Positions 1 to 64,000 of a stretch of 64,000 bases of DNA are shown piece by piece. Position numbers and translations under genes: made by a program. The stretch comes from Deltaproteobacteria bacterium (GTDB lineage: Bacteria; Myxococcota; Myxococcia; SLRQ01): positions 138,661 to 202,660 of the forward strand of contig JARGFU010000008.1 in assembly GCA_029210625.1 (NCBI GenBank), written 5' to 3'. The notes below the pieces were generated by a model. The model was not told where the DNA came from. It did not search any database and saw nothing but the letters and a program-made list of their open reading frames with translations. How positions within the stretch are numbered: position 1 is the stretch's first letter; each line of letters starts with the position of its first letter.

Positions 1-3000
1 GGACATCCGGGTCTTCGCCCGGCCCGACATCCCGCTGGCCGAGCTCGGCACGCGGCTGCCGGCCTCCCTCGGCGGGGACGATCTGCAGAAGCAGCTCTTG
101 CCCCTGGGACAGGAGGCGGCGCTGGCCGCCGGCCTGGCCGCCCGGCACCCGACCGCCGGGGCGCTGGTGAGCGCGATCCGCGACGCGGTGGGGGGGCACC
201 TCCACCAGGCACGCTCCCTGGGCTCGCTCGCGCCGGGGGGGCCGCTGGCGCGGGCCCACGGCATCGAGGTGCCGGTGGCGCAGGGCCCGATGACCCGGGT
301 GAGCGACGTGGCGGCCTTCGCCGACGACGTCTCCGCCGCGGGCGCCCTGCCCTTCCTCGCCCTCGCCCTCCTGCCCCGCGAGCGCGCGATGGCCCTCCTC
401 CAGGAGACGGCGGAGCGGATGGGCGATCGCCCCTGGGGCGTCGGCATCCTCGGCTTCGTCGACGAGGCCATCCGCAAGGCCCACCTCGAGGCGATCCTCG
501 CCGCCCGCCCGACCGCCGCCCTGATCGGGGGGGGCCGCCCCGCCCAGGCCCGCCAGCTCGAGGCCGAGGGCATCGCCACCTACCTCCACGTCCCCTCGCC
601 GGGCCTCCTCGATCTCTTCCTGCGGGAGGGCGCCCGCCGCTTCATCTTCGAGGGACGGGAGTGCGGGGGCCACGTGGGGCCTCGCTCCTCCTTCACCCTC
701 TGGGAGCAGCAGCTCACGCGGCTGCTCGACTTCGACGCCCCGGAGGAGCTGCACATCTTCTTCGCCGGCGGCATCCACGACGCCCGCTCGGCCGCGATGG
801 TCGCCACCCTCGCCGCGCCCCTGGCGGCCCGGGGCGCGAAGATCGGCATCCTCATGGGTACCGCCTACCTCTTCACCGAGGAGGCGGTGCGGAGCGGCGC
901 CATCGTCCAGGGCTTCCAGGAAGCCGCCATCGAGTGCGAGGAGACCGTCCTCCTCGAGACCTCTCCCGGCCACGCCTCCCGCTGCATGGAGACCCACTAC
1001 GTCGACACCTTCCAGGAGGCGCGGGTGCAGCTGGAGGCCGAGAGCAAGACCCCGAAGGAGATCTGGGCGGCCCTCGAGTCGCTCAACCTCGGCCGGCTGC
1101 GCATCGCCTCCAAGGGCATCCGCCGGGAGGGCGACGCCCTCCTCGATGTCGAGCCCGAGACCCAGCGGCGCGAGGGCATGTACATGCTCGGCCAGGTGGC
1201 CGCGCTGCGGGCCGAGCCCACCACCCTGGCCGAGCTGCACCGCGAGGTGAGCGTCGGCACCCAGCGCTACCTCGAGGGCCTGCGGATCCCCGAGCGGAAG
1301 CGCCGGGCGATCCCGCCCGCCGACGTCGCCATCGTCGGCATGGCGTCCATCTTCCCGGGCGCACCCGACCTGCCCCGCTACTGGTCCAACGTCGTGCTGG
1401 GCGTCGACAGCGTGACCGAGGTCCCCGCCTCGCGCTGGAACCAGGAGCTCTATTACGACCCCGACTCCCAGGACGGGCAGAGGACGCCCTCGAAGTGGGG
1501 TGGCTTCCTCTCGCCCATCGACTTCGATCCACTGGCCTTCGGCATCCCCCCCAACAGCCTGGCCGCCATCGAGCCGGTGCAGCTCCTGGCCCTGGAGGTC
1601 GCCCGCCGGGCGCTGATCGACGCCGGCTACGGCGAGCGCGACTTCGATCGCGAGCGCACCTCGGTGATCTTCGGCGCCGAAGCCGGCACCGATCTCTCGG
1701 CGGCCTACGGCTTCCGCAACCTCTACCGTCAGTACCTCGGCGAGCTGCCCGAGGCCCTCGATCGCGCGCTGCCCTCCCTCACCGAGGACTCCTTCCCGGG
1801 GGTGCTGGCCAACGTCATCGCCGGCCGCATCGCCAACCGCCTGGATCTCGGGGGCGTGAACTACACGGTCGACGCCGCCTGCGCCTCCTCCCTGGCCGCC
1901 CTCGACCTCGCCTGCAAGGAGCTGACGGCGCACACCTCGGACTTCGTCCTCTGCGGCGGCGCGGATCTGCACAACGCCATCGGTGACTACCTGCTCTTCG
2001 CCTCCACCCACGCCCTCTCGCCGACCGGGCGCTGCCGCACCTTCGACGCGAAGGCGGACGGCATCGCCCTGGGTGAGGGCGTCGCGGTGGTGGCCCTCAA
2101 GCGCCTGGCCGACGCCGAGCGCGACGGCGACCGGATCTACGCCGTGGTCAAGAGCGTGGCGGGCTCCTCGGACGGCCGCTCGCTGGGGCTCACCGCGCCC
2201 CGCAAGGAGGGGCAGAAGCGCGCCCTCGATCGCGCCTACCACCGGGCCGGGCTCTCGCCGGCGCAGATCGGGCTCACCGAGGCCCACGGCACCGGCACGG
2301 TCGTCGGGGATCGCACCGAGCTGGGCACCCTCACCGAGACCTACTCCGCCGCCGGCGTCCTGCCGGGCACCATCACCCTGGGCTCGGTGAAGTCGAACAT
2401 CGGCCACACCAAGTGCGCGGCGGGCCTGGCCGGCCTGATCAAGGTCGCCCTCTCCCTCCACCACCGCACCCTGCCCCCCACCCTGCACATCGAGAAGCCC
2501 AACCCGGCCTGGGAGCCCGGCGCCAGCCCCTTCGTCTTCCGACGGGAGGCCGCGCCCTGGCCGGGCCGGGAGCACGCCGCCTCGGTCTCGGCCTTCGGCT
2601 TCGGCGGGACGAACTTCCACGCCATCCTCGCCGCCCACGAGGACCCCTCGGCGCCGCCTGCGCCGGGCCTGATCGAGTGGCCGGCCGAGCTCTTCCTCTT
2701 CCGGGATCCCGAGGACCTCGGGCGGCTGGCCGCCGTCCTCGAGCAGGGCGAGCCCTGGTGCCTGCGGGAGCTGGCCGCCGCGCTGAACGCGCGCGGCGAC
2801 GCCGGTGCGCCAGTGCAGCTGGCGATCGTCGCCTCCACCCCGAGCGAGCTGAAGGAGAAGCTGGTCGGCGCCCGCGCCGGGATGGCCGGCGACGGGATCT
2901 ACCCGGCCGAGGGCCACGAGCTCGCCGGCGGGAAGCTCGCCTTCCTCTTCCCCGGGCAGGGCTCCCAGCGCCCGGGGATGCTGGCCGAGCTCTTCGTCGC

Positions 3001-6000
3001 CTTCCCCTGGCTGCAGTCTCTCCTCGACCTCGACCTCGAGCTGGCCCGGACCATCTACCCTCCCGCGGCCTTCGACCCCGAGGCCGCCAAGCGGCAGCGC
3101 CGGGCCGTCACCGACACCCGGGTGGCGCAGCCCGCCCTCGGCCTGGTCGACCTCGCGGCCTTCCGCCTGCTCGGCTCCCTGCAGCTCGACCCCGCGATGG
3201 TGGCCGGACACAGCTACGGTGAGCTCGCCGCCCTCTGCGCCGCCGGCGCCCTCGAGCCCGAGGATCTGCTCGAGCTCTCGCGGGCCCGCGCCGAGGCCAT
3301 CCTCGAGGCCGCCGAGAGCTCCGAGGATCCCGGGACCATGGCGGCGGTGGGCGCCAGCGCCGACGTCGTCGCCGCCGCCCTCGCCGGCAACGACGAGGTC
3401 ACCCTCGCGAACTACAACGCCCCCAAGCAGACGGTGATCGCGGGCACCGAGGCCGCCATCGAGCGGGCGGTGGAGAAGCTCGGCGCCGACGGCCTGGCCG
3501 CCCGGCGGATCCCGGTGGCCTGCGCCTTCCACTCTCCCATCGTCGCCGGCGCCTCCGAGATCCTGGGCCGCTACCTGGAGACCGTCTCCCTGAAGACCCC
3601 CTCGCTGCCGGTCTACAGCAACACCGAGGCCGCCCCGCACGCCGATGATCCTGGCACCATCCGTCGGCTGCTCGCCGAGCACGTGGCCCGGCCGGTGCGC
3701 TTCCTCGACGAGATCGAGGCGATGTACGAGGACGGCGCGCGGGTCTTCGTCGAGGTCGGCCCCGGGCGGGTGCTCACCGACCTGACCGGCAAGATCCTCG
3801 GTGACCGCCCCCACCTGGCGGTGAGCCTGGAGCAGCCGGGACGCGACGGCCTCACCGGCCTGCTCCACACCCTGGGCCGCCTCGCCGCCGCCGGCGTCGC
3901 CTTCGATCCGGCGCCCCTCTTCGCCGGCCGGGAGGGCCGGCCCCTCGACCTCGAGTCGCCCGCCGCCCTCACCTCGCCGGCCGCCTGGAAGGTGGACGGT
4001 CACCGCGCCGTGCCGCGACGGGGCGAGCCGCCGGTCCACGGTCTGCAGGTGGTCGAGCAGCCCCTCGGCGTCGGACCGGGCGCCGGCCTGGGGCTGGGAG
4101 GCCCGACCGGTGAGCGCGGCGAGGTGATGGTGGAGTACCTGCGCGGGGTGCGGACCCTGGCCGCGGCCCAGCGCGACGTGCTCCTGACCTTCCTCGGCGG
4201 CACCCCGCCAGCAGCGGGCCCGGTGATCGAGACCACGGCCAGCCCGAGCGCCCCCGCCGAGCGCGCCGCCCTCGAGGCGGTGAGCGCCCCGGCGCCCTCC
4301 GGCGCCCCACCCGAGGAGAGGGATCCCGCCGAGGTGCTGATGCAGATCGTCAGCGAGCGCACCGGCTATCCCGAGTCGATGCTCGAGCTGGACCTCGACC
4401 TGGAGGCGGACCTCTCGATCGACTCGATCAAGCGGGTGGAGATCATCGGCCTGCTGGCCGAGCAGCTGGGCCTGGGCGGCGGCTCGGACGACGAGCGCGA
4501 CCGCCTGGTCGAGGAGCTCTCCCGGGTGAAGACCCTCCGCGGGATCCTCGAGTGGCTGGAGGAGCAGCTCCGCAAGGACGAGGAGGCCCCGGCCGCGTCC
4601 GAGGAGGAGGCGCCGGCGCCCGAGATCCCGGAGGCGACCCTGCGCTTCGTCTTCGAGGTCGCCGACGCCCCGCCCCTCGAGCGCCGCGGGAGCTCGCTGG
4701 CCGGCCAGACCTTCGTGCTCCACGGCGGCGACGACACCCTCCGGGGCGTCCTGCGCCGCCGGCTGGAGGGAGCGGGCGCGCACGTGCGCGTCGCCACCGA
4801 TCCGCTGCGCATCGACGCCGGCGATCGGCTGGTGCTCCTCGATCCGCTCTTGCGCGACGGTGAGGCGCGGCAGAGCCACCGCCTCTTCGCGCTGGCGGAC
4901 ATGGCCCGCAAGGCCCTGGGTGCCAGCGCCCGGGCCGTGATCGCGGCCACCACCCTCGGCCCCGGCTTCGGGCGGGAGAGCAGCGGCGACCTGCTGCCGG
5001 CCGCCGGCGTCGCCGGCCTCTTCAAGACCATCGCCCGGGAGTGGCCCGAGGCGCGGGTCCGCGCCGTGCACCTCGATCCCCGGGACGACGCCGAGACCAA
5101 GGCCGAGCATCTCCTCTCCGAGGCCATGGCCCAGGATGACATCGCCGAGGTCGGCTGGTTCGGCGGAAAGCGGCAGGTCCTCCGGGTGGTCGAGTCCCCC
5201 CGGCCGGGCAAGGGCGAGGCGAGCTTCTCCCTCCCCGAGGGCTCGGTCGTGCTCCTCACCGGCGGCGCCCGGGGCATCACCGCCCGGGTCGCCCTGGCCC
5301 TGGCGAGGAAGGGCGTGCGGCTGATCCTGGTGGGACGCAGCGCCGCCCCGGCCGCTCCGGAGAACGAGGCCCTGCGCGGCGCCACCACCGCCGTCGAGCT
5401 GCGCCGGAAGGTGGTCGAGCTGGAGCTCGCCTCCAGCCCGGCCGAGGTCGAGCGCATCTGCCGGACCCTCCTCGGTGAGCGGGCGCTGCGCGCGACCTTC
5501 GCCGCCCTGAAGACCACGGGGGCGAGCTTCGAGTACGAGACCTGCGACGTGCGCGATCGCTCGGCCTTCGGGCGCCTGATCGACTCCGTCTACGAGCGCC
5601 ACGGCCGCATCGACCTGGTGATCCACGGCGCCGGGGTGCTCGACGACCGGCTCCTGCGCGACAAGGACGCCGAGGGCTTCCAGCGGGTGGTCGACACCAA
5701 GGTCGAGGGGGCGCTCACCCTCGAGGCGCACCTCAAGCCCGACATCGGGCAGGTCGTCTTCTTCGGCAGCGTCAGCGGCGCCTTCGGCAACCGCGGGCAG
5801 GCCGACTACGCCGCCGCCAACGACGTCCTCGACAAGCTCGCCACCTCGATGAACCGCCGCCTCGAGGGGCGCGTGCTCTCCATCGACTGGGGCCCCTGGG
5901 GCGGAGGCGAGGGGATGATCGACGCGACCCTGGAGAAGGAGTACGCCCGCCGCGGCATCGGCCTCATCGCCCCCGAGGACGGCGTGCGCTGCCTCCTCGA

Positions 6001-6070
6001 GGAGCTCGCGCGCGAGGACGACGGCCCCCAGGTCCTCTACCTGCGCTCGGATCCCGAGCGCTTCGACTGA
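1..6070 (+). CDS. Iterative type I polyketide synthase, PUFA-synthase/heterocyst-glycolipid-synthase-like, domains ER(PfaD/FabK-type)-KS-AT-ACP-KR. The 5' end is truncated by the window edge.
   Basis: The frame is open from nt 2; the listed 98..6070 ORF begins at an internal TTG. An FMN-dependent ER motif (VAQGPMTRVSDVAAF) comes first. The KS has the active-site Cys (DAACASS) plus HGTGT and GHTKCAAG. The AT has GHSYGE. The ACP has LEADLSIDSIKRVEI. The KR has a Rossmann GGARGITA and a YAAAN motif. The stop is TGA at 6068-6070. Confidence 0.85.
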   Translation, partial: DIRVFARPDIPLAELGTRLPASLGGDDLQKQLLPLGQEAALAAGLAARHPTAGALVSAIRDAVGGHLHQARSLGSLAPGGPLARAHGIEVPVAQGPMTRVSDVAAFADDVSAAGALPFLALALLPRERAMALLQETAERMGDRPWGVGILGFVDEAIRKAHLEAILAARPTAALIGGGRPAQARQLEAEGIATYLHVPSPGLLDLFLREGARRFIFEGRECGGHVGPRSSFTLWEQQLTRLLDFDAPEELHIFFAGGIHDARSAAMVATLAAPLAARGAKIGILMGTAYLFTEEAVRSGAIVQGFQEAAIECEETVLLETSPGHASRCMETHYVDTFQEARVQLEAESKTPKEIWAALESLNLGRLRIASKGIRREGDALLDVEPETQRREGMYMLGQVAALRAEPTTLAELHREVSVGTQRYLEGLRIPERKRRAIPPADVAIVGMASIFPGAPDLPRYWSNVVLGVDSVTEVPASRWNQELYYDPDSQDGQRTPSKWGGFLSPIDFDPLAFGIPPNSLAAIEPVQLLALEVARRALIDAGYGERDFDRERTSVIFGAEAGTDLSAAYGFRNLYRQYLGELPEALDRALPSLTEDSFPGVLANVIAGRIANRLDLGGVNYTVDAACASSLAALDLACKELTAHTSDFVLCGGADLHNAIGDYLLFASTHALSPTGRCRTFDAKADGIALGEGVAVVALKRLADAERDGDRIYAVVKSVAGSSDGRSLGLTAPRKEGQKRALDRAYHRAGLSPAQIGLTEAHGTGTVVGDRTELGTLTETYSAAGVLPGTITLGSVKSNIGHTKCAAGLAGLIKVALSLHHRTLPPTLHIEKPNPAWEPGASPFVFRREAAPWPGREHAASVSAFGFGGTNFHAILAAHEDPSAPPAPGLIEWPAELFLFRDPEDLGRLAAVLEQGEPWCLRELAAALNARGDAGAPVQLAIVASTPSELKEKLVGARAGMAGDGIYPAEGHELAGGKLAFLFPGQGSQRPGMLAELFVAFPWLQSLLDLDLELARTIYPPAAFDPEAAKRQRRAVTDTRVAQPALGLVDLAAFRLLGSLQLDPAMVAGHSYGELAALCAAGALEPEDLLELSRARAEAILEAAESSEDPGTMAAVGASADVVAAALAGNDEVTLANYNAPKQTVIAGTEAAIERAVEKLGADGLAARRIPVACAFHSPIVAGASEILGRYLETVSLKTPSLPVYSNTEAAPHADDPGTIRRLLAEHVARPVRFLDEIEAMYEDGARVFVEVGPGRVLTDLTGKILGDRPHLAVSLEQPGRDGLTGLLHTLGRLAAAGVAFDPAPLFAGREGRPLDLESPAALTSPAAWKVDGHRAVPRRGEPPVHGLQVVEQPLGVGPGAGLGLGGPTGERGEVMVEYLRGVRTLAAAQRDVLLTFLGGTPPAAGPVIETTASPSAPAERAALEAVSAPAPSGAPPEERDPAEVLMQIVSERTGYPESMLELDLDLEADLSIDSIKRVEIIGLLAEQLGLGGGSDDERDRLVEELSRVKTLRGILEWLEEQLRKDEEAPAASEEEAPAPEIPEATLRFVFEVADAPPLERRGSSLAGQTFVLHGGDDTLRGVLRRRLEGAGAHVRVATDPLRIDAGDRLVLLDPLLRDGEARQSHRLFALADMARKALGASARAVIAATTLGPGFGRESSGDLLPAAGVAGLFKTIAREWPEARVRAVHLDPRDDAETKAEHLLSEAMAQDDIAEVGWFGGKRQVLRVVESPRPGKGEASFSLPEGSVVLLTGGARGITARVALALARKGVRLILVGRSAAPAAPENEALRGATTAVELRRKVVELELASSPAEVERICRTLLGERALRATFAALKTTGASFEYETCDVRDRSAFGRLIDSVYERHGRIDLVIHGAGVLDDRLLRDKDAEGFQRVVDTKVEGALTLEAHLKPDIGQVVFFGSVSGAFGNRGQADYAAANDVLDKLATSMNRRLEGRVLSIDWGPWGGGEGMIDATLEKEYARRGIGLIAPEDGVRCLLEELAREDDGPQVLYLRSDPERFD

Positions 6071-6077
6071 TCTCGCC

Positions 6078-9000
6078 ATGGCGAACTCGCGCGGCATCGC
6101 CATCGTCGGACTGGGCGCACGCTTCCCGGGCGCCGAGGACGTCGAGCAGTTCTGGCGCAACATCGCCGCCGGTCACGACGCGATCGGGCCGGTCCCGGAG
6201 GAGCGGATCCCGGGCGTCTTCTTCGACGCGAGCACCAGCAGCATCGACCGGCTCCCCTGCCGCCGCGGCGGCTTCCTCGGGGCGAGCATCAACCTCGACG
6301 TCGCCGCCCACGGCCTGATGCCGGTGGCGGCCCGGGGGGCCGAGCCCGATCAGCTCCTGGCCCTCGACCTCGCGACCGCGACCTTCGCCGACGCGGGCTA
6401 CACCGAGGGCGGCTTCGATCGGAGCCGCACCGCGGTGATCCTGGGCCGGGGGGGCTACCTGGGACCGGGGCTGGTGCGGGCCGATCAGAGCGTGCGGGGC
6501 GCCGAGCAGCTCGCCGGCCTGCTGCGGCGGCTGCTCCCGGACCTGCCCCTGTCGCGGATCGAGGCCATCAAGGACGCCTACCAGGAGGCGGCGGGCCCCT
6601 ACGGTCCGGACACCGCCATCGGCCTGGTGCCGAACCTCGCCGCCTCCCGGATCGCCAACCGCCTCGATCTGCGCGGGCCAGCCTTCACCCTCGACGCCGC
6701 CTGCGCCAGCAGCCTCCTCGCGGTCGAGCAGGCGATGCTCCTCCTCGAGACCCGCCGGGCGGATCACGTCCTGGCCGGGGGCATCCACCTGGTGCAGGAC
6801 CCGACCTTCTGGAGCGTCTTCGCGCAGCTCGGCGCCCTCTCCCGCAGCGAGGCGATCCGCCCCTTCGACGCTCGCGCCGACGGCCTGCTCATCGGCGAGG
6901 GCGCGGGCTTCTTCCTCCTCGAGCGCCTCGAGGACGCCGAGGCCGCCGGTCACCGCATCTACGCGGTGATCCGCGGCGTGGGCTCGGCGAGCGACGGCCG
7001 GGGCACCTCGGTGATGCAGCCGAGGGCCGAGGGGCAGCGCCTGGCCCTGGAGCGGGCCTGGGAGGGATCGGGCCTCGAGCCCGCCCACATCGGGCTGGTC
7101 GAGGGGCACGGCACGGGCACCACCGCCGGGGACGGAGTGGAGCTCGAAACCCTGGCCCGCTTCTTCGGCCCGGCCGGGGAGGGCCCGCGCGCCAGCCTCG
7201 GCTCGGTGAAGTCGATGATCGGTCACACCATGCCGGCGGCGGGCGCCGCGGGGCTGATCAAGGCGGCCCTGGCGATCTTCCACCGCAGCCTGCCGCCCTC
7301 CCTCCACTGCGAGGAGCCCCACCCGAAGCTGGCGGCCACCCGCTTCGAGGTGCACGTCGCGGCCCGGCCCTGGACGACCGGCCCGGGAGAGGAGCGCGTC
7401 GCCGCGGTGAACGCCTTCGGCTTCGGTGGCATCGACGCCCACGTGGTGCTCTCCGAGGCCCCGGCGGGCAGCCGCCGGACCCACCGGGTGCAGGCCCTCG
7501 ACCGGGTCGAGCCCTCCTTCCCCGGCCTCCCCGACGAGGAGCGGACGGGGCTGCCCGAGGTGCTGCGCCTCGCTGGCGACTCGCCCGCCGCGCTCCTCGC
7601 GGCCCTCGAGCGCGGCGAGGGGCCGATCGGCACCGGCCCCTGCCGGCTGGCCGTCCTCCAGCCCACCCCCGAGCGCCTCGCCCGGGCGCGCCGGGTCGTC
7701 GAGCGCGGTGAGCCCTGGCGGGGCCGCGGCGGGATCTGGTTCGCCCCCGAGGGCCTGGCCCTGCAAGGCGGCAAGGTGGCCTTCCTCTTCCCGGGGGTGG
7801 ACGCCGACTTCCGCCCGCGGGTGCGCGAGCTCGCCGAGCACTTCGACCTCTCGCTGCCGCCGGAGCTCGAGGCCCTCGAGGCCGAGGAGGCGCCCCGCCG
7901 CCCCGAGGCCATCGACCGCACCGGGATGGGGATCTACCGGGTCAACCAGCTCTGCTTCGAGCTGCTCTCCCGGATCGGCCTCTTCGCCGACGCGATGGCC
8001 GGGCACAGCATCGGCGAGTGGAGCGCGATGATCCACGGCGGCCTCCTGCCGCAGGGCGCGGTGGAGGCCTTCCTGGAGGAGAGCGGCGGGCAGGCCCTCG
8101 AGGTGCCCGGCGTGCTCTTCGCCGCCGCCGCCTGCTCGGTGGACGACGCCCTCGACGCGATGACCGATCTGGAGGCCATCGGCCTCTCCCACGACAACTG
8201 CCCCCACCAGGTGATCCTCTGCGGGAAGGAGGAGAGCATCGAGACCGCCCGGGCCCGGCTGCTCTCCCGCGGCGCGGTCGTGCAGATCCTCCCCTTCCGC
8301 TCGGGCTTCCACTCCCGCCTCTTCGACGACTACCTCGACCCCCACCGCGCGCACTTCGAGCGGCTGCCCATCGAGGCGGCGCACACCACCGTCTGGTCGG
8401 CGACCACCTGCAGCCCCTTCCCGGTGGGCGCCGACGCCGTGCGCGAGCTCGCCCTGCGCCACCTCGTCGAGCCGGTGCGCTTCCGGGAGCTCATCGAGGC
8501 CCTCTACGATCACGGCCACTCGATCTTCGTGCAGGTGGGCACCGGCAGCCTGCCGGGCTTCGTCTCCGACACCCTCGGCGCGCGCCCCCACCTGACGGTC
8601 AGCGTCAGCGATCCGAAGCGCGGCGGCCTCGAGTCCCTCGCCCGCCTCGGCGCGGCCCTCTTCGTGGAGGGCATCGACCTCTGGGCCGGGATCGACCGCG
8701 CCAGGCGGCCCGGCCGGGAGGCGGCCTCCGGCGGCGGGGTGGAGACCGGGTCGAGGGGCCTGGAGCTCCCCCTGGGTGCGCCCTTCATCTCGGTGGGCGA
8801 GCCCCTGCCCTTCGGCAGCGCCGGCCCTCGCCTGCCCCCGCCCGCCCGCGGCGCGCTGCGGGATCCCCTGCGGGACGAGGTCGAGGCGACCCTCGAGGAC
8901 CTCTCCCGGATGCAGGCGGAGATCCTCGAGACCTACCAGCAGGCGCTGCGGGGGCGGAGCCGGCCCGTGCGGCAGCAGCGCACCCTCTCGGTGCGCACCG

Positions 9001-10439
9001 TGCCCGAGCTGATCGATCACAGCTTCTACCCGCAGGGCGAGGGGGCGACCCTGGCCGAGCGCGATCCCGTCGTGCCGATGACGATGTCGATCGAGCTCCT
9101 CCTGGAGCTCGCCCGCAAGGCCTTCCCCGGCCGCACCCCCGTCGCCCTCGAGGAGCTGCGGATGCACCAGTGGCTGCGGGTGCACCCGGCGGCGAAGGTG
9201 CAGCTCGTCGCCGAGCCCCGGGGAGACGATCGGGCCCACGTCGCCATCGAGGGCTTCTGCGAGGGCACCGTCCGCCTCGCCGACGCCTACCCCGCGCCGC
9301 CGGCCAGCCAGCTCCCCCCTCTCGCCGACGCCGGCCCGCCGCCCATCGACGCGGCCACCCTCTACGCCGACCGCTGGATGTTCCACGGGCCGGCCTACCA
9401 GGGCGTGCACACCATCGGCGCGCTCGGCGCCGGCGGCGTGGAGGGCAAGCTCAAGGTCACCGAGGGGCCCGGCGCCCTCCTCGACTCCCTCGGTCAGCTC
9501 TTCGGCTTCTGGCTGATGGCGACCCGCACCGAGGACAAGCTGGCCATGCCGATCGGCCTGGAGTCCCTCGAGCGCTTCGGCCCGCACCCGCAGGCTGGCG
9601 AGCTCCTCGACGCGCGGGTGCGGATCACTCACTGCGACGATCGCCGCCTGGTGGGGGACATGGAGGTCCTGCGCGGCGAGCAGGTCTGGTGCCGGATCCG
9701 CGGCTGGGCCGACCACCGCTTCCCCTCGGATCCGGACACCTGGAAGGTGCTGCAGCACCCCGAGCGCCACCGCCTCTCGGCGCGCCGGGAGCCCTACTTC
9801 CTCTTCGACGCCGCGCGCTGCCGGCCGCCCTCCCGGGACTGGCTGATCCGGCGGATGCTCTCGGAGCACGAGCGCACCACCCTCCTGGCCTCGGCGCCCC
9901 AGGCGCAGCGCGCCTACCTCCACGCGCGCATCGCCGGGAAGGACGCCGTGCGGAGCCTGCTGGAGCAGGGCGCCGAGCTCGCCGATCCTGGCGAGGCCAT
10001 CTTCCCCTCCACGCTCCCGCTCCTGGGCGATCACGAGGAGGGCCTGCGCCTGGCCGGCCCCCACGCTGGCGAGCTGAAGGTGGACGCCGCCACCGCCGGA
10101 GATCTCGCGGTGGCCCTCGCCTCCCGCAAGGGCGAGGTGGCCATCGCGCTCTACCCCCTGGGCAGCCTGCCGCCCGGCGCCCGCCAGGCGAGCTTCGCCA
10201 GCGACGAGCTGGATGCCGCGCGCGCAGCGGGCGCCGGTGACGACCTCGACGCCCGGCTCCACGTCTGCGCTGCCCGGGCCATCGCCTCCCGCCTGGCCGC
10301 GCGCGGCGGGGAGGCCGGGCCCCGCGAGGCGGACGCCGTGAGCGAGGGCCGGCCGGGCGGCCTGCGCGTCGGAGAGCTCTGGGTCGAGCTGCGGGTGGAC
10401 CTGGGCCACCTGGTGGCCTGGGCCCTGCGACCGGACTAG
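6078..10439 (+). CDS. Second PKS subunit: KS-AT-DH(hot-dog) plus a C-terminal ~230 aa tail with weak phosphopantetheinyl-transferase-like motifs.
   Basis: ATG at 6078 lies 8 nt after the upstream stop. The KS has DAACASS, EGHGTGT and GHTMPAAG. The AT has GHSIGEW. The hot-dog DH region has HQWLRVHP and LYADRWMFHGPAYQG. The tail contains LSEHERTTL and RIAGKDAVRSLLEQG, which resemble AcpS/Sfp motifs. Confidence 0.8.
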   Translation: MANSRGIAIVGLGARFPGAEDVEQFWRNIAAGHDAIGPVPEERIPGVFFDASTSSIDRLPCRRGGFLGASINLDVAAHGLMPVAARGAEPDQLLALDLATATFADAGYTEGGFDRSRTAVILGRGGYLGPGLVRADQSVRGAEQLAGLLRRLLPDLPLSRIEAIKDAYQEAAGPYGPDTAIGLVPNLAASRIANRLDLRGPAFTLDAACASSLLAVEQAMLLLETRRADHVLAGGIHLVQDPTFWSVFAQLGALSRSEAIRPFDARADGLLIGEGAGFFLLERLEDAEAAGHRIYAVIRGVGSASDGRGTSVMQPRAEGQRLALERAWEGSGLEPAHIGLVEGHGTGTTAGDGVELETLARFFGPAGEGPRASLGSVKSMIGHTMPAAGAAGLIKAALAIFHRSLPPSLHCEEPHPKLAATRFEVHVAARPWTTGPGEERVAAVNAFGFGGIDAHVVLSEAPAGSRRTHRVQALDRVEPSFPGLPDEERTGLPEVLRLAGDSPAALLAALERGEGPIGTGPCRLAVLQPTPERLARARRVVERGEPWRGRGGIWFAPEGLALQGGKVAFLFPGVDADFRPRVRELAEHFDLSLPPELEALEAEEAPRRPEAIDRTGMGIYRVNQLCFELLSRIGLFADAMAGHSIGEWSAMIHGGLLPQGAVEAFLEESGGQALEVPGVLFAAAACSVDDALDAMTDLEAIGLSHDNCPHQVILCGKEESIETARARLLSRGAVVQILPFRSGFHSRLFDDYLDPHRAHFERLPIEAAHTTVWSATTCSPFPVGADAVRELALRHLVEPVRFRELIEALYDHGHSIFVQVGTGSLPGFVSDTLGARPHLTVSVSDPKRGGLESLARLGAALFVEGIDLWAGIDRARRPGREAASGGGVETGSRGLELPLGAPFISVGEPLPFGSAGPRLPPPARGALRDPLRDEVEATLEDLSRMQAEILETYQQALRGRSRPVRQQRTLSVRTVPELIDHSFYPQGEGATLAERDPVVPMTMSIELLLELARKAFPGRTPVALEELRMHQWLRVHPAAKVQLVAEPRGDDRAHVAIEGFCEGTVRLADAYPAPPASQLPPLADAGPPPIDAATLYADRWMFHGPAYQGVHTIGALGAGGVEGKLKVTEGPGALLDSLGQLFGFWLMATRTEDKLAMPIGLESLERFGPHPQAGELLDARVRITHCDDRRLVGDMEVLRGEQVWCRIRGWADHRFPSDPDTWKVLQHPERHRLSARREPYFLFDAARCRPPSRDWLIRRMLSEHERTTLLASAPQAQRAYLHARIAGKDAVRSLLEQGAELADPGEAIFPSTLPLLGDHEEGLRLAGPHAGELKVDAATAGDLAVALASRKGEVAIALYPLGSLPPGARQASFASDELDAARAAGAGDDLDARLHVCAARAIASRLAARGGEAGPREADAVSEGRPGGLRVGELWVELRVDLGHLVAWALRPD

Positions 10440-10945
10440 GGGGCGTCCAGCACCTCGACGGGCGGCGGGGAGAGCGGCGCCTCGATCGGCGGCGGCGCGG
10501 CCTCGGCCGGCGGAACGAACTCTGCTGGAGGCACCAACGCTGCCGGCGGCGCGGCCATCGGCGGCGGAGGCGACCGATCCTTCCAGGCCCAGGAGGTCTT
10601 CATCGCCCGGCAGAAGGCGGCGTCCTTCAGCCCGCGCTGACCCGACTGCCAGTGGACGATCGTGGCGAGCGCCGCCGTCACCGGGAAGGCGATCAGCAAG
10701 CCGGTCCGGCGCTCCTGGCAGGTGTCGGAGAGGCGGGGCGTGTTGGCCGCCAGCAAGGCGCCGCCGATCCCCACCGCCGGCCAGAAGAGGCCGGCCATCG
10801 CGTGGTCCCCGACCGGGGCGAGGTAGCTCTCGTTGCAGACCGGCGGCTCCTGCTGCTCCCGGGCCTTCTCTCCCACGTAGGGGACCGCGATCAGGGAGCA
10901 GCCCGCGCAGGAGAGCAGCGCGCTGACGAGCAGCAGGCGCATCAT
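10436..10945 (-). CDS. Lipoprotein with a Pro/Ala-rich C-terminus (hypothetical).
   Basis: Start ATGATG reads MMRLLLVSALLSCAGCS, a signal peptide with a lipobox. Its start overlaps the upstream gene's stop as ATGA. The C-terminus is a low-complexity PPAEFVPPAEAAPPP run. The stop is convergent with the PKS2 stop. Confidence 0.6.
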   Translation of the reverse strand: MMRLLLVSALLSCAGCSLIAVPYVGEKAREQQEPPVCNESYLAPVGDHAMAGLFWPAVGIGGALLAANTPRLSDTCQERRTGLLIAFPVTAALATIVHWQSGQRGLKDAAFCRAMKTSWAWKDRSPPPPMAAPPAALVPPAEFVPPAEAAPPPIEAPLSPPPVEVLDAP

Positions 10946-11316
10946 GGATCGCACCGCTGCACGCAGAGGGTCAGGGCCTGGCCGCAATAGGGGCGCGCCT
11001 TGAGGTCGGGTCCGTTACCGCACCCGCCACCGGAGCATCCGGATCCCCCCCCGCCGGCGACGAGCGCGACGACCGCGAGGACCACCCCGGCCGCCGCCGC
11101 CGCGGCCGCCGTCACGATCCAGGGCGCCATCAGGAGGGTCGAGCTCGAGCGGGCGCTCTCGCAGTCGTCGTAGTCGTTCCGGCAGGCCTGGGTGCAGGGC
11201 GAGCGGTCCAGGTCCGTCGGCATGACGTAGGCCGGCGTGCAGCTCGTGACGAGCAGGACGAGCACGAGCAGCGACGAGGAGAGCGCCGCCCACCCTCTCC
11301 TCGCCTCGAGACGCAT
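10942..11316 (-). CDS. Small Cys-rich lipoprotein (hypothetical).
   Basis: ATG at 11316 reads MRLEARRGWAALSSSLLVLVLLVTSCTP (lipobox). The mature part has about 10 Cys and a GGGSGCSGGGCG motif. Only 2 nt separate it from the fbaA stop, and it overlaps the next lipoprotein start as ATGA. Confidence 0.55.
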   Translation of the reverse strand: MRLEARRGWAALSSSLLVLVLLVTSCTPAYVMPTDLDRSPCTQACRNDYDDCESARSSSTLLMAPWIVTAAAAAAAGVVLAVVALVAGGGGSGCSGGGCGNGPDLKARPYCGQALTLCVQRCDP

Positions 11317-11318
11317 CC

Positions 11319-12389
11319 TCAGATCGCCAGGCCCTTGCCCTTGGAGCCCAGGTCGTCGAAGGCCTGCTGCAGGCGGGTCACCATCGACTCCTCGCCCTTC
11401 CGCAGCCACTTCCGGGGGTCGTAGACCTTCTTGTAGGGCTTGCCGTCGTCCGGATCGATCTGGTGCTCGAAGGCCACCGGCGTCGCCTTGACGTAGTCGC
11501 CGATGGGCTTCGCGAAGGCGAACTGGGTGTCGGTGTCGATGTTCATCTTGAAGACCCCGTAGCTCACCGCCTCGGCGATCTTCTCGGGCTCGCTGCCCGA
11601 GCCGCCGTGGAAGACCAGGTGCAGGGGGTTGTCGCCCGTCCCGTGCTTCTCCTTCACCAGGGCCTGGGAGGCCTTCAGGATCTCGGGGCGCAGCTTCACG
11701 TTGCCCGGCTTGTAGACGCCGTGCACGTTGCCGAAGGAGGCGGCGACGGAGAAGTGACCGAGCGAGGAGAGCTTCTCGTAGGCCAGCAGCACGTCCGCGG
11801 GCTGGGTGTAGAGGTGCGCGTTGTCCGCCCCCTCCTCGAGGTCGTGGCCGACGCCGTCCTCTTCGCCGCCGGTGACGCCCAGCTCGATCTCCAGGCTCAT
11901 GCCCATCTTGGCCATGCGCTCGAGGATCCGGGCGGACTCACCGAGGTTGAAGTCGATGCTCTCGGCCGAGAGATCGAGCATGTGCGAGCTGTAGAGGGGC
12001 GTGCCGGTCTTCTCGAAGTGCTTCTCCGACTCGGCGACCAGCGCCTCGACCCAGGGGATGAGGCTCTTGTCGGCGTGGTCGGTGTGCACGGCCACGCAGA
12101 CCCCGTAGTGCTCGGCCAGCAGGTGGATGTGCTGGGCGGCGGAGACCGCGCCGAGGACCTTGGCCTGGAAGCCGTCCTTCATGCCCTTGCCGGCGTAGAA
12201 CTCGGCGCCGCCGTTCGAGAGCTGGACGATGACGTCCGAGCCCGCGACGGCCGCGGCCTCGAGCACCGCGTTCACCGAGTTGGTGCCCACGATGTTCACC
12301 GCCGGGTAGGCGTAGCCGCCCTCCTTGGCAGCCTGCACGAACTCCACGTAACGCTCACCGGTGACGACGCCGGGCTTCATCTTGGCCAT
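11319..12389 (-). CDS. fbaA: Fructose-bisphosphate aldolase class II.
   Basis: The 356 aa product aligns by eye along its whole length to E. coli FbaA. Shared segments include PAVNIVGTNSVNAVLE, QLSNGGA, VHTDH, IELGVTGGEEDGV, FGNVHGVYKPGNV, FHGGSGS and MNIDTDTQ. Confidence 0.95.
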   Translation of the reverse strand: MAKMKPGVVTGERYVEFVQAAKEGGYAYPAVNIVGTNSVNAVLEAAAVAGSDVIVQLSNGGAEFYAGKGMKDGFQAKVLGAVSAAQHIHLLAEHYGVCVAVHTDHADKSLIPWVEALVAESEKHFEKTGTPLYSSHMLDLSAESIDFNLGESARILERMAKMGMSLEIELGVTGGEEDGVGHDLEEGADNAHLYTQPADVLLAYEKLSSLGHFSVAASFGNVHGVYKPGNVKLRPEILKASQALVKEKHGTGDNPLHLVFHGGSGSEPEKIAEAVSYGVFKMNIDTDTQFAFAKPIGDYVKATPVAFEHQIDPDDGKPYKKVYDPRKWLRKGEESMVTRLQQAFDDLGSKGKGLAI

Positions 12390-12475
12390 GATCGATTCCT
12401 CGCGAGGATCGGGTTTGGGATGCCGAAAGAGCTCGGCCCCCGAGTACCACGAACCAGCGGAGGTTCAACAGCCGA

Positions 12476-14206
12476 TCAGCGCACCTGGACGTCGGGCATC
12501 AGGGCGAGGGTGCGCGGCTGCTCCAGATCCCGCAGCCAGGCCTCGATCGCCGCCGCGTCGGGCAGGGGCTGCGCCGCCTGCACCGAGGCGCCCAGCTCGC
12601 CGTCCTGGATCATCTGCCAGAGGTCCTTGGGCTCGGGGTAGGCCTTCAGCTTCACGTCCTCGCCGAGGCCCGCCTTCTTTGCGGCGAGCTGCACCGCGGT
12701 CTCGAGGCCGCCGGTCTCGTCGACGAGGCCCTTGCCGACCGCGTCCCGGCCGCTCCAGATGCGGCCCTTGGCGAGCTCCTCGACCTTCGGCAGCTCGATC
12801 GAGCGGCCCTCGCCGACCTTCCGCTTGAAGTCGGTGTAGAGGCTGTCGAGGACGCTCACCGTGCGAGCGCGCTGCTCGTCGCTCAAGCTGGCGAACTCGC
12901 TCATGATGTCCGAGTTCTCGGCGAACTTGATCGTCTCGACGTTGGCGCCGATCCACTCGTAGAAGCCGCGGAGGTTGAACTTGCCGAAGACCACGCCGAT
13001 GGAGCCGGTGATGGTCGCCGGCTGGGCGACGATCGCGTCGGCGCCCATCGAGACCCAGTAGCCGCCCGAGCCGGCGACGTCCGACATCGAGACGACCACC
13101 GGCTTGCCGAGCTTCTGCGCCCGCTCGATCTCCCGCCAGACCAGGTCCGAGCCCACCGCCGAGCCGCCGGGGCTGTTGACCCGGAAGACGATGGCCTTCA
13201 CGTCCTCCTCGTCGGCCGCCTCGCGGATGTGCGCGGCGACCACCGGCCCGTGGAGCATCCCGCCCCCGAAGAGACCTCCGCTCTGGCGGGAGGCGACGAT
13301 CTGCCCCTCTCCGAAGATCACGGCGATGTGCTCGCCGCGGACCTTGTCCTTCACCTTCATCAGGTAGCGGCCGATCGAGATCGACTCGTACTCGTCGGTG
13401 CCGGCCACCGTCCGCAGCTCCTCCTCGACCTCGTCGAGGTAGCCGTAGGCGTCGAAGAGGCCGAGGGCCCTCGCCTCCTCGCCGGTCTGCATCCCCTGAT
13501 CGACCAGGGCCTTCAGCTTCTCGCGATCGACGCCGGTGCGGGCGGCGACCCGCTCGTACCAGAGGTCCTGCAGATCGCCGGCGACGTCGGTGATGGCCTC
13601 GCGGAAGTACTCGCTCATCTCCGAGCGGCTGTAGGGCTCGCCGGCCGACTTGTACTCCTTGAACATGATGAAGTCGGGCTCGATGTGGAGCTTCTCCAGG
13701 GTGCCCTTCCAGAAGGGCACGTCGACCTGGAGGCCGTTGAGCATCCAGAAGGCCGTGGGCGTCGCCCAGCTCTTGGTGGCCGCGCCCGCCAGGTAGACGT
13801 GGGGCTCGTAGACCATGTCGGTCTGCAGGAGCACGTGCAGGGGCTTGCCCGACTTCTCCCGGAAGCGATCGAGCTCCGAGGCGACCTCCTCCAGGCTCGC
13901 CATGCCCATGGCCGGGGTGGAGACCTCCACCAGCACCGCCGCGATGTCGTCGTCCTCGGCCGCCGCGCGCAGCCCCTGACGCAGGGAGTAGAGCGAGAGG
14001 GGCTTCTGGCCCGAGAGCTCCGCGAAGATGTCCTTGGTCGGCCCCTCGGTGAGGGGACCGTCGAGCCGGATCTCCAGCACCGTCCCCTTCGAGACGCCGC
14101 CGCTGCTCGCCAGCCAGATCAGGCCGCCGGTGCAGGAGCCCCCCATGAGGAGCAGGACCACCAGCACCGCCATCGAGAACGAGCCACGCTTCTTCTTCTC
14201 CGCCAT
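12476..14206 (-). CDS. sppA: Signal peptide peptidase SppA (protease IV, 67K type, tandem S49 domains).
   Basis: Start is MAEKKKRGSFSMAVLVVLLLMGGSC at 14206. The listed ORF extends further upstream but that part has no support. S49 motifs SDVAGSGGYWVSMGADAIVAQP and RVNSPGGS are present. Confidence 0.85.
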   Translation of the reverse strand: MAEKKKRGSFSMAVLVVLLLMGGSCTGGLIWLASSGGVSKGTVLEIRLDGPLTEGPTKDIFAELSGQKPLSLYSLRQGLRAAAEDDDIAAVLVEVSTPAMGMASLEEVASELDRFREKSGKPLHVLLQTDMVYEPHVYLAGAATKSWATPTAFWMLNGLQVDVPFWKGTLEKLHIEPDFIMFKEYKSAGEPYSRSEMSEYFREAITDVAGDLQDLWYERVAARTGVDREKLKALVDQGMQTGEEARALGLFDAYGYLDEVEEELRTVAGTDEYESISIGRYLMKVKDKVRGEHIAVIFGEGQIVASRQSGGLFGGGMLHGPVVAAHIREAADEEDVKAIVFRVNSPGGSAVGSDLVWREIERAQKLGKPVVVSMSDVAGSGGYWVSMGADAIVAQPATITGSIGVVFGKFNLRGFYEWIGANVETIKFAENSDIMSEFASLSDEQRARTVSVLDSLYTDFKRKVGEGRSIELPKVEELAKGRIWSGRDAVGKGLVDETGGLETAVQLAAKKAGLGEDVKLKAYPEPKDLWQMIQDGELGASVQAAQPLPDAAAIEAWLRDLEQPRTLALMPDVQVR

Positions 14207-14449
14207 CGTCCGCCTCCGGGTGGGACCTACGTCCGGGAGTTCGAGTGCATTCCAGGAATGAGTAGCATCGGCGCCGGGAAGGCGCATCGGGGCCGGTAGA
14301 GGCCCCGGAAGCGCAGGATCTGACGCCTGCCCGGCGGCCCCGGCGGACCTAGAGTGGATCGTGCGGGCGCCCCGTGGGGGGCTCCGGCGGGGAGTTTCCG
14401 CCAGATCGACCGGAGCCCAAGGCGGACGAGATCCGCCCGGGGGTTGACC

Positions 14450-14929
14450 ATGGGATCGAACGGCACGCGGCTGGATCGTCGCATCCAGAAGAGCGAGCAC
14501 GACGCCTATCGAAGCAGCGGCAAGGTCTCCGAGCCGGCGGCCTGCCCGGACTGCGGGGCGGTCTTCCACAGGGGGCGCTGGCAGTGGGCCTCGCGACCCG
14601 AGGGGGCGGCCGAACACCGCTGCCCCGCCTGCAACCGGATCGACGATCACTACCCGGCCGGGATCGTGACGATCGAGGGACCCTTCTTCCGTCAGCACCG
14701 CGAGGAGGTCCTCGGCCTGGTCCTCAACCGCGAGAACGCCGAGAAGATGGAGCGGCCCCTCCACCGCATCATGTCGATCGTCGAGGACGGCGACGTCCTC
14801 GAGGTCTCGACCACCGACCTGCACCTGCCCCGCTGCATCGGCGTCGCCCTCCAGCGCGCCTACGACGGAGAGCTCGACTACCACTACGAGGCAGGTGAGC
14901 AGCTGCTGCGAGTCCACTGGTCGCGCTAA
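14450..14929 (+). CDS. Zinc-ribbon protein (two CxxC pairs), possibly COG1499/Nmd3-like; hypothetical.
   Basis: ATG at 14450 reads MGSNGTRL. The Cys pairs are CPDCGAVFHRGRWQW and CPACNR, followed by a conserved-looking non-repetitive domain. The N-terminal part of the listed ORF is a GTG-initiated extension. Confidence 0.55.
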   Translation: MGSNGTRLDRRIQKSEHDAYRSSGKVSEPAACPDCGAVFHRGRWQWASRPEGAAEHRCPACNRIDDHYPAGIVTIEGPFFRQHREEVLGLVLNRENAEKMERPLHRIMSIVEDGDVLEVSTTDLHLPRCIGVALQRAYDGELDYHYEAGEQLLRVHWSR

Positions 14930-14939
14930 CATCGGGTCC

Positions 14940-15194
14940 ATGCGTGGACCCACCGCCATCGCGCTCACCCTGGTCTTCCTCCTGGGCGGCTGTCCCATCG
15001 GCGCCGTCCTCTGCCTGGGCGCCGACAAGGAGCTCGAGGAGCGCAACGATCCCTTCGAGCGGATCGAGTGCCCCGAGGGGTTCTCACCTCATCGGGAGGA
15101 GACCTGGTGCAGCAGCAGCACCGACTGCGAGGCCCGCCCGGGGGAGCGGACCTACTGCGAGGAGGGAAGCTGCCTGATCTGCCGCCCCGACTGA
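14940..15194 (+). CDS. Small Cys-rich lipoprotein (hypothetical).
   Basis: MRGPTAIALTLVFLLGGCPIG is a signal peptide with a lipobox. The 8 Cys sit in CPEG...CSSSTDC...CEEGSCLICRP. Confidence 0.5.
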   Translation: MRGPTAIALTLVFLLGGCPIGAVLCLGADKELEERNDPFERIECPEGFSPHREETWCSSSTDCEARPGERTYCEEGSCLICRPD

Positions 15195-15395
15195 TTGGCT
15201 TCCGACCGGTGATGCGCTAAACCAGAGATCATGATTCCCGAGCAGTCGCTGGCGACGCGGACGTGCCCGGATGCAAGGAAGGGTGAGGGAGCATAGCCTG
15301 AGCTATGCGACCGAGGCCTGACGCTGCAGGCGGGTGCGGCCTGCAAGCCAGAGGCGATCAGGAATCGTGATTTCTGGTTTTGCTGCGAGGGCAGC

Positions 15396-15836
15396 ATGAG
15401 CCTCCTCGGATATGTCGTCCTCGCCTTCGTCTTCCTCGAGCTCTCGAACGTCGCCGCGCTCTACTTCGCGCCGCAGACCCGGCGGGCCAACGCCATGGGC
15501 GTCTTCGAGGCCTACGAGGGCGCGAAGGCCCACCCCGGGCTCCACCGGCTGGTGCGCTACCTGACCTTCTGGGTCGCGGGCACCAAGCTGATCTTCCTGG
15601 GGCTCCTGCTGGTGATCGTCTTCCTGGGCGGCCCCCTCCTGCTGCAGGTCTCGGTGGGCGTGCTCATCCTGACCATCGGCACCTACTTCTGGAGGCTGCA
15701 CCCCCTCATCCGGGAGATGGACGCCGCCGGTGAGCTCGCGCCGCAGGGCTACTCGAAGACCCTGGGCAAGATGATCCTCGGCTTCGAGCTGGTCTTCACC
15801 GCCGCGCTGCTCTGGGGCGTCTTCGCCGCCCCCTGA
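15396..15836 (+). CDS. Integral membrane protein (4 predicted TM helices), hypothetical.
   Basis: ATG start. Hydrophobic segments are LLGYVVLAFVFLEL, FWVAGTKLIFLGLLLVIVFLGG, VGVLILTIGTYFW and ILGFELVFTAALLWGVF. Confidence 0.6.
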   Translation: MSLLGYVVLAFVFLELSNVAALYFAPQTRRANAMGVFEAYEGAKAHPGLHRLVRYLTFWVAGTKLIFLGLLLVIVFLGGPLLLQVSVGVLILTIGTYFWRLHPLIREMDAAGELAPQGYSKTLGKMILGFELVFTAALLWGVFAAP

Positions 15837-15924
15837 CGACCCCGGTGAAAGCCCCCAGGGAGCTGCGCGAAGGGGAGGCCGATCGTTGTTCGCCCGCCAG
15901 GGGTGATCTACGGTCGAGATCATC

Positions 15925-18255
15925 TTGGGGGATCGGGGACGAGCGGGAGGCACGACGGCGAGTCCGGCAGGCCTGCAGGCGGCGACCCCCGAGCGGGTGA
16001 GGCTCTGGCTGCGGATCGGCGCCCTCGCCTGGTCCGTCATCATCGCGACCTCCATGACGATGACCTTCCGGGCCTACCGCCGGATCCAGGTGGAGCAGGC
16101 CCTCGGCCTCCTTCGCGCGGCCACCGAGCAGGATCTGGTGCTCCGGCACTGGGTCGCCAGGAGCCGGGGGGTCTGGGTCGAGCACGACTTCATCGGGGAG
16201 CACCACGAGGTGGGCGAGCCCGGCTCCCAGCAGGAGATCGACACCGTGGATGGGCGGCGCCTCGTCCGGGTCGAGGCCGCCCACCTGCTGCGCGCCGTGC
16301 ACGCCTCGGACACGCTCTCCGAGGTCGGGTCCCAGGGACGCCTGACCACCCTGAACCCTCGCCAGCCAGAGACGGCCCCCGATCCCTGGGAGCGCAAGAT
16401 GCTCCTGCGGCTGCAGGAGGGCGGAGAGCGGATCCACGAGGTCATCCGGGTGGAGGGTGAGACCGTCCTGCGTCTCCTCGAGCCCATCCGGATCGAGGAG
16501 CGCTGCCTCGGCTGCCACGGGAAGCAGGGCTTCGAGGTGGGTGACCTCCGGGGCGGCTGGTCCACCTCCATCTCCCTCTCCCGCCTGGAGCGCGCCAACC
16601 GGAGCGGCCTGATGACCGGCCTGGTCGCCCAGTTCGGGATCTACCTGCTCGCGCTCCTCGGCCTCGTCGCCGGCGGCCGGACGGTGATCGGCCGGCTCCA
16701 GGCCGCACACGAGTCGGCCTCCGCCCTGGAGGAGTCCGAGCTGCGCTTCCGCACGGTCTTCGAGGCCGCGGTCGAGGGCATCCTGGTGGCCGACAGCGCG
16801 ACCCGCCGCTTCGTCTATTGCAACGGTGCGGCCTGCGAGCTGCTCGGCTACAGCCGGGAGGAGCTCCTCGAGCTGGGGGTGGAGGACATCCACCCGAAGG
16901 AGGCCCTCCCCGAGGTCGGCGAGGCCTTCGAGCGCCAGACCCGCGGTGATCAGCTGCTGGCCCCCAACCTGCCCTGCCTGCGCAAGGATGGCAGCACGAT
17001 CCTGGTGAACATCACCGCGACCGCCGCCACCATCGACGGGCGCCCCTGCACGGTCGGCTTCTTCACCAACGTCACCGAGGCCCGCCAGATGGAGGCGAAG
17101 CTGCGCCAGGCGAGCCGGATGGAGGCGGTCGGCACCCTCGCCGGCGGCGTCGCGCACGACTTCAACAACATCCTCCAGGCCATCCTGGGCCACACCGAGC
17201 TCCTCGCCCGCAACCCCCAGCTCAGGCCCGCGATGCAGCAGGACGTGGGCGCCATCGGGGAGGCGGGCCGGCGGGCCGCCGAGCTCACCCGCCAGCTGCT
17301 CGCCTATAGCCGGCGGCAGGTGCTGGCCCCGGCGCCCCTGGCGCTCGCCGAGCTCTGCGACGGGATGATGAAGATGCTCGGGCGGCTGATCCCCGAGAAC
17401 ATCACCCTGGAGGTCACCCACGAGGGGAGCGACAGCCAGGTGCTGGCCGACCCCGGGCAGATCGAGCAGGTCGTGATGAACCTCTGCGTCAACGCCCGCG
17501 ACGCCCTCGCGGCAGGGGGCACCATCTCTCTGCGGACCCGGCGAGTGGAGCTCGACGAGAGGGACGCGCTCCGTCACCCGGACGCCCGCGCGGGCCAGTT
17601 CGTGCTCCTCGAGATCGCCGACGACGGCGCCGGCATGACGCCGACCGTCCGCGATCAGATCTTCGAGCCCTTCTTCACCACGAAGGGCATCGGCGCGGGC
17701 ACTGGCCTCGGGCTCTCGACGGTCTACGGGATCATCCTCCAGCACGGAGGGTGGATCGAGGTGGAGAGCGCGCCCGACGAGGGCAGCCGCTTCTCGGCCT
17801 TCCTCCCCCACACCATGGAGGACCTGCGGGAGGCACCGGAGCCCACCCCCATCACCGCGCTCGGCGGCGGGACCGAGCTGCTCCTCCTGGCCGAGGACGA
17901 GGAGGCCGTCCTGCAGCTGACCCGCAAGCTCCTCGAGCAGGCGGGCTACCAGGTGCTCGCGGCCCGGGACGGTCAGGAGGCCATCGCGCTGCTGGAGGAG
18001 CGCGGCCCGCAGGTCGCGCTCGCGGTCCTCGACGTGATGATGCCCCGGCGCACCGGGCGTGAGGTCGCCGAGTGGATGAGGGCGCGCTTTCCGGAGGTGC
18101 CGGTGATCTTCACCAGCGGCTACACGCCGGAGAGGATCCGCAACCACCTCCCCCGGGGGGCCGAGCAGCACCTGATCTCCAAGCCCTACAAGGCGAACAC
18201 CCTCCTCACCGCGGTGCGGGAGGCGCTCGACCGCAACGGAGAGACCACGACCTGA
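15925..18255 (+). CDS. Hybrid sensor histidine kinase: TM, periplasmic DUF3365-like domain with a c-type heme motif (CLGCH), PAS, HisKA, HATPase_c, REC.
   Basis: The heme motif is ERCLGCHGKQG. The H-box is HDFNNILQAILGHTELL. The G-boxes are DDGAGM and GTGLGLS. The receiver has LLLAEDEEAV...DVMMP. The start is uncertain: TTG at 15925 or a downstream GTG. Confidence 0.85.
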   Translation: MGDRGRAGGTTASPAGLQAATPERVRLWLRIGALAWSVIIATSMTMTFRAYRRIQVEQALGLLRAATEQDLVLRHWVARSRGVWVEHDFIGEHHEVGEPGSQQEIDTVDGRRLVRVEAAHLLRAVHASDTLSEVGSQGRLTTLNPRQPETAPDPWERKMLLRLQEGGERIHEVIRVEGETVLRLLEPIRIEERCLGCHGKQGFEVGDLRGGWSTSISLSRLERANRSGLMTGLVAQFGIYLLALLGLVAGGRTVIGRLQAAHESASALEESELRFRTVFEAAVEGILVADSATRRFVYCNGAACELLGYSREELLELGVEDIHPKEALPEVGEAFERQTRGDQLLAPNLPCLRKDGSTILVNITATAATIDGRPCTVGFFTNVTEARQMEAKLRQASRMEAVGTLAGGVAHDFNNILQAILGHTELLARNPQLRPAMQQDVGAIGEAGRRAAELTRQLLAYSRRQVLAPAPLALAELCDGMMKMLGRLIPENITLEVTHEGSDSQVLADPGQIEQVVMNLCVNARDALAAGGTISLRTRRVELDERDALRHPDARAGQFVLLEIADDGAGMTPTVRDQIFEPFFTTKGIGAGTGLGLSTVYGIILQHGGWIEVESAPDEGSRFSAFLPHTMEDLREAPEPTPITALGGGTELLLLAEDEEAVLQLTRKLLEQAGYQVLAARDGQEAIALLEERGPQVALAVLDVMMPRRTGREVAEWMRARFPEVPVIFTSGYTPERIRNHLPRGAEQHLISKPYKANTLLTAVREALDRNGETTT

Positions 18256-18308
18256 GGTTCACGGTTTCGCGGCCACCGGGCGCCGGGGGGCTGCTATGCT
18301 CCTGCGCG

Positions 18309-18593
18309 ATGAGCACCGAGGCCAGCAAGCCGGAGATCCTCGCCGCCGTTCGCGGCTGCATCGTGGAGGTGGTCGGCGAGGCCTGGGCCTCGGAGGTGAC
18401 CATCGGCCCCGAGACCTCCTTCTCCGAGGATCTCGAGCTCGAGAGCATCGAGCTGGTCGCCCTCTCGGAGAAGCTCGCCGAGGCCTTCGGCGAGGGCATC
18501 GACTTCGTGGGCTGGCTCTCGGGGATGGAGCTCGACGCGATCCTGGAGCTGTCGGTGGGCGACGTGGTGGAGCACATCGAGTCGTGCCGCTGA
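18309..18593 (+). CDS. Acyl carrier protein (discrete).
   Basis: The 94 aa product has the DLELESIELVALSEKLAEAFG motif with a Ser in the DSL-like position. It lies 54 nt after the kinase. Its stop overlaps the next gene's GTG start. Confidence 0.7.
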   Translation: MSTEASKPEILAAVRGCIVEVVGEAWASEVTIGPETSFSEDLELESIELVALSEKLAEAFGEGIDFVGWLSGMELDAILELSVGDVVEHIESCR

Positions 18594-19369
18594 TCGACGC
18601 CGGCGGCCTCGAGCTCCACGTCCAGACCCTCGGGCCCGGCCCCGAAGCCCCCCGGCCCCCACCGCCGCCGGTGATCTTCCTCCACGGCCTGCTCGTGGGC
18701 TCGATGGCCACCTGGTACTTCTCCCTGGCCCCGGCCCTGGCGGCGCAGCGCAAGGTGGTGCTCTACGACCTGCGGGGCCACGGGCGCAGCGCGACCCCGG
18801 CGCGGGGCTACGCCCTCCACGATCACCTGGTGGACCTCGGCGCGGTGCTCGGCGCCTGTGAGGTGAAGAGCGGACCGGTGGTGCTGGTCGGCCACAGCTT
18901 CGGCGCCCTCGTCGCCCTCATGGCGACCCTGCGGCGGCCCGAGCGCGTGGCGAAGCTCGTGCTCTGCGAGCTGCCCCTGCCCCCGGCCTCGGCCGGCGTG
19001 ATCCCCGATCCCGCGCAGATCGACGTCGAGGGGCTCTTCGCCTCCCTGCCGCCGGCCGTGCAGGCGGCCGTCGCCGAGGGGGGTCGGCGCGGCCGGCGCT
19101 TCGTGGAGCGGGTGCGCACGCTGGTCGAGGAGACCTCCCTGCTCGCCGACCTCTTCGCCATGACCGACGTCGACGACACGGACCTCGGCGGCCTGATGAC
19201 CCCCACCCTGGCCCTCTACGGCCGGGACTCCCTCTGCCTGCCGACCGGCGAGCGCCTCGCCCGGGTGATGCCGGCCGCGCGGCTCGTCACCCTGCCCGGC
19301 GGGCACTTCCTGCCGGTGGAGTCGCCCGACGCGGTGGGCGAGGCGGTGAAGGAGTTCCTCGGTGGCTGA
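18584..19369 (+). CDS. Alpha/beta-hydrolase fold protein.
   Basis: GTG at 18584 overlaps the ACP stop. The nucleophile elbow is VGHSFGAL. HGLLVGS fits an oxyanion region. It is a paralog of the next gene, sharing an N-terminal GGLELHVQTLG / GGLKLHVQSLG segment. Confidence 0.8.
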   Translation: MPLIDAGGLELHVQTLGPGPEAPRPPPPPVIFLHGLLVGSMATWYFSLAPALAAQRKVVLYDLRGHGRSATPARGYALHDHLVDLGAVLGACEVKSGPVVLVGHSFGALVALMATLRRPERVAKLVLCELPLPPASAGVIPDPAQIDVEGLFASLPPAVQAAVAEGGRRGRRFVERVRTLVEETSLLADLFAMTDVDDTDLGGLMTPTLALYGRDSLCLPTGERLARVMPAARLVTLPGGHFLPVESPDAVGEAVKEFLGG

Positions 19370-20156
19370 AGTCCTCGTCGGTGGCCTGAAGCTCCACGTC
19401 CAGAGCCTGGGGCAGAGCCCGGGGGAGGACCGGGCCGAGCGAGCCCCGGCCCTCTTCCTCCACGGCCTGGTGATGGACAACCTCTCCTCCTGGTTCTTCA
19501 CCGTCGCCGGCAAGGCCGCCGCCGAGCGCCGGGTCGTGCTCCACGACCTGCGCGGCCACGGGCGGAGCGAGCGGCCGGCGAGCGGCTACACCCTGCCGGA
19601 GCTGACCGGCGAGATCGTCGGGGTCCTCGACGCCCTCGGCGTCGAGCAGCCGGTGCAGGTGGTGGGCAACTCCTTCGGCGGCCTGCTGGCGATCTGCCTC
19701 GCCCTCGAGCACCCGGAGCGGGTAGCCAGCCTGGCGCTGGTCGACGCCCTGCTCCCCGAGCCCGGCTGGGCCGGGAACATGCGCGCCACCCTCTCGCTGG
19801 AGGGCGACGCGGCCGACAGCCGCATCGCCTCGGACTTCAAGAGCTGGCTCGGCCGCCACAGCGCCCGCAAGCGCAACCGCCTGGCCGACGCCGCCCGGAC
19901 GCTGGTGAAGGAGACCAGCCTCCTCGACGACCTGGAGACCTCGCCGACCCACGAGGACGCGGCCTACGAGCGCATCACCGCGCCGGTCCTCGCCCTCTAC
20001 GGCGGCGCCTCCGATCAGCGCGCGGCCGGCGAGCGCCTCTGCGCCCGCCTGCCCGACGCTCGCCTGGAGATCGTCCCCGGCGCGACCCACTCGATCCTCT
20101 GGGAGGCCACCGACCTCCTCACCGAGCGCCTGCTGGCCTGGCTGGCCCTGCGCTAA
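19362..20156 (+). CDS. Alpha/beta-hydrolase fold protein, tandem paralog.
   Basis: GTG start overlaps the preceding stop by 8 nt. GNSFGG is the nucleophile motif. A His is present near the C-terminus (GATHSILWE). Confidence 0.8.
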   Translation: MAEVLVGGLKLHVQSLGQSPGEDRAERAPALFLHGLVMDNLSSWFFTVAGKAAAERRVVLHDLRGHGRSERPASGYTLPELTGEIVGVLDALGVEQPVQVVGNSFGGLLAICLALEHPERVASLALVDALLPEPGWAGNMRATLSLEGDAADSRIASDFKSWLGRHSARKRNRLADAARTLVKETSLLDDLETSPTHEDAAYERITAPVLALYGGASDQRAAGERLCARLPDARLEIVPGATHSILWEATDLLTERLLAWLALR

Positions 20157-20200
20157 ACCCCACCGAGGCCGGTGGCTCGGGGCGCCATCGGGGGGAGGCC

Positions 20201-20896
20201 TCACCGCTTCTTGAGAACCACGACCGCGCCGATCACGGCAGCGGCCGCCATGAGGAGCAGCCCGAAGATCTGGATCATGCGGGCGTTGAGCAGGAGTGAA
20301 TCCAGCAGCTGCTCACGGGTGCCGGCGTGGAAGTAGTCGACCTTCAGGGTCGCCTCGCGATCGACTCTGCCCACGAGGGTCACCCGATCTCCGTTCCTGA
20401 CTCCGAGGAAGCGGAGTGACCCGTGGGGCAAGGGAGTCCCTTCGTGGTCGGCGACCCGCTCATCCGCGTGGGGCTCCAGGAGCTCATGGGCCATGGCGCT
20501 GCGAGCCGTCGGTGGACCGGAGGCGGTCTGCACGACCCCTCCCTCGATCGCCACCCGCAGCCGCGGCCAACGCTCCTCGTCTCCCCACCATCGTCCCTCG
20601 TTCTCCCCGTCCCGGTAGCGCACCTCCCAACGCTCGGACCGGTAGGCGACGAGGTCCTCACCCTTGATGACGGGGTTGTCCAGGAGCGTGCCCGTCACCA
20701 GGACAGCCTCTCCGAGAGTCTCCTGCACGAGCTGCCCCCTGCTCACCGTGGGCACGGCCTCGAGCTCCCGGCGCTCTTGCATCTGCCGGGGGAAGACGAC
20801 GAAGGCCAGGTAGAACCCCGCGAGGAAGATCAGGCCCACGACCACCGCGGCGAAGATCAGGGCTCCCTTGTCGTCTCTCGCCTTCTCCTTGCTCAT
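20201..20896 (-). CDS. Bitopic membrane protein with N- and C-terminal TM anchors, hypothetical.
   Basis: The start is MSKEKARDDKG followed by TM IFAAVVVGLIFLAGFYLAFVV. A C-terminal TM is IQIFGLLLMAAAAVIGAVVVL. The middle is a non-repetitive soluble domain. Confidence 0.6.
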   Translation of the reverse strand: MSKEKARDDKGALIFAAVVVGLIFLAGFYLAFVVFPRQMQERRELEAVPTVSRGQLVQETLGEAVLVTGTLLDNPVIKGEDLVAYRSERWEVRYRDGENEGRWWGDEERWPRLRVAIEGGVVQTASGPPTARSAMAHELLEPHADERVADHEGTPLPHGSLRFLGVRNGDRVTLVGRVDREATLKVDYFHAGTREQLLDSLLLNARMIQIFGLLLMAAAAVIGAVVVLKKR

Positions 20897-20930
20897 CGAT
20901 CCTCCACGCCAGGTCGGGACGAGGCCTCGC

Positions 20931-21569
20931 TCAGTCGACGATCGCCACCGCCCGCACCGGCGAGCCGTCGCCCCCGCGGATCGGCAGCGGCAGGCAGGAG
21001 AAGGTGAAGGCGCCGGCCGGGACCTCGGCGAGGCGCGTGAGGTTCTCGATGATGACCATCCCCTGGCCCAGCAGGTGGCGGTGCGCGGGGAGGTCCTCGC
21101 TCGCGAGGGGATCGACCGAGAGGGTGTCGATGCCGACGCCCTTCAGGCCGCGCCGGGCGAGCCACCCGGCGGCCCGGGGCGTCAGGTGGGGAAAGGCCTC
21201 GAAGTAGCGCTCGCTGCCCCAGTGGCGGGACCAGCCGGTGTGCAGGAGGGCGAAGGCCGCCCCCTCCAGGCGCTCCGCGTGGGGCTCGAGGAGCGCGAGG
21301 TCGAGCTCGGGAGTCGAGCACCCGCCGAGGTCGAGGATCACCCCCGGGCCGAGGAAGTTCCCGGCCGGTAGCTGATCAAGAGAGGGAGCGCCCTCCAGGA
21401 CGTGGCAGGGCGCGTCGAGGTGGGTCCCGGTGTGGGTGAAGAGCTCGAGGCGCAGCTCGGCGAAGCCGTCCGCCTCGATCGTGTTGGCCCGGGTGATCAC
21501 CGGCGGCGCGGTGCCCGGGTAGACGGGGATCTCCGGGTGGATCGCGTGGGAGAGATCGATGACCTTCAT
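20931..21569 (-). CDS. Cyclase-family protein (kynurenine formamidase-like metal hydrolase).
   Basis: The start is MKVIDLSHAIHPEIPVYPG. HTGTHLDAPCH matches the HxGTHxDxPxH motif. The upstream part of the listed ORF is a low-complexity extension. Confidence 0.8.
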   Translation of the reverse strand: MKVIDLSHAIHPEIPVYPGTAPPVITRANTIEADGFAELRLELFTHTGTHLDAPCHVLEGAPSLDQLPAGNFLGPGVILDLGGCSTPELDLALLEPHAERLEGAAFALLHTGWSRHWGSERYFEAFPHLTPRAAGWLARRGLKGVGIDTLSVDPLASEDLPAHRHLLGQGMVIIENLTRLAEVPAGAFTFSCLPLPIRGGDGSPVRAVAIVD

Positions 21570-21709
21570 CGCCGGCCATTCTAGGACCGAATCCCCTCCC
21601 GGCGGTCGGGAACCCTGGCTGGACCTCGGGGTCGATACGCACCAGGAGGCCCGCGATGGCGAGACGTCAGAGGACGCGACGACCCTGGGAGCCACCCCGC
21701 AGCACGGGG

Positions 21710-22258
21710 ATGGTCCCCTTCATGAACCTCATCCTGATCCTGATCCCCGCGCTGCTGCTCTCGACCAGCTTCCTGCGGGTCTCGGTGATCGAGGCCCGCC
21801 AGACGACGCCGCCTGGCCTGCGCGACGATGACGCCCCACCGGAGGAGCAGCTCCGGGTGACCCTCCACATCGGCCAGGAGGGCTTCCTCCTGCGCTCGGG
21901 AGCGACCGAGGGCACCCTGGCGGGCCCCGACCTCCCGCTGATCGAGGGGCGGCACCCCTTCGAGCAGCTCGTCGATCACCTGCGGGCGCTCAAGGACCTG
22001 CACCCCGACGCCCGGCAGATCACCCTCAGCGCGGACCCGGACGTGAGCTACACGGTCGTGGTCCGGGCCATGGACGCGACCCGGGAGGACGGCGCGACGA
22101 CCCTCTTCCCGGATCTCGTGGTCTCGGCCTCGGGGCCGGCCGGGGCCTCCTCGAGGGCGGGGGCGGGCGCGGCGGCGGGCGGCTCGACGGCGCCAGGGGT
22201 GGCGCGAGCCTTGGTGCGCTTGCCGCCGAAGCGGCCGGTCAGCTCGATGGCCAGGTAG
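21710..22258 (+). CDS. ExbD/TolR-family biopolymer transport protein; the 3' end is uncertain.
   Basis: MVPFMNLILILIPALLL is an N-terminal TM. ITLSADPDVSYTVVVRAMDA matches the ExbD periplasmic domain. The conserved part ends near 22130, and the low-complexity tail runs to the first stop at 22258. There is no adjacent exbB or tonB. Confidence 0.65.
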   Translation: MVPFMNLILILIPALLLSTSFLRVSVIEARQTTPPGLRDDDAPPEEQLRVTLHIGQEGFLLRSGATEGTLAGPDLPLIEGRHPFEQLVDHLRALKDLHPDARQITLSADPDVSYTVVVRAMDATREDGATTLFPDLVVSASGPAGASSRAGAGAAAGGSTAPGVARALVRLPPKRPVSSMAR

Positions 22259-22818
22259 TCCCGGGAGATCTCCTGGGTGCTGCCCGCGCCGATGGTGACC
22301 AGGGCCTTGCCGAAGACCAGGTGGTAGGTGGCGGCGATGCGGAAGCCGCCGAGGTTGATGCCGAGCTGGGGCGCGATGGCGAAGGTGCGACCGGCGTCGA
22401 TGGAGGCGCCGCTGGTGCCGCCGCCCAGGCCCGCCGAGGTCATGGCGCCGAAGCCGAAGCCGACGAAGGGCCGGACCTTCGAGGTGGTGAAGAACCACTC
22501 ACCCTTGAGGTAGCCGGCGGCGTTCAGGCGCATGCCCACGCTGACGCTGTTGCCGCCGTCGTCGAAGCTGCCCATGAAGAGCACGGCAGCCTCCATGCGG
22601 AGGCCCACCGCCAGGTTGTCCATCAGGTTGACCTTCGGCTCCGCGATCGCGCCGAAGCCGTAGGCCCCGGGGTTGCCCAGGCCGAAGGCGCCGGTGACGC
22701 CCGACTCGGTGCGGAAGAGCTGGTAGTTCTCGGCCGGGATCTTGGTCGAGATGCCGGCGAAGGCCGTGGCCGGGGCGAGGATCGCGACGGCGAGAAGAGC
22801 GGTGAGCAGGCGCTGCAT
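22048..22818 (-). CDS. Outer-membrane beta-barrel protein (OmpW/OmpA-barrel-like) with a Pro/Ala-rich C-terminal tail; the 3' end is uncertain.
   Basis: The signal peptide is MQRLLTALLAVAILAPATAFA. Alternating amphipathic strands with Gly-rich turns follow, and the last strand is IELTGRF. The tail overlaps the exbD-like gene at 22048-22258. Confidence 0.6.
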   Translation of the reverse strand: MQRLLTALLAVAILAPATAFAGISTKIPAENYQLFRTESGVTGAFGLGNPGAYGFGAIAEPKVNLMDNLAVGLRMEAAVLFMGSFDDGGNSVSVGMRLNAAGYLKGEWFFTTSKVRPFVGFGFGAMTSAGLGGGTSGASIDAGRTFAIAPQLGINLGGFRIAATYHLVFGKALVTIGAGSTQEISRDYLAIELTGRFGGKRTKARATPGAVEPPAAAPAPALEEAPAGPEAETTRSGKRVVAPSSRVASMARTTTV

Positions 22819-22917
22819 GGGTCCCTCCCTCGAAGAGTGTGCGTGGCGGCCGCGGAGCCTGGGACGCGACACCCCCCCGGAGAATTCACCGGCCGTGATA
22901 GAACGCCCGGTGCCCCC

Positions 22918-24099
22918 ATGGCCCGCTTCCTCGTCATCGTCCCCCCACTCGCAGGTCACATCAACCCCACCCTCGCGGTGGGGGCCGCCCTGGAGCGCCG
23001 GGGACACGAGGTGGCCTGGGTCGGGCACCCCGGCGCGCTGGACGCCCGGCTGCCGGCCTCGGCCCGCCGCTACGAGCTGCCCGACGCGGTGCCGGCCGGG
23101 CTCCTGCGGACGATGACCGACCGCTCGAACAAGGTGCGCGGCCTGGCGAGCCTGAAGTTCCTCTGGGAGGACTTCCTGGTGCCCCTGGCCCGGGCGATGC
23201 TGCCCCAGCTGCCGGCCGTGCTCGACGACTACCGCCCGGACGTCCTCCTGGTCGATCAGCAGGCGGTGGCCGGCGCCCTCGTCGCCCGGCAGCGGGGGCT
23301 GCCCTGGGCCACCTCCTGCTCGACCTCGGCGGGGGTGACCGCGCCCCTGGCCGGGCTGCCGAAGGTGCAGGCGTGGCTCGACGAGCAGCTCGCCGCCCTG
23401 GTGGCCGAGGCGGGCCTCCCCGCGACCCCCGAGCCCGATCGCTCGCCCCACCTGGTGCTGGTCTACTCCAGCCGGGAGCTGGCCGCCCCCGACCAGAGCT
23501 TCCCGGAGCAGATCCGCTTCGTCGGACCCTCCCTGGGCCGGAAGGGTCCGCCGGTGGACTTCCCCTGGGAGGCCCTCGACCCCTCCCGCCCGAAGGTCCT
23601 CGTCAGCCTCGGCACGGTGAACGCCGAGCGGGGCGCCCGCTTCTTCGCCGCCGCCGCCGAGGCCCTCGCGGCGATGGAGGTGCAGGGCATCCTCGTTGCG
23701 CCGGAGGGGAGGGTGGGCGATCTTCCGACGAACGTGATCCGCCGCGACTTCGTCCCGCAGCTCGAGCTGCTGCCCCACCTCTCGGCGGTGATCTGCCACG
23801 GCGGCCAGAACACCGTCAGCGAGTCCCTCGCCCACGGGCTGCCCCTCCTCGTCGCTCCGATCCGCGACGACCAGCCGGTGATCGCCGAACAGGTGGTCGC
23901 CGCCGGCTGCGGCCTGCGCCTGCGCTTCTCGCGCTCGGGCGCCGCCGAGATCCGCGAGGCCCTCGAGGCGATCCTCTCCGACGAGGGCTACGCCGCGCGG
24001 GCCGCGGCGATCGGCGAGAGCCTGAAGCGCGCCGGCGGCGCCGAGGCGGCGGCCGAGGCCCTGATCGCCCTCGACGCCGGGGCGGGGACGCGCGCGTGA
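22918..24099 (+). CDS. GT1-family UDP-glycosyltransferase (MGT/CrtX-like).
   Basis: ATG at 22918. The UDPGT signature CHGGQNTVSESLAHGLPLLVAPIRDDQP is present. The N-terminal acceptor domain is MARFLVIVPPLAGHINP. Confidence 0.85.
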   Translation: MARFLVIVPPLAGHINPTLAVGAALERRGHEVAWVGHPGALDARLPASARRYELPDAVPAGLLRTMTDRSNKVRGLASLKFLWEDFLVPLARAMLPQLPAVLDDYRPDVLLVDQQAVAGALVARQRGLPWATSCSTSAGVTAPLAGLPKVQAWLDEQLAALVAEAGLPATPEPDRSPHLVLVYSSRELAAPDQSFPEQIRFVGPSLGRKGPPVDFPWEALDPSRPKVLVSLGTVNAERGARFFAAAAEALAAMEVQGILVAPEGRVGDLPTNVIRRDFVPQLELLPHLSAVICHGGQNTVSESLAHGLPLLVAPIRDDQPVIAEQVVAAGCGLRLRFSRSGAAEIREALEAILSDEGYAARAAAIGESLKRAGGAEAAAEALIALDAGAGTRA

Positions 24100-25955
24100 G
24101 CTGGGTCGCCCTGATCCTCGCCGCCCTCTGGCTCGGCGACGTCTGGCGCCTGCGCGGACGGCTGGCGAAGCTGCCTCGCCTCCCCTTCGGACCCGAGAGC
24201 GCTGGCGCCGACGAGGCGGACCTCTCGGAGTGGACCCACCTGCTGGCCCCCGGGGCCGAGCTCTCCCGCCACACCTTGCGCGCGGCCGTCGCCCTGGCCG
24301 AGGAGCAGGGCTGGGAGGCGGTGGACCTGATCCCCGGTGATCTGCCGGCCGAGGGGCTGCTAGGGCTCCTGGCGACCTATGATCCCGAGCGCTGGCGCGA
24401 GGATCCCTTCCGCCCGGTGCGCAGCGCCGGTCAGGTGCTGGTCGTTCGCCGGGCGCTCGTCGAGCGCTGCGGCCTCGAGCTCACCGAGGGCGAGCTGCCG
24501 AGCCTGGCGGCCTTCCTCGAGGCCGCCGGCGAGATCCGCCGCTGCACCACCCGGCGCGAGGCGAGCGGTCACGGCTCGGGCCTGGCCCTGGCCCCGGGGC
24601 TGCGAGCCGGTCCCCGGAGCATGGCCGAGGAGCGCACCCTCTTCGACGCCGTGGTCGGGCGGGGGGCGCCCTTCGTCCTGGGCGCCCAGGGCGGCGTGCT
24701 GGCGCTCCTGCTGCTGACCCTGGTGCTGGCGCCGGCCCCGGGGCTGATCGCCCTGCTGGTCTTCCACCTCCAGCCCCTGCTGATCACCGCCGGCCGGGGC
24801 GCGCAGCCCGCCGACACCGGCGCCCTGACCCTCCTGCGGGTCCCCCTGACCCTCTGGCGCTGGGGGCGGCTGGTGCGCGCCGGCAGCGGCGAGCAGCGCC
24901 TGGCCCTCCCCGAGGCCCGCTCGGCCTACGCCGGCCTCCTCGAGGGGGGCACCGCGAGCTTCTTCGAGCCGCGCCGCACCGCCTGCCCCCACTGCGGCGG
25001 CGAGACCCTCTACGAGCACCTCACCACCGGCGACCTCTACCAGCAGAAGCCCGGCACCTTCACCCTGGAGCGCTGCGGCGACTGCTCCCTCATCTTCCAG
25101 AACCCCCGCCTCTCCCTCGAGGGCCTCTCCTTCTACTACCGGGACTTCTACGACGGCCTGGGCGAGGCCGGGATGGAGACGATCTTCGGCGCCTCCCTGC
25201 CGGCCTACCACGCGCGGGCGCAGGCGCTGGAGGGGCTCTCGGATCCGAAGCGCTGGCTCGACGTGGGCGGGGGCCACGGCCACTTCTGCGTGATCGCGCG
25301 CGAGCACTTCCCCGGCTGCCGCTTCGAGATCCTCGACCTCGCCGACAGCGTCGAGGCCGCGAAGCGCCGGGGCTGGGTGGACGAGGGCCACCGCGGGCTC
25401 TTCCCCGAGTCCGCCGAGGGGCTGGGCCGCTACGACGTGGTGAGCATGAGCCACTACCTCGAGCACGTCCGCGATCAAGAGGCGGAGATCGAGGCCGCCG
25501 CCCGGGTGCTGCCCGTGGGCGGGCACCTGATGATCGAGATCCCGGACCCCGAGTCGAAGCTCCCGAAGCTCCTCGGCCGCCACTGGATCCCCTTCTTCCA
25601 GCCGCAGCACCAGCACTTCCTGGCGCCGCGCCACGTGGACGAGCTGCTGCAGCGCCATGGCTTCACGCCGGTGCGCTGGGCGCGGGGCAGCGCCCACATC
25701 CCGGTGGACTTCTTCATGGCCTCCTGGATCCTCGTCACCCGCCTGGCGGGTAGCCCCGGGAGGCCCTGGCTGCCGGCGCCCACGATGGCCGACTGGGTGC
25801 GCCACGACCTGGTCTGGGCCCTGGGCTTCTGGCTCCTGCCCGCGGGCTGGATCGTCGATCGCGTGGCCGAGCGGGCCTTGCGCAAGGGCGGCTGGTCGAA
25901 CGCCTTCCGCGTCGTGGCCCGGAAGGACCGCGACGATCCGGCCGCCGGCGAGTAG
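24096..25955 (+). CDS. Fusion protein: N-terminal ~330 aa multi-TM domain of unknown function, a zinc ribbon, and a class I SAM-dependent methyltransferase.
   Basis: GTG at 24096 overlaps the GT stop as GTGA. TM segments are VALILAALWLG and GVLALLLLTLVLAPAPGLIALLVF. The zinc ribbon is CPHCGG...CGDCS. The MTase motif I is LDVGGGHGHF and the post-I region is RYDVVSMSHYLEHV. Confidence 0.75.
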   Translation: MSWVALILAALWLGDVWRLRGRLAKLPRLPFGPESAGADEADLSEWTHLLAPGAELSRHTLRAAVALAEEQGWEAVDLIPGDLPAEGLLGLLATYDPERWREDPFRPVRSAGQVLVVRRALVERCGLELTEGELPSLAAFLEAAGEIRRCTTRREASGHGSGLALAPGLRAGPRSMAEERTLFDAVVGRGAPFVLGAQGGVLALLLLTLVLAPAPGLIALLVFHLQPLLITAGRGAQPADTGALTLLRVPLTLWRWGRLVRAGSGEQRLALPEARSAYAGLLEGGTASFFEPRRTACPHCGGETLYEHLTTGDLYQQKPGTFTLERCGDCSLIFQNPRLSLEGLSFYYRDFYDGLGEAGMETIFGASLPAYHARAQALEGLSDPKRWLDVGGGHGHFCVIAREHFPGCRFEILDLADSVEAAKRRGWVDEGHRGLFPESAEGLGRYDVVSMSHYLEHVRDQEAEIEAAARVLPVGGHLMIEIPDPESKLPKLLGRHWIPFFQPQHQHFLAPRHVDELLQRHGFTPVRWARGSAHIPVDFFMASWILVTRLAGSPGRPWLPAPTMADWVRHDLVWALGFWLLPAGWIVDRVAERALRKGGWSNAFRVVARKDRDDPAAGE

Positions 25956-25958
25956 GCG

Positions 25959-26939
25959 CTACTGCAGGTGGATCGCGGCGCCCTCGGAGCGCCCGGCCCA
26001 GAGCACGGCCTGGGAGCCGCCGGCCAGGAGGTTGGTGACGCTGGCCGAGCGGGTCACCCCGAGGAAGGCGTTGCCGTTCTGGGCGCCGCCGTCCCGCACC
26101 GGGGCGAGGTACTGCGCCGGCACCTCGAAGCTGCCGGTGTCGTTGGTCACGCAGACCAGCATCGTCCCGGAGATCGCCGAGAGGTAGAAGAGGTCGGCCG
26201 GGGTCAGGGTGATCACGACGAGGTCGCCGCCGCCCGGCGTCCAGGTGATGGTCATCGGGGAGGAGGCCGGCTGCTGAGCCACCGTCGCGCCGGGGGTCGG
26301 CGAGATCAGCGCCATCTCCTGCGGGGTCGTCAGGTTGATCGAGAAGGCGCCGAGGTCCGGGCCGCCCATCGCGTTGGCGGTGATCACGTTGCCCTCGTTG
26401 AAGAGGGGCCGCGGCACGGAGCCGGCCGGCTGGTACTCCACGCCGCCGCTCACGGCGACGGGGTTCAGCGTCACCGCGCTGCCCGCGAGGCCGCCGACGA
26501 CGATCTGGCCGGCGTCGAAGCCGGGCAGGGTGGTCGGCGCGTTCGGATCGTAGGCCTCGTTGCTGCAGCCGGCGGGCGGGGGAGGATCGAAGACGTCGGT
26601 GACCACCGCCTCGACGGTCGAGAGGGGCACCTGCGGGATGTCGGTGAGGGTGATGATCGCCCGCATCGGGGTCCCGGTGCCGCCGTCGTCACCCCCGTCG
26701 GGGAGGCTCCCGTCGGGGATCCCGCCGTCGTCGCCGCCGTCGGGGTTTCCGCCTGCGTCGGAACTGCCGCCGTCCTCGCCGCCGTCGGGCCAGCCCCCGC
26801 CATCGTCGCCGCCGTCGACGCCCGCGTCCCGTCCTCCGTCCCGGTTCGGCGTGTCGAAGTCCGGCTCGTTGCGGCCGCCGCAGGCGGCCAGGAGAAGCAC
26901 GAGGGAAGCGGCGAGGGAGCAGGTGACGAGGTGCCTCAT
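25959..26939 (-). CDS. Lipoprotein with an Asp/Gly-rich DGG-repeat linker (hypothetical, Myxococcales-type).
   Basis: MRHLVTCSLAASLVLLLAACGG has a lipobox. The repeat region is DGGRDAGVDGGDDGGGWPDGGEDGG... A non-repetitive C-terminal domain follows. Confidence 0.65.
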   Translation of the reverse strand: MRHLVTCSLAASLVLLLAACGGRNEPDFDTPNRDGGRDAGVDGGDDGGGWPDGGEDGGSSDAGGNPDGGDDGGIPDGSLPDGGDDGGTGTPMRAIITLTDIPQVPLSTVEAVVTDVFDPPPPAGCSNEAYDPNAPTTLPGFDAGQIVVGGLAGSAVTLNPVAVSGGVEYQPAGSVPRPLFNEGNVITANAMGGPDLGAFSINLTTPQEMALISPTPGATVAQQPASSPMTITWTPGGGDLVVITLTPADLFYLSAISGTMLVCVTNDTGSFEVPAQYLAPVRDGGAQNGNAFLGVTRSASVTNLLAGGSQAVLWAGRSEGAAIHLQ

Positions 26940-27003
26940 GATCCTCCGGAGGATACCCGAATCGGGCCGACTTTGGGTGGGGGGCGGGTTAGAGTGTTCG
27001 CCC

Positions 27004-28203
27004 GTGGCGAATCTCGGCTACATCCAGGTGGTGAGGCACTGCAACCACGTCTGTGGCTTCTGCAGCAACCCGGTCACGCCCTACGTCCACACCTTCGACT
27101 CGATGAAGGTGCTGGTCGACGACTTCGTCGAGCGGGGCTACTACGGCGTCATCCTCACCGGCGGCGAGCCGACCCTCCACCCCGAGCTGCCGGCCATCTG
27201 CCGCTACGCCCGCGACCAGGGCCTGCACGTGCGGATGATCACCAACGGCTCGCGCCTCTCCGAGGAGGGCTTCGCCCGGGACATGGCCGAGGCCGGCCTG
27301 CAGCTGGCGCACATCTCGGTCTACTCGGTGCGCCCGGAGATCGAGGCGCAGCTGCGCGGCACCGAGGACACCCTCCCGGCGGCGCTGAGGTCGATCGAGA
27401 ACGCCCACAAGTTCGGCATCGACGTGAACCTCAACTGCGTCATCAACAAGCTCAACGCCGACCACCTCGACGAGAACATCCGCTACTTCATCGAGCACCA
27501 CCCCTACGTCCGGCACTTCGTCTGGAACAACCTCGACCCCTCCATGGGCCGGGCCGAGGCGAACCAGGCCCACTACCTCCACCGCCTGGTCGACTTCGAG
27601 GTCTCCCTCACCCGGGCCTGCTCCCTCCTGCAGAAGTCCGGCCGCACCTTCCGGGTGGAGAAGGTCCCCTTGTGCTTCATGACCGACTTCGCCTGGGCGA
27701 GCACCGAGACGCGGAAGATCGTGAAGGGCGAGGAGCGCATCGTGCACTTCCTCGACGCCAAGCAGACGGTGCGGCAGACCGAGTGGGGCCACCTCTACGC
27801 CGACGCCTGCGAGCCCTGCTCGCTCAAGACCATCTGCGCCGGCCTCTTCGACCGGGGCGAGGGCTACGATCCGGCCGAGTTGAACCCGGTCTTCGTCGAC
27901 CGCGACGCCATCGCCCGCCGGATCCTCTTCGACGGCCAGGATCCGGCCTTCGAGTTCCCGACCTTCGAGGCCTGGCGGATCGACTTCGACCGCCGCCTGA
28001 AGGCGCAGCGGGAGGAGGCCGAGGCGCGCGGCCCCCGCGATCGGGACCGCCCGCCGCAGGATCACAGCCTGAAGGTGGGCGAGGTCACCGAGAAGGGCCG
28101 CCGCCTCTTCGAGTCCAAGCGCGCCTCCGAGGAGCGCAAGGCCGCCGAGCGCGGCCTCTCCCTCGAGGGGCGCGAGGAGAGCGACGGCCCGGCCGAGGGC
28201 TGA
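27004..28203 (+). CDS. Radical SAM protein with a C-terminal SPASM/twitch-like Cys motif and a charged disordered tail.
   Basis: CNHVCGFC matches CxxxCxxC. The Gly-rich SAM motif is VILTGGEP. The C-terminal Cys cluster is CEPCSLKTIC. The start is uncertain among GTG 27004, GTG 26977 and ATG 26938. The ATG at 26938 would overlap the divergent lipoprotein start. Confidence 0.75.
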   Translation: MANLGYIQVVRHCNHVCGFCSNPVTPYVHTFDSMKVLVDDFVERGYYGVILTGGEPTLHPELPAICRYARDQGLHVRMITNGSRLSEEGFARDMAEAGLQLAHISVYSVRPEIEAQLRGTEDTLPAALRSIENAHKFGIDVNLNCVINKLNADHLDENIRYFIEHHPYVRHFVWNNLDPSMGRAEANQAHYLHRLVDFEVSLTRACSLLQKSGRTFRVEKVPLCFMTDFAWASTETRKIVKGEERIVHFLDAKQTVRQTEWGHLYADACEPCSLKTICAGLFDRGEGYDPAELNPVFVDRDAIARRILFDGQDPAFEFPTFEAWRIDFDRRLKAQREEAEARGPRDRDRPPQDHSLKVGEVTEKGRRLFESKRASEERKAAERGLSLEGREESDGPAEG

Positions 28204-28219
28204 GCCGCCGCCCGGAGGA

Positions 28220-28741
28220 TCAGAAGCCGCGGCCGAGAGCCAGGCCGAAGACCAGCGCCTGGTGGGGGTGCTCGGCGAGCACGTAGTCGAAGTTGAAGGT
28301 CGGCGCGAGGGTGTAGGCCCCGAGGTGGAGGTCGTAGCCGATCCCCGCGCGTGCGACGAAGGCGGCCTCCTCGTGGGCGTAGTCCAGGCCGGGGGCGACG
28401 ATCACCTTGAGGCCGGCGACGGGGTGGACGACCAGCATCGGCGCGGCGAGGACGGCGAAGCTGTAGTGGCCGAGGTCCATCGGGAAGTCGACGAGGAGGC
28501 CGACGCCGAAGAGCTCGGAGAGGCGCCGCTCGTAGTCGAGCCCGGCGGTCAGCACGGTCTGGGGGTGATCCCCGAGGAAGGTGGTGCCGCCGAGGAAGAC
28601 GCCGACGTGGTTGGCGTGGGTCGCGTGGGCGCCGGCGGGCGCCTCCACGGTGTGGTCGGCGCCGGTGGCGGCCTCGGGCGGAGAGGCGCTGGCGGCCGGG
28701 GAGAGACAGAACGCGAGGGCGAGAGCGAGGAGCTTCTTCAT
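28220..28741 (-). CDS. Small His-rich outer-membrane beta-barrel protein (hypothetical).
   Basis: The signal peptide is MKKLLALALAFCLSPAASA. There are 13 His in 173 aa. The C-terminal residue is Phe (LALGRGF), as is typical of OM barrels. Confidence 0.55.
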   Translation of the reverse strand: MKKLLALALAFCLSPAASASPPEAATGADHTVEAPAGAHATHANHVGVFLGGTTFLGDHPQTVLTAGLDYERRLSELFGVGLLVDFPMDLGHYSFAVLAAPMLVVHPVAGLKVIVAPGLDYAHEEAAFVARAGIGYDLHLGAYTLAPTFNFDYVLAEHPHQALVFGLALGRGF

Positions 28742-28837
28742 GGTTGGGTCTCGTGGCTGTGCGGTCGGGGACCGCGGTTGGGAGCGAGCGCAGGTGTACT
28801 CCCAAGCCCTCCGGGGCGAAAAGAGGCCCCGAGGCGA

Positions 28838-29641
28838 TCAGCCGTGGACGAGCTTCCCGAGCTCGCGCATCCAGGCGAGCTCCTCCTCCGACATCGGCCC
28901 CCGCTCGAGCCCGGCGAGGTTCGCCGCGAGCTGCTCGGCGGAGGCCGGGCCGGTGAGGGTCAGGGGGATCGCCGGGTGGGAGAGGCAGAAGCGGTAGCAG
29001 TCGGCGGCGTCGGGGACCCGGCCCTCCCAGCCCTTCGGCGCCATCAGCAGCTTGCGCCAGGAGGTGGCCGTATAGGCGACCAGGAAGCGCTCCCGGGCGC
29101 CCTCCCCCGCGGGCAGGTACGGGAAGATCTCCTTCTCCGCGCCCGGGTGAGCCGCGTTGTAGCGGATCTGCAGCATGTCCAGCTCGCTCTCGGCGGCCAG
29201 GCGGCCGGCCCGGGGGCGGTCGTGGATCGTCACGCCGATCGCGCGGATCTTCCCCTCCTCGCGCAGGGCCAGCAGCTCGTCCATCACGCCGCGGGTGTCC
29301 CAGGAGGTCACCCCCAGCCAGTACATCTGGAAGACGTCGACGTAGTCGATGCCGAACTTGCGCAGGAGGCCCTCGACCCCCCGGCGGTACTGGAAGCCGA
29401 AGGGGCCGCCGGTCCCCGCCGCGAAGATCATCCGCTCCCGATCGCCGGCCAGCGCCTCCTTCACCCCCAGGAAGGCGCGCCCCTTCCTCATCCCGCTCCA
29501 GAAGAGGTAGTTGACGCCCGCCTCGACCGCGTCGCGGACCTCGCGGCTGCCGATGCCGTAGTTGACGGCCAGCCCCAGGGGGAAGGCCTCCTTCTCGACC
29601 ACCGGGAGAATCCTCGCTTCGAAGCTCATGGTGCCCGGCAT
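28838..29641 (-). CDS. Aldo/keto reductase family oxidoreductase.
   Basis: AKR-like segments are DVFQMYWLG, IRAIGVT and EQLAANLA. The start is MPGTMSFEA at 29641, or the internal ATG at 29629. Confidence 0.75.
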   Translation of the reverse strand: MPGTMSFEARILPVVEKEAFPLGLAVNYGIGSREVRDAVEAGVNYLFWSGMRKGRAFLGVKEALAGDRERMIFAAGTGGPFGFQYRRGVEGLLRKFGIDYVDVFQMYWLGVTSWDTRGVMDELLALREEGKIRAIGVTIHDRPRAGRLAAESELDMLQIRYNAAHPGAEKEIFPYLPAGEGARERFLVAYTATSWRKLLMAPKGWEGRVPDAADCYRFCLSHPAIPLTLTGPASAEQLAANLAGLERGPMSEEELAWMRELGKLVHG

Positions 29642-29788
29642 CCTAGCCCAGATGGAGGGAGCGCCCCGGCCACCCCGGATCCTGTCCCGGAGGGTGCCCT
29701 TCGATCTAGGGTGCCCTGCACCGGCCCCAGCCCCCCCCTCGAGCACGCCCCCGTGGACCAGACCCTCACCTCACCTGGCAGACCGAGC

Positions 29789-32242
29789 ATGGTCACGCTC
29801 CTGCGTCCGGGCCTCGCCCTGATCCTGCTGGCCGCGCTGCTCCCGGCCCCGTCCCGGGCCGAGGCGCGCAAGGTGCGGGTCGCCGTCTTCGACCTGCCCC
29901 CCGCCATCTCGCTGACCCCCGAGGGCGCGGCCCAGGGCTTCTTCGTCGATCTCCTGGACGAGGCGGCTCGCCAGGAGGGCTGGGAGCTCGAGTACGTCCC
30001 CGGCGGCTGGGCCGAGGGCCTGGCCCGCGCGCGCGCCGGCGAGCTCGACCTCCTCACCAGCGTCGCGCGCACCCCCGAGCGGGAGGCCTTCCTCGACTAC
30101 GGGGAGGTGCCGCTGCTCCACGTCTGGAGCGAGGTCTACACGACCGAGGGGCAGGAGCTGCACTCGGTCTTCGATCTTCGCGGCAAGCGCGTCGCGGTGA
30201 TGCGGGGCGACTACAACCGCGCGGTCTTCGAGGAGACCATGCGGGGCTTCGGGATCGAGAGCGAGCTCGTGGAGGTCGAGGACTTCGACACCGTCTTCGA
30301 GGCCCTCCGGGAGGGGCGGGCCGAGGCCGGGGTGGTCAACAACACCTACGGCGCCGCTCATGGCAGGGCCAGGGGCGTGGTCGACACCGGGGTGGTCTTC
30401 CACCCCTTCCCCATCTACTTCGCCGTCGCCCGGGGGAAGAACCCCGAGCTGCTCCGGACCCTCGACCGCCACCTGCACGCCTGGCGGGCCGAGCCGAGCT
30501 CCCTCTACCACCGGCGCCTGCGCTTCTGGCTGCATCGCGATCTCGCCGTGGAGCAGGTCACCCCCCGGGCGGTCTGGAGCGCCCTGGCGGGCCTGATCCT
30601 CCTCGGGGCGGTGCTCGCCCTGCTGGTCTTCGTCCTGCGCCGGCGGGTCCTCTCGGGGCAGGAGAGCCTGGTCGCCAGCCGGGAGCAGCTCGCCGAGAGC
30701 GAGCGGATGCTGGCGGCGATCGCCCGCAACCTGCCGGGGATGGTCTATCGCTGCCTCGCCCGCCCCGGCTGGAGGATGGAGACCGTCAGCGCCGGCGCCG
30801 CGACGCTCACCGGCCACCCGGTGGAGGCGCTGGTCGGACCCGGGGCGATCCCCTTCGCCAGCCTGATCCACCCCGACGATCTGCCAGGGGTCGAGGCCCG
30901 GATCGGAGAGGCCGCCGTGGCCGGTGAGCCCTTCGAGCTGGAGTACCGGCTGATCGACCGGGGGGGAGAGGAGAAGGTGGTCTGGGAGCACGGGACCTGG
31001 CTCCCGGCGTCGGCCGAGGGAGAGAACCAGCGGATCGGCATCGTCCTGGACGTCTCGGACCGGGTCCGGGCCGAGAGCGAGAAGGAGCGCCTGCGCCTCC
31101 AGCTGCTCCAGTCCCAGAAGATGGAGTCGATCGGACGCCTCGCCGGTGGCGTGGCTCACGACTACAACAACGTCCTGGGCGTGATCATCGGCCATGCCGA
31201 GATGGCGCTGCTGCGAGAGACCCAGCTCCCCGGCGAGCTGCGCGGGTACCTCGAGGAGATCCGCGACGCGGCGCTGCGCTCGGGGGAGCTCACGAGGCAG
31301 CTCCTCGCCTACGCCCGGCGCCAGCCCTCGGCGCCGCAGGTCTTCGACCTCGAGGAGAAGCTCCAGGAGATCCTGCGCTTCCTCGGCCGACTGATCGGTG
31401 AAGACGTGGAGCTGGTCTGGAAGCGCGGTGACGCCCGGACGAAGGTGCGCATCGATCCCTCGCACTTCGACCAGATCCTGACCAACCTCTGCGTGAACGC
31501 CCGCGACGCCCTCGAGGGCGAGGGCACCATCACGCTCGAGACCACCGTGCAGAACCTCGACGAGGACGACCTCGCCGGAGAGACGGGGCTGCCGCCGGGG
31601 GACTACGCCCGGCTCACGGTCAGCGACACCGGGAGCGGCATCGACGAGACGGTGTTGCCGATGATCTTCGAGCCCTTCTTCACCACCAAGGAGATCGGCA
31701 AGGGCACTGGCCTGGGGCTGGCCACCGTCCAGGGCATCGTGCAGCAGAACGGCGGCTTCATCCGCGCCGCCTCGCGGCCGGGCGAGGGGGCGACCTTCAC
31801 CGTGTACCTCCCGGCGGTCGAGGTCGAGCTGACCGCCCAGGCTCGCCCTGCCCCCCTGCGCCTGGCCGAGGGCGAGCCGGCGACCATCCTCCTGGTCGAG
31901 GACGACCCGCGGGTGCTCATGACCACCCAGATGATGCTCGAACACCTGGGGCACCGGGTGCTGACCGCCAACGGCCCCGAGCAGGCCCTCGAGGTCGCCG
32001 AGCTCCACGGCCAGGAGCTCCACCTGCTGCTCACCGACGTGGTGATGCCCGGGATGGACGGCCACGCCCTCGCCCAGCAGCTCTGCAGCCAGCTCCCCGG
32101 CCTGCGCCACGCCTTCCTCTCCGGCTACACGGCCGACATCCTCTCCAGGAAGGGCGTGCTCGAGGAGGGGGTGCGGCTGCTCCACAAGCCCTTCTCCTTC
32201 ACTCAGTTCTCGGCCTTCCTGGAGGAGGTCCTCTCCGAATAG
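29789..32242 (+). CDS. Hybrid sensor histidine kinase: periplasmic SBP_bac_3 solute-binding domain, TM, PAS, HisKA, HATPase_c, REC.
   Basis: ATG at 29789 gives MVTLLRPGLALILLAALLPAPSRA, a signal peptide. The H-box is HDYNNVLGVIIGHAEMAL. The G-boxes are DTGSGI and GTGLGLA. The receiver has ILLVEDD...DVVMPGMDG. Confidence 0.85.
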   Translation: MVTLLRPGLALILLAALLPAPSRAEARKVRVAVFDLPPAISLTPEGAAQGFFVDLLDEAARQEGWELEYVPGGWAEGLARARAGELDLLTSVARTPEREAFLDYGEVPLLHVWSEVYTTEGQELHSVFDLRGKRVAVMRGDYNRAVFEETMRGFGIESELVEVEDFDTVFEALREGRAEAGVVNNTYGAAHGRARGVVDTGVVFHPFPIYFAVARGKNPELLRTLDRHLHAWRAEPSSLYHRRLRFWLHRDLAVEQVTPRAVWSALAGLILLGAVLALLVFVLRRRVLSGQESLVASREQLAESERMLAAIARNLPGMVYRCLARPGWRMETVSAGAATLTGHPVEALVGPGAIPFASLIHPDDLPGVEARIGEAAVAGEPFELEYRLIDRGGEEKVVWEHGTWLPASAEGENQRIGIVLDVSDRVRAESEKERLRLQLLQSQKMESIGRLAGGVAHDYNNVLGVIIGHAEMALLRETQLPGELRGYLEEIRDAALRSGELTRQLLAYARRQPSAPQVFDLEEKLQEILRFLGRLIGEDVELVWKRGDARTKVRIDPSHFDQILTNLCVNARDALEGEGTITLETTVQNLDEDDLAGETGLPPGDYARLTVSDTGSGIDETVLPMIFEPFFTTKEIGKGTGLGLATVQGIVQQNGGFIRAASRPGEGATFTVYLPAVEVELTAQARPAPLRLAEGEPATILLVEDDPRVLMTTQMMLEHLGHRVLTANGPEQALEVAELHGQELHLLLTDVVMPGMDGHALAQQLCSQLPGLRHAFLSGYTADILSRKGVLEEGVRLLHKPFSFTQFSAFLEEVLSE

Positions 32243-32277
32243 GCTGCGGCACCCCCCCAACGCCGGAGGCGTCGAAC

Positions 32278-33507
32278 ATGAACAAGACCGAGATCAAGCA
32301 GATCCATGCCCGGGGCGAGGAGCTCCGCGACTTCATCGTCGAGACCACCATCGAGATCGCCAGGGTGCGCACGGTGAACTACGACCCGGCCGACTACCCC
32401 GGCGAGGGGCCCGACGGCATGGACCTGCCCGGTCACGAGGCGCGAGTGGTCGAGCGCCTCGAGCGCGTCCTCGACGGCTGGCACCTGCCCCATCACCGGG
32501 AGGGCCGCATCCCCGAGCGCCCGGCCCTCTTCGCCAGCGTCGGCCGCAAGGAGAAGGGAGCCCGGCGGATGATGCTCCTGCTCCACACCGACACGGTCCC
32601 CTCCGGGGACCGCAGCGCCTGGCGCTTCGATCCCTTCGACGCCCACGAGAAGGGCGGCAAGCTCTACGGCCGGGGCGTCCTCGACAACAAGGGGCCGCTC
32701 GTCTCGGCCCTCGCGGCCTTCAAGATCATCTCGGAGCAGGCCGAGCAGATCCCGGGCGAGGTGATCTTCGCCGCCCTCCCCGACGAGGAGGTGCAGGCGG
32801 GCTACGGCCTCGACTGGCTCCTCGCCAACGGCAAGATCGCCTGTGACGAGGCGGTGGTGCCGGACATCGCCGGCGAGATGAAGGAGATCAACATCGCCGA
32901 GAAGGGTCGCCTGGGCCTCTCGATCACCGTACGCGGCAAGTCCGCCCACGCGATGGATCCCTCCCAGGGGGTGAGCGCCGCCTACGGCCTCGCCCAGCTG
33001 GTGCTCGAGCTCGAGAAGATGAAGATGCCCCACACCAAGCACCCCATCCTCGGGCGCCCCACCCTCAACGTGGGGATCATCAAGGGCGGCAACGCCGCGA
33101 ACGCGGTGCCGGATCTGGCCCAGGCCGTGGTGGACATCCGCTACGTGCCCGGACAGAAGGAGGCCGCGATCAAGAAGCAGATCAAGGACCTCTGCGCCGG
33201 GATCGCGAAGAAGCGAAAGGGGCTGCGCTTCACGGTCGAGGCCCGGCGAGGTGCGCCGCCCATCGCGGTGAAGCCCGACGCGCCGATCGTGAAGACCATC
33301 CTCGCCCACGCCCCGAAGGCCCAGATCGTCGGCACCGGCGGCGGCACCTTCGCCCACGCCCTGGTCGAGCAGGGCATCGACGCGGTGGGCTGGTCCCCCG
33401 GCAACGAGAAGACCTACCACCAGGCCAACGAGGAGATCGCGGTCAAGCAGCTGACCACCTACGCCGGCCGCCTGGCCGCCGTGGTGCTGGATCGGGTGGC
33501 CGGGTAG
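32278..33507 (+). CDS. M20-family metallopeptidase/deacylase (ArgE/DapE-like).
   Basis: LHTDTVP includes a metal-binding His. The motifs GRGVLDNKG and EKG are present, along with a dimerisation lid. The product is 409 aa. Confidence 0.85.
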   Translation: MNKTEIKQIHARGEELRDFIVETTIEIARVRTVNYDPADYPGEGPDGMDLPGHEARVVERLERVLDGWHLPHHREGRIPERPALFASVGRKEKGARRMMLLLHTDTVPSGDRSAWRFDPFDAHEKGGKLYGRGVLDNKGPLVSALAAFKIISEQAEQIPGEVIFAALPDEEVQAGYGLDWLLANGKIACDEAVVPDIAGEMKEINIAEKGRLGLSITVRGKSAHAMDPSQGVSAAYGLAQLVLELEKMKMPHTKHPILGRPTLNVGIIKGGNAANAVPDLAQAVVDIRYVPGQKEAAIKKQIKDLCAGIAKKRKGLRFTVEARRGAPPIAVKPDAPIVKTILAHAPKAQIVGTGGGTFAHALVEQGIDAVGWSPGNEKTYHQANEEIAVKQLTTYAGRLAAVVLDRVAG

Positions 33508-33513
33508 CCCTGG

Positions 33514-34749
33514 CTACCGCGCCTTCGCCAGGGCGTGGACCTCGTCGTCGGTGAGGACGTGGTCCGCGGCCTTGGCGCCGGCGAAGACGGCCTGGGCCAG
33601 CTCGTCGCTGACCTCGTAGCCGTTCTTGTCGAGCCAGTAGAGGACGTTCGAGAGGCCGCTCATCGGGCCCACCTCGATGCGCTGGGACTCCCCCACCATC
33701 GAGGCGGGGACGCCCGAGTAGACTCGATCGGCGAGGAAGTCCTCGCCCTTCTTCTCGGCCTTGATCACCGCGGCGGCGTGCACGCCGGTGGCGGTCCGGA
33801 AGGCGTCGGTGCCGACGACGGGGTAGCCCTTGGGGATGGGCGTGTCGGTGGCCTCCGAGATCAGCTTCACCCACTCGGGGAGGTTGGTCAGGTCGCCGTC
33901 GAACTCACCGAGGAGCTTGAGGTTCACCAGGAGCTGATCGAGGGAGGCGTTGCCGACGCGCTCGCCGATGCCCAGCGCCGTGCCGTGGAGGCGGGTGGCG
34001 CCGTACTCCATGGCGGTGAGGGTGTTGGTCAGCGCCAGGCCCCGATCGTTGTGACCGTGCCAGTCGATGCCCACCTCGCGCCCCGAGGACTCGATGATGT
34101 CCTTGGTGAACTCGATGAGGTTCTTCACGCCGTCGGGGGTGGCGTGGCCGACGGTGTCGCAGAGGGTGAGGCGGTGGATGCCGCACTCGATGGCGTTGCG
34201 GAAGAGCACCGAGAGGTCCTGGGGCGTCGAGCGCACGGTGTCCTCGGTGACGAAGGTCACCGGCAGGCCCTCGCCCACCGCGAACTCGATGGCGGTCGAG
34301 CTGAACTTCAGCAGCTTCTCGACCTCCCACTCCTCGACGAAGCGCCGGATGGGGCTGGTGCCGAGGAAGGCCATCACCTCGAGCTGCATCCCGACCTTCT
34401 GGCTGATCTCGGCGATCGGGCGCACATCATTCAGGTGGGTCCGCGCCGCGCAGTTCGCCTTGATGGGCAGCTTCTTCTCGATGATGAACTCGGCCAGCTC
34501 CGTGACGTGCTCGACCGCCCGCGGACCCGCGCCGGGCAGGCCGAGGTTGATCGAGTGGATACCGAGGGCCGCGGAGAGCTCGATGAAGCGCTTCTTCTCC
34601 TCGATGGTCGGATCCTTGACCGAGGGGCCCTGGATACCGTCTCGCAGGGTCTCGTCCTGCAGCATCACCGACCCCTCGGTGAGGGGGTGGCGGCGCTTGC
34701 GAGTGTTCCAGTCGTAGACGAGCTTCTGCTCGTGCTGGTTGGACGACAT
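33514..34749 (-). CDS. DRE-TIM metallolyase of the 2-isopropylmalate synthase/homocitrate synthase family (no LeuA regulatory domain).
   Basis: LQDETLRDGIQ matches DxTLRDGxQ. HGHND is a metal-binding motif. The product is 411 aa. Confidence 0.8.
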   Translation of the reverse strand: MSSNQHEQKLVYDWNTRKRRHPLTEGSVMLQDETLRDGIQGPSVKDPTIEEKKRFIELSAALGIHSINLGLPGAGPRAVEHVTELAEFIIEKKLPIKANCAARTHLNDVRPIAEISQKVGMQLEVMAFLGTSPIRRFVEEWEVEKLLKFSSTAIEFAVGEGLPVTFVTEDTVRSTPQDLSVLFRNAIECGIHRLTLCDTVGHATPDGVKNLIEFTKDIIESSGREVGIDWHGHNDRGLALTNTLTAMEYGATRLHGTALGIGERVGNASLDQLLVNLKLLGEFDGDLTNLPEWVKLISEATDTPIPKGYPVVGTDAFRTATGVHAAAVIKAEKKGEDFLADRVYSGVPASMVGESQRIEVGPMSGLSNVLYWLDKNGYEVSDELAQAVFAGAKAADHVLTDDEVHALAKAR

Positions 34750-34874
34750 GAGGTGCTCCCTTCATCCCGATTTGCGTCAGAGCGGCCGTGGTGTACCACT
34801 GTCCACCCGAGAATGCGTAGATCGACCCGCAACGGGCCCCGGCCCGGACAGTGATTTCCATACCTTAGGAAGCG

Positions 34875-35411
34875 ATGACCCTCCCCGACCCCGCCCCCGC
34901 GCTGCTGCGCCTCCTCGTCAACGGCGAGACGCGGGTGCTCCCCTGTGCCCCGAACGAGACCCTCCTCGAGGTGCTGCGCTACCGCCTCGCCCTCACCGGC
35001 ACCAAGCAGGGCTGCGACAAGGGGGACTGCGGCGCCTGCACGGTGCTCATCGACGGGCAGCCGGCCCTCGCCTGCCTGACCCTGGCCACCCTCTGTGAGG
35101 GGAAGAACATCTGGACCGTCGAGGGGCTGGCCGACGGCCCCGAGCTCCACCCGGTGCAGGCGGCCTTCGTCCGGCACGGCGCGGCCCAGTGCGGCTTCTG
35201 CACCCCGGGGATGCTGATGTCCTCGGTGCACTTCGCCGAGAGCTACACCGGATCGGAGGCGCCGGAGCACGGCGAGATCGCTCACGCCCTCTCGGGCAAC
35301 CTCTGCCGATGCACCGGCTACACCAAGATCCTCGACGCCGTCGCCGAGGCCACCCTCGAGGTGGCCGCCCGGCGCGGGGCCCCCGGAGCGGGAGAGGAGG
35401 GGGGCTCATGA
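34875..35411 (+). CDS. Xanthine dehydrogenase-family molybdoenzyme, small [2Fe-2S] subunit (CoxS/PaoA-like).
   Basis: The Cys clusters are CDKGDCGAC and QCGFCTPG...CRCTGY. Its stop overlaps the next gene's ATG. Confidence 0.9.
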   Translation: MTLPDPAPALLRLLVNGETRVLPCAPNETLLEVLRYRLALTGTKQGCDKGDCGACTVLIDGQPALACLTLATLCEGKNIWTVEGLADGPELHPVQAAFVRHGAAQCGFCTPGMLMSSVHFAESYTGSEAPEHGEIAHALSGNLCRCTGYTKILDAVAEATLEVAARRGAPGAGEEGGS

Positions 35412-37789
35412 AGACCCCGCCCCTCCCCCGGGACCTCGAGCGCTACGCCGACCAGGCCCGACCGCCCCGGGAGACCCCCGGCCACGCGCCGGTGATCGGC
35501 CGCCGCCATGGGCGAATCGACGGGCCGGCCCAGGTGACGGGCGCGGCGATCTACGCCGACGACCTCTGCCTGCCGCGGATGCTCCACGGCAAGATCCTGC
35601 GCTCGCCCCACGCCCACGCGCGGATCGTCTCCATCGACGTCGAGGCGGCCCTCGCCCTGCCCGGCGTCGAGGCGGTGATCACCGGGCAGGACCTGATGAC
35701 CCCCTACGGGATCATCCCCTGGACCGAGGACGAGCACGTGATGGCCGTCGAGCGCGCCCTCTTCGTGGGGGACGCGGTGGCGGCGGTGGCGGCCCTCGAC
35801 GAGGCCACCGCCGAGGCCGCCTGCGGCCTGATCGAGGTCGAGTGGGAGGTGCTGCCGCACGTCCTCGATCCCGAGGAGGCTCTGCGCGAGGGCGCCCCGG
35901 TCCTCCACCCGCACCCGAAGCGGAAGGGCAACCTCACGAAAGAGATCGAGCTCTCGTTCGGAGACCCCGGCGCAGGCGATGAGGCTGCGACGGTTGTGGA
36001 AGGGGACTACTTCTTCCACGGCACCACGCACGCCGCCATCGAGCCCCACTGCGCCATCGGCGAGGTGGGCGCCGACGGGCTGCTCACGGTCCACTCCGCC
36101 ACCCAGGTACCCCACTACCTCCACCGGGCACTGGCCCGCGTCCTCGAGCTGCCGCCGAACCGGATCCGGGTGGTGCAGCCGGCGGTGGGCGGGGGCTTCG
36201 GCGGGAAGTCCGAGCCCTTCGACCTCGAGTTCTGCGTCGCGCTCCTCTCGCTGCGCACCGGCCGGCCAGTGAAGATCCTCTACACCCGGGAGGAGGTCTT
36301 CCTGGCCCACCGCGGCCGGCACCCCACCGCCGTGCACGCGAAGCTCGCCGTGGACGACGAGGGGAGGCTGCAGGGCTACGAGGCCGACCTCCTCCTCGAC
36401 GGCGGGGCCTATGCCTCCTTCGGGCTGATCACGACCTACTACTCCGGGCAGCTCACCGCCCTGCCCTACCGGCTGCCCGCCTACCGCTACCGGAGCCGGC
36501 GCGCCTACACCAACAAGCCAGCCTGCGGCCCCAAGCGAGGCCACGGCGCGGTGCAGCCCCGCTTCGCCCTGGAGGTCTCCCTCGACAAGGCGGCCCACGC
36601 CCTGGGGATCGATCCGATCGAGCTGCGCCGCCGGAACTTCATCGGCGAGAACACCCGCACCGTGAACGAGCTGCGGGTCGGGTCCCTGGGCCTACTCACC
36701 TGCCTGGACGAGGTCGAGCGGCGCAGCGAGTGGAAGGCGCGCCGCGGCAGGCTGCCCTTCGGGCACGGCCTCGGCGTCGCCTGCAGCGCCTACATCAGCG
36801 GCACCAACTACCCGGTCTACCCCAACGAGATGCCCCTCTCGGCCGTGCAGGTCGCCGCCGATCGCTCCGGCCGGGTGCGGATCTTCAGCGGCGCCTCGGA
36901 GATCGGGCAGGGCTCGGACACGATGCTCGCCGCCGTCTGCGCCCAGGAGCTGGGGGTCGAGCTGACCGACGTGCGGGTGGTCAGCGCCGACACCGATCTG
37001 ACCCCCGTCGACCTCGGCGCCTACTCCAGCCGCATCACCCTCATGGCCGGGCACGCGGCCCTCCACGGCACCCGCCAGCTCGCCGCGAAGGTCCGCCAGG
37101 CCGTGGCCGAGGCCTGGGAGATCGAGAAGAAGAACGTCGCCCTCGCCGGCCGCCTGGCCCTCGACATCACCGACCCCTCCCGCAGCCTGCCCATCGCCGA
37201 GGCCTTCGCCCTGGCCGAGGCGCGCTTCGGCACCCTCGGCGCGACGGGCTACTACCACACCCCCAAGGACGTGCACGGCGACTACCGGGGCGGCGCCATC
37301 GGCGCGACGCCGGCCTTCTCGGCCACCGCCCACGTGGTCGAGGTGATCGTCGACCCGGAGACCGGCGTCATCGGCGTGGAGAAGGTCTGGTGCGCCCACG
37401 ACTGCGGCCGGGCCCTCAACCCCCTGCTGGTCGAGGGGCAGATCGAGGGCTCCTGCTACATGGGCCTGGGCGAGGCGCTGATGGAGCACCACGAGGTCGG
37501 CCCTGGCGGGCGGCTCCTCGCCCCCGATCTACTCGACTACCGGATCCCCACCAGCGTCGACACGCCGCCCATCGAGGCCATCGTCGTGGAGGCCCCCGAC
37601 GCCCACGGGCCCTACGGCGCCAAGGAGGCGGGCGAGGGGCCGCTGCACTCGGTGATCCCGGCCCTGGCCAACGCCGTCTTCGACGCCATCGGGGTGAGGA
37701 TCGACACCCTGCCGCTGACCCCCGAGAAGGTCCTGGCGGCCCTCGACGCCCGCCTCGAGGCCACGACCGACGAGGGAGGTGCCGCATGA
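35408..37789 (+). CDS. Xanthine dehydrogenase-family molybdoenzyme, large molybdopterin-binding subunit (CoxL/PaoC-like).
   Basis: The 793 aa product has the aldehyde oxidase/xanthine dehydrogenase a/b-hammerhead and MoCo-binding segments GGGFGGK and AHDCGRALNP. ATGA start/stop junctions lie on both sides. Confidence 0.9.
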   Translation: MKTPPLPRDLERYADQARPPRETPGHAPVIGRRHGRIDGPAQVTGAAIYADDLCLPRMLHGKILRSPHAHARIVSIDVEAALALPGVEAVITGQDLMTPYGIIPWTEDEHVMAVERALFVGDAVAAVAALDEATAEAACGLIEVEWEVLPHVLDPEEALREGAPVLHPHPKRKGNLTKEIELSFGDPGAGDEAATVVEGDYFFHGTTHAAIEPHCAIGEVGADGLLTVHSATQVPHYLHRALARVLELPPNRIRVVQPAVGGGFGGKSEPFDLEFCVALLSLRTGRPVKILYTREEVFLAHRGRHPTAVHAKLAVDDEGRLQGYEADLLLDGGAYASFGLITTYYSGQLTALPYRLPAYRYRSRRAYTNKPACGPKRGHGAVQPRFALEVSLDKAAHALGIDPIELRRRNFIGENTRTVNELRVGSLGLLTCLDEVERRSEWKARRGRLPFGHGLGVACSAYISGTNYPVYPNEMPLSAVQVAADRSGRVRIFSGASEIGQGSDTMLAAVCAQELGVELTDVRVVSADTDLTPVDLGAYSSRITLMAGHAALHGTRQLAAKVRQAVAEAWEIEKKNVALAGRLALDITDPSRSLPIAEAFALAEARFGTLGATGYYHTPKDVHGDYRGGAIGATPAFSATAHVVEVIVDPETGVIGVEKVWCAHDCGRALNPLLVEGQIEGSCYMGLGEALMEHHEVGPGGRLLAPDLLDYRIPTSVDTPPIEAIVVEAPDAHGPYGAKEAGEGPLHSVIPALANAVFDAIGVRIDTLPLTPEKVLAALDARLEATTDEGGAA

Positions 37790-38769
37790 TGGGCCTCCCT
37801 CCCTTCGCCCTCGCGCGGCCCACCGAGCTGGCCGCGGCGATCGAGCTCCTGCGCGCCGGCGGCCCCCGCGCCCGGCTGCTGGCCGGGGGCACCGACCTGC
37901 TGGTGAACCTCAAGCACCGCCTGCACGAGGTCGACACCCTGATCTCCCTGGAGGGCCTCGCCGAGCTGCGCGGCCTGCGGGAGGAGGCGGACGGAACCCT
38001 GGTCCTGGGGGCGAACCTGAAGCTGGTCGAGGTGGCCGCCGATCCCCGCATCCGGCTGCGCGCGACGGCGCTGGCCGAGGCTGCCGGTGAGGTCGCCCAC
38101 CCCCAGGCCCGGCAGATGGGCACCCTCGGCGGCAACGTCTGCCTCGACGTCCGCTGCCGCTGGGTGAACCGGAGCCCGGCCTGGCGGGCCTCCCTCGGGG
38201 GCTGCCTGAAGAGCGAGGGCGAGGTCTGCCACGTGGTCCCCAAGGGGAAGAACTGCGTCGCGGCGCTCTCGGGCGACACCCTCCCCGCCCTCGCCGCCCT
38301 GCGGGCCGAGGCGGTGATCGCCGGCCCGGCGGGCGAGCGCCGGGTGCCGGTGGAGGACCTGCGGGGCAAGGACGGCCGCGAACCCCTCACCCTCGGGCCC
38401 GGCGAGATCCTGGTTTCCCTGCGGATCCCCCCGGCCGCGCCCCTGCGGCGCAGCGCCTACCAGAAGTGGGCGGTCCGGGGCGCGGTGGACTTCCCCCTGG
38501 TGGGGGTCGGGCTCTCGGCGGAGGTGCGGGAAGGTGCGACCCTGCACGACATCCGGATCGCGGTCGGCGTGCTCGGACCCCGCCCGAAGATCGTCACCGG
38601 CCTCCAGGCGTACGAAGGGGAGCGGGCCGATGCCGCCCTCGGGCGTGCCATCGCGGAACGGGTGTGCCGTCAGTGCACACCGCTGCCCAACGTGCTCTCC
38701 GATCCGGACTACCGCCGTAGACTGCTCGGAGTGCTCGTCCAGAGGCAGATCGCGGCCTGGGGAGAGTAG
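37786..38769 (+). CDS. Xanthine dehydrogenase-family molybdoenzyme, medium FAD-binding subunit (CoxM/PaoB-like).
   Basis: The start is MMGLPPFALARPTELAAAIELL. LLAGGTDL is an FAD-binding motif. The C-terminus is CO-dehydrogenase-flavoprotein-like. Confidence 0.85.
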   Translation: MMGLPPFALARPTELAAAIELLRAGGPRARLLAGGTDLLVNLKHRLHEVDTLISLEGLAELRGLREEADGTLVLGANLKLVEVAADPRIRLRATALAEAAGEVAHPQARQMGTLGGNVCLDVRCRWVNRSPAWRASLGGCLKSEGEVCHVVPKGKNCVAALSGDTLPALAALRAEAVIAGPAGERRVPVEDLRGKDGREPLTLGPGEILVSLRIPPAAPLRRSAYQKWAVRGAVDFPLVGVGLSAEVREGATLHDIRIAVGVLGPRPKIVTGLQAYEGERADAALGRAIAERVCRQCTPLPNVLSDPDYRRRLLGVLVQRQIAAWGE

Positions 38770-39073
38770 CGAGGGGCCCGATCCGCCCCGATCGGGTGCC
38801 ACCCCCCTGACGCGGCTGCCGCACTCCCACCGCACCCATGCTCGCCTGACATTCGGGTGGCACCTGTCCGGGGGGGCGGGGCCTCGTTCTCCAACCCCCC
38901 TGGATCACTGGTCATTCCCGGAAGCTGGCACGCCTGGCCCGCGGCGACTGAACCGATCCAGGCGCTGGCCCGTGGCTTGCTAAAGGATCCCCTTCGAGGG
39001 AGGAACGCCGGTCGGCGTCCCTGCCCCGACGAATTCGATAGCCGCAAGGACGCGAGAGGACGAAGGAGAGGCC

Positions 39074-40927
39074 ATGCGAAAGAAGCTTGCCATCGGCACC
39101 ACCCTGGTCGCCACCCTGGCTCTGGTCGGGTGCCCCAACCAGGGCAACTACGTTCCCCGGAGCTCCGGCTCCCTGGGTCTGACCTCCGACGACGCGACGC
39201 TCTTCGTCGCCGACACGGATCACAACCGGGTCACCATCATCGCCACCGCGACGATGGAGGTCCTCGGCCACATCCCCGTGGGCTCGGCCCCCGAGCGGAT
39301 CCTGGTCGGCCCCGACGACACCGTCTGGGTCACCAACCGCGCCGGCCGCACCGTGATGCGCATCCCCGCCGGCTCGATGGAGGTCGAGGCCACCGGCTCG
39401 GTCGGCGGTGAGCCCGTCGGCATGACCCTGACCGAGGACGGCAACCTCCTGGTCGCCAACTCGACCTCGGGCACCGTCTCCGTCCTCGACGCCCAGACCC
39501 TCGGCAACGTCGGCGAGATCCGCGTCGGTGGCACCCCCTGGGCCGTCACCGCGCTGGGCAAGACCGCCTACGTGACCGACCTCCTCTCCTCGCGAGTGGC
39601 CATCATCAACGTCGAGAGCGGTGAGCTCGAGGACGAGATGGAGATCGAGCACGAGCAGTCCGAGAACTGCTTCATGGGCAACGGCCCGCAGCGCGTCCCG
39701 AACCAGCCCGCCGACGTGGTCCTCTCCCCCGACGGCGACCGGGCCTACATCGCCCACGTGCTGGCGCGGACCGGCACCGACGGCTTCACCAACGACAACC
39801 TGAACCTGGCCGTGGCGCCGGCGGTCTCCACCGCCTCCACCTCTCGCAACATGATCCTCTCGGCCTCGACCCCGGCGTCCGACCCTGATCGCGACTACCC
39901 GGGCCAGATGCTCGCCTCCACCGACGACGAGTTCTGCGCCGCGGCGAACCAGGACTCCATGGACGCCCCGAGCTCCCTGGTCGTCGACTCCACCGGCGAG
40001 TGGATCTACGTGGCCGACCACAACTCCAACGCCCTGGCCATCGTCTCGGCCCGCAACAAGCAGTGGCCGACCTTCCTCGATCCCGAGCGCGGCATCGTCG
40101 ACCTGGTCCGGGTCGGCGCCCGCCCCACCGGCCTGGCCGTCCGCGGTGACCTCTCGGCGGCCTACGTCCACAACGCCTTCGACTACAGCATCTCCGTCGT
40201 CGAGCGGCAGGGCGAGCGCCTGGTGACCACCAACGAGATCGTCTTCAACGAGCCCCAGCTCACCCCGGCCCAGGAGAACGGCCGCCGCCTCTTCTACTCC
40301 GCGGTCGACCCCCGCATGACCGAGCCGGATCTGGGCGGCGTCTCCTGCTCCTCGTGCCACCCCGACGGCCGGACCGACAGCCTGAACTGGTCCCTGGCCG
40401 GCGGCCGCATCAACCCCATCGACCCCGACAACCGGATCGGCATCCAGACCCCGGCCCTCTGGGATCTGGCCGACACCGCCCCCTTCGCCTGGGACGGCTC
40501 GAGCCCCGATCTCGATAGCCTGGCCCACGTGATGGTCTCCTGGATGGGCGGCCGCGGCCTGGCCCAGACCGAGGCCGAGGACATCCTGGCCTACATGGAC
40601 ACCATCAGCCCGCCGGACAACCCCGCCGCCGAGATCCTGCCCCAGGCGCAGCTCGACGAGGGCCGGATCCTCTTCCAGTCCAACTGCGCCGGCTGCCACG
40701 CTGGCACCTCCTTCACCGACGGTCAGCAGCACCCGACCGCCTCCGGCGGCGGCCTGGTGAACACGCCCACCCTCAAGGGCGTCTTCGCCACCGGCCCCTA
40801 CCTCCACGACGGCTCGGCCCGCACCCTGCAGGAGGCCTTCTCTCGCGGCCTGCAGACCGGCCACAACGCCGACGGCCTCAACGCGGTGCAGAAGGAGGCC
40901 CTCGAGGTCTACCTGAAGACCCTCTAG
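39074..40927 (+). CDS. Lipoprotein fusing a YVTN-type beta-propeller to a di-heme cytochrome c peroxidase (CCP/MauG-family) domain.
   Basis: Strong SD AAGGAGAG upstream. MRKKLAIGTTLVATLALVGC has a lipobox. Repeated beta-propeller blades follow. The two heme sites are SCSSCHPDGRTD and NCAGCHAG. TPTLKGVFATGPYLHDGSARTL matches the conserved CCP second-heme region. Confidence 0.75.
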   Translation: MRKKLAIGTTLVATLALVGCPNQGNYVPRSSGSLGLTSDDATLFVADTDHNRVTIIATATMEVLGHIPVGSAPERILVGPDDTVWVTNRAGRTVMRIPAGSMEVEATGSVGGEPVGMTLTEDGNLLVANSTSGTVSVLDAQTLGNVGEIRVGGTPWAVTALGKTAYVTDLLSSRVAIINVESGELEDEMEIEHEQSENCFMGNGPQRVPNQPADVVLSPDGDRAYIAHVLARTGTDGFTNDNLNLAVAPAVSTASTSRNMILSASTPASDPDRDYPGQMLASTDDEFCAAANQDSMDAPSSLVVDSTGEWIYVADHNSNALAIVSARNKQWPTFLDPERGIVDLVRVGARPTGLAVRGDLSAAYVHNAFDYSISVVERQGERLVTTNEIVFNEPQLTPAQENGRRLFYSAVDPRMTEPDLGGVSCSSCHPDGRTDSLNWSLAGGRINPIDPDNRIGIQTPALWDLADTAPFAWDGSSPDLDSLAHVMVSWMGGRGLAQTEAEDILAYMDTISPPDNPAAEILPQAQLDEGRILFQSNCAGCHAGTSFTDGQQHPTASGGGLVNTPTLKGVFATGPYLHDGSARTLQEAFSRGLQTGHNADGLNAVQKEALEVYLKTL

Positions 40928-40940
40928 CGGCCCTCACGCC

Positions 40941-41012
40941 GCGCCCCTCTCCCGCTCGCGGGAGGGGGGGAAGCAGCCCCTCTCCGGAAGCGGAGGGGGG
41001 CTTCGCTTTTTT
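40941..41012 (+). terminator. Rho-independent terminator: tandem GC-rich hairpins followed by a T-run.
   Basis: The first hairpin is gcgcccctctcccgc-tcgc-gggaggggggg. The second is cccctctccggaagcggagggggg with G-U wobbles, followed by cttcgcTTTTTTg. It lies 14 nt after the CCP-like stop. Confidence 0.6.
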
Positions 41013-41182
41013 GCAGTTGGTCAGACCAAAAAAGACCGCCAAAACAGCGGCTTGCGTGATTGATCTTGCTGCTGGGGGTGGGTAGTTTGCGGCCCCCTTT
41101 CCTTCGCCGGAACCAGGCCTGGCGACCGGCGCTCGATCGCCGTGGTCCCTTTGCCGGCCTCCCGAGACCGAGGCGCCCTTTC

Positions 41183-42934
41183 ATGACCGCGCTCCCCGAC
41201 ACCGCCGAGACCCGGCTCCCCCTCGCTCACCTCGAGGGTCCGCCGATGCCCGCCCTCGAGGTGGAGACTCTCCCGGCCGCCCTGGCCCGGGCCGCCGGCT
41301 CCCACCCCGATCGCACCTACCTCGGCTTCCTCGACGCCAAGAACGAGCCCACCGAGGTCAGCTTCGGCGCCCTGCAGGCGGGCTCCGAGGCCTTCGCCCG
41401 GGCCCTGCTGGCCTGGGAGCTCGAGCCCGGCGAGCGGGTGGTGCTCCTCCTCCCCACCGGCCCGGACTTCCTCGAGGCCTTCTTCGGCACCCTCCTGGCC
41501 GGAGGCGTGCCCGTCCCCTGGCCCCTGCCCCTGACCATGGGCCGGATCGACGCCTACGTGGAGGGCACCGTCGCCCGGATCGTCGCCGACGCCGGGGCGA
41601 GCCACTGCATCACCACCGATCGGGCCGAGGAGTCCCTCGGCCGGGTGATGGAGGGCCTCGGCAAGCCCGGGCGCGTGAAGACCATGGAGGCCCTGCGGGC
41701 GGACGAGGCTCCGGCGGCGGACTTCCCCGCGCTCTCTCCCGACGGCCTCGCGCTCCTGCAGTACACCTCCGGCCGCACCCACCTGCCGGGCGGCGTCCGC
41801 CTCACTCACCGTCAGCTCCTCTCGAACGTCGCCGGCGTCGGGCAGGCCCTGGCCCTGGGCGAGGACGACGTGGGCATGAGCTGGATCCCCCTGGTCCACG
41901 ACATGGGCCTGGTCGGCGTGCTCTGCTCCAGCCTCTACTTCCGCTTCCCCTCCTACGTGATGGCCCCCGAGGCCTTCCTGATGCGGCCCTACCGCTGGCT
42001 GCAGGCCATCTCGACCTTCAAGGCCACCCTCTCCGCCGCGCCCAACTTCGCCTACCGCCTCTGCGTGCGGAGGGTGAGCGACCGCTACCTCGAGGGGGTC
42101 GACCTCTCCAGCTGGCGCCTGGCCCTGAACGGCGCCGAGCAGGTGCAGCCGGACTCCTGTGACGCCTTCGCCGAGCGCTTCGCCGGGGTGGGCTTCCAGA
42201 AGTCGGCCTTCTATCCCCTCTACGGCCTGGCCGAGAACGCCCTGGCCGCGACCTGCCCGCTCTTGGATCGCACCTACGAGACCTACCCCTTCGACGCGAC
42301 CATCGAGAAGGGCGAGCTGGTCGCCGCCTCTCCCTCGCCGGAAGCAGGCGCGCCCGTCGCCTCGGTGGGCCGGCCTCTGCCGGGCCAGGAGATCGCCATC
42401 GTGGACGCCGCCGGCGAGCTCCTCCCCGAGCGGCACCAGGGCAAGATCGTCGTGCGCGGCGTCTGCCTGATGGAGGGCATCCACGGCCGCCCCGAGCGCA
42501 CCTCCGAGCTGAAGGCCGGGGGCTGGCTGCAGACCGGTGACCTCGGCTTCATCGAGGATGGCCGCCTCTTCGTGACCGGCCGCCTCAAGGAGATGGTCAT
42601 CAAGATGGGGCGCAACTACTACCCGGACGACGTGGAGCAGGTGCTCCTCGACGCCGGCGTGCTGGAGGGCCGGCGCGTCACCGCCCTGGCGACGGGCAAC
42701 GCCGAGAGCGGCACCGAGGACCTCCTGCTCGTCCTCGAGGGGCCCGCCTTCGACGAGGCGGATCCGAAGGCCCGGAAGGCCTTCGAGAACACCCTGAGCG
42801 CCACCCTCCTCGATCAGCTCGGCATCCGCGCCGACCGCATCCTCCACCTGGCCCCGGGGCACCTCGGCGAGGGCGACGCCAGCGCCCGCCGGGCCGCGAT
42901 CCGCACGCTGCTGCGCGAGGAGAGCGCGGCATGA
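41183..42934 (+). CDS. Fatty acyl-AMP ligase (FAAL) / AMP-dependent synthetase.
   Basis: LQYTSGRTHLPGGVRLTHRQLLSN is the FAAL-type A3-A4 region. GWLQTGDLGFIEDGRLFVTGRLKEMVIKMGRNYYPDDVE spans the A8-A10 region. The start is MTALPD at 41183; the upstream part of the listed ORF is unsupported. Confidence 0.85.
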   Translation: MTALPDTAETRLPLAHLEGPPMPALEVETLPAALARAAGSHPDRTYLGFLDAKNEPTEVSFGALQAGSEAFARALLAWELEPGERVVLLLPTGPDFLEAFFGTLLAGGVPVPWPLPLTMGRIDAYVEGTVARIVADAGASHCITTDRAEESLGRVMEGLGKPGRVKTMEALRADEAPAADFPALSPDGLALLQYTSGRTHLPGGVRLTHRQLLSNVAGVGQALALGEDDVGMSWIPLVHDMGLVGVLCSSLYFRFPSYVMAPEAFLMRPYRWLQAISTFKATLSAAPNFAYRLCVRRVSDRYLEGVDLSSWRLALNGAEQVQPDSCDAFAERFAGVGFQKSAFYPLYGLAENALAATCPLLDRTYETYPFDATIEKGELVAASPSPEAGAPVASVGRPLPGQEIAIVDAAGELLPERHQGKIVVRGVCLMEGIHGRPERTSELKAGGWLQTGDLGFIEDGRLFVTGRLKEMVIKMGRNYYPDDVEQVLLDAGVLEGRRVTALATGNAESGTEDLLLVLEGPAFDEADPKARKAFENTLSATLLDQLGIRADRILHLAPGHLGEGDASARRAAIRTLLREESAA

Positions 42935-43944
42935 GCTCGGTGGTGGTCGGCGGCACGGGCTTCATCGGCCTGAACCTCTGCGAGGCGCTCCTCGCCCGCG
43001 GAGAGGACGTCGTCTCCACCCGCCGCAAGTCGAGCAACACCATCTTCGCCCGGCGGCTGAAGCTGCCGCTGGTGCCCGCCGATCTCGAGACCGGCGAGGG
43101 CCTCGCCGAGGCCCTCGAGGGGCGCGAGACCCTCTACTTCGCCGCCGGCCACTATCCCCGCTACTCGGTCGACACCGAGGCCCAGGTCGAGATGGCCGTG
43201 CGCCACCTGCGCGGCGTCCTCGAGGCGGCCCGCGAGGCCGGCCTGCGGCGGGTGGTCTACGTGGGCACCGTCTCCACCGTCGGCAAGGCGCCGGCCGGGG
43301 CGCTGGCCACCGAGGAGGACGGACTGACCGCTCCGGAGGAGGGGGACACCTACGCCGCGATCAAGCTGGCCCTCTCCGAGGCCGCCCTCTCGGCCAACGG
43401 AGAGGGGCTCGAGGTCGTCGAGCTGATGCCCACCGGCGTGCTCGGCCCCTACGACCACAAGGTCGGCACCGGCTTCTTCCTCCTCGGCCAGCTCTCGGAG
43501 AAGCTCGACTTCTGGATCGAGGGCAAGGTGAACTTCATCGACGCTCGCGATCTGGCCGAGGCCGCCATCGCGGCGGCCGAGCGCGGCAAGCCCGGCGAGC
43601 GCTACATCCTCGGCGGCCACAACATCACGGTCGAGGACTTCGTGAAGCAGATCGCCGATCGCTTCGAGGTCCCCGTCCCGGCGCGACGCCTCGATCTGGC
43701 CGCCGCGCGCGCGCTGGCCCACGCCGAGGAGGCGCGGGTCCTCGCCGAGGGCAAGGGCCGCCCGCTGCTGACCCGCGAGATGGCGGATGCCATCGGCGAC
43801 GGTCAGTTCGTCGACATCTCCCGGGCGAGGGCCTCCCTGGGCCTCTCGCCCCGCCCCCTGAACGAGACCCTGGATGCCGCCGTCGGGTGGTATCGCAAGA
43901 ACGGATTCCTTCCGCGGGAGACCCCCGCCAGGAGAACAGCATGA
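42931..43944 (+). CDS. Extended-SDR NAD(P)-dependent reductase (epimerase/dehydratase fold), candidate thioester reductase.
   Basis: VVGGTGFIGLNL is a TGxxGxxG Rossmann motif. A YxxxK region is present (YAAIK). Start and stop overlap the neighbours as ATGA on both sides. Confidence 0.8.
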   Translation: MSSVVVGGTGFIGLNLCEALLARGEDVVSTRRKSSNTIFARRLKLPLVPADLETGEGLAEALEGRETLYFAAGHYPRYSVDTEAQVEMAVRHLRGVLEAAREAGLRRVVYVGTVSTVGKAPAGALATEEDGLTAPEEGDTYAAIKLALSEAALSANGEGLEVVELMPTGVLGPYDHKVGTGFFLLGQLSEKLDFWIEGKVNFIDARDLAEAAIAAAERGKPGERYILGGHNITVEDFVKQIADRFEVPVPARRLDLAAARALAHAEEARVLAEGKGRPLLTREMADAIGDGQFVDISRARASLGLSPRPLNETLDAAVGWYRKNGFLPRETPARRTA

Positions 43945-44195
43945 GCGACCGCAAGGAAGAACTTCAGACCGCCGTCTTCGAGATCGTGGCCGAGCTGGTC
44001 AGCGCCGAGCCGGGCGAGATCAAGGGCGAGGATCGCCTCCGCGAGGACCTGGGCCTCGACTCCCTGCAGAGCATGGAGCTGCTCTCCCGCGTGAGCGAGA
44101 CCTTCGAGATCGATCCCGACCTCGAGGAGGTCATGGATCTGGCCACCGTCGAGGAGGTGATCACCTCCCTCGCCGCCCACCTGGAAGGCGCGTGA
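43941..44195 (+). CDS. Acyl carrier protein.
   Basis: The 84 aa product has EDLGLDSLQSMELL, a DSL phosphopantetheine-attachment motif. Confidence 0.85.
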   Translation: MSDRKEELQTAVFEIVAELVSAEPGEIKGEDRLREDLGLDSLQSMELLSRVSETFEIDPDLEEVMDLATVEEVITSLAAHLEGA

Positions 44196-45499
44196 TGAAG
44201 GTCACCTTCGTCTATCCCGGCTTCGAGCGGCACGCCGAGGCGCACCCCGAGCTCCTCGAGTTCGTCCCGGCGGACGAGTACCTCGGCCCGCCCTCCCTGG
44301 GTATCGCCTCGGTGGCGGCCGCCACCCCCGAGCAGTACGAGGTCGCCTTCATCGACGACCGCCTGACGCCCGTCGACGCCGGCCTCGAGACCGACGTCGT
44401 CGCCCTCTCCTTCTTCACCCCGGCCGCGACCCGGGCCCTGGAGATCGCCGACCAGATGCGGGCGGCGGGCAAGACCGTCGTCGCCGGCGGCATCTTCCCC
44501 ACCCAGATGCCCGACGTCGTCGCCGAGCACGTCGACGCCGTGGTCGTGGGCGAGGGTGAGCCGGTCTGGGCCGACCTCCTGGCCGACGCCGAGAAGGGCT
44601 CGCTGAAGAAGAAGTACGTCGCGCCGCCGCACGACCTCTCCACCTCGCCGGTCCCGCGGGTCGACCTCTACTTCAACGCCGAGACCGAGGGGCACCACCC
44701 GGACGACTACCCCTTCCAGCTCTCCCGGGGCTGCCCCCTCACCTGCGACGCCTGCGTGCTGCCCATCCACATGGGCAAGAAGATGCGCTTCTACTCGCAG
44801 GAGCAGCTCGAGGCGACGATGCGGGCCTACGCCGACGCCGGCAAGATGGTCTCCCTGACCGAGGACACCTCGATCTTCGGCCTCCAGGGCGCCCGGAAGC
44901 ACCTGCGGGAGTTCCTCGACACCACCCTGCGCCTCCAGCAGGAGGGTGTGAAGGTGAAGATCTCCTACCTCGGCATCTCGATGCCGATGATCCTCAACCT
45001 CGATCCGACGCTGCTCCAGCAGATGCGGTCGACGGGGATGGATCGCTTCTACCTGGTGGGCGGCTTCGACCCCATCACCCGCAACGCCTTCGGCCCGAAC
45101 GACCCCAAGGCGCTGGAGAAGGCCTACAAGGTCATCGCCCGCTGCAAGGAGTTCGGGATCGATCCCTACGTCTCCTTCCTCGTGGGCAACGAGGGTGACG
45201 ACGAGGGCACCTTCGATCGGATGCTGGAGTTCGCCAGCAAGTCCGGGATCGAGCTGGCCGAGTTCGTGGTCTCGACCCCCTACCCGGGCACCCCGATCTG
45301 GCACCGCTACCAGGAGGAGGGTCGGATCTTCGACCACACCTGGAAGCACTACAACGACGCGAACGTGGTCTTCGAGCCGCACCAGATGAGCCCGGAGCGC
45401 CTGCAGGAGGGCTACCTCTACCTGTGGCGCGAGTTCTACCGGGGTCGTCAGGCCGAGTTCGACGAGCGTTCGCACCAACGCAGCACCGTTCAGTTCTAG
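44195..45499 (+). CDS. Cobalamin-dependent (class B) radical SAM enzyme.
   Basis: The N-terminal B12-binding Rossmann region is DVVALSFFTPAATRALEIADQMRAAGKTVVAGGIFPT. The radical SAM motif is SRGCPLTCDAC (CxxxCxxC). The product is 434 aa. The ATG overlaps the ACP stop by 1 nt. Confidence 0.8.
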   Translation: MKVTFVYPGFERHAEAHPELLEFVPADEYLGPPSLGIASVAAATPEQYEVAFIDDRLTPVDAGLETDVVALSFFTPAATRALEIADQMRAAGKTVVAGGIFPTQMPDVVAEHVDAVVVGEGEPVWADLLADAEKGSLKKKYVAPPHDLSTSPVPRVDLYFNAETEGHHPDDYPFQLSRGCPLTCDACVLPIHMGKKMRFYSQEQLEATMRAYADAGKMVSLTEDTSIFGLQGARKHLREFLDTTLRLQQEGVKVKISYLGISMPMILNLDPTLLQQMRSTGMDRFYLVGGFDPITRNAFGPNDPKALEKAYKVIARCKEFGIDPYVSFLVGNEGDDEGTFDRMLEFASKSGIELAEFVVSTPYPGTPIWHRYQEEGRIFDHTWKHYNDANVVFEPHQMSPERLQEGYLYLWREFYRGRQAEFDERSHQRSTVQF

Positions 45500-45508
45500 A
45501 GGTACACC

Positions 45509-47140
45509 ATGGGCACCGAGACCGTTCACGCTTTCGAGAGGATTCACGAGGATCACGCAGCGCTCGCCGAGGCGCTGAATCTCGTGGGGGCCACCGCCGA
45601 GGAAGCCGAGAGCGTCTCGATGCTCGTGGACCCGGTGCGGCGCTGGGCGAACGACACGCTCGACGCCGCCGCCATCGAGGAGGCGCACGCGATCTCCCCG
45701 CAGATCCGGGCCTCGGCCGCCGAGATGGGCCTCTACGGCCTGACCATCCCCGAGAAGTTCGGCGGCGCCGGCTTCTCGCTGGTGGGCTCCGGCCGGATCA
45801 TCGAGGAGATCGCCCGGGTGGACCGCTCGGTGGCGGTCTCCATCGGCCTGCACAACGGCCTCGGCCTGCGCGGGATGATCGCCTACGCCTCGGACGACCT
45901 GCAGGCGAAGTTCCTCGAGCAGATGGCCACCGGCGAGCTGATCGGGGCCTTCGCCGCCACCGAGCCGGGCGCCGGCTCGCACATCGCCGGCGTGAAGACC
46001 ACCGGGGTGATGGACGAGGAAGACCCGACCCTGCTCACCGTCAACGGTGAGAAGGTCTACGTCACCAACGGCGGCTTCGCCGACGTCTTCACCGTGCTGG
46101 CCCGCACCCCGGGCCTCGGCGGCGCCCGCCGCGGCTACTCCCTCCTCTTCCTCGAGAAGACGATGGAGGGCCTCGAGGTCGGCCGCGAGGAGGACAAGCT
46201 CGGCATCCGCGCCTCCTCCACCACCGGCCTGACCTTCGAGGACCTGCGGGTCTCCACCGACCGCGTCATCGGCGAGCCCGGCAAGGGCCTGGACCTGATG
46301 AACTGCATCCTGGCCTGGGGCCGGACCCTGATGAGCGCCGGCGCCCTCGGCGGCGCCAAGACCGCCTACGAGATGGCGATGAGCCACGCGCTCACCCGCA
46401 GGCAGTTCGGCAAGCCCATCGCCGAGTTCGGCCAGGTCCGGGAGAAGCTCGCCCGGATGCGGGCGCGCATCTACGCCATGGAGAGCCTGGTGCGCCTCAC
46501 CGGGCTGCTCCAGGCCCGCCACGGCTCGGACGTCATCTGGACCTCCACCGCCACCAAGATCTTCTGCTCGGACGGCGCCGTCGAGATCGCCGACGAGGCC
46601 ATCCAGATCCACGGCGGCGCCGGCTTCATCGAGGAGGTGGGCGTCGCCCGCATCCTGCGCGACTGCCGGATCACGCAGATCTTCGAGGGCGCCAACGAGG
46701 TCCTGCGCTTCCACCTCGCCGCCGGCGCGCTGCCCTTCGCCGGCACCGAGGCCGGCGCCATCGCCGGGCTCTTGCCCGAGGCGTTGAAGGCCCAGGGCGA
46801 GCGCTGGGACGCCCTCCAGGCCCGCACCCGCACGCTGCTCTCCTCCATGGCCAAGAAGTACGGCCCGCGGATCATGGAGCACCAGCTGCGGCTGGCCGGC
46901 GTCGCCGACGCCTTCACGGCCCTCGTCGCCCTCGAGGCGAGCCTGCTGCGCGCGGGCCACGCCCTGAAGACGGCCTCCGGGGAGGAGGCCCGCGAGCTGA
47001 CCGAGCTCGTGACCTACCTCACGGCCCTGCTCGCCCGCGAGGCCGAGGCAGGTCTGGCCTCGGCCGAGGACGAGGCCTTCGAGACGGCGGCCAACGCGCT
47101 CTCCTCGACCGAGATCGAGTCCGCGCGTGCCCGACTTTGA
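45509..47140 (+). CDS. Acyl-CoA/acyl-ACP dehydrogenase family flavoprotein.
   Basis: ACAD middle and C-terminal segments include GSGRIIEEIARVDRSVAVSIGLHNG, AFAATEPGAGS, YVTNGGFADVF and IHGGAGFIEE. The product is 543 aa with an extended C-terminus. Confidence 0.85.
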   Translation: MGTETVHAFERIHEDHAALAEALNLVGATAEEAESVSMLVDPVRRWANDTLDAAAIEEAHAISPQIRASAAEMGLYGLTIPEKFGGAGFSLVGSGRIIEEIARVDRSVAVSIGLHNGLGLRGMIAYASDDLQAKFLEQMATGELIGAFAATEPGAGSHIAGVKTTGVMDEEDPTLLTVNGEKVYVTNGGFADVFTVLARTPGLGGARRGYSLLFLEKTMEGLEVGREEDKLGIRASSTTGLTFEDLRVSTDRVIGEPGKGLDLMNCILAWGRTLMSAGALGGAKTAYEMAMSHALTRRQFGKPIAEFGQVREKLARMRARIYAMESLVRLTGLLQARHGSDVIWTSTATKIFCSDGAVEIADEAIQIHGGAGFIEEVGVARILRDCRITQIFEGANEVLRFHLAAGALPFAGTEAGAIAGLLPEALKAQGERWDALQARTRTLLSSMAKKYGPRIMEHQLRLAGVADAFTALVALEASLLRAGHALKTASGEEARELTELVTYLTALLAREAEAGLASAEDEAFETAANALSSTEIESARARL

Positions 47141-48344
47141 TGGCAGACCGGCGCCCCCCTCTCACGATCTGATCGTCGTCGGGGGCGGCATCGTGGGCCT
47201 GGCCTGCGCTCACGCGGCGCTGGTGGCCCACCCCGACTGGCGGGTCCTGGTCCTGGAGAAGGAGGCCGAGCTCGCCGCGCACCAGACCGGCCGCAACTCG
47301 GGGGTGATCCACTCGGGGATCTACTACACCCCGGGCTCCGCCAAGGCCCGGCTCTGCCGGGCGGGCCGCGAGCAGCTGATCGACTTCTGCACCGCCGAGG
47401 GCGTGCCCTTCGAGCTCTGCGGGAAGGTGATCGTCGCGGCGTGCCCCGAGGAGCTGCCGGCCCTCGACCTGCTCCTGGCCCGCGGAGAGGAGAACGGCGT
47501 CGACTGCGAGCTGGTCGAGGCGGCCGGCCTCCACGCCCTCGAGCCCCACGCCGGGGGGCTGGCCGCCCTCCACGTGCGGGACGCGGGCATCGTCGACTTC
47601 GGTCAGGTGGCCCGGAAGCTCGCCGAGAAGATCGAGGCCGCCGGTGGCGAGATCCGCCGGAGCTGCGCGGTCACCTGCCTGATCGCGGCGAGCCCCGAGG
47701 CGGCGGCGGTCTACCTCGATGACGGCAGCCTCCTGCGCGCAAGCCGGGCCATCGCCTGCGCCGGCCTCCACTCGGACCGGCTGGCCGAGAAGAGCGGCCT
47801 CTCGAGCCCGGTGCGGATCGTCCCCTTCCGGGGCGAGTACCACGAGCTCAAGCCCACCGCGGCCGCCTGGGTGAAGGGCCTGATCTACCCCGTGCCCGAT
47901 CCCCGCTACCCCTTCCTGGGGGTGCACCTCACCCGCCACATCGACGGCCGGGTCTCCTGCGGGCCCAACGCGGTGCTGGCCTGGGCCCGGGAGGGCTACC
48001 GGCGGGGCGCCTTCTCCCTGCGGGACGCCACCGAGAGCCTCCGCAGCCGGGGGCTGCGCCGGCTCATGCGCCAGAACCTGCGCACGGGCCTCGCCGAGCT
48101 GCGCCGCTCCTACTCGCGGCGGCGCTTCGCCGCGGACGCCGCGAGGCTCCTGCCGGGGCTGAAGGCGTCGGATCTGCGGCCCGGCCGCCCGGGGATCCGG
48201 GCGCAGGCCCTCCTCCCCGACGGGCGCCTGGCCGACGACTTCGTGATCCTGAGCGACGGCCCCGTCACGCACGTCCTCAACGCCCCCTCCCCGGCCGCGA
48301 CGGCTTCCCTCGCCATCGGAGCGCACATCGCCGGTATGCTGTAG
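47127..48344 (+). CDS. FAD-dependent oxidoreductase, L-2-hydroxyglutarate oxidase (LhgO)-like.
   Basis: IVVGGGIVGLACA is a GxGxxG motif. NSGVIHSGIYY is the LhgO/L2HGDH signature. GTG start overlaps the ACAD gene by 14 nt. Confidence 0.75.
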   Translation: MPDFDGRPAPPSHDLIVVGGGIVGLACAHAALVAHPDWRVLVLEKEAELAAHQTGRNSGVIHSGIYYTPGSAKARLCRAGREQLIDFCTAEGVPFELCGKVIVAACPEELPALDLLLARGEENGVDCELVEAAGLHALEPHAGGLAALHVRDAGIVDFGQVARKLAEKIEAAGGEIRRSCAVTCLIAASPEAAAVYLDDGSLLRASRAIACAGLHSDRLAEKSGLSSPVRIVPFRGEYHELKPTAAAWVKGLIYPVPDPRYPFLGVHLTRHIDGRVSCGPNAVLAWAREGYRRGAFSLRDATESLRSRGLRRLMRQNLRTGLAELRRSYSRRRFAADAARLLPGLKASDLRPGRPGIRAQALLPDGRLADDFVILSDGPVTHVLNAPSPAATASLAIGAHIAGML

Positions 48345-48365
48345 CTCTCTCGAAAGGAGAGCACG

Positions 48366-49205
48366 ATGGGGATCCTGGGCAGGAGCGACGGAGTCCGGCC
48401 GAAGCGCGAGCACGTGCTGCGCAAGATCATGCCTCACCTGATGCCGACGCGGACCGAGGCGATCGTCTACTTCGATCAGGAGATCCCGATCACGGGCACG
48501 CGCGCCTACCTGGCACAGCACGAGGAGGTGAACCTCTTCCAGGTCATCCTGGCGGCGATGGCCCGGGCCCTGGCCGAGCGGCCGGGGCTCAACCGCTTCG
48601 TCGCCGGCCGGAAGATCTACCAGCGCGAGGAGGTCGCGATCTCCTTCGCGGTGAAGAAGCAGTTCTCGGACAAGGCCAAGCTCACGACCGTGAAGGTGAT
48701 CTTCGAGGCCGAGGACACCCTCGCGAAGGTCGGCGAGCGGGTGAAGGAGGCCGTCGGCGTGGGCAAGGCGGAGAAGGACACCTCCTCCGAGAAGGAGATG
48801 AACCTCGCCAGCTACCTGCCTCGCTCGCTCATCCGCTTCTTCGTCTGGTTCCTGCGGGTGGCCGACTACTGGGGGTTGATCCCGGGGGCGATGCTCAAGA
48901 ACGACCCCCTCTACGCCAGCCTCTTCGTGGCGAACCTCGGCAGCGTCGGCCTCGACGCCGCCTACCACCACCTCTTCGAGTACGGCACGGTCCCCCTCTT
49001 CGCCGTCGTCGGGAAGACGAAGAAGGTCCCCTACGTGAAGGAGGACGACACCGTCGGCGTGCGCGAGGTGGTGCCGATCCGCTACACCTTCGACGAGCGG
49101 ATCAACGACGGCTTCTACTGCGTGAAGAGCCTGGAGAACATGGCTCGATATGTCGAGCAGCCCGAGTTGCTCGAGGCACCCGGAGCTGCTGGGTCGATCG
49201 ACTGA
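48366..49205 (+). CDS. 2-oxoacid-dehydrogenase E2 catalytic-domain-like (CAT-fold) acyltransferase.
   Basis: Strong SD AAGGAGAG upstream. YTFDERINDGFY aligns to the E2 DHRxxDG catalytic motif, but with Glu in place of the His. The fold assignment is by eye. Confidence 0.55.
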   Translation: MGILGRSDGVRPKREHVLRKIMPHLMPTRTEAIVYFDQEIPITGTRAYLAQHEEVNLFQVILAAMARALAERPGLNRFVAGRKIYQREEVAISFAVKKQFSDKAKLTTVKVIFEAEDTLAKVGERVKEAVGVGKAEKDTSSEKEMNLASYLPRSLIRFFVWFLRVADYWGLIPGAMLKNDPLYASLFVANLGSVGLDAAYHHLFEYGTVPLFAVVGKTKKVPYVKEDDTVGVREVVPIRYTFDERINDGFYCVKSLENMARYVEQPELLEAPGAAGSID

Positions 49206-49208
49206 GGG

Positions 49209-49598
49209 TCAGTGAGTCCAGCGGGCGCCGGCGCCCGACTCGGCCTCGTCGGCCTCGAGGCCGTGGGACATCACGAAGTGGAAGATCGGCTCGGCGTCGG
49301 CGGTGGGCGGGACGAGCTCGAAGAGGAACTCGTCGCTGCGGTCCCCGGGCCTGGCCTGCACGTAGGCGACCTCCGAGGGGTGCAGCACCAGCTCGGCCTG
49401 GATGCGCTTCCCCCGGATCACCTGCACCAGGTAGGTGTCGTCGTCCTCGATGCCGAAGTGCCAGTGCAGGTCGTCGTCGTCGAAGACGATGGCCGAGGCC
49501 GAGCCGGCGCGCAGCACGCAGTTGAGGTGCAGCTGCAGCCAGTTCCAGAAGGTCTGGAAGGGATGGGTCTCGAGCGAGGTGCCGACGCCTTCGGACAT
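49209..49598 (-). CDS. Hypothetical protein.
   Basis: The 129 aa product is non-repetitive and rich in acidic and aromatic residues (FWNWLQLHL, DDDDLHWHFGIEDDD). No domain recognised. Confidence 0.45.
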   Translation of the reverse strand: MSEGVGTSLETHPFQTFWNWLQLHLNCVLRAGSASAIVFDDDDLHWHFGIEDDDTYLVQVIRGKRIQAELVLHPSEVAYVQARPGDRSDEFLFELVPPTADAEPIFHFVMSHGLEADEAESGAGARWTH

Positions 49599-49788
49599 GT
49601 GCCCTTCCTAGCGCCCCGACCCCTCCTTTGGCAATCGACCCGAGCTCCCCTGGAACCACCGGGGTCCAGGCGAAAAACTGGACGGCCGCGGATTCTACGT
49701 TACGGTCGACTCGCAGGTCGCCGGTGGGTCCGGCGAGCCGCCTCTCCTACCTGAAGCTGGAAGTCGCTGAACCCTCGAGGAGGTTCCC

Positions 49789-50115
49789 ATGTTCTTGGCC
49801 GTGAGCAGCAAGAAGGATCGCCGTCGTCTCCCCCGGATGCGCCTCGGGTGCGTGATGGAGTACCGGATCGAGGGCACCGAGGAGGTGGTCGAGGGCTACG
49901 CCAAGACCGTCAGCGGTGGCGGCCTCTCCTTCGAGAGCGACCGCGCCCTGGAGCCGGGCACCCTCGTCGAGATCAAGGTCGACCCGCCCCTGCGCCTGAC
50001 CAACGCCCTCACCGGCGTGATCGAGGTGACGCGCTGCGAGCCGATCGACACCGGCCGCGGCATGCCCTACGCGGTCGCCGGCGACTTCAAGAAGATCGGC
50101 TCGGCGGCCGGTTGA
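49789..50115 (+). CDS. PilZ-domain (c-di-GMP-binding) protein.
   Basis: KDRRRLPR matches the RxxxR motif. KTVSGGGLSF matches the D/NxSxxG motif. The product is 108 aa. Confidence 0.7.
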   Translation: MFLAVSSKKDRRRLPRMRLGCVMEYRIEGTEEVVEGYAKTVSGGGLSFESDRALEPGTLVEIKVDPPLRLTNALTGVIEVTRCEPIDTGRGMPYAVAGDFKKIGSAAG

Positions 50116-50163
50116 TCACGCTGGCGCTGTTGATCGCGCGCTATCTGTCCCGGCGCGTCAGCG

Positions 50164-52821
50164 CTACTGGATGAAGCGCGCGTAGGCGGCGGTCACCTCG
50201 TCGAGCGACTGCAGGGTCGCTCCCGTGGCCGCCGTCAGGGACTGGTAGTCCCCGGCCGTCAGCTCCAGCACGCTGATGGTCACCTGCAGCGGGCTGGCCG
50301 CCGGATCGTCCATGCCGGAGGGCGGCGCGGGCAGCACCCAGTTGCCGCCGGTCTGCGGGCCGTAGATGATCCAGGCCCGGCCGGCAGCGGCGACCCGCTC
50401 CCGGTGGAGGTCGGCGCCGCTGGCGTTCTCTGCCGCCAGGGTCCGGGTGCCGGCCGCGAAGGCGGTCGCCTCCGGGAAGGCCAGGAAGGGATCGAGGGCC
50501 ACGTCGGTGGGCAGGTTGGAGGCCGTCAGCACCCGGGCCGAGGCCTGGGTCGGCATGTCGAAGCCGCCGCCGCCGCCGGAGGTCGAGGCGGCCATCGCCA
50601 GCAGCTGGTACTGCCCCACCTCGAGGCCGCCGTAGACCGGCGTGAGGCGCATGGTCACGGGCGGAGCCTCGGTGTCGCCGGTGTTCTCGAGCTCGGTGGC
50701 CGAGAGGCCCAGCGGGGTCAGGCCCAGCCGCCCGCTGCGCACGCCGGCCAGCAGGATCACGGTGTCGGTGGGGGCGCCGGCCAGGGTGGGCATCGGCGCC
50801 GGATCCACGTGGAGGCGCAGGGTCTGGGCCTGGGCGGGCGTGAGGGTCCGGCGGGGGAAGGCGTTCCAGTCCGGGACCAGCTCGGTGGTGTTGCCGTCGC
50901 CGTCGATGTCGGCGGTGTCGACGATGGTGGCCTGAGAGGAGACCAGGACCCGCGGCTCGAGGCCGTGCTCGAAGAGGCCGAAGAGGGGGAGGATGCCGGC
51001 GAGGGTGCCCGCCGCGCCGCCGCCGCCCTGGAAGCGGTCGAAGCCGACCTTGCCGCCGAAGGCCCAGACCGCCCGCAGGCCGGGCTCACCCCGGGCGTAC
51101 CAGGTGGTCTTCAGCTGGATGGGGAAGCCCCCGAAGGAGGCCTCGGCGGTCATGCCGCCGGGCAGGGGCATCTGCTGCCCGAGGCCCGGGATGGTGACCA
51201 CGAAGGTGTCACCCATCACCGCGCCGAGATCGAGGTCCGAGAGGCTCTGCCCGAAGGAGGCGCCCGCCAGGCCGACCGAGGCGTCGCCGGTGGTGGTCAC
51301 CTGGGCGTAGGAGATGCTGCCGGTGAGGCCGGCCACCAGGCCGGTGTTCGACTGCGGGGGCAGGGGCACCACCAGATCGTCGGCGGTGACCCCGAAGAGG
51401 CTCACGTAGTCGTGGGCGTCGTCGTAGACGTGCACGTTGGCCGGGAAGGAGCTCATCGTGAAGCGGGCCACGCCGGTGGCGTCCACGGTGGCCTCCAGGG
51501 CGCTGCTGGAAGAAGGCTCCACCTGCACCGTGGCGGTGGACACCGGATCGCCCGTGTCGCCGTCGAGGACGGTCACCCGGAAGTCGCCGCCGAGGGGATC
51601 GAGGAGGATGAAGTCGACGGTGTCGGACTGGCCGCCCGAGGCCGCCGTGATCGTGGCCGCGCCCGGCGTGCTGCCGCCGGTCACGGTGCCCGCCGCGTCG
51701 ACGTCCACGCTGCCGGTGGCGTTGCTCGCCCAGGTGACGATGGCGCCCGGGATGGCGTCGCCGTTGCCGTCGTAGACCACGGCGATCAGGCCGCGGCTCT
51801 CCCCCGGCAGGAGGACGCCGCCCGGCGAGAGGATCGCCACCCGGTCCACGGCGGCGCCGCCGCCCTCGGTGACGCAGGTGCCGCCCACGCAGACCTCGGT
51901 GGCCGCGCAGTCGGCCGGGCCCCGGCAGACGCCGGGCACGCAGAGGCCGCCCACGCAGTCGAAGGTGGCGCCGCAGTCGGCGCGGGTGGTGCAGCCGGTA
52001 GCCTCGAAGCAGAAGTTCTGGTCGCAGAACTCGCCGGCCTGGCAGTCGATGTCGACCACGCAGGAGGGGCGCGCGACGCAGTACTCGTTGCCGGCCGTGC
52101 AGTCGTAGCCCGGCGGGCAGTCGGCAGGCAGGCCGCACCACTCACCGAAGGTGCAGTCCGTGTCGGCGGTGCAGGGGGTGATGCCCTGGCAGCGGCCGTG
52201 GTCGGCGCTGTCGCAGATCACGTTGCTGCCGGAGCAGTCGGCCAGGGTGGCGCACTCGGCGGGGTGACAGATGCCGCCCATGCCCTGCAGGTCGCAGATG
52301 GTGCCGGCCGGGCAGCCGTTGTCGGAGAGGCAGCGGGGGCTGCAGTGCCCCGCCTCGCAGGCCCAGGCCTGGGCCGGGCTGCCGCAGTCGCCGTCCTGGG
52401 CGCAGGCCTCGACGCAGACGCCCGCGTCGCAGACCCGCGCGCCCGGGCAGTCGGCGTCGGCGGCGCAGGAGGGCGAGGCGACGCAGACGTTGTCCACGCA
52501 GATCTCGCCGGGATCGCAGCCGTCGTCGGCCGTGCACTCCGGAGGGGTGGTGTCGGGGACGCAGGCTCCGGTGGCGTCGCAGACCTCGCCGGTCTGGCAG
52601 GATGCGTCCTCGAGGCAGGCGCAGGTGCCGTGGCGGCACTCGAAGCCGGTCTGGCAGCCGGGATCGCAGATCACCGCCTCGCAGAAGTCGGCGACGCAGC
52701 GCTGGTCGTTGGGGCAGTCGGCGTTACCGGTGCAGGAGACCGCGTCGGTCTCGCTGGGGCAGCCGGAGGCGAAGGGGACCAGCAGGGTCAGACCGAGGGT
52801 CAGGGCGAGCAGCGAGCGCAT
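50164..52821 (-). CDS. Large surface lipoprotein with N-terminal Myxococcus-type cysteine-rich repeats and C-terminal beta-rich domains.
   Basis: [21 protein letters not shown] has a lipobox. About 25 repeats of the CxxGxxC / C..D..C type run from residue ~25 to ~370. The remaining ~500 aa is Ig/beta-sandwich-like. Confidence 0.7.
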
Positions 52822-53042
52822 CTTGGACTTCCTCCCATGACCGGTCCGTCCTGGCTCCCGCGCACCCTCCCAAAGGGCGGCGCATCGCCGGACCGGCGAG
52901 CCCCTCGGTAGCACAGGCCTCCCGCCCCGGAGAAGCGCCGCCACCAAACGTAAGCGGCGCTGCCCTGGTGAGCCTCGACACGGTGCGTCAAGGATCCTCC
53001 CCGGTTGAACGGGGACCCGGCCCTGTGCCAGCATCCGCCGCC

Positions 53043-53786
53043 ATGAGCACGAAACTGGTACTGCTTCGGCACGGGCAGAGTGAGTGGAACCTCGAGAATC
53101 GCTTCACCGGCTGGACCGACGTGGGGCTGACCGAGCTGGGCGTGGAGGAGGCGAGGCAGGCCGGCCGCCTGCTGAAGGAGGAGGGCTTCGACTTCGACGT
53201 CGTCCACACCTCCCTGCAGCGGCGCGCGATCCTCACCATGGTCGAGTGCCTCTCCGAGATGGACCGGCTCTGGCTGCCGGTGCAGCGCCACTGGCGCCTC
53301 AACGAGCGGCACTACGGTGCGCTCCAGGGGCTCAACAAGAAGGAGACCGCCGAGAAGCACGGCGAGGAGCAGGTGCACGTCTGGCGGCGCAGCTACGACA
53401 TCCCGCCCCCGGCCCTGGAGCCCGAGGACGAGCGGCACCCGAAGCACGACCGGCGCTACGCCTTCCTGACCCCCGACGTCCTGCCGGCAACCGAGTGCCT
53501 CAAGGACGTGGTCGAGCGGATGCTCCCCTACTGGCACGATCACATCGTCCCGCAGCTGCGCGCCGGCCAGCGGCCCCTGATCGTCGCCCACGGCAACTCC
53601 CTGCGGGCGCTGGTGAAGCACCTCGACGGCATCTCCGACGAGGAGATCCCGGGGCTCAACATCCCGACCGGGATCCCCCTCCTCTACGAGCTGGACGAGG
53701 ACCTGCGGCCCATCTCGCACCGCTACCTCGGCGACCCCGAGGCCGCGAAGAAGGCCGCCAAGGCCGTCGCCAACCAGGCGAAGTAG
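53043..53786 (+). CDS. gpmA: 2,3-bisphosphoglycerate-dependent phosphoglycerate mutase.
   Basis: [12 protein letters not shown] is the RHG phosphohistidine motif. The segments RFTGWTDV and ERHYGALQG are present. The product is 247 aa. Confidence 0.92.
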
Positions 53787-53817
53787 GGGTGGAAGACCGT
53801 CCCGGCTCAGCCGGTGC

Positions 53818-55158
53818 TCAGGCGGAGGCCGCCCCGGGCTTCCTCCGCCGGCGCCGCCGGCTCCCGCCTGCGCCGCCACCACCGCCGCCGCTCCTCCTCT
53901 GGCCAGGCCGGCCCGCAGCCTTCGGGCTCCGGCCCCCGCTCCCCTGGCCCCGCCGCGCCCCCGGGCGCCCGGTCGGACGGCCGCCGCGGCCGCCGCCGCT
54001 CTTCTTCACGTCCCGCGACTCGGCCTCCTCCTCGAAGCCCTCGGCCCGGCGGCGCGGGATCTTCTCGCCGATCATCTTCTCGGTGGCGCGCAGCCAGCCG
54101 TGGTCGACGCCGGTGACGAAGGTGCTGGCCTCGCCGGAGAGCTCGGCGCGCCCGGTGCGGCCGATGCGGTGGGTGTAGGCTTCGGGGGTGTTGGGCACGT
54201 CGTAGTTGATGACGTGGGAGACCCCGCTGACGTCGATGCCGCGGGCCACGATGTCGGTGGCCACCAGCACGTCGAACTCGCCCTCACGGAAGCCGCGCAT
54301 GGCGCGGTCGCGCTGCCCCTGGCTCATGTTGCCCTGCAGGCCCACCGCCCGGTGGCCGGCCCGGTCGAGCTGCTGGGCGAGCCGCCGGGCCCGGTGCTTG
54401 GTGCGGGTGAAGACGATGGCGCTCTCGCAGCCGGGCGCGTCGAGCAGGTGCTCCAGCAGGTCCCGCTTGTGGTCCTCGGCGATGAGGTAGAGGCCGTGGT
54501 CGACGGTCTCGGCCGGCGCCGAGCGGTTCAGCTCGACCACCTCGGGATCCCGCAGGAGGTCGTCGGCGAGGTGGCGGATCTCCTTGGGCATGGTCGCCGA
54601 GAAGAGGAGGTTCTGCCGGCGATCGGGCATCGGCATCATCAGCTTGCGGATGTCCGGCAGGAAGCCCATGTCGAACATGTGGTCGGCCTCGTCGAGGACG
54701 AGGGTCTCGATCCGGTCGAGCTTGAGGACCCCCTGACCGACGAGGTCGAGCATCCGGCCCGGGCAGCCCACGACGATGTCGGGCCGACGCGCCAGGGCGT
54801 TGATCTGCCGCTTCATCGAGAAGCCCCCGTAGATGGTGATCACCGACAGCGGCGTGAAGGCCGAGAGGGTCTTCATCTCGGCGGCGATCTGGGTGGCCAG
54901 CTCGCGGGTGGGAGCGATGATCGTCGCCCGGGGCCCGTGGGTGGTCTTGCGCCCCCCCTCGAGGAGGCGGTGCATCAGGGGCAGCGCGAAGGCTGCGGTC
55001 TTGCCGGTGCCGGTCTGGGCCAGACCCAGCACGTCGCGGCCCTCGAGGCTGGCCGGGATGGTCTCGGCCTGGATCGGGCGAGGGGCCTCGAAGCCGGCCT
55101 CGCGCACGCCGCGCAGGAGGGAGTCGTGGAGGCCGAAGGCCTCGAAGGAGAGGGACAT
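53818..55158 (-). CDS. DEAD-box ATP-dependent RNA helicase with an Arg/Gly-rich C-terminal tail.
   Basis: The Q-motif is GFEAPRPIQ. Walker A is AQTGTGKT. PTRELA is motif Ia. DEAD (VLDEADHM), SAT and HRIGRTGR are present. The tail reads GGGRGGRPTGRPGARRGQG. The upstream part of the listed ORF is unsupported. Confidence 0.92.
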   Translation of the reverse strand: MSLSFEAFGLHDSLLRGVREAGFEAPRPIQAETIPASLEGRDVLGLAQTGTGKTAAFALPLMHRLLEGGRKTTHGPRATIIAPTRELATQIAAEMKTLSAFTPLSVITIYGGFSMKRQINALARRPDIVVGCPGRMLDLVGQGVLKLDRIETLVLDEADHMFDMGFLPDIRKLMMPMPDRRQNLLFSATMPKEIRHLADDLLRDPEVVELNRSAPAETVDHGLYLIAEDHKRDLLEHLLDAPGCESAIVFTRTKHRARRLAQQLDRAGHRAVGLQGNMSQGQRDRAMRGFREGEFDVLVATDIVARGIDVSGVSHVINYDVPNTPEAYTHRIGRTGRAELSGEASTFVTGVDHGWLRATEKMIGEKIPRRRAEGFEEEAESRDVKKSGGGRGGRPTGRPGARRGQGSGGRSPKAAGRPGQRRSGGGGGGAGGSRRRRRRKPGAASA

Positions 55159-55488
55159 GTTCTGCTCTTTTCGCTGAAAGGGGTTTCCGACCCACACAAC
55201 AGCGAAGGGCAAGAAGTCGATCTCGAAGCGGCGCACCCCGGTGATCTCCCGAGGCTCTGTTGTTCGCCGGGCCGCCGGGGAAGAACACCGACGACGAGGG
55301 CTATCTAGCCCGCCCGGACGGAAAGCGCCAGCTTTCTCTGGAGGGATGAGGGGCTGGCGCGAGCGGAGAGAGACCCTACCTTGGCTCTCGAGACCGGCGG
55401 GCCTCGGACCCGTCAGACGATCGGGAGGTCGGACGACCCCTCCTCCCGAACGTCGTTCCTGGAACCCGCACCCCATCGCGAGGAAGCC

Positions 55489-56370
55489 ATGAAGTACAAA
55501 TCCGTCCCCATCCTCATCATCGCCATCCTGCTCGCCGCCTGGGTGGGCTCCTGCAGCTTCAAGTCGGTGCCGGTGGGCCACGTGGCGGTGGCCACGATCT
55601 TCGGCGAGGTGGTGCCCGAGGGCTACGAGTCGGGCCTGCACTTCCCGGTGAACCCCCTCTACAACTGGACCCTCTACGACTCCCGGAAGGACACCTACAT
55701 GGAGTCCGCCGAGGTGCCGAGCCAGGACCAGCTCACCACCCAGATCGACGTCTCGGTGCAGTACCGCCTCGACTCGAAGATGGCGCCCCAGATCCTGGCC
55801 GAGTCGGGCACCAAGGAGCGCGCCATCAACGTCCACCTCACGCCCAAGCTGCGCTCGCTGCTGCGGGAGCAGGGCAAGTCGATCAAGCGGGCCGAGGACT
55901 TCTTCCTCAAGGAGACCCAGGAGCAGCTCCAGACGAAGATCAAGTCCGAGCTGGTCTCCTTCCTGGGCCCGAAGGGGCTGGTGGTCGAGGACGTGCTGAT
56001 CCGCGACATCAAGCTGCCGGCCTTCATCACCAAGGCCATCGAGCAGAAGAAGGAGCGGGAGCAGGCCGCCGAGAAGCAGAAGGCCGAGCTCGCCCGCTTC
56101 AAGACCGAGCAGGAGCAGAAGATCGCCACCGCCGAGGCCGAGCGCCGCGCCGCCGAGGAGCAGGCCGCCAAGCAGCGGGTGCTCGCCGACGCGCGGGCCT
56201 ACGAGATCCAGAAGATCAACGAGGCGACGGCCCGCAACCCGGCCTACATCCAGCTGCAGGCCCTCGACGCCCTCAAGGCCATCTCCAAGGATCCGGCCTC
56301 GAAGGTCTACTTCATCGACTCGGACAGCACCAAGCCGCTGCCCCTGATGCACATGGGCGAGGGCAACTAG
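55489..56370 (+). CDS. SPFH/band-7 (prohibitin/HflK-like) domain protein with an N-terminal anchor/lipobox and a coiled-coil tail.
   Basis: MKYKSVPILIIAILLAAWVGSC anchors the protein. The SPFH core includes VGHVAVATIFGEVV and TQIDVSVQYRL. A coiled-coil segment rich in E, Q, K and A follows. Confidence 0.8.
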   Translation: MKYKSVPILIIAILLAAWVGSCSFKSVPVGHVAVATIFGEVVPEGYESGLHFPVNPLYNWTLYDSRKDTYMESAEVPSQDQLTTQIDVSVQYRLDSKMAPQILAESGTKERAINVHLTPKLRSLLREQGKSIKRAEDFFLKETQEQLQTKIKSELVSFLGPKGLVVEDVLIRDIKLPAFITKAIEQKKEREQAAEKQKAELARFKTEQEQKIATAEAERRAAEEQAAKQRVLADARAYEIQKINEATARNPAYIQLQALDALKAISKDPASKVYFIDSDSTKPLPLMHMGEGN

Positions 56371-59300
56371 CGGCGCCGGCGGCCGATGAGCGAGAGCCCC
56401 AGCAGGGCGAGCAGCGCGGCGAGGGCCGGGGCGCCGGCCTCCCCGCTCGTGCCGCACTCCCAGCCGCCGGTGCTGCTCGAGAGCACCTCGATCTGCACCT
56501 TCGGGCTGTGAGCGAGGCCGGCGAGCCCGCTGTCGCGCAGGCGGAAGCGCACGTCCACCTCGCTGCTGGCCACGGCGCGGCCGGGCTGCAGGACGGCCTC
56601 GAGCTCGACGGTGACGGTGCTGCCGACCGGCATCCCTCCGACCTCGAAGGTGCCGTCCCCCCGATCGATGACCTCGGTGGCCGAGAGCACCCGCAGGCCC
56701 GCGGTGCGCGGCTCGAAGATCACCGCGTCGAGCGGCCCCGCGTAGGTGTTGGTCAGCTCGAGGCGCAGGGACACGACCTGCCCGGCCACACCCCGGCGGG
56801 TCGTGCTCTGGTGGACGAGGGCCAGGCCCCCGGACTCGAGGAAGGTCAGCGCGTTGCGCAGGATCGCCGAGCGGCCGTCCACCGTGGCGCGCACGTCGAA
56901 GGTCCCGGGCAGGGCGCTGCGCGCCTCGAAGGCGGCGGTCGCGTCGGCCGGGTCTCCCACCACGTCCTGGCTCACCACCAGCGCCGGCGCGAAGGCGATG
57001 GTGACCTCGGGGTCGGCGCTCTCCAGGGAGACCGGCCGGCTGTGGGCAGGGTTCCCGCACTCGTCGAGGGCCACCACCTCCAGGAGGGCGGGGCTCGCTC
57101 CGTCGGCAGGCACCGCCACGCTCGGCGCCACCAGGCCGATGGTCGCCGGATCGACGTCCTCACAGACGAAGCGGATCTGCGGGATGGTCGAGAGCAGCAC
57201 CCCGTCGACGGTGAGGCGCACCGAGACCGGGGTCGGGCTGCAGCGGTTCGAGCCGACCTCGATCCGGTAGATGGGCTCGCCCGAGGGGTTGACGCCCTCG
57301 CGCACCTGCCCGGCGATCAGGAAGGGCGGGTTCTCCTGCACGATGATGGTCCGCCCGGGGGGCAGCGCGTTTCCGGCGTTGTCCTGCGGGACGATCGTCA
57401 CCTCGGCGAAGATGCCCTGGCTCGCGCAGGCGCGGCCGGAGAGGGGTGAGGTCACCGGGGAGGCCGGATCCACGTCGGCCACGTTGCAGGCGAGGGCGAC
57501 GTTGAGGGTGGAGACCACGCTGCCGTCGACCAGCGCCTCGAGCCGCGTCGAGCTGCTGGAGCAGTCGGCGCCCTGGGTGGTGAGGGTGGTCTCGTAGCTG
57601 CCGTCGCCGTTGTCGGTCACCGAGCCGATCGTCCCGATGACGCTCGTGAAGGTCACCGTCTGGCCGCTGCCGAGCAGGTTGGCGCAGGTGTCCCTCGGCG
57701 AGAAGGTGAGGGTCGCGACGTCGAGCCCGGTCACCACCGTCGGGTGGGAGGAGAAGAAGGTCGAGGCGGCGGTGGAGGGCGCGCCGGCCGCGAGGTCGAC
57801 GGGCACGCTCAGGTTCGGCCAGCCGGCCGGGTCGGGGACGACGAGCAGCTCTCCGCTCCCCGGCGCGGAGGCGCTCAGGGTGAAGCGCACCGTGCCGTTC
57901 ACGAGGGTGCCCACCTGGGCGATGGCCGGCAGCGGCGTTCCCCCGGAGAGGGTGCTGCCGATGAGCTGGGTGCTCGCCGGCAGGTTGAGCAGGGTGGCGG
58001 TGATCCCGGCCGAGTCCTTGGCGGGATCGAGGATCTTCCTGCCGTCCGCGTCCTCGATCTGCACGTCGTAGGTCGCGCTGGTCGGGGGGCAGACCACCAC
58101 CGGCGGCGCCAGGGCCGGCGTGCCCAGCTGCACCGGATCGGGCGAGGGGATCGTGCCCCACCAGAGGTCGTCCAGCCCGGTGCTCCCGTCGTGACCGCCG
58201 AAGATCAGGATCCCGCCCCGGGAGGGGGCCGCGGCCATCGCGTGGCCCGCGCGAGCGGGGGGCGGCGTGCTCGGGGAGAAGAGGCTCCAGTCGGCCGCCT
58301 CGAAGACATGCGTCGGGCCGCGCACCGTCAGGGTGGGGAAGGTCGTCGCGCCGCCGAAGTGCACCGGCACGTAGCTCCACTCGTCGAGGGCCATCCCGCC
58401 GTCGAAGACACCCGGAGGCTCCAGGGTCGGCGACGCCCCGACCCAGGTGCCGGCGCCCGGATCGTAGCGCCAGGTCTCGGCGAGGTCCTGGGTGGCGTCC
58501 CGCCCACCGTGGAGGAGCACGCCCGCGGTGGGCAGCGAGGCCATGCTCGCCCCCTCCCTCGCCGGCGGGCTCGCGCCCGGCGAGAGCGGCGTCCAGGTCC
58601 CGGCTGCGGCGTCGCCCTCCCAGGTGTCGGCCAGCGGGCCGGCCGCGCCGAGGCCGCCGTGGAGGATCAGCCGCCCGCTCTGCCGCTCGTAGGCCATCGC
58701 GGCGCCGGAGCGGGCGGTCGGCCCCGTGCCGATGGCGATCTCGGTCCAGGTCATCGTCGCCGGGCTCCAGCGCCAGGTGTCGGCGAGCAGCGCGCCAGCC
58801 GCGTCGGCGCCGCCGTGGAGGACGATGGTCCCGTCGCTGCCCACGGTGCTGATGCTCGCGCGCCTGCGAGCCGGCGGCGCGCTGGCCCGCAGCGGCCGGT
58901 CGGACCAGGCCCAGGTCGTCGCGTCGAGGAGCCAGGTGCGGGCGAGGGGAAAGCCTCCCTGGGTGTCGCCCCCGAAGAGGAGGAAGCGGTCGTTGGTCGC
59001 GTCGTAGGCCATCGCCGCCTCGGTCCGGGCCAGGGGCCCCAAGGGACCCGGCGTCGGGAGCGCGTAGCCGATCGTGCCGCCCAGAGACCAGTCGAGGATC
59101 TCGCTGCTCCGCCCGGCTGCCGTGACCCCACCGAAGACCATGAGGGAGCCCACCACCGGATCCAGGGCCGCCCCGGCGGCGGCCCGGGCGGCGGGCAGCG
59201 GGGCGACCGCCCCCGAGGCCAGCACCCAGTCGCCCACCGAGAACTCCCAGTACCAGAGGTCGTCGAGGAGGCCGCCGCCGACCTCCCCACCGTAGAGCCA

Positions 59301-60086
59301 GGCGCCGGTGGCGTCGACGGCCATCACCGCGTCCTGGCGCGCGCCGGGGGAGGTGGCCGGCGTCACCTGGCGCCAGAGCCGGGTGGTGGGGCTGTAGGCC
59401 CACATCGCCGCGGACTCCGCCCCGCCGGCCTCGCCGCCGAAGACGAAGAGCTCGGCGCTGTTCGGCTCCCAGAAGCCCATGTGCCGACGCAGGGTGGGCG
59501 CCGCCGGGCTGGCGCCGTCGGGCGTGCTCTGGAGGAACTGCGTGCCGTTCCAGATCTGCACGTCGCCCAGCTCGATGGCGCCGTTGGTGCCGCCGTGGAC
59601 GACGATCGAGGAGGTCGACGGATCCCAGGCCATCACCTGCCCCTCGCGGGGCAGGGGCAGGGTGCCGGCGGTCACCGGCGACCAGGTTCGCGTCGTGGGA
59701 TCGAAGGTCCAGGGATCCCCCATCACGCCCAGCCCGTCGCGGCCCCCGAAGAGGAGGAAGTTCTCGCGCACGGGATCGTAGGTCATCCGCCCGAACGCCC
59801 GGGCGCGAGGCCAGGCCACGGCCTGGGTCGGCACCTGGTGGTACGCCTCCAGGACGGGATCCCACCACCACAGCTCGTTGCTGTAGCCGGAGGCGTCGAG
59901 CCCACCGTAGAGCAGCACCCGCTCCTCGACCGGATCCCAGGCCGCCGCGATCCCTTCGCGGCTGGAGGGGAGCTCCGGGGTGAGGGTCTGGAGCTGCCAC
60001 TCCACGCTCCCCACCGCCGCCAGGGCGCTCCCCCCGGGGACCGCCAGCAGAGACACCACGAGTGCGAAGAGACCAGCCCGACCCAT
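56367..60086 (-). CDS. Giant surface protein: signal peptide, ~12 Kelch-type beta-propeller repeats, Ig-like (Big) domains and a MYXO-CTERM-like sorting tail.
   Basis: The signal peptide is MGRAGLFALVVSLLAVPGGSALA. Kelch repeats recur (W.YDP..W, GG, R..H motifs). The C-terminus is GGWECGTSGEAGAPALAALLALLGLSLIGRRRR. The upstream 300 aa of the listed ORF is in-frame read-through over the aldH gene and was rejected. Confidence 0.8.
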   Translation of the reverse strand: MGRAGLFALVVSLLAVPGGSALAAVGSVEWQLQTLTPELPSSREGIAAAWDPVEERVLLYGGLDASGYSNELWWWDPVLEAYHQVPTQAVAWPRARAFGRMTYDPVRENFLLFGGRDGLGVMGDPWTFDPTTRTWSPVTAGTLPLPREGQVMAWDPSTSSIVVHGGTNGAIELGDVQIWNGTQFLQSTPDGASPAAPTLRRHMGFWEPNSAELFVFGGEAGGAESAAMWAYSPTTRLWRQVTPATSPGARQDAVMAVDATGAWLYGGEVGGGLLDDLWYWEFSVGDWVLASGAVAPLPAARAAAGAALDPVVGSLMVFGGVTAAGRSSEILDWSLGGTIGYALPTPGPLGPLARTEAAMAYDATNDRFLLFGGDTQGGFPLARTWLLDATTWAWSDRPLRASAPPARRRASISTVGSDGTIVLHGGADAAGALLADTWRWSPATMTWTEIAIGTGPTARSGAAMAYERQSGRLILHGGLGAAGPLADTWEGDAAAGTWTPLSPGASPPAREGASMASLPTAGVLLHGGRDATQDLAETWRYDPGAGTWVGASPTLEPPGVFDGGMALDEWSYVPVHFGGATTFPTLTVRGPTHVFEAADWSLFSPSTPPPARAGHAMAAAPSRGGILIFGGHDGSTGLDDLWWGTIPSPDPVQLGTPALAPPVVVCPPTSATYDVQIEDADGRKILDPAKDSAGITATLLNLPASTQLIGSTLSGGTPLPAIAQVGTLVNGTVRFTLSASAPGSGELLVVPDPAGWPNLSVPVDLAAGAPSTAASTFFSSHPTVVTGLDVATLTFSPRDTCANLLGSGQTVTFTSVIGTIGSVTDNGDGSYETTLTTQGADCSSSSTRLEALVDGSVVSTLNVALACNVADVDPASPVTSPLSGRACASQGIFAEVTIVPQDNAGNALPPGRTIIVQENPPFLIAGQVREGVNPSGEPIYRIEVGSNRCSPTPVSVRLTVDGVLLSTIPQIRFVCEDVDPATIGLVAPSVAVPADGASPALLEVVALDECGNPAHSRPVSLESADPEVTIAFAPALVVSQDVVGDPADATAAFEARSALPGTFDVRATVDGRSAILRNALTFLESGGLALVHQSTTRRGVAGQVVSLRLELTNTYAGPLDAVIFEPRTAGLRVLSATEVIDRGDGTFEVGGMPVGSTVTVELEAVLQPGRAVASSEVDVRFRLRDSGLAGLAHSPKVQIEVLSSSTGGWECGTSGEAGAPALAALLALLGLSLIGRRRR

Positions 60087-60133
60087 GAGGCGGATTTTAT
60101 CACCGCCTCGGAGGCGGGAGCGAATCGAAGGAC

Positions 60134-61558
60134 TCAGCCCCGCAGGACCAGGAGGCGCGGCTCGGTCATGGCCTCGATGGCGTAGCGCAGCCCCTCGCGG
60201 CCGAGCCCCGAGCCCTTCACGCCCCCGTAGGGCATCGGATCGATCCGGTAGGTGGGCACATCGTCGTGGATCACCGCCCCGACCTCCAGCTTCCGGTGGG
60301 CCTCCATCACCCTGCCGACGTCGCGGGTGAAGACGCCGGCCTGCAGTCCGAAGGGGGAGTCGTCCACCCGGGCGAGGGCCTCCTCCCAGTCCTCGTAGCG
60401 GTGGACCACCACCACCGGGCCGAAGACCTCCTCGCAGGAGAGGCGCGCCGAGGGGTCGACCCCGGTGAAGACCATCGGCGTGATCACCCTCCCCTCGCGC
60501 TCGCCTCCGCAGTGCCGCACGGCGCCGGCCGCCTCGGCGTCCCTCACCCACTCGAGGATCCGGTCGGCGTCGCGGTCGGCGCGCAGCGGACCCACCACGA
60601 CCTCGGGGTCGGAGGGGTCGCCGCACTTCAGCGCCTTCGTGCGTTCGACCAGCGCCTCGAGGAAGCGGTCGTGGACGGCGGCGTGGACGTAGATCCGCTG
60701 CACCGAGATGCAGACCTGGCCGGCGTGGGCGAAGGCGCCGAAGGCGCAGCGCTCGACGGCCTGCTCGAGGTCGGCGTCCTCGTGGACGATGACCGCGGCG
60801 TTGCCGCCGAGCTCCAGCAGCGCGGGCTTCTTCCCCGCCAGCCCCTTGAGCATCCAGCCCACCGTGGCGCTGCCGGTGAAGGAGAGCAGCCGCACCCGCT
60901 CGTCGGCGGTCAGCGGCGCCGCGTCCTTCACCTCGCAGGGGAGCACCGCCAGCGCGCCCGGCAGCACGCCGACCTCGGCGTAGATCTCGGCGAGGAGCCC
61001 CGCGCACAAGGGGGTCTCGTCGGCGGGCTTGAGCAGCACCGGGCAGCCGGCGGCGAGCGCCGGCGCGAGCTTGTGGGCGACGAGGTTGAGGGGGAAGTTG
61101 AAGGGGGTGATGGCCGTGACCGGCCCCACCGGGAAGCGGCGCACGATCCCCAGGCGGCCCTCGCCGGTGGGCACTGCGTCGAAGGGGAGGACCTCGCCGC
61201 CGATGCGGCGGGCCTCCTCGGCGGCGAAGGAGAAGGTGGTGAGGCAGCGGGCCACCTCGCCCTCGGCGAAGCGGCGGGGCTTGCCACCCTCGGCGACGAT
61301 CAGCTCGACGAAGCGCTCGCGCCGCGCGGCGATCCCCTGGCGGATCCCGTCGAGCCAGGCCGCCCGCTGGTGGGCCGGGGTCTCGCGCAGGGCCGGCGCC
61401 GCCGCCGCCGCCGAGGCGAGCGCCGCCTCGATCTGCTCGGGGCCGGCGAGGTGGACGCTGCCCACCTCGGAGCCGTCGAAGGGGCGGAGGACGCTCCGGC
61501 GGCCCACGCCCTCGTGGAAGGCGCCGGAGTGGAAGAGCTTCATCTCGATCGCGCTCAT
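60134..61558 (-). CDS. NAD(P)-dependent aldehyde dehydrogenase family protein.
   Basis: LELGGNA is the ELGG motif. The catalytic Cys is in GQVCISVQR. The NAD-binding segment is FTGSATVG. The product is 474 aa. Confidence 0.9.
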   Translation of the reverse strand: MSAIEMKLFHSGAFHEGVGRRSVLRPFDGSEVGSVHLAGPEQIEAALASAAAAAPALRETPAHQRAAWLDGIRQGIAARRERFVELIVAEGGKPRRFAEGEVARCLTTFSFAAEEARRIGGEVLPFDAVPTGEGRLGIVRRFPVGPVTAITPFNFPLNLVAHKLAPALAAGCPVLLKPADETPLCAGLLAEIYAEVGVLPGALAVLPCEVKDAAPLTADERVRLLSFTGSATVGWMLKGLAGKKPALLELGGNAAVIVHEDADLEQAVERCAFGAFAHAGQVCISVQRIYVHAAVHDRFLEALVERTKALKCGDPSDPEVVVGPLRADRDADRILEWVRDAEAAGAVRHCGGEREGRVITPMVFTGVDPSARLSCEEVFGPVVVVHRYEDWEEALARVDDSPFGLQAGVFTRDVGRVMEAHRKLEVGAVIHDDVPTYRIDPMPYGGVKGSGLGREGLRYAIEAMTEPRLLVLRG

Positions 61559-61667
61559 GCCCGCGTCTTATTCCCCCCTCCGGGGAGCGACAAGGCGTGA
61601 ACCAACGGGAAAGGGGCCCCCCGGACGAACCGGAAGACCCCTTTTCCTCTACTGCCTGACCGGGCGC

Positions 61668-61973
61668 TTACTTGGCCTTGGCCTTGTAGGTGCCGGTGGC
61701 CTCCTTGAAGGCCTTCGAGGCGCGGAAGGCGATCTTCTTGGAAGCCTTGATGCGGATCTTCTCACCGGTCTGGGGGTTGCGGCCCCAGCGCGCCGGACGA
61801 GCACGGACGGTGAAGATGCCGAGGCCCGGCACGTTCACCTTGTCCTTCTTGGAGTTCTTCGCGATGTAGGCGATGAGGTCGTCGAGGAGCGCGATGGCGT
61901 CCTTCTTGTTCACGGTCTCGATGCGCTTCTGCACGAGCGCGGCCCACTCCTTCTTGAACTGACCCTGAGTCAT
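61668..61973 (-). CDS. HU/IHF-family nucleoid-associated DNA-binding protein with a Lys-rich C-terminal extension.
   Basis: GLGIFTVRARPARWGRNPQTGEKIRIKASKKIAF is the HU arm signature. The C-terminus is TGTYKAKAK. A lower-GC promoter region lies upstream at 61974-62220. Confidence 0.9.
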   Translation of the reverse strand: MTQGQFKKEWAALVQKRIETVNKKDAIALLDDLIAYIAKNSKKDKVNVPGLGIFTVRARPARWGRNPQTGEKIRIKASKKIAFRASKAFKEATGTYKAKAK

Positions 61974-62220
61974 CTTTCACTTTCCCCGCTGATTGCGTTG
62001 AGGATGTGTATTTCAACTACCTTCCCGATCACTCACCAAGACCGATCGGGCGGCTGTTTTAGATCACAGCCGGATCAGCGCCACAAGTGCTTTCGGATAC
62101 TTTTTTTGCGGGCCATATCGATCGACCGGACGGAAGACCTTGAACCCGGCGATCGAGAGTGGTAGGCGCCCGCGCCCCATCTCTCTGAGCCCTGGATCGA
62201 GCGACCGAGAGCGCGGTCGA

Positions 62221-63159
62221 TCAGCCTTCCCCCTCGCCGGATCGATGATGGGCGAGCAGCGCCCGCGCGCTGCGTCGGAGCCCCTCCCGGCCCGCGCGGC
62301 GGAGCGCGCTCCCCTCGCTCGCCGAGGCGTATCCGGCCTCGTCGAGGTCCCGCCACGCCTCGAGTGATCGCCCCATGATCGCCGCGCGCGGCGCGAAGTC
62401 CTCGACGCTCGAGCGCGTCGCGTGTTTCTCGTTCCAGGGGCAGACGTCCTGGCAGGCGTCGCAGCCGAAGAGCCACTCGCCGGGCGCCTCGGCGAGCCAC
62501 GCGGGCCAGGGCTCGCGGTGCTCGATCGTGTGGAAGGAGAGGCAGCGGCGCGCGTCGATCACCCCCGGCGCGACGATGGCCGCGGTGGGGCAGGCGGGGA
62601 GGCAGTCCTCGCACCGGCCGCAGCGCTCGGGGTGCGGCGCGTCCGGCGGCAGCTCGAGGTCGGTGACGAGGGTGGCGAGGAAGACCCAGGAGCCGAAGGC
62701 GGTCGTGATGAGGTTGCCGTGCTTGCCGATCCAGCCGATCCCGGCGCGCTCGGCCCAGACCTTCTCGGCGATGGGCACCGCGTCGACCCCTCCCCAGAGC
62801 GCGATCCCCGGCACCGCCTCCGCGAGCGCCCGTCGCAGCCGCCGCAGGCGCCCTCCGAGCACCTTGTGGTAGTCGCGCCCCCAGGCGTAGCGGGAGATCC
62901 GGCCTCCGCCCGGCAGCTCGGTGGAGCCCGGCTGGTGGTAGTTCACCGCCAGCGCGATCACGCTGCGCGCCCCGGGCAGGAGCAGGCGCGGATCACAGCG
63001 CACGGCCTCGCTGCGAGCGAGCCAGTCCATGCTCGCGTGGTGGCCCGCGGCCAGCCACGCCCGCAGGGGCGCGGGATCCAGGGCCTCGGCCCGGGCGAAG
63101 CCGACGAGATCGAAGCCGGCCTCGTGGCAGAGCGCCCGGATCCGCTCCCGATCAGCCAT
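62221..63159 (-). CDS. queG: Epoxyqueuosine reductase QueG (tRNA Q34 maturation).
   Basis: HPERCGRCEDCLPACPT and CDACQDVCPWN are 4Fe-4S ferredoxin motifs. A cobalamin-binding core lies at GWIGKHGNLIT. The ATG start overlaps the upstream gene's stop by 8 nt. Confidence 0.85.
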   Translation of the reverse strand: MADRERIRALCHEAGFDLVGFARAEALDPAPLRAWLAAGHHASMDWLARSEAVRCDPRLLLPGARSVIALAVNYHQPGSTELPGGGRISRYAWGRDYHKVLGGRLRRLRRALAEAVPGIALWGGVDAVPIAEKVWAERAGIGWIGKHGNLITTAFGSWVFLATLVTDLELPPDAPHPERCGRCEDCLPACPTAAIVAPGVIDARRCLSFHTIEHREPWPAWLAEAPGEWLFGCDACQDVCPWNEKHATRSSVEDFAPRAAIMGRSLEAWRDLDEAGYASASEGSALRRAGREGLRRSARALLAHHRSGEGEG

Positions 63160-63538
63160 CCGCCCTGGGCGTCTCACCCTCCGACGGAGCCTCGGGCTTG
63201 GCCTCGGCAGCAGGAGCTTCAGCGGCCTTGGGTGCCGGCTTGGCCTTCGGCTCGGGCTTCGCCTTCGGCGGGGGCGGCGGCGGCGCCTCCTCGTGCGGCT
63301 CGAGGACGTAGTCGTCGATCTCTCCCGACGCCTTCATCAGCTCCAGCGCCCGCCGCAGCGCGGCCTCGGGATCCTTCGCGTTGATCTTGTAGCGGTGGAG
63401 GGCCGCCTTGCGGACACCGAGGTTCACGGTGGCCGTGGGGACCTCCTCCTGCGACAGGACGGCGACGCCGTAGTTCTTCGGGATGATGAGGTCGCAGCGG
63501 ACCTCGTGCTCCTTGCCCTGGATGATCGCCTTGGCCAT
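63152..63538 (-). CDS. Small protein with a globular N-terminal domain and a Pro/Ala/Lys-rich histone-H1-like C-terminal tail (hypothetical, possibly nucleoid-associated).
   Basis: The start is MAKAIIQGKEHEVRCDLIIPKNYGV. The tail is PPPPPPKAKPEPKAKPAPKAAEAPAAEAKPEAP. It shares an overlapping start/stop junction with queG and lies about 1.2 kb from the HU gene. Confidence 0.55.
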   Translation of the reverse strand: MAKAIIQGKEHEVRCDLIIPKNYGVAVLSQEEVPTATVNLGVRKAALHRYKINAKDPEAALRRALELMKASGEIDDYVLEPHEEAPPPPPPKAKPEPKAKPAPKAAEAPAAEAKPEAPSEGETPRADG

Positions 63539-63652
63539 GAGCCTCTTGCCTTCTCTAAGGTGGGGGGGGTGCCGGCAGGCGGCCGACGAGCGGTCGCACG
63601 ATAGCACGGCCGTTTTGATTCGCACTCCCCGTGCGCATAACCTTGCGGCGAA

Positions 63653-64000
63653 GTGAGCGAGGCCTCCAGAGCGTCGGCGAGGGTGAGCCGGGCGAGCGAC
63701 GTCGCCGGGGCGGCGGGGCTCGTCCTCGGCCTCCTCCTGGCGGCGGCCCCCGCCCGCGCGCAGTCCTCCGATCCGGTGGCCGAGCTCCAGGCCTGCTTCG
63801 ACGATCTGCGGGTCCCGCAGATCCTCGACGGCCGCCCGGTGGAGTCGCCGACCGTGGGCCCCTACTACGGGCTGCGCCTCATGGGCATGGGCGGCGCCTT
63901 CACCGCGGTGGCCGAGGGCATCGAGGCGGTGCCCTACACCCTCACCGCGCTCGCCAACCGGCGGCCCCACCAGGGAGGGTGGTTCGACTGGGACGCCACC
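63653..64000 (+). CDS. Secreted protein of unknown function; the 3' end is truncated by the window edge.
   Basis: The frame is open to the window end. GTG at 63653 (or GTG at 63683) gives the signal peptide AGAAGLVLGLLLAAAPARAQS. The frame is not in the supplied track because it has no stop inside the window. Confidence 0.4.
   Translation, partial: MSEASRASARVSRASDVAGAAGLVLGLLLAAAPARAQSSDPVAELQACFDDLRVPQILDGRPVESPTVGPYYGLRLMGMGGAFTAVAEGIEAVPYTLTALANRRPHQGGWFDWDAT

Follow-up and report, generated by a model that had tools for sequence, protein, structure and literature searches.

Can a synthase that carries its own phosphopantetheinyl transferase (PPTase) fold activate its own acyl carrier protein? 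The 64-kb stretch of DNA analyzed here (hereafter, the window) raises this question because the second of its two synthase genes, ORF2, continues well beyond its last recognizable domain. The original prediction read this extension, with low confidence, as a possible integrated PPTase, which would make the synthase self-activating. The features discussed below are as follows:

98..6070, plus strand: ORF1, a PfaD-PfaA-like fusion with the order ER (NMO)-KS-AT-ACP-KR (Pfam)
6078..10439, plus strand: ORF2, KS-AT-DH-tail, 1453 aa
6078..9719, plus strand: catalytic part of ORF2, with KS, AT, and PKS-type double-hotdog DH (Pfam)
9720..10127, plus strand: linker and N-terminal pseudo-half of the PPTase-like domain (aa 1215-1350, from the profile alignment)
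10128..10436, plus strand: C-terminal pseudo-half (catalytic in normal PPTases), degenerate (aa 1351-1453)
10437..10439, plus strand: ORF2 stop codon
10436-11014, minus strand: ORF without a Pfam match, convergent with ORF2

A two-gene Pfa-like synthase

ORF1 contains NMO (residues 52-329), KS (409-799), AT (949-1228), PP-binding (1413-1459), and KR (1717-1935) domains by Pfam, as well as the C-H-H and GHSxG motifs. Its ACP is present as a single copy with the motif LSIDSIKRVEI, and the phosphopantetheine acceptor Ser1443 (window 4424-4426) is intact. Since the reading frame is open back to base 2, the true start of ORF1 may lie to the left of the window. The top-scoring model for ORF1 is TIGR02813 (PfaA), yet its score of 923.7 bits is below the cut-off of 1010.1. 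ORF2 encodes KS (5-412), AT (610-821), and PKS_DH_N/PS-DH (995-1210) domains, with the active-site motifs in place: the KS Cys in DAACAS, HGTGT, and GHT, and GHSIG in the AT. The convergent minus-strand ORF follows ORF2 directly, so there is no further PKS gene downstream; the genes downstream of ORF2 in the window encode an aldolase, a peptidase, kinases, and hydrolases.

Altogether, this describes a two-protein synthase, ER-KS-AT-ACP-KR plus KS-AT-DH with a degenerate PPT, that resembles the Type M Pfa-like secondary lipid synthases (Shulse & Allen 2011) of Renibacterium salmoninarum, Frankia, and S. avermitilis, and would be an iterative lipid/polyketide system. Related clusters in Aquimarina and Flavobacterium have a fused pfaDA and a pfaBC that bears a PPTase domain (PMC3098273, PMC13291983, for both groups). 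The likeness to Type M lies in two large genes, an ER ahead of PfaA-like KS-AT-ACP-KR, a second KS-bearing subunit whose last two domains are DH and PPTase, a PPTase P1b'-type hShxH motif in the relatives of ORF2, and an uncharacterized product. The Type M-like assignment is inferred from architecture matched to published descriptions rather than to Renibacterium or Frankia sequence. The difference is that the ORF2 domain is missing all catalytic and CoA-binding signature residues; degenerate PPTase domains are not mentioned in PMC3098273 or PMC13291983, and a search for reports of PPTase domains that have degenerated or lost activity returned nothing relevant within the literature covered.

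Fold and descent of the ORF2 tail

The tail comprises residues 1215-1453 (239 aa, window 9720-10436) directly after the DH. The original prediction was right that this interval is not low complexity: it is non-repetitive, and its richness in Ala, Leu, and Arg is expected at 72% GC. The three peptides it had singled out are all there: LSEHERTTL at residues 1261-1269 (window 9858-9884), RIAGKDAVRSLLEQG at 1284-1298 (window 9927-9971), and GDLAVALAS at 1341-1349 (window 10098-10124).

On its own, the tail goes unrecognized by Pfam and NCBIfam. It has no PF01648 match in Pfam, even at E ≤ 1, and no TIGR00556 or other NCBIfam match, and a word-indexed protein search with the tail alone gave zero matches at E ≤ 1e-3. 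Among PDB sequences the tail alone drew only chance-level matches, which were dropped; one example is the small subunit of a NiFe hydrogenase (E 0.16). AAA_25 (E 0.02-0.1) and RHH_1 (E 0.18) fell below their cut-offs, are incompatible with the fold, and were treated as noise. Homologues surfaced only once the DH was joined to the tail in the query. Ten of 12 homologues of the DH-plus-tail region have PF01648 after the DH (scores of 31-53 bits; cut-off 25), some with PF17837 as well. Nine homologous tails were combined into a profile of 236 positions, which matches the ORF2 tail over positions 1-232 at 74-79 bits (E ~3e-24), a likeness far beyond chance. The same KS-AT-DH-tail architecture occurs at three related loci (L003, L064, L068).

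Structure prediction agrees with the profile. In its model, the tail forms a compact alpha/beta domain (pLDDT 89.4 on average, pTM 0.88) with the two-lobed, pseudo-dimeric PPTase fold of ~220-240 aa, and the top 31 Foldseek matches to this model are all Sfp-type PPTases. A model of DH plus tail (pLDDT 90.2, pTM 0.87) is consistent with a rigid didomain, although pTM speaks only indirectly to a DH-tail interface. Intact homologues dominate the alignments behind these AF2 models, so the high confidence for the C-half may reflect the family rather than the ORF2 sequence. We conclude that the tail is a PPTase-fold domain descended from a cis-integrated PPTase. The absence of PF01648 does not refute the original PPTase idea, since the predicted fold is not unrelated to that of PPTases; fold and cis-PPTase descent hold up by profile and Foldseek, while the catalytic residues have been substituted.

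Residue loss in ORF2 and its relatives

The profile places Sfp H90, D107, E109, W147, K150/E151, and K155 at positions 126, 143, 145, 180, 183/184, and 188, where conservation reaches 98-100% across 63 intact relatives. ORF2 has T1339, A1357, Y1359, H1395, R1400/A1401, and R1405 at these positions. The acidic Mg2+ triad (Sfp D107, E109, E151) has thus become A1357, Y1359, and A1401: GIDxE reads A1355-I-A1357-L-Y1359 (window 10140-10154), and W..KE...K reads H1395..R1400-A1401...R1405 (window 10260-10292). In Sfp, a single substitution of D107 or E151 abolishes activity. The CoA-binding elements are affected too, with GxP replaced by E1321/L1323 and hShxH by D1336/T1339; the columns P106, S123, and H126, 100% conserved in intact relatives, are L1323, D1336, and T1339 in ORF2. 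The terminal beta-strands of the C-half (LRVGELWVELRV..HLVAWAL) are kept. Of the conserved columns, the tail retains 19 of 27 in the N-half but only five of 17 in the C-half.

Because Sfp-type enzymes are internally duplicated, the N-half aligns with residues 22-115 of B. subtilis AcpS. It is well conserved and bears RRML-SEHER (R1258, R1259, E1265, R1266) and R1284..K1288-D1289..R1292, all nearly invariant in intact and dead members, with the K-D pair present in 144 of 153 cluster representatives. The original prediction had likened LSEHER and RIAGKDAVR to PPTase signature elements; both sit in this N-terminal pseudo-half, and the real (F/W)xxKE(A/S)xxK motif belongs to the catalytic C-half. 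An alternative active site in the N-half, with K-D standing in for the K-E of AcpS, was considered and rejected: the matching acidic residues of the first strand are not conserved across the family.

ORF2 belongs to a widespread, uncharacterized synthase family with DH-PPT at a minimum of 596 genome loci. Degenerate tails were found at ~20 of 80 related genome loci, including the whole ORF2 clade, and the N-half is retained at all of them; among 153 cluster representatives, at least 15 complete tails are degenerate. The D-to-A type of change recurs in L002, L003, L069, L016, L011, and L021. All members of the ORF2 clade (L002, L003, L004, L006, L007, L032) are degenerate, while the sister locus L001 is intact, and a rough NJ tree (BLOSUM distances, without support values) places independent degeneration in at least five lineages besides this clade. 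As clade members are only ~45-55% identical in the DH and share the dead state, that state appears to be old. The C-half is apparently absent altogether from L007, L006, and L032, and for these plain decay fits as well as function. At equal DH divergence (~0.44), identity in the N-half is 0.47 between intact pairs and 0.41 between degenerate pairs; for the C-half the respective values are 0.42 and 0.31.

Six Acidimicrobiia loci (Acidimicrobiales/Microthrixaceae) have a stand-alone PPTase-like ORF upstream of the tail-bearing gene. Five of the six ORFs contain every signature residue, and the sixth (L077) is a 137-aa fragment; the one at L064 sits between both PKS genes and scores 62 bits against ACPS. 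The fused tails at these loci are shortened to about the N-half.

Activation of the synthase and the role of the tail

We consider it likely that the tail is a dead Sfp-type pseudo-PPTase on the DH of a two-protein Pfa-like synthase, trans-activated and mainly structural. Judging by the residue substitutions, the tail would no longer transfer phosphopantetheine; without this ability Ser1443 of ORF1 needs modification in trans, presumably by a PPTase encoded outside the 64-kb window, so the synthase probably depends on an outside activating enzyme. With its N-half constrained and its C-half eroding, the tail may persist mainly as the structural partner of the DH, and is probably a structural relic.

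The main alternative to a dead domain is an active cis-PPTase, i.e., a synthase that phosphopantetheinylates itself as SgcE and CalE8 do. PMC3107222, citing Zhang et al. 2008, gives the precedent of PKSE, whose PPTase domain modifies the enzyme's own ACP, and the original prediction also pointed to enediyne PKSE. SgcE and CalE8 (KS-AT-ACP-KR-DH-PPTase) share with our locus an iterative, PfaA-related type I synthase and a C-terminal PPTase domain directly after a PKS-type DH. The predicted PPTase fold of the tail also favors self-activation, as do intact relatives that share its position and architecture and very probably self-activate. No other PPTase is visible within the window: none appeared in a family-profile six-frame search, in phmmer searches with Sfp and two AcpS sequences as queries, or in Pfam searches of ~30 ORFs from 10.4 to 56 kb, with ORFs below ~100 aa and those to the right of ~56 kb covered by the six-frame searches only. 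However, PKSE is a single polypeptide that has one KS-AT and lacks an ER, whereas ORF1/ORF2 is split and has a second KS-AT and an ER, and no enediyne accessory genes (E3, E4, E5, E10 thioesterase) were seen in the window, which takes in genes downstream of the synthase but nothing upstream of ORF1. More directly, the PKSE domain is active on its own ACP, and the ORF2 domain is predicted to be inactive: all three Mg2+ ligands, the K-E pair, the Trp, and the GxP and S/H CoA contacts are replaced, and no PPTase model matches. We therefore regard an active enzyme as very unlikely, and the self-activation originally proposed for this synthase is not supported, given the loss of the catalytic-half signature residues.

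Other known PPTases also differ from the tail. Stand-alone group II enzymes (Sfp, PptT, PcpS, AASDHPPT, PfaE) are only 9-19% identical to it, and the tail, fused to a DH, has neither (V/I)G(I/V)D...(F/W)xxKE(A/S)xxK nor the Mg2+ ligands. The Rhodococcus erythropolis RerA/RerB system (Type Q) is likewise a PfaA/PKSE-like iterative synthase that encodes its own PPTase, as a domain of the partner protein RerB, and inactivating that domain abolishes product formation (PMC11563203). The RerB domain is active and sits on a PPTase-Y-TE protein; the ORF2 domain follows the DH and is predicted dead, with no replacement seen nearby. The C-terminal PPT of the fungal type I FAS alpha-subunit (PDB 2WAS) is AcpS-like, one-lobed, oligomeric, and active, unlike the ORF2 tail.

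Apparent loss of catalytic residues could also reflect an assembly or sequencing error, such as a frameshift or chimera that corrupted a normal PPTase domain; the source is a Deltaproteobacteria metagenome-assembled genome (MDF1563272.1), and such genomes carry indel errors. We find this extremely improbable. The profile alignment runs continuously in one frame over 232 positions, through the last beta-strands, and GC3 is steady at 0.94-0.95 across the tail. Neither of the remaining forward frames over 9900-10800 holds a PPTase motif such as GIDxE or KE; both read as Arg/Pro/Ala junk. Equivalent substitutions occur in many independent assemblies.

A dead domain might instead have become a selected module, rather than a relic, that binds a ligand or partner, e.g., by docking the ORF1 ACP onto the DH or associating the two subunits. 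Near-invariant N-half residues in intact and dead members are consistent with such a neofunctionalized pseudoenzyme, as are the survival of the N-half after C-half deletion or alongside a separate PPTase gene, the age of the dead state in the ORF2 clade, and the pTM of the DH-plus-tail model. Yet the tail no longer has the residues with which Sfp-type enzymes contact CoA, and the C-half of the dead clade shows no new conserved motif specific to it. Overall, we judge this reading unlikely for ORF2.

For the family as a whole, we tentatively raise the possibility that the PPTase domain has a second, non-catalytic job in its N-half, for example as a fixed partner of the DH in structure or ACP docking. 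Such a job would explain the repeated independent loss of activity (in no fewer than six lineages and roughly 25-40% of near relatives), the constant retention of the N-half and its R..ER..R.A.KDAVR motif, and the move of catalysis to a separate gene in Acidimicrobiales. In that case the tail of ORF2 would count as a true pseudoenzyme domain within a megasynthase, and not just as a product of decay.

A dead, mainly structural tail would have practical consequences. The label "integrated PPTase," assigned from fold or homology, would wrongly predict a self-sufficient cluster, and heterologous expression of orphan Pfa-like clusters of the ORF1/ORF2 kind would probably need an external supply of an Sfp-type PPTase. 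In evolutionary terms, cis-PPTase domains have been inactivated repeatedly in this family while half of the domain was retained, which suggests that the PPTase fold is also structural next to the DH. If this structural role is true, it would bear on the construction of PKSE-like DH-PPT didomains.

The two-gene synthase and its surroundings

ORF2 encodes a 1453-aa protein identical to NCBI MDF1563272.1, which comes from a Deltaproteobacteria bacterium MAG (238-kb contig). No significant Pfam match was found past residue 1214, and positions 9720-10439 correspond precisely to residues 1215-1453 and the stop codon; here, we call these residues the tail, with an N-half (1215-1350) and a C-half (1351-1453).

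98..6070, + strand: ORF1, ER(NMO)-KS-AT-ACP-KR (Pfam)
6078..10439, + strand: ORF2
ORF2 aa 5-412, + strand: KS (Pfam)
ORF2 aa 610-821, + strand: AT (Pfam)
ORF2 aa 995-1210, + strand: PKS-type dehydratase, DH (Pfam)

The top NCBIfam model for ORF1 is PfaA TIGR02813 (923 bits, under the 1010 cut-off). ORF1 has a single ACP with the PUFA/PKSE-style motif LSIDSIKRVEI (acceptor Ser, residue 1443), and across both ORFs the KS domains contain Cys-His-His and the AT domains GHSxG. Compared by description, the layout resembles that of Type M-like clusters, in which a fused pfaDA accompanies a pfaBC-like subunit with a C-terminal PPTase domain. Examples are clusters of Aquimarina and Flavobacterium and an uncharacterised Renibacterium salmoninarum synthase (PMC13291983), the latter being Type M of Shulse & Allen (PMC3098273). 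A cis-PPTase domain after the DH is known in Type M-like Pfa synthases (PMC13291983) and in enediyne PKSE (PMC3107222, citing Zhang et al. 2008); a system-encoded PPTase is also described for RerB (PMC11563203) and for the Pseudoalteromonas pfaC fusion (PMC3098273). The ORF1/ORF2 synthase is not a new kind of system.

Because the ORF1 frame has no stop codon between its start and base 2 (2-97), and the NMO domain lies at aa 342-596 in the stop-to-stop open frame of the homologue at related locus L003 versus 52-329 in ORF1, ORF1 may start left of the window; upstream genes, a PPTase included, would then fall outside it. The genes 3' of ORF2 are convergent (hypothetical protein, FBP aldolase, S49 peptidase, histidine kinases, two alpha/beta hydrolases and others) and look unrelated to the synthase, so the visible system consists of two genes at the window's left edge.

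GC is 72% across the window and GC3 ~0.95 in genes. A 1481-aa antisense ORF overlying ORF2 (5964-10409, -) was rejected as a gene, such artefacts being expected at 72% GC. Two tandem alpha/beta hydrolases ~8 kb downstream of the synthase (18296-19366 and 19350-20153, +), with weak PF00975 thioesterase matches, could be chain-release enzymes or unrelated. An operon-like run at 41060-49202 (+), possibly a second lipid/acyl-modifying cluster, encodes an AMP-binding acyl ligase, an NAD-dependent epimerase/reductase, a B12-binding radical SAM protein, an acyl-CoA dehydrogenase, a DAO-type FAD oxidoreductase and a 2-oxoacid-dehydrogenase-type acyltransferase. A radical SAM protein (26554-28200, +), an HMGL-like protein (33517-34761, -) and a xanthine-dehydrogenase-type 2Fe-2S/molybdopterin pair (34869-37786, +) are ordinary metabolic genes without a link to the synthase.

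Fold and ancestry of the tail

The original prediction placed, with low confidence, a possible PPTase-like domain at the ORF2 C-terminus and proposed that such a domain would make the system self-activating. Searched alone, the tail had no PF01648 match in Pfam even at E <= 1, no NCBIfam match, nothing above chance in a PDB sequence search and no match in a word-indexed protein search. A DH+tail query (aa 960-1453) retrieved 12 homologues (30-42% identity); in ten of these PF01648 follows the DH, in some together with PF17837. The window tail aligned to positions 1-232 of a 236-position family profile made from the tails of nine of these homologues (74-79 bits, E ~3e-24). When an AlphaFold2 model of the tail (mean pLDDT 89.4, pTM 0.88) was compared with the PDB using Foldseek, the first 31 ranks were all Sfp-type PPTases, followed by AcpS enzymes; Sfp-type matches were AASDHPPT, Sfp, PptAb, PptT and PcpS. 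Altogether, the homologues' PF01648 domains, the profile alignment and the Foldseek matches identify the tail as an integrated Sfp-type PPTase in fold and ancestry, as predicted.

All three peptides quoted in the original prediction are present in the tail:

ORF2 aa 1261-1269, + strand: LSEHERTTL (translation)
ORF2 aa 1284-1298, + strand: RIAGKDAVRSLLEQG (translation)
ORF2 aa 1341-1349, + strand: GDLAVALAS (translation)

In Sfp-type PPTases, an AcpS-like unit occurs twice within one chain as a pseudo-dimer, and the N-terminal pseudo-half has no metal site. By profile comparison with the PDB, the best match of the family N-half is B. subtilis AcpS (residues 22-115, E 4e-12), ahead of Sfp, and the C-terminal half matches Sfp residues 65-164. 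The family consensus RRYL..ER..Y....WL.GRIAAKDAVR aligned to AcpS, including its FLAGRFAAKEAFSKAFG helix. Thus, LSEHER and RIAGKDAVRSLLEQG are genuine AcpS-like motifs, but of the N-terminal pseudo-half rather than the metal-site half.

Catalytic residues and constraint on the two halves

Sfp was aligned to the family profile, with H90, D107, E109, E151 and K155 verified by index.

Sfp signature residues, profile positions and equivalent window residues
Sfp H90; profile 126; window T1339
Sfp D107; profile 143; window A1357
Sfp E109; profile 145; window Y1359
Sfp W147; profile 180; window H1395
Sfp K150; profile 183; window R1400
Sfp E151; profile 184; window A1401
Sfp K155; profile 188; window R1405

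These seven positions are 98-100% conserved among 63 relatives with intact tails. Also replaced are the GIDxE Gly (A1355), the Pro in the adenine-binding GxP motif (L1323) and the hShxH Ser (D1336). The window tail retains 19 of the 27 N-half columns kept in >=85% of intact tails, but only 5 of the 17 such C-half columns. Sfp and AcpS have an acidic triad that binds the Mg2+ responsible for activating the CoA pyrophosphate, and a single substitution in the triad abolishes activity. Because all three ligands and the CoA contacts are replaced, residual transferase activity appears very unlikely from sequence, and self-activation is not supported.

For pairs matched in DH divergence (~0.44-0.45 identity), N-half identity is 0.47 between intact tails and 0.41 between degenerate ones; the C-half values are 0.42 and 0.31, respectively. 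These pairwise identities suggest that the C-half is relaxed yet non-random, with the N-half still near normal. A DH+tail model (pLDDT 90.2, pTM 0.87) would fit a DH-PPT didomain of fixed arrangement.

Degenerate relatives and interpretation

At least 596 loci encode DH+tail relatives (scan of one genome per species). The best 80 of these come from Myxococcota, Actinomycetota (including Streptomyces, Amycolatopsis and Pseudonocardiaceae), Acidimicrobiales and Sulfidibacter; ~60 of the 80 have fused tails with every signature residue, and in ~20 the signature is incomplete. In a rough NJ tree of DH plus N-half, all sampled members of the window's clade (L002, L003, L004, L006, L007, L032) are degenerate or truncated, and intact L001 is its sister. 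L003, whose architecture exactly matches the window's, has no ACPS Pfam match in its tail. Degenerate tails occur separately in L016/L019, L069, L066/L045, Sulfidibacter L011/L021 and an Acidimicrobiales clade. Where a dead tail is full-length, it retains the terminal beta-strands; D-to-A at the first metal ligand recurs among such tails (AIALY, GIALV, AIALV, GVAIA, GIAVE, GLAIL). L011 and L021 are paralogous loci on the Sulfidibacter corallicola chromosome, both degenerate, with GLAIL and GLAVA replacing GIDxE.

Six Acidimicrobiia loci (Acidimicrobiales/Microthrixaceae; L031, L054, L059, L064, L067, L077) have fused tails cut to roughly the N-half and a separate same-family PPTase-like ORF upstream of the tail gene, in L064 between two PKS genes (62 bits against ACPS). 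Five of the six stand-alone ORFs keep every signature residue, the L077 copy being a 137-aa fragment; catalytic function looks to have been relocated to a separate gene. In a second sample, the 153 nearest representatives of 50%-identity clusters, D/E/E is kept in 90, and 15 complete tails have lost >=1 ligand; in the rest the C-half is partial or missing, some through fragmentary contigs. Of the 153, 144 retain the K-D pair of the N-half, and the N-half motif RR.L...ER....R.A.KDAVR (9849-9953, aa 1258-1292) hardly varies, whether the tail is intact or dead.

The tail is probably a pseudo-PPTase, kept for an N-half built into the DH region while the former catalytic half drifts. It would have the PPTase fold without productive Mg2+/CoA binding, and the ORF1 ACP, with its Ser kept, would depend for activation on a PPTase from elsewhere in the genome; within the 64-kb window, a six-frame search with the family profile, Pfam on ~30 ORFs and phmmer with Sfp and AcpS found no other PPTase. 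A neofunctionalised docking or regulatory pseudoenzyme, which overlaps this structural role, is unlikely. Despite its fold, we strongly doubt that the tail is an active cis-PPTase, given the replaced ligands. An assembly artefact is the most far-fetched reading: neither of the remaining forward frames has a PPTase motif within 9900-10800, so no intact domain is hidden by a frameshift, and GC3 through the tail stays 0.94-0.95.

In the literature searched, we found no description of degenerate cis-PPTase domains, nor of recurrent catalytic loss with the N-half kept. A pseudo-PPTase tail corrects a tempting annotation as an integrated PPTase, has practical consequences for heterologous expression and raises the testable idea that one half of the PPTase fold has a structural role.

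What the first reader, a model, noticed from the sequence alone, without database searches (positions are those of the whole stretch)
22918..25955. GT1 glycosyltransferase start-overlapped with a fusion of a membrane domain, a zinc ribbon and a SAM methyltransferase
The GT stop overlaps the next gene's GTG as GTGA, which implies co-translation. The downstream 620 aa protein fuses an uncharacterised ~330 aa multi-TM N-terminal domain to a C-terminal zinc-ribbon plus class I methyltransferase. CxxC...CxxC followed by GxGxG is the arrangement seen in sugar and lipid C/O-methyltransferases. Together they suggest glycosylation plus methylation of a membrane-embedded lipid acceptor. That acceptor could be a carotenoid, a glycolipid, or the product of the PKS or FAAL systems in this window.
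Basis: partly seen in the sequence, partly recalled or inferred. Interest (0 to 1): 0.5.

Follow-up and report, generated by a model that had tools for sequence, protein, structure and literature searches.

The report
Glycolipid tailoring pair of lipid-synthase cluster
These two overlapping genes, a sugar-adding enzyme and a membrane-anchored methyl-adding enzyme with a hidden, probably inactive second sugar-transferase-like domain, are the conserved last two genes of a lipid-making gene cluster found in hundreds of bacterial species, and the product of that cluster has not been identified.

Summary
A GT1 glycosyltransferase (22918-24099) ends in a GTGA overlap with a 619-aa protein (24096-25955) that has transmembrane helices, an invariant four-cysteine zinc ribbon and a class I SAM methyltransferase.

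New findings:
2. The pair is the 3' end of a conserved seven-gene cluster. The order is PfaA-like PKS (ER-KS-AT-ACP-KR), PfaC-like PKS (KS-CLF-DH-PPTase), ACP, one or two alpha/beta hydrolases, GT1, then this fusion. The full set lies upstream in 62 of 65 loci with enough flank, across Myxococcota, Actinomycetota, Planctomycetota and others (at least 583 species). The 4-nt overlap is kept in 43 of 76 loci.
3. In this window the cluster is split into three pieces by lineage-specific insertions.

Best reading: glycosylation followed by methylation of a PKS-made long-chain lipid at the inner face of the membrane. The carotenoid and FAAL alternatives are not supported. I found no paper describing the product.

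The parts
22918..24099 (+). GT1 (GT-B, MGT/OleD/YjiC-like) UDP-glycosyltransferase, 393 aa
   Evidence: Translation. Pfam PF06722 and PF00201, TIGR01426 at 180 bits. PDB relatives are YjiC, OleI/OleD and Kcn28 at E 1e-26 to 1e-34. It lies directly upstream of the fusion gene in 72 of 76 loci.
24096..24099 (+). GTGA stop/start overlap (translational coupling junction)
   Evidence: Sequence. An NTGA overlap at the same junction is found in 43 of 76 related loci.
24096..25955 (+). 619-aa fusion protein: GT2-like membrane module, zinc ribbon, class I SAM methyltransferase with a hydrophobic cap
   Evidence: Translation. More than 1150 full-length homologues of about 600 aa. AlphaFold2 model with pLDDT 92.1 and pTM 0.91.
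24096..24152 (+). TM helix 1 (aa 1-19), followed by the conserved basic stretch R18/R20/R22
   Evidence: Hydropathy, DSSP helix 2-25, conservation.
24171..24620 (+). Cytosolic GT-A-like alpha/beta domain (aa ~26-175) with strands at 46-50, 73-80, 114-118 and 160-166. D77, D96, R101 and K148 are conserved. There is no DxD.
24651..24803 (+). TM hairpin (aa 186-236) with conserved G216, Q226, P227 and G233
   Evidence: Hydropathy peak 2.54, helices 176-211 and 213-231, conservation.
24816..24941 (+). Amphipathic, basic helices (aa 241-282) with invariant R248 and conserved R275 and Y278. Probably interface helices at the inner leaflet.
   Evidence: DSSP, charge and hydropathy, conservation. The interface role is inferred by analogy with hyaluronan synthase.
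24984..25085 (+). Four-cysteine zinc ribbon (C297, C300, C327, C330)
   Evidence: Invariant in 40 sequences. Weak zf-ChsH2 hits in 30 of the 39 full-length homologues scanned. Beta-hairpins at 305-311 and 322-327.
25095..25157 (+). Near-invariant linker motif FQNPRLSxxGLxFYYxDFYDG (aa 334-354)
   Evidence: Conservation. A role in the substrate pocket is inferred only.
25221..25685 (+). Class I SAM methyltransferase core (aa 376-530) with D389-V-G-x-G-x-G395 and S450-M-S-H-Y-L-E-H457
25698..25889 (+). Three-helix insertion (aa 535-598) before the final strand (aa 603-610). Two helices are hydrophobic and Trp-rich. P557-W558 and D588 are invariant. Probably a membrane-dipping substrate cap.
   Evidence: DSSP, hydropathy, conservation. 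The function is inferred.
2..6070 (+). Cluster partner: PfaA-like synthase ER(NMO)-KS-AT-ACP-KR (5' end cut by the window)
   Evidence: Pfam, TIGR02813 at 924 bits, conserved upstream of the pair.
6078..10439 (+). Cluster partner: PfaC-like synthase KS-CLF/AT-like-DH (the C-terminus is homologous to the PPTase-bearing relatives)
   Evidence: Pfam. Relatives carry PF01648. tblastn aligns to about residue 1450.
18309..18593 (+). Cluster partner: stand-alone ACP (94 aa)
   Evidence: PF00550. Conserved position in 63 of 65 loci.
18584..19369 (+). Cluster partner: alpha/beta hydrolase 1 (GHSFG nucleophile motif). Its start overlaps the ACP stop.
   Evidence: Pfam, translation, synteny.
19362..20156 (+). 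Cluster partner: alpha/beta hydrolase 2 (GNSFG motif). It is fused to the GT1 in L001/L002.
   Evidence: Pfam, translation, 658-aa fusion protein in L001.

Best explanation
The two genes are the terminal tailoring enzymes of a conserved 'secondary lipid' cluster built on a PUFA-synthase-like iterative type I FAS/PKS. The steps below are marked shown or inferred.

Shown: the cluster encodes a PfaA-like ER-KS-AT-ACP-KR protein, a PfaC-like KS-CLF-DH-PPTase protein, a stand-alone ACP and one or two serine alpha/beta hydrolases. It then encodes the GT1 and the fusion protein, in that order. The last two are usually translationally coupled.

Inferred: the synthase makes a long, largely reduced acyl chain. 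The hydrolases off-load it from the carrier protein. The soluble GT1 attaches a hexose from a nucleotide sugar to a hydroxyl or carboxyl of that lipid at the cytoplasmic face of the inner membrane.

Inferred: the fusion protein then methylates the glycolipid with SAM, most likely on the sugar. It sits in the membrane through three TM helices with both globular parts in the cytoplasm.

Inferred: its N-terminal domain is a stripped-down hyaluronan-synthase-like GT-A module that has lost the metal-binding DxD. It most likely no longer transfers sugar. It probably serves as the membrane anchor and the headgroup or lipid docking site that presents the substrate to the methyltransferase. The methyltransferase's hydrophobic cap helices pack against the membrane.

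The product would be an O-methyl-glycosyl long-chain lipid of the cell envelope. It would be functionally analogous to heterocyst glycolipids.
For: Synteny: PKS1, PKS2, ACP, hydrolase(s), GT and the fusion gene lie in the same order and on the same strand in the gene tables of three distant relatives. The same holds in 62 of 65 loci with at least 7.5 kb of upstream flank, and GT is directly upstream in 72 of 76 loci. These loci span Myxococcota, Bradymonadia, Oligoflexus, Planctomycetota and many Actinomycetota.

Coupling: the 4-nt overlap is conserved in 43 of 76 loci. A hydrolase-GT fusion protein exists in L001.

No gene downstream of the fusion gene is conserved, so it ends the cluster.

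Topology: basic residues follow TM1 and the hairpin.

Sugar-related accessory genes in variant clusters:
- a GHMP/galactokinase-like gene between GT and the fusion gene in a Nocardia locus, L060; three other Actinomycetota loci have a gap of similar size that was not examined;
- an NDP-sugar nucleotidyltransferase and a 4,6-dehydratase next to the pair in an acidobacterial MAG, L076;
- an Acyl_transf_3 O-acyltransferase after the fusion gene in L038.

Against: In this window the cluster is interrupted twice, so co-expression of the pair with the PKS genes is not guaranteed here.

Five loci carry the fusion gene without a GT directly upstream. Two of these have under 0.7 kb of upstream sequence. 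In L062 and L071 the neighbouring genes examined are unrelated to lipid synthesis.
Confidence: 0.6

Rival explanations
1. The methyltransferase acts before the glycosyltransferase. Like TcaB9, KijD1 and MtmC, it would methylate a nucleotide-activated sugar, which the GT1 then transfers to the lipid. The GT-A-like N-domain would serve as the NDP-sugar binding module.
Against: The conserved seven-gene cluster has no 4,6-dehydratase or other source of a 4-keto sugar, which C3-methylation chemistry needs. Pfam PF08421 and PF08484, typical of that family, are not matched. Three TM helices and a hydrophobic cap are hard to justify for a soluble substrate.
Confidence: 0.15
2. The N-terminal GT2-like module is catalytically active and adds a second sugar or transfers sugar to a lipid phosphate. 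The protein would then be a bifunctional glycosyl- and methyltransferase.
For: Its fold is closest to real membrane GT2 enzymes. Conservation is high at charged positions D77, D96, R101, K148 and R248. The domain is never lost from the family.
Against: There is no conserved DxD, no QxxRW and no catalytic-base motif. The cytosolic part is only about 150 aa with four strands. No GT2 HMM matches any of the 40 sequences scanned, and there is no PDB sequence match.
Confidence: 0.12
3. BioC/BioH-like logic. The methyltransferase would cap a malonyl or carboxyl group on the stand-alone ACP so that the synthase can elongate it. An alpha/beta hydrolase would later remove the methyl ester. This gives a dicarboxylic or omega-functionalised lipid that the GT then glycosylates.
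Against: All these similarities are generic to the superfamilies and far below the family cutoffs. The methyltransferase is membrane-embedded and is coupled to the GT, not to the ACP.
Confidence: 0.05
4. Carotenoid glycoside tailoring (CrtX-like GT plus methylation), or decoration of the product of the FAAL cluster at 41183-49205.
For: GT1 enzymes of this subfamily include carotenoid glucosyltransferases (general knowledge). A FAAL-type cluster lies 15 kb downstream in this window.
Against: No carotenoid genes appear in any neighbourhood table. The FAAL gene has a relative near the fusion gene in only 1 of about 80 other loci and the other four genes of that cluster in none, while the PKS set is found in 62 of 65.
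Confidence: 0.03
5. A macrolide-inactivating or self-resistance GT (MGT/OleD type) that happens to sit next to an unrelated methyltransferase.
For: The best NCBIfam model is TIGR01426, the macrolide GT family, at 180 bits. OleI and OleD are among the PDB relatives.
Against: The score is below the family cutoff of 260. The strict and widespread coupling to the fusion gene and the PKS cluster argues against it.
Confidence: 0.02

Closest known systems
Heterocyst glycolipid (hgl) pathway of cyanobacteria (Shulse & Allen Type F secondary lipid synthase, PMC3098273)
   Same: A PfaA/PfaC-like iterative synthase makes a long alkyl chain that is glycosylated to give an envelope glycolipid. The gene-cluster logic is synthase first, then glycosyltransferase.
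   Different: This cluster has an ER fused to the PfaA-like protein and DH plus PPTase on the PfaC-like protein. It has a separate ACP and alpha/beta hydrolases instead of a reductive release step. It uses a GT1 of the MGT/YjiC type and adds the GT2-like/zinc-ribbon/methyltransferase fusion. It occurs in Myxococcota, Actinomycetota and others, not in cyanobacteria.
Azotobacter vinelandii phenolic-lipid synthase (Type P; PMC3098273, PMC13291983)
   Same: A two-protein PUFA-synthase-like FAS provides a C22-C26 saturated chain for a specialised envelope lipid.
   Different: The head group there is made by type III PKSs. Here the tailoring genes are a GT1 and a methyltransferase fusion, and no type III PKS is present.
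Zinc-ribbon NDP-sugar C3-methyltransferases TcaB9, KijD1 and MtmC (PDB 3ndi, 5t64, 4rv9)
   Different: Identity is only 16-18%. Their Pfam families PF08421 and PF08484 are not matched. They are soluble enzymes acting on dTDP-4-keto sugars. They have no TM helices, no GT-A-like module and no hydrophobic cap.
Membrane-embedded GT2 synthases (hyaluronan synthase 8snc/8smm, BcsA 4p00, chitin synthases) and the GT2 enzymes PcManGT 6yv7 and ArnC 8vxh
   Different: Identity is 6-15%. The cytosolic core is about half the usual size. There is no conserved DxD, catalytic base or QxxRW. There are only three TM helices, so a translocation channel is unlikely. No sequence-level relationship is detectable.
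GT1 UDP-glycosyltransferases YjiC, OleD/OleI and Kcn28 (MGT subfamily, TIGR01426)
   Same: A full-length sequence match for the upstream GT, with E 1e-26 to 1e-34 to the PDB entries. Both Pfam domains match.
   Different: The score is below the TIGR01426 cutoff. The context is a lipid synthase cluster, not a macrolide or enediyne cluster.

Membership tests
GT1 / GT-B nucleotide-sugar glycosyltransferase (MGT subfamily) - upstream gene | Sequence match to the GT1 C-terminal nucleotide-sugar binding domain (PF00201/PF06722) | tested here: met
   PF06722 3.6e-18 and PF00201 3.2e-16, both above their cutoffs. PDB YjiC and OleI at 1e-26 to 1e-32.
GT1 / GT-B nucleotide-sugar glycosyltransferase (MGT subfamily) - upstream gene | Score above the TIGR01426 'macrolide family glycosyltransferase' cutoff | tested here: not met
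   179.9 bits against a cutoff of 260. It is a related GT1 but not a curated member of that subfamily.
Class I SAM-dependent methyltransferase - C-terminal half of the fusion | Rossmann-like fold with the glycine-rich SAM motif | tested here: met
TcaB9/KijD1-type NDP-sugar C-methyltransferases | N-terminal four-Cys zinc ribbon preceding the methyltransferase domain | tested here: met
TcaB9/KijD1-type NDP-sugar C-methyltransferases | Sequence membership (PF08421 zinc-binding domain and PF08484 C-terminal domain) | tested here: not met
   Neither family is reported at E <= 0.1. Identity to these chains is only 16-18%.
TcaB9/KijD1-type NDP-sugar C-methyltransferases | A 4-keto NDP-sugar supply (4,6-dehydratase) in the pathway | tested here: not met
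   None in the conserved seven-gene cluster. Present only in the rearranged acidobacterial locus L076.
GT2 / GT-A membrane glycosyltransferases (hyaluronan, cellulose and chitin synthase type) - N-terminal module | GT-A fold with flanking TM and interface helices | tested here: met
GT2 / GT-A membrane glycosyltransferases (hyaluronan, cellulose and chitin synthase type) - N-terminal module | Conserved DxD metal and nucleotide-sugar binding motif | tested here: not met
   The only conserved acidic residues are D15, D77 and D96 (D240 is nearly invariant in the 13-sequence N-domain alignment). No D-x-D column is found in either the 40- or the 13-sequence alignment.
GT2 / GT-A membrane glycosyltransferases (hyaluronan, cellulose and chitin synthase type) - N-terminal module | Q(Q/R)xRW motif and catalytic base of the processive GT2 enzymes | tested here: not met
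   The amphipathic helix 241-262 carries a conserved LLRxP...W with invariant R248, but no QxxRW. Structural equivalence of that helix could not be checked residue by residue.
GT2 / GT-A membrane glycosyltransferases (hyaluronan, cellulose and chitin synthase type) - N-terminal module | Detectable sequence homology to GT2 families | tested here: not met
   No Pfam hit on the N-domain in any of the 40 sequences scanned. No NCBIfam hit. A profile search of PDB found nothing. A profile search of 1.84 billion representatives found only this fusion family.
GT2 / GT-A membrane glycosyltransferases (hyaluronan, cellulose and chitin synthase type) - N-terminal module | Glycosyl transfer activity | not testable with these tools
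   Needs an enzyme assay.
PUFA-synthase-like 'secondary lipid' gene cluster (Shulse & Allen 2011) | PfaA-like KS-AT-ACP-KR and PfaC-like KS-CLF-DH proteins with ER and PPTase | tested here: met
   Pfam domains. TIGR02813 PfaA at 924 bits, just under its cutoff of 1010. PF01648 is present in the relatives' PKS2.
PUFA-synthase-like 'secondary lipid' gene cluster (Shulse & Allen 2011) | Assignment to one of the published types (L, M, P and others) | tested here: inconclusive
   The paper's text gives no domain order for Type M, and its figures are not held.
Heterocyst-glycolipid-like pathway | Product is a glycosylated long-chain lipid | not testable with these tools
   Needs lipid analysis of mutants or heterologous expression.

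The most novel reading that the evidence does not exclude
The cluster may make a previously unrecognised class of methylated glycolipid with a very long PKS-derived chain. It would be shared by Myxococcota, many Actinomycetota, Planctomycetota and others, and might be an envelope or resting-cell barrier lipid comparable to heterocyst glycolipids. Its last enzyme would be a new kind of membrane methyltransferase. In that enzyme a relic hyaluronan-synthase-like GT2 module, invisible to sequence searches, has been re-used as the lipid or headgroup docking device. Alternatively the module is still a minimal, DxD-less glycosyltransferase.
Probability: 0.2. Interest if true: 0.75.

Novelty: new variant of a known kind. 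Interest (0 to 1): 0.55.

Why it matters
Only a handful of products of PUFA-synthase-like 'secondary lipid' clusters are known, namely heterocyst glycolipids, Azotobacter phenolic lipids and PUFAs (PMC13291983, PMC3098273). This work defines a seven-gene cluster of that kind. It is conserved almost gene for gene in at least 583 species of several phyla, including cultivable Streptomyces, Kibdelosporangium, Embleya, Actinoplanes and Nocardia. It ends with a glycosyltransferase and methyltransferase pair. That makes the product directly testable in tractable strains.

The work also gives an example of a domain that no sequence method recognises but whose predicted structure places it with the membrane GT2 synthases. 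This would be a possible case of a pseudo-glycosyltransferase recruited as a substrate-presenting module for another enzyme.

If the lipid is an envelope component of spores, cysts or fruiting bodies, it would be relevant to the cell biology of differentiating bacteria. It could also serve as an environmental lipid biomarker.

Tried and rejected
- Six literature searches found no paper describing this cluster's product or the fusion protein (one further query was rejected for syntax). Shulse & Allen 2011 lists related uncharacterised types, but the type could not be assigned from the text.
- Foldseek against AFDB50 was not available.
- Sequence searches of the N-domain against Pfam, NCBIfam and PDB gave nothing.
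- The exhaustive HMMER search showed no other architecture containing the N-domain, apart from C-terminal LCM-methyltransferase extensions.
- The window's own protein, P0001, is not in the gene-position index, so the source contig could not be retrieved.
- Model coordinates are not exposed. I could not check residue-level superposition on hyaluronan synthase, domain contacts or pocket geometry.
- Carotenoid, FAAL and macrolide-resistance readings are rejected on synteny.
- The neighbouring radical SAM gene (27004-28203), the lipoprotein-like gene (25959-26939) and the three genes inserted at 20201-22818 were tested as possible partners. None is found near the pair elsewhere.
- Five loci have no GT directly upstream of the fusion gene. 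Two have under 0.7 kb of upstream sequence. Neighbouring genes were scanned in three (L062, L071, L082): two showed housekeeping-type genes and one gave no Pfam hit, which adds no functional clue.


Full report
**Observation**

The GT gene is 22918-24099 (+), 393 aa. The second gene is 24096-25955 (+), 619 aa. Its GTG shares the bases GTGA with the GT stop codon. A codon-usage gene caller trained on long ORFs of the window picks exactly these two genes. The N-termini of homologues align to the same start residues.

The pair is flanked by genes on the opposite strand: 22048-22818 upstream and 25959-26939 downstream. Locally it is therefore a two-gene operon.

**What the two proteins are**

The upstream protein is a GT1 (GT-B) nucleotide-sugar glycosyltransferase. 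It matches PF06722 and PF00201. Its closest solved relatives are YjiC, OleI/OleD and Kcn28. It scores 180 bits on TIGR01426, below the cutoff of 260. It is a relative of the macrolide GT subfamily, not a curated member.

For the downstream protein, Pfam sees only a Methyltransf_23 domain at aa 376-526 and a faint zinc ribbon. Nothing matches aa 1-285, in this protein or in any of the 40 sequences scanned.

An alignment of 40 full-length homologues (41-56% identity) gives the following:
- four invariant cysteines: C297, C300, C327, C330;
- an invariant SAM motif: D389-V-G-x-G-x-G395;
- a near-invariant linker motif: FQNPRLSxxGLxFYYxDFYDG;
- in the N-terminal part, conserved D15, R18, R20, R22, D77, L78, P80, D96, R101, K148, G216, Q226, P227, G233, R248, R275 and Y278.

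**Structure**

AlphaFold2 with this alignment gives a confident single-unit model for the whole protein (pLDDT 92.1, pTM 0.91). It also gives a confident model for aa 1-289 alone (pLDDT 91.8).

The N-terminal part consists of:
- one TM helix (aa 1-19);
- a four-stranded alpha/beta domain (aa ~26-175);
- a strongly hydrophobic helical hairpin (aa 186-236);
- two basic amphipathic helices (aa 241-282).

The likeness is fold-only. Identity is 6-15%. The cytosolic core is about half the normal size. The alignments contain no conserved DxD, no QxxRW and no obvious catalytic base. A profile of the module finds nothing in the PDB by sequence.

In an exhaustive HMMER search of 1.84 billion representative proteins, the profile finds only 359 clusters. 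The 150 best that are listed are fusions of about 600 aa, shorter proteins that are probably fragments, or a few longer forms. Two of the longer forms scanned have a C-terminal extension carrying a second methyltransferase domain of the LCM type.

I therefore treat the module as a GT2-like pseudo-glycosyltransferase that is specific to this fusion. The conserved charged residues leave room for residual nucleotide-sugar binding or catalysis.

A three-helix insertion (aa 535-598) precedes the final strand (aa 603-610). Two of its helices are hydrophobic and tryptophan-rich, and P557-W558 and D588 are invariant. I infer that this is a membrane-dipping substrate cap.

The basic residues after TM1 and after the hairpin put both globular parts in the cytoplasm. 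This is an inference from the positive-inside rule.

**Genomic context elsewhere**

Context is the most informative evidence. Three distant relatives were examined: two Myxococcota and one Bradymonadia. In all three the gene tables show the same seven-gene order:
1. PfaA-like ER-KS-AT-ACP-KR;
2. PfaC-like KS-CLF-DH-PPTase;
3. a small ACP;
4. alpha/beta hydrolase 1;
5. alpha/beta hydrolase 2;
6. GT1;
7. the fusion gene.

In one of them, hydrolase 2 and the GT1 form a single 658-aa protein.

A scan of one genome per species found at least 583 species with a relative. They include Kofleriaceae, Polyangiaceae, Haliangiales, Bradymonadia, Oligoflexus, Planctomycetota, Acidobacteria and many Actinomycetota. 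The Actinomycetota include Acidimicrobiales, Microthrixaceae, Streptomyces, Kibdelosporangium, Embleya, Actinoplanes, Nocardia, Crossiella, Umezawaea and Actinomadura.

tblastn of the window's proteins against the 84 loci held gives these counts:
- The GT lies directly upstream on the same strand in 72 of 76 loci.
- The whole set of PKS2, ACP, hydrolase and GT lies upstream in 62 of 65 loci with at least 7.5 kb of flank.
- The 4-nt NTGA overlap between the GT and the fusion gene is kept in 43 of 76 loci.
- No gene downstream of the fusion gene is shared by more than 8 loci, so this gene ends the conserved cluster.

Variant clusters add sugar-related genes:
- a GHMP/galactokinase-like gene between the GT and the fusion gene in a Nocardia locus, L060; three other Actinomycetota loci have a gap of similar size there that I did not examine;
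- an NDP-sugar nucleotidyltransferase and a 4,6-dehydratase in a rearranged acidobacterial locus;
- an Acyl_transf_3 O-acyltransferase after the fusion gene in L038;
- a second methyltransferase, either fused or adjacent.

**The cluster in this window**

All seven genes are present here:
- PKS genes at 2-6070 and 6078-10439;
- ACP at 18309-18593;
- hydrolases at 18584-19369 and 19362-20156, both with GxSxG motifs;
- the GT and fusion genes at 22918-25955.

The cluster is broken by two insertions. The first is 7.9 kb (10436-18255) and includes a class II aldolase, an S49 peptidase and a hybrid histidine kinase. The second is 2.7 kb (20201-22818) and carries three minus-strand genes. Of the seven inserted genes tested, only the histidine kinase has a relative near the pair, in one other locus. 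The nearest relative, P0002, has a 75-aa minus-strand gene at the same hydrolase/GT junction.

Of the FAAL-type cluster at 41183-49205, only the FAAL gene has a relative near the pair elsewhere, in one locus.

**Mechanism**

What is shown: the domain identities, the fold assignments, the topology elements, the gene order and its conservation, and the conserved stop/start overlap.

What is inferred:
- The synthase makes a long reduced acyl chain.
- The hydrolases release it.
- The GT1 glycosylates it at the cytoplasmic face of the membrane.
- The fusion protein then methylates the glycolipid, most likely on the sugar. The GT2-like relic and the hydrophobic cap hold the substrate at the membrane interface.

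I give this reading 0.6.

Rivals:
- Methylation of the nucleotide sugar before transfer (0.15). It is supported by the TcaB9-like architecture and the L076 variant. It is weakened by the absence of a 4-keto-sugar supply in the conserved cluster and by the membrane anchoring.
- An active minimal GT2 (0.12).
- A BioC/BioH-like capping scheme (0.05).
- Carotenoid or FAAL acceptors (0.03).
- A macrolide-resistance GT (0.02).

**Comparison with known systems, and novelty**

The logic of a PUFA-synthase-like lipid synthase plus a glycosyltransferase is that of heterocyst glycolipids. The synthase pair recalls the Azotobacter phenolic-lipid system (PMC3098273, PMC13291983).

The GT family, the release enzymes and above all the terminal fusion protein are different. 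None of my six literature searches found a description of the product. A 2026 survey states that only a handful of such specialised lipids are known (PMC13291983).

Databases label the fusion protein simply 'class I SAM-dependent methyltransferase'.

I rate this a new variant of a known kind. It is an orphan but very widespread secondary-lipid cluster, whose last enzyme contains a GT2-like domain hidden from sequence methods. Interest is 0.55. It is not a surprise in principle. It is, however, a well-defined and testable target present in cultivable strains.

Noticed in passing
window 10436-18255 and 20201-22818: The seven-gene cluster is contiguous in almost all other loci but is split into three pieces here. 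A 7.9 kb insertion includes a class II aldolase, an S49 peptidase and a hybrid histidine kinase/response regulator. A 2.7 kb insertion carries three minus-strand genes: a 231-aa TM protein, a PF04199 cyclase and a 256-aa signal-peptide protein. Of the seven inserted genes tested, only the histidine kinase has a relative near the pair, in one other locus. The nearest relative, L085, has a 75-aa gene at the second junction.
   Followed up: partly
window 41183-49205: A separate lipid-type cluster: AMP-binding (FAAL-like) enzyme, NAD-dependent epimerase/reductase, an 84-aa ORF (43941-44195, possibly a carrier protein), a B12-binding radical SAM enzyme, an acyl-CoA dehydrogenase and a DAO-type FAD oxidoreductase. 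Apart from a FAAL relative in one locus, it is not linked to the GT/methyltransferase pair elsewhere.
   Followed up: partly
L001/L002 6028-8004: Alpha/beta hydrolase 2 and the GT1 are fused into one 658-aa protein in a marine Myxococcota genome. This suggests that the two act consecutively or as a complex.
   Followed up: no
P0169 (897 aa), P0183 (966 aa); L004 6329-7150: Some relatives carry a second methyltransferase. It is either a leucine-carboxyl-methyltransferase-family (PF04072) domain fused to the C-terminus of the fusion protein, or a UbiE-like methyltransferase gene immediately downstream. Their products may be doubly methylated.
   Followed up: partly
L060 8754-9845 (gaps of similar size in L053, L067, L079): In a Nocardia locus a 363-aa GHMP-kinase/galactokinase-like gene sits between the GT1 and the fusion gene (PF00288 3.6e-6, PF10509 0.006). 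It may provide a dedicated sugar-1-phosphate supply. Three other Actinomycetota loci have a gap of about 1.0-1.4 kb at the same junction that I did not examine.
   Followed up: partly
L076 10001-15171: In an acidobacterial MAG the order is rearranged. The fusion gene comes first, followed by a divergent GT1 (29% identity), an NDP-sugar nucleotidyltransferase and an NDP-hexose 4,6-dehydratase. The PfaA-like PKS lies downstream. This would fit a 6-deoxyhexose variant of the product.
   Followed up: partly
L038 11954-13537 and 3541-5181: In a proteobacterial MAG the fusion gene is followed by an Acyl_transf_3 membrane O-acyltransferase. A protein with a condensation-like domain lies upstream, and the PKS is on the opposite strand.
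   Followed up: no
L070 and L072: Crossiella sp. S99.2 carries two copies of the fusion gene with its GT, ACP and hydrolases. The second copy (L072) has no PKS hit in the 10 kb of upstream sequence held.
   Followed up: no
window 27004-28203: A 399-aa radical SAM protein sits about 1 kb downstream of the pair on the same strand (PF04055 1.2e-23). It is not conserved next to the pair in other loci.
   Followed up: partly
window 18584-18593 and 19362-19369: The ACP stop overlaps the hydrolase 1 start by 10 nt, and the hydrolase 1 stop overlaps the hydrolase 2 start by 8 nt. The middle fragment of the cluster is therefore also translationally coupled.
   Followed up: no

Follow-up and report, generated by a model that had tools for sequence, protein, structure and literature searches.

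Seven co-directional, tightly packed open reading frames occupy the plus strand between positions 41183 and 49205 of the window, the 64,000-nucleotide stretch of DNA analyzed here (Table 1). A 4-nt ATGA overlap joins the FAAL gene to the SDR gene, a second ATGA overlap joins the SDR gene to the ACP gene, and a 1-nt overlap (TGATG) links the latter to the radical SAM gene. After a 9-nt gap comes the ACAD gene, which overlaps the GTG-initiated LhgO gene by 14 nt; a 21-nt gap containing AAGGAG then precedes the E2-like gene. The hairpin in front of the operon closes an upstream cytochrome c/NHL gene (39074-40927), and no terminator-like site occurs on the plus strand within the operon. GC3 is 0.91-0.97 in all seven genes. 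A first-pass annotation had described this layout, including the junctions, the terminator before the first gene, and the convergent gene beyond the last, and all of it was seen; its seven domain calls also hold in Pfam and NCBIfam, with corrections for the SDR, LhgO, and E2-like proteins.

Table 1. Features of the operon and its boundaries (positions in the window)
Feature	Position	Strand	Characteristics
Intrinsic-terminator-like element	40975..41012	+	12-bp GC-rich hairpin, then T run; 5' boundary of the operon
FAAL, 583 aa (core cassette gene 1)	41183..42934	+	Pfam AMP-binding; closest to AasR type
Extended SDR, 337 aa (core cassette gene 2)	42931..43944	+	HpnA/OleD/3-beta-HSD type; GGTGFIG and YAAIK motifs
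Dedicated ACP, 84 aa (core cassette gene 3)	43941..44195	+	Pfam PP-binding; DSL phosphopantetheine attachment site
Radical SAM enzyme, 434 aa (core cassette gene 4)	44195..45499	+	N-terminal B12-binding-type Rossmann domain; CPLTCDAC cluster motif
VLCAD/ACAD9-like acyl-thioester dehydrogenase (ACAD), 543 aa (core cassette gene 5)	45509..47140	+	C-terminal extension; catalytic Glu retained in IFEGANE
LhgO, L-2-hydroxyglutarate oxidase, 405 aa	47127..48344	+	NCBIfam NF008726, 505 bits vs equivalog cut-off 299
Stand-alone E2-catalytic-fold protein, 279 aa	48366..49205	+	FDERINDG replaces DHRxxDG
Convergent ORF of unknown function, 129 aa	49209..49598	-	GC3 0.97; 3' boundary

Relatives of the radical SAM enzyme were found in 167 species-level genomes; 80 loci were retrieved, and neighbors were counted in the 49 loci that extend 5 kb or more upstream and 3.5 kb or more downstream. 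The radical SAM gene is accompanied by ACAD (47/49), ACP (45/49), SDR (38/49), and FAAL (35/49), less often by a KS (15/49) or an oxoamine synthase (AOS; 10/49), and never by LhgO or the E2-like protein. Gene order is constant, save for one clade in which ACAD and radical SAM have traded places. With genes 1-5 found in one and the same order across dozens of species-level genomes, the arrangement lies far beyond chance, and on the evidence of gene neighborhoods the conserved unit is genes 1-5 only (FAAL, SDR, ACP, radical SAM, ACAD), mainly in (uncultured) Myxococcota. A neighborhood survey had been suggested in the first-pass annotation; it finds the FAAL/SDR/ACP/radical SAM/ACAD set conserved, and LhgO and the E2-like protein never with it.

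Genes flanking this cassette vary among the relatives. Some carry a FabF-like KS, and a type I PKS adjoins the cassette in two loci (L007, L072). The AOS neighbors belong to the Spt/BioF/Kbl family, with 32% identity to E. coli Spt (E 3e-67) and Spt-CFB as best model (385-403 bits); the L028 protein, at 385 vs 380 bits, is under both cut-offs, so that Spt, Kbl, and BioF are not separated. The AOS gene lies immediately 3' of ACAD in L028, L031, L035, L041, L047, and L056, the last of which has FAAL and SDR fused in frame. Nine AOS-bearing loci retain the cassette, and 8 of them lack the SDR. A family III CoA-transferase gene occurs in 8-12 loci, and in L089 a 2-oxoacid decarboxylase (565 bits vs a cut-off of 554.5) follows the cassette. 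No hydratase or thiolase was found at any related locus, and no ETF genes adjoin the cassette. In the window itself, the operon contains no condensing enzyme, and no AOS/Spt or YghO-type N-acyltransferase was matched across the 64 kb.

The last two genes have a different distribution. None of the 83 related loci encodes LhgO or the E2-like protein, and neither the cassette nor LhgO occurs at any of 82 loci with E2-like homologues, whose family members are found alone in unrelated contexts and carry an invariant Glu at the position of the catalytic His of DHRxxDG. The earlier claim of a seven-gene unit is not supported by these counts. Judged by their distribution, the two genes were added to the transcription unit in this lineage and lie outside the conserved cassette: LhgO is most probably a regular L-2-hydroxyglutarate oxidase, and the E2-like protein one of a widespread stand-alone family. 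Given the 14-nt overlap with ACAD and the strong SD before the E2-like gene, both genes are probably translated together with the cassette in this window, and they could have been recruited to its function in this lineage.

Over 511 residues, the FAAL shares 34% identity with E. coli BL21 AasR (E 1e-82), and its top PDB match, 3pbk, is E. coli AasR itself. Its best NCBIfam model (NF006624) scores 388 bits, under the cut-off of 600, and with the next-ranked model at 336 bits the margin for the AasR type is small. The ACP shares 33% identity over 58 residues with E. coli AcpR. The SDR falls in the Epimerase/3Beta_HSD class of Pfam and NCBIfam, nearest to HpnA, SdmB, and OleD; HpnA and OleD are also the top NCBIfam models of the E. 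coli epi/CerR-type SDR, which is 25% identical to the window protein (E 7e-9). Neither Pfam nor NCBIfam gives a NAD_binding_4 or thioester-reductase match, so TGFIG, previously read as a sign of a thioester-reductase domain, is only the generic extended-SDR glycine motif. The SDR is also similar to cinnamoyl-CoA reductases (E 1e-10) and, given this similarity, may reduce thioesters.

The top NCBIfam match of the ACAD is Bacillus-type FadE (303 bits), followed by the acryloyl-CoA reductase AcrC (246 bits). MbtN, PigA, and RedW oxidize carrier-bound thioesters, and the ACAD scores 200 bits against the PigA model, 182 against RedW, and 68 against MbtN. A C-terminal extension like that of VLCAD, together with the retained catalytic Glu, is in keeping with long-chain substrates.

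The class B architecture of the radical SAM enzyme is confirmed by Pfam and NCBIfam, and the protein lies far under the cut-off of every curated NCBIfam radical SAM family. The sequence-nearest solved structure is the C-methylase MgmA (9ccb, E 2.5e-9), whereas the fold-nearest neighbor of the model is AprD4 (TM 0.74-0.75, E 3e-19; methylases at most 0.67). AprD4 and AprD3 are a radical SAM diol dehydratase and an NAD(P)H reductase. Enzymes of the AprD4 type have a Rossmann-like domain yet bind no cobalamin (PMC12931638). With such a dehydratase as top structural neighbor, C-methylation, named first among the options in the first-pass annotation, is not supported as the default chemistry. Cobalamin-dependent C-methylation has slightly better than an even chance; a cobalamin-free radical elimination or rearrangement of the AprD4 type falls slightly short of one. 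AprD4 has the size and domain layout of the window enzyme, and both AprD4 and MgmA perform radical SAM chemistry beside a carbonyl or hydroxyl carbon, as proposed here. Identity to the two is only 16-19%, the NCBIfam scores (27.7 and 40.8 bits) are far under cut-offs, and their substrates are an aminoglycoside and a protein (MgmA is a glutamine C-methylase) rather than an acyl-ACP.

By gene order and similarity, the known system that comes closest is the sphingolipid operon aasR-epi(cerR)-acpR-spt of proteobacteria, not ElbD. This operon is present in Caulobacter (CC_1165-CC_1162) and in E. coli BL21 (ECD_02851-02854, named aasR, epi, acpR, and spt), and cultured myxobacteria have adjacent aasR/acpR homologues in one operon (PMC9386255). 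The FAAL-SDR-ACP-spt order of E. coli BL21, its 4-nt FAAL/SDR overlap, and its 1-nt overlap after ACP match the window, as does the AasR-like FAAL, and the Spt-like AOS that follows the cassette in ∼10 related loci recalls spt. The window genes for the radical SAM enzyme and the ACAD, inserted behind that for the ACP, have no equivalent in the proteobacterial operon, and the window lacks both spt and a YghO/bCerS-type N-acyltransferase. Its SDR is only distantly related to epi, and many cassette relatives have a FabF-like KS or PKS instead of AOS. The sphingolipid operon does not figure in the first-pass annotation.

Other carrier-based systems share parts of this logic. In mycobactin synthesis (MbtM/MbtL/MbtN), as proposed for the cassette, the acyl chain is placed on a dedicated ACP by a FAAL and desaturated there by a member of the ACAD family; the window proteins match the MbtM and MbtN models (233 and 68 bits) far under equivalog cut-offs. 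Unlike the window, that system has neither radical SAM enzyme nor SDR, and it releases its acyl chain with the GNAT MbtK, a type absent from the window. A candidate anammox ladderane cluster combines amxACP, FabF, a desaturase, and a B12 radical SAM enzyme whose proposed substrate is the chain bound to the ACP (PMC13459092). The dedicated ACP, the chain-desaturating enzyme, the optional FabF-like KS, and the B12-domain radical SAM enzyme are shared. The window enzyme scores 40.9 bits on the TIGR04072 model (cut-off 360), the ladderane desaturase is phytoene-desaturase-like rather than an ACAD, and the myxococcotal window has a FAAL and SDR that the anammox cluster lacks. ElbD, from the ether lipid pathway of Myxococcus xanthus, likewise brings activation, ACP, reductase, and acyltransferase together at one myxobacterial locus. 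It is a single fused protein with FAR1-like, ACS, ACP, and AGPAT-like domains, and its operon also encodes the NAD-dependent epimerase/dehydratase proteins ElbA and ElbE (PMC9131029). In the window, by contrast, the SDR is separate and HpnA/OleD-like, and the E2-fold protein has no catalytic His and is not conserved with the cassette; the analogy with ElbD drawn previously is not supported.

The ACP-centered fatty-acyl tailoring pathway of the first-pass annotation, with FAAL loading, an ACAD, and a radical SAM enzyme, is supported. We give an even chance that genes 1-5 form a cassette tailoring a long-chain fatty acid on its own carrier protein and feeding a condensing enzyme. The steps are all inferred from family membership and synteny. 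The AasR-like FAAL would adenylate a fatty acid and load it onto the dedicated ACP, the ACAD would convert the acyl-ACP into a 2-enoyl-ACP, and the radical SAM enzyme would alter the chain near its activated end. The modified acyl-ACP would then be accepted by a Claisen-type condensing enzyme, such as those whose genes adjoin the cassette in other lineages (Spt-like oxoamine synthase, FabF-like KS, type I PKS) and not in the window, and the HpnA/OleD/CerR-like SDR would reduce the 3-oxo group. This last role is weakened for the AOS branch, where nearly all loci lack the SDR. The layout matches that of aasR-epi/cerR-acpR-spt, except that acpR is followed by two inserted genes, for the radical SAM enzyme and the ACAD. 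No description of the cassette was found in the literature searched, the review PMC13459092 included, in agreement with the earlier view of an undescribed pathway, and its lipid product also appears undescribed.

It is unlikely that the cassette is a myxococcotal aasR-cerR-acpR making a modified sphingolipid long-chain base, in which Spt condensation of the 2-enoyl-ACP would lead to a delta-4 base, a branch would come from the radical SAM enzyme, and Spt and ceramide synthase would be encoded elsewhere in the genome. The match to the E. coli BL21 operon in order and overlaps, the FAAL, ACP, and AOS similarities, the six loci with AOS directly after ACAD, and the neighboring aasR/acpR homologues of cultured myxobacteria (PMC9386255) argue for it, whereas Spt and a YghO-type N-acyltransferase are both missing from the window, the AOS proteins are not separable among Spt, Kbl, and BioF, KS loci outnumber AOS loci, most AOS loci lack the SDR, and the SDR is only distant from epi/CerR. 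Somewhat more doubtful is a 2-hydroxy/2-oxo-acid pathway based on radical dehydration, with AprD4-like hydroxyl removal to a ketone or enoyl product, the SDR as AprD3-like partner reductase, the ACAD as enoyl-thioester reductase, and LhgO and the E2-like protein functionally linked here. The AprD4 fold match and the lack of cobalamin binding in that type (PMC12931638), the AcrC score, the CoA-transferase loci, the L089 decarboxylase, and the LhgO and E2 fold of the window are consistent with it. Yet the FAAL and VLCAD-like ACAD indicate long-chain fatty acids, an ACP is used instead of CoA, the KS, AOS, and PKS neighbors indicate biosynthesis, the 2-oxo-acid theme amounts to one locus per feature, MgmA is the sequence-nearest solved relative, and ETF genes are not adjacent.

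Very improbable is a single lipid-tailoring pathway of all seven genes with ElbD or carboxylic-acid-reductase logic, in which the FAAL would load the ACP, the chain would be methylated, desaturated, or 2-oxidized, and thioester reduction by the SDR and E2-fold transfer would follow. The tight junctions without internal terminator and the weak SDR similarity to cinnamoyl-CoA reductases speak for it. They stand against the absence of LhgO and the E2-like protein from all related loci, the E2-like homologues without cassette or LhgO, the LhgO score above the equivalog cut-off, the invariant Glu of the E2-like family, the missing NAD_binding_4/thioester-reductase match, and the FAR1-like reductase and AGPAT-like acyltransferase of ElbD (PMC9131029). 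Hardly any weight falls on a catabolic or salvage module for the beta-oxidation-like breakdown of an unusual lipid through FAAL activation, ACAD dehydrogenation, and 3-hydroxyacyl oxidation by the SDR; the FadE match of the ACAD fits it, and the SDR could in principle be a dehydrogenase, but hydratase and thiolase occur at no locus, the ACP is dedicated, a FAAL takes the place of an acyl-CoA synthetase, and the associated genes are biosynthetic condensing enzymes.

The seven genes running from the fatty acyl-AMP ligase (FAAL) to the E2-like protein form a single block on the + strand, and inspection of the open reading frames and junctions confirms the extent and spacing given for it by the first-pass annotation (table below). 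The window has a G+C content of 72%, and GC3 lies between 0.91 and 0.97 across these seven genes and a convergent gene behind them, which indicates that all eight are real and native. The convergent product has no Pfam match.

Features of the operon, its borders and the related loci (L-numbers) that carry a homologue of its radical SAM gene
Sequence	Feature	Position	Strand	Remark
Window	Two large PKS-type genes	98-10436	+	PUFA-synthase- or hglE-like
Window	GC-rich hairpin with T run	40975-41012	+	End of upstream cytochrome c/NHL gene
Window	Terminator-like hairpin	41035-41051	-	Back to back with the preceding hairpin, in the 256-nt spacer before FAAL
Window	Seven-gene block	41183-49205	+	
Window	FAAL/SDR junction			ATGA overlap
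Window	SDR/ACP junction			ATGA overlap
Window	ACP/radical SAM junction			1-nt overlap
Window	Radical SAM/ACAD junction			9-nt gap
Window	ACAD/LhgO junction			14-nt overlap, LhgO start GTG
Window	LhgO/E2-like junction			21-nt gap, AAGGAG inside
Window	Convergent gene, 129-aa acidic protein	49209-49598	-	GC3 0.97, strong coding signal; stop 4 nt away from the E2-like gene's stop
L007	Type I PKS beside cassette			
L010 (long-read MAG)	Apparent FAAL-SDR ORF, 940 aa	6934-9753		Frameshift artefact
L013	Second small radical SAM gene	12825-13976		By the cassette
L056	FAAL-SDR fusion	6769-9723		In frame, no carrier domain between
L072 (Acidobacteriota MAG)	Radical SAM homologue, PKS, AOS	9938-18936		
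L089 (GCA_942493285.1)	SDR-ACP-ACAD-radical SAM, ThDP enzyme	7150-13550		9.3-Mb chromosome
L172	Second small radical SAM gene	6263-7279		By the cassette; preceded by a hemerythrin gene

Genomic neighborhood analysis defines the conserved unit. Clustering at 90% identity divides the radical SAM family into at least 614 groups (E below 1e-100), and 167 relatives were found with one genome scanned per species. The best 80 of these 167 loci, surveyed by tblastn with the window proteins, are all from MAGs and belong almost entirely to Myxococcota (two are labelled Spirochaetota and one Acidobacteriota); the named protein matches to the radical SAM enzyme are likewise all from MAGs. Across the 49 loci that extend 5 kb or more upstream and 3.5 kb or more downstream, the radical SAM gene is accompanied by ACAD, an acyl-thioester dehydrogenase (47/49), ACP (45/49), SDR (38/49) and FAAL (35/49), and less often by a FabF-like ketosynthase (KS, 15/49), an Spt-like oxoamine synthase (AOS, 10/49) and a family III CoA-transferase (8/49). 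Unbiased ORF clustering of the related loci gives the same picture. These counts, together with a reverse test that starts from the E2-like gene, establish FAAL-SDR-ACP-radical SAM-ACAD as the conserved unit (the cassette), with ACP, radical SAM and ACAD as its invariant core. At least 47 of the species-level genomes sampled carry it in conserved form.

The survey that the first-pass annotation proposed thus supports conservation for five of the genes and not for the other two: LhgO and E2-like each occur next to the radical SAM gene in 0 of the 49 loci. In the reverse test, none of 82 further loci with E2-like homologues has that gene adjoining LhgO, ACP or radical SAM, in agreement with the counts, and the view of all seven genes as one unit has to be given up. 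LhgO and E2-like are lineage-specific additions, passengers in the operon. Because two of seven genes are passengers, operon membership read from tight junctions alone can mislead. In the closest relatives (L084 and L085, 83-86% identity), the contigs are too short to cover the region after ACAD.

LhgO itself matches the NCBIfam equivalog for L-2-hydroxyglutarate oxidase, NF008726, over the full model length (505 bits, cut-off 299). The E2-like protein (279 aa) has PF00198 as its sole Pfam domain (51 bits, cut-off 23), with neither lipoyl nor subunit-binding domains found by Pfam, and its AlphaFold model (pLDDT 84) matches E2 catalytic cores in Foldseek (E 2e-14, TM up to 0.77). It carries FDERIxDG where E2 has DHRxxDG; the Glu that replaces the catalytic His is invariant in 17 family members, and the family may be either non-catalytic or dependent on a relocated His. 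A conserved role as a releasing acyltransferase or ceramide-synthase analogue was rejected, since the gene is unlinked to the cassette elsewhere and its product lacks the catalytic His. The family (∼280 aa, 1336 homologues) also has YHHLYEYG as an invariant motif and an additional helical insertion around residues 140-180, and it is encoded in Myxococcota, Gemmatimonas and others by stand-alone genes in unrelated contexts.

The closest known system to the cassette is the proteobacterial aasR-epi/cerR-acpR-spt operon, which is laid out alike. This sphingolipid gene set consists of aasR (acyl-ACP synthetase), acpR, epi (= CerR) and spt (PMC9386255). The annotated order in E. coli BL21(DE3) is fatty acyl-AMP ligase, NAD-dependent epimerase/dehydratase, ACP and serine palmitoyltransferase, with 4-nt and 1-nt overlaps at two junctions, placed just as they are in the window, where the order FAAL-SDR-ACP and a dedicated adjoining ACP are likewise present. 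The window FAAL (Pfam AMP-binding) shares 34% identity with E. coli AasR across 511 aligned residues (E 1e-82), and its best PDB match, 3pbk, is that same protein. Nearly all its top NCBIfam matches are FAAL-type models, the best being NF006624 by a small margin over the others (388 bits against a cut-off of 600; E. coli AasR, which belongs to this model, scores 870). The ACP has a PP-binding domain with a DSL attachment site and is 33% identical to E. coli AcpR. The SDR is only 25% identical to the E. coli epi/CerR-type SDR (E 7e-9), although it has the same place in the order and the top models HpnA and OleD are common to both; its nearest NCBIfam models are HpnA (193 bits), SdmB and OleD, and its Pfam matches are Epimerase, 3Beta_HSD and NAD_binding_10 only.

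Unlike the sphingolipid operon, the window has no AOS or Spt match anywhere in its 64 kb and no YghO/bCerS-type N-acyltransferase; E. coli YghO gives no tblastn match in the window or in any related locus. E. coli Spt shares 32% identity with the AOS of L056, for which Spt-CFB is the top-scoring model, below cut-off and barely ahead of Kbl and BioF. Cultured myxobacteria encode adjacent aasR/acpR homologues (MXAN_6636/6637, STAUR_1258/1257 and sce7053/7052), 36-39% identical to Caulobacter AasR and described as lying ‘in different genomic contexts’ (PMC9386255).

The comparison with ElbD, the myxobacterial ether-lipid enzyme proposed earlier as an analogue, fares less well. ElbD is a fused FAR1-like/ACS/ACP/AGPAT-like protein (PMC9131029), whereas the window SDR has no FAR1-like (NAD_binding_4) domain and no AGPAT/PlsC-like domain is encoded, the only acyltransferase-like protein being the E2-fold PF00198 one; both the reductase and the acyltransferase types of ElbD are missing, and the analogy is not supported. 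The related reading of the SDR as a thioester reductase is likewise unsupported, as Pfam and NCBIfam searches returned no NAD_binding_4, thioester-reductase or TIGR01746 match. Thioester reduction is kept as a minority option, cinnamoyl-CoA reductases matching the SDR at E 1e-10.

The radical SAM enzyme combines a B12-binding domain (PF02310, 42.6 bits, cut-off 32.1) with a radical SAM domain (PF04055, 40.1 bits, cut-off 29.5) and a CX3CX2C motif, CPLTCDAC, that is invariant in the family. The cluster motif and N-terminal B12-binding domain give it the architecture of class B, and its predicted structure shows a Rossmann domain and a barrel (pLDDT 90.7). TIGR04013, an uncharacterised family, is its top NCBIfam model (77 bits), and every curated NCBIfam family scores below cut-off (HpnJ 44, HpnR 29, ladderane TIGR04072 41, BchE 44 and MgmA 41 bits, where the cut-offs are 360-650). 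Among solved structures, sequence comparison puts 9ccb closest (E 2.5e-9); this is MgmA, which methylates glutamine at C-alpha and depends on B12 (PMC11796369). The best structural neighbor of the model is AprD4 (TM 0.74-0.75, E 3e-19). Next come MgmA, TsrM, CysS and TokK (TM 0.60-0.67), all of which bind cobalamin. AprD4 is a radical diol dehydratase with a Rossmann-like domain that nevertheless binds no cobalamin (PMC12931638). Methylation would therefore be a reasonable guess for the window enzyme and not a safe one, because the best structural neighbor is a cobalamin-free dehydratase.

The ACAD contains three ACAD domains, a VLCAD/ACAD9-type C-terminal extension and the catalytic Glu, with ACAD9 and VLCAD as best PDB matches. 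Its NCBIfam matches include the PigA, RedW and MbtN models, which are precedents on carrier-bound thioesters. The set also resembles MbtM/MbtL/MbtN, where a FAAL, an ACP and an ACAD-family dehydrogenase are encoded together; this likeness is one of architecture only, as equivalog cut-offs are not reached. Action of a radical SAM enzyme on an enoyl thioester while the chain is being assembled has a precedent in Jaw5 (PMC13459092).

Variants of the cassette differ in order and partners: (methyltransferase)-KS-FAAL-SDR-ACP-radical SAM-ACAD; CoA-transferase III-(FAAL)-ACP-radical SAM-ACAD-AOS, usually without SDR; and, in a clade at 52-56% identity, FAAL-SDR-ACP-ACAD-radical SAM. L056 encodes a FAAL-SDR fusion followed by ACP, radical SAM, ACAD and AOS. 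The apparent fusion in L010 was discarded, and the C-terminal part of its FAAL is low-complexity Pro/Arg/Gly. In L072, a fully reducing type I PKS module (KS-AT-DH-ER-KR-ACP) lies directly after the radical SAM homologue (52% identity), with AOS next and no separate FAAL, ACP or ACAD found. L089 has no detectable FAAL, and its genes precede that for a 759-aa ThDP enzyme, a 2-oxoacid decarboxylase above the indolepyruvate/phenylpyruvate decarboxylase equivalog cut-off. The genes that recur beside the cassette encode condensing enzymes of the Claisen type, with acyl-thioesters as substrates. The second small radical SAM proteins of L013 and L172 are HxsC-like at best and have no B12 domain.

Conservation, the sphingolipid-operon layout and the frequent coupling to condensing enzymes together point to a lipid, or a metabolite derived from one, that is so far unknown and is made by Myxococcota, a phylum already noted for its unusual lipids. 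What the data show is family membership, key motifs, gene order, conservation and which genes lie alongside; every step of the mechanism is inferred from these. Three observations do not sit easily with the cassette model: loci with AOS mostly lack SDR, the window offers the cassette no condensing enzyme, and a 2-oxo/2-hydroxy acid theme recurs downstream. Taken together with the likeness to AprD4, this theme supports a rival model in which radical dehydration is the central step; it is represented by LhgO and the E2 fold in the window, by the decarboxylase of L089 and by family III CoA-transferases elsewhere. The boldest reading, in which the radical SAM enzyme would catalyze an undescribed reaction on acyl- or enoyl-ACP and the cassette would thereby define new modified lipids, is judged less likely than not. 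Were it true, the reaction could be, for example, a C-methylation, a cyclisation or a radical elimination near the thioester, and the products would form a new lipid class, sphingoid-like or beta-hydroxy and branched or modified in some other way, in well over 100 mostly uncultured Myxococcota species.

The component families are already known, and the front half of the cassette has a known operon as its counterpart. What appears to be undescribed is that a radical SAM enzyme with a B12 domain and an ACAD are inserted, and that the set is coupled in modular fashion to KS, AOS or PKS. A full-text literature search found no description of the cassette. Known lipid-modifying radical SAM enzymes are Tes, Mss, Gms, GrsA/B, Gmm, Cds, HpnH/J/P/R, Jaw5 and a ladderane candidate; the 2026 review that lists them, covering work up to 2025, contains nothing like the cassette and no enzyme in a FAAL/ACP/ACAD setting (PMC13459092). 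On the boldest reading, the window enzyme would extend this short list by one. The cassette is small and testable, and it could uncover either a new way in which radicals modify acyl-ACPs or a variant of the sphingoid-base route.

Within the window, the genes flanking the block on either side are unrelated to it, and no + strand terminator-like site was found inside it. Rfam gives no match within 40500-49800 at E ≤ 1, a span that includes the 170-nt FAAL leader, so a cobalamin riboswitch is absent from the 5' UTR. No sigma-70-like promoter was found, a criterion that is uninformative for this phylum. The PUFA-synthase-like PKS was rejected as a member of the system, since 30 kb separates it from the cassette downstream and housekeeping genes intervene, among them aldolase, peptidase S49 and histidine-kinase genes. 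The first of its two large genes encodes NMO-type enoyl reductase, KS, AT and KR domains, and the second a KS, an AT-like region and a DH.
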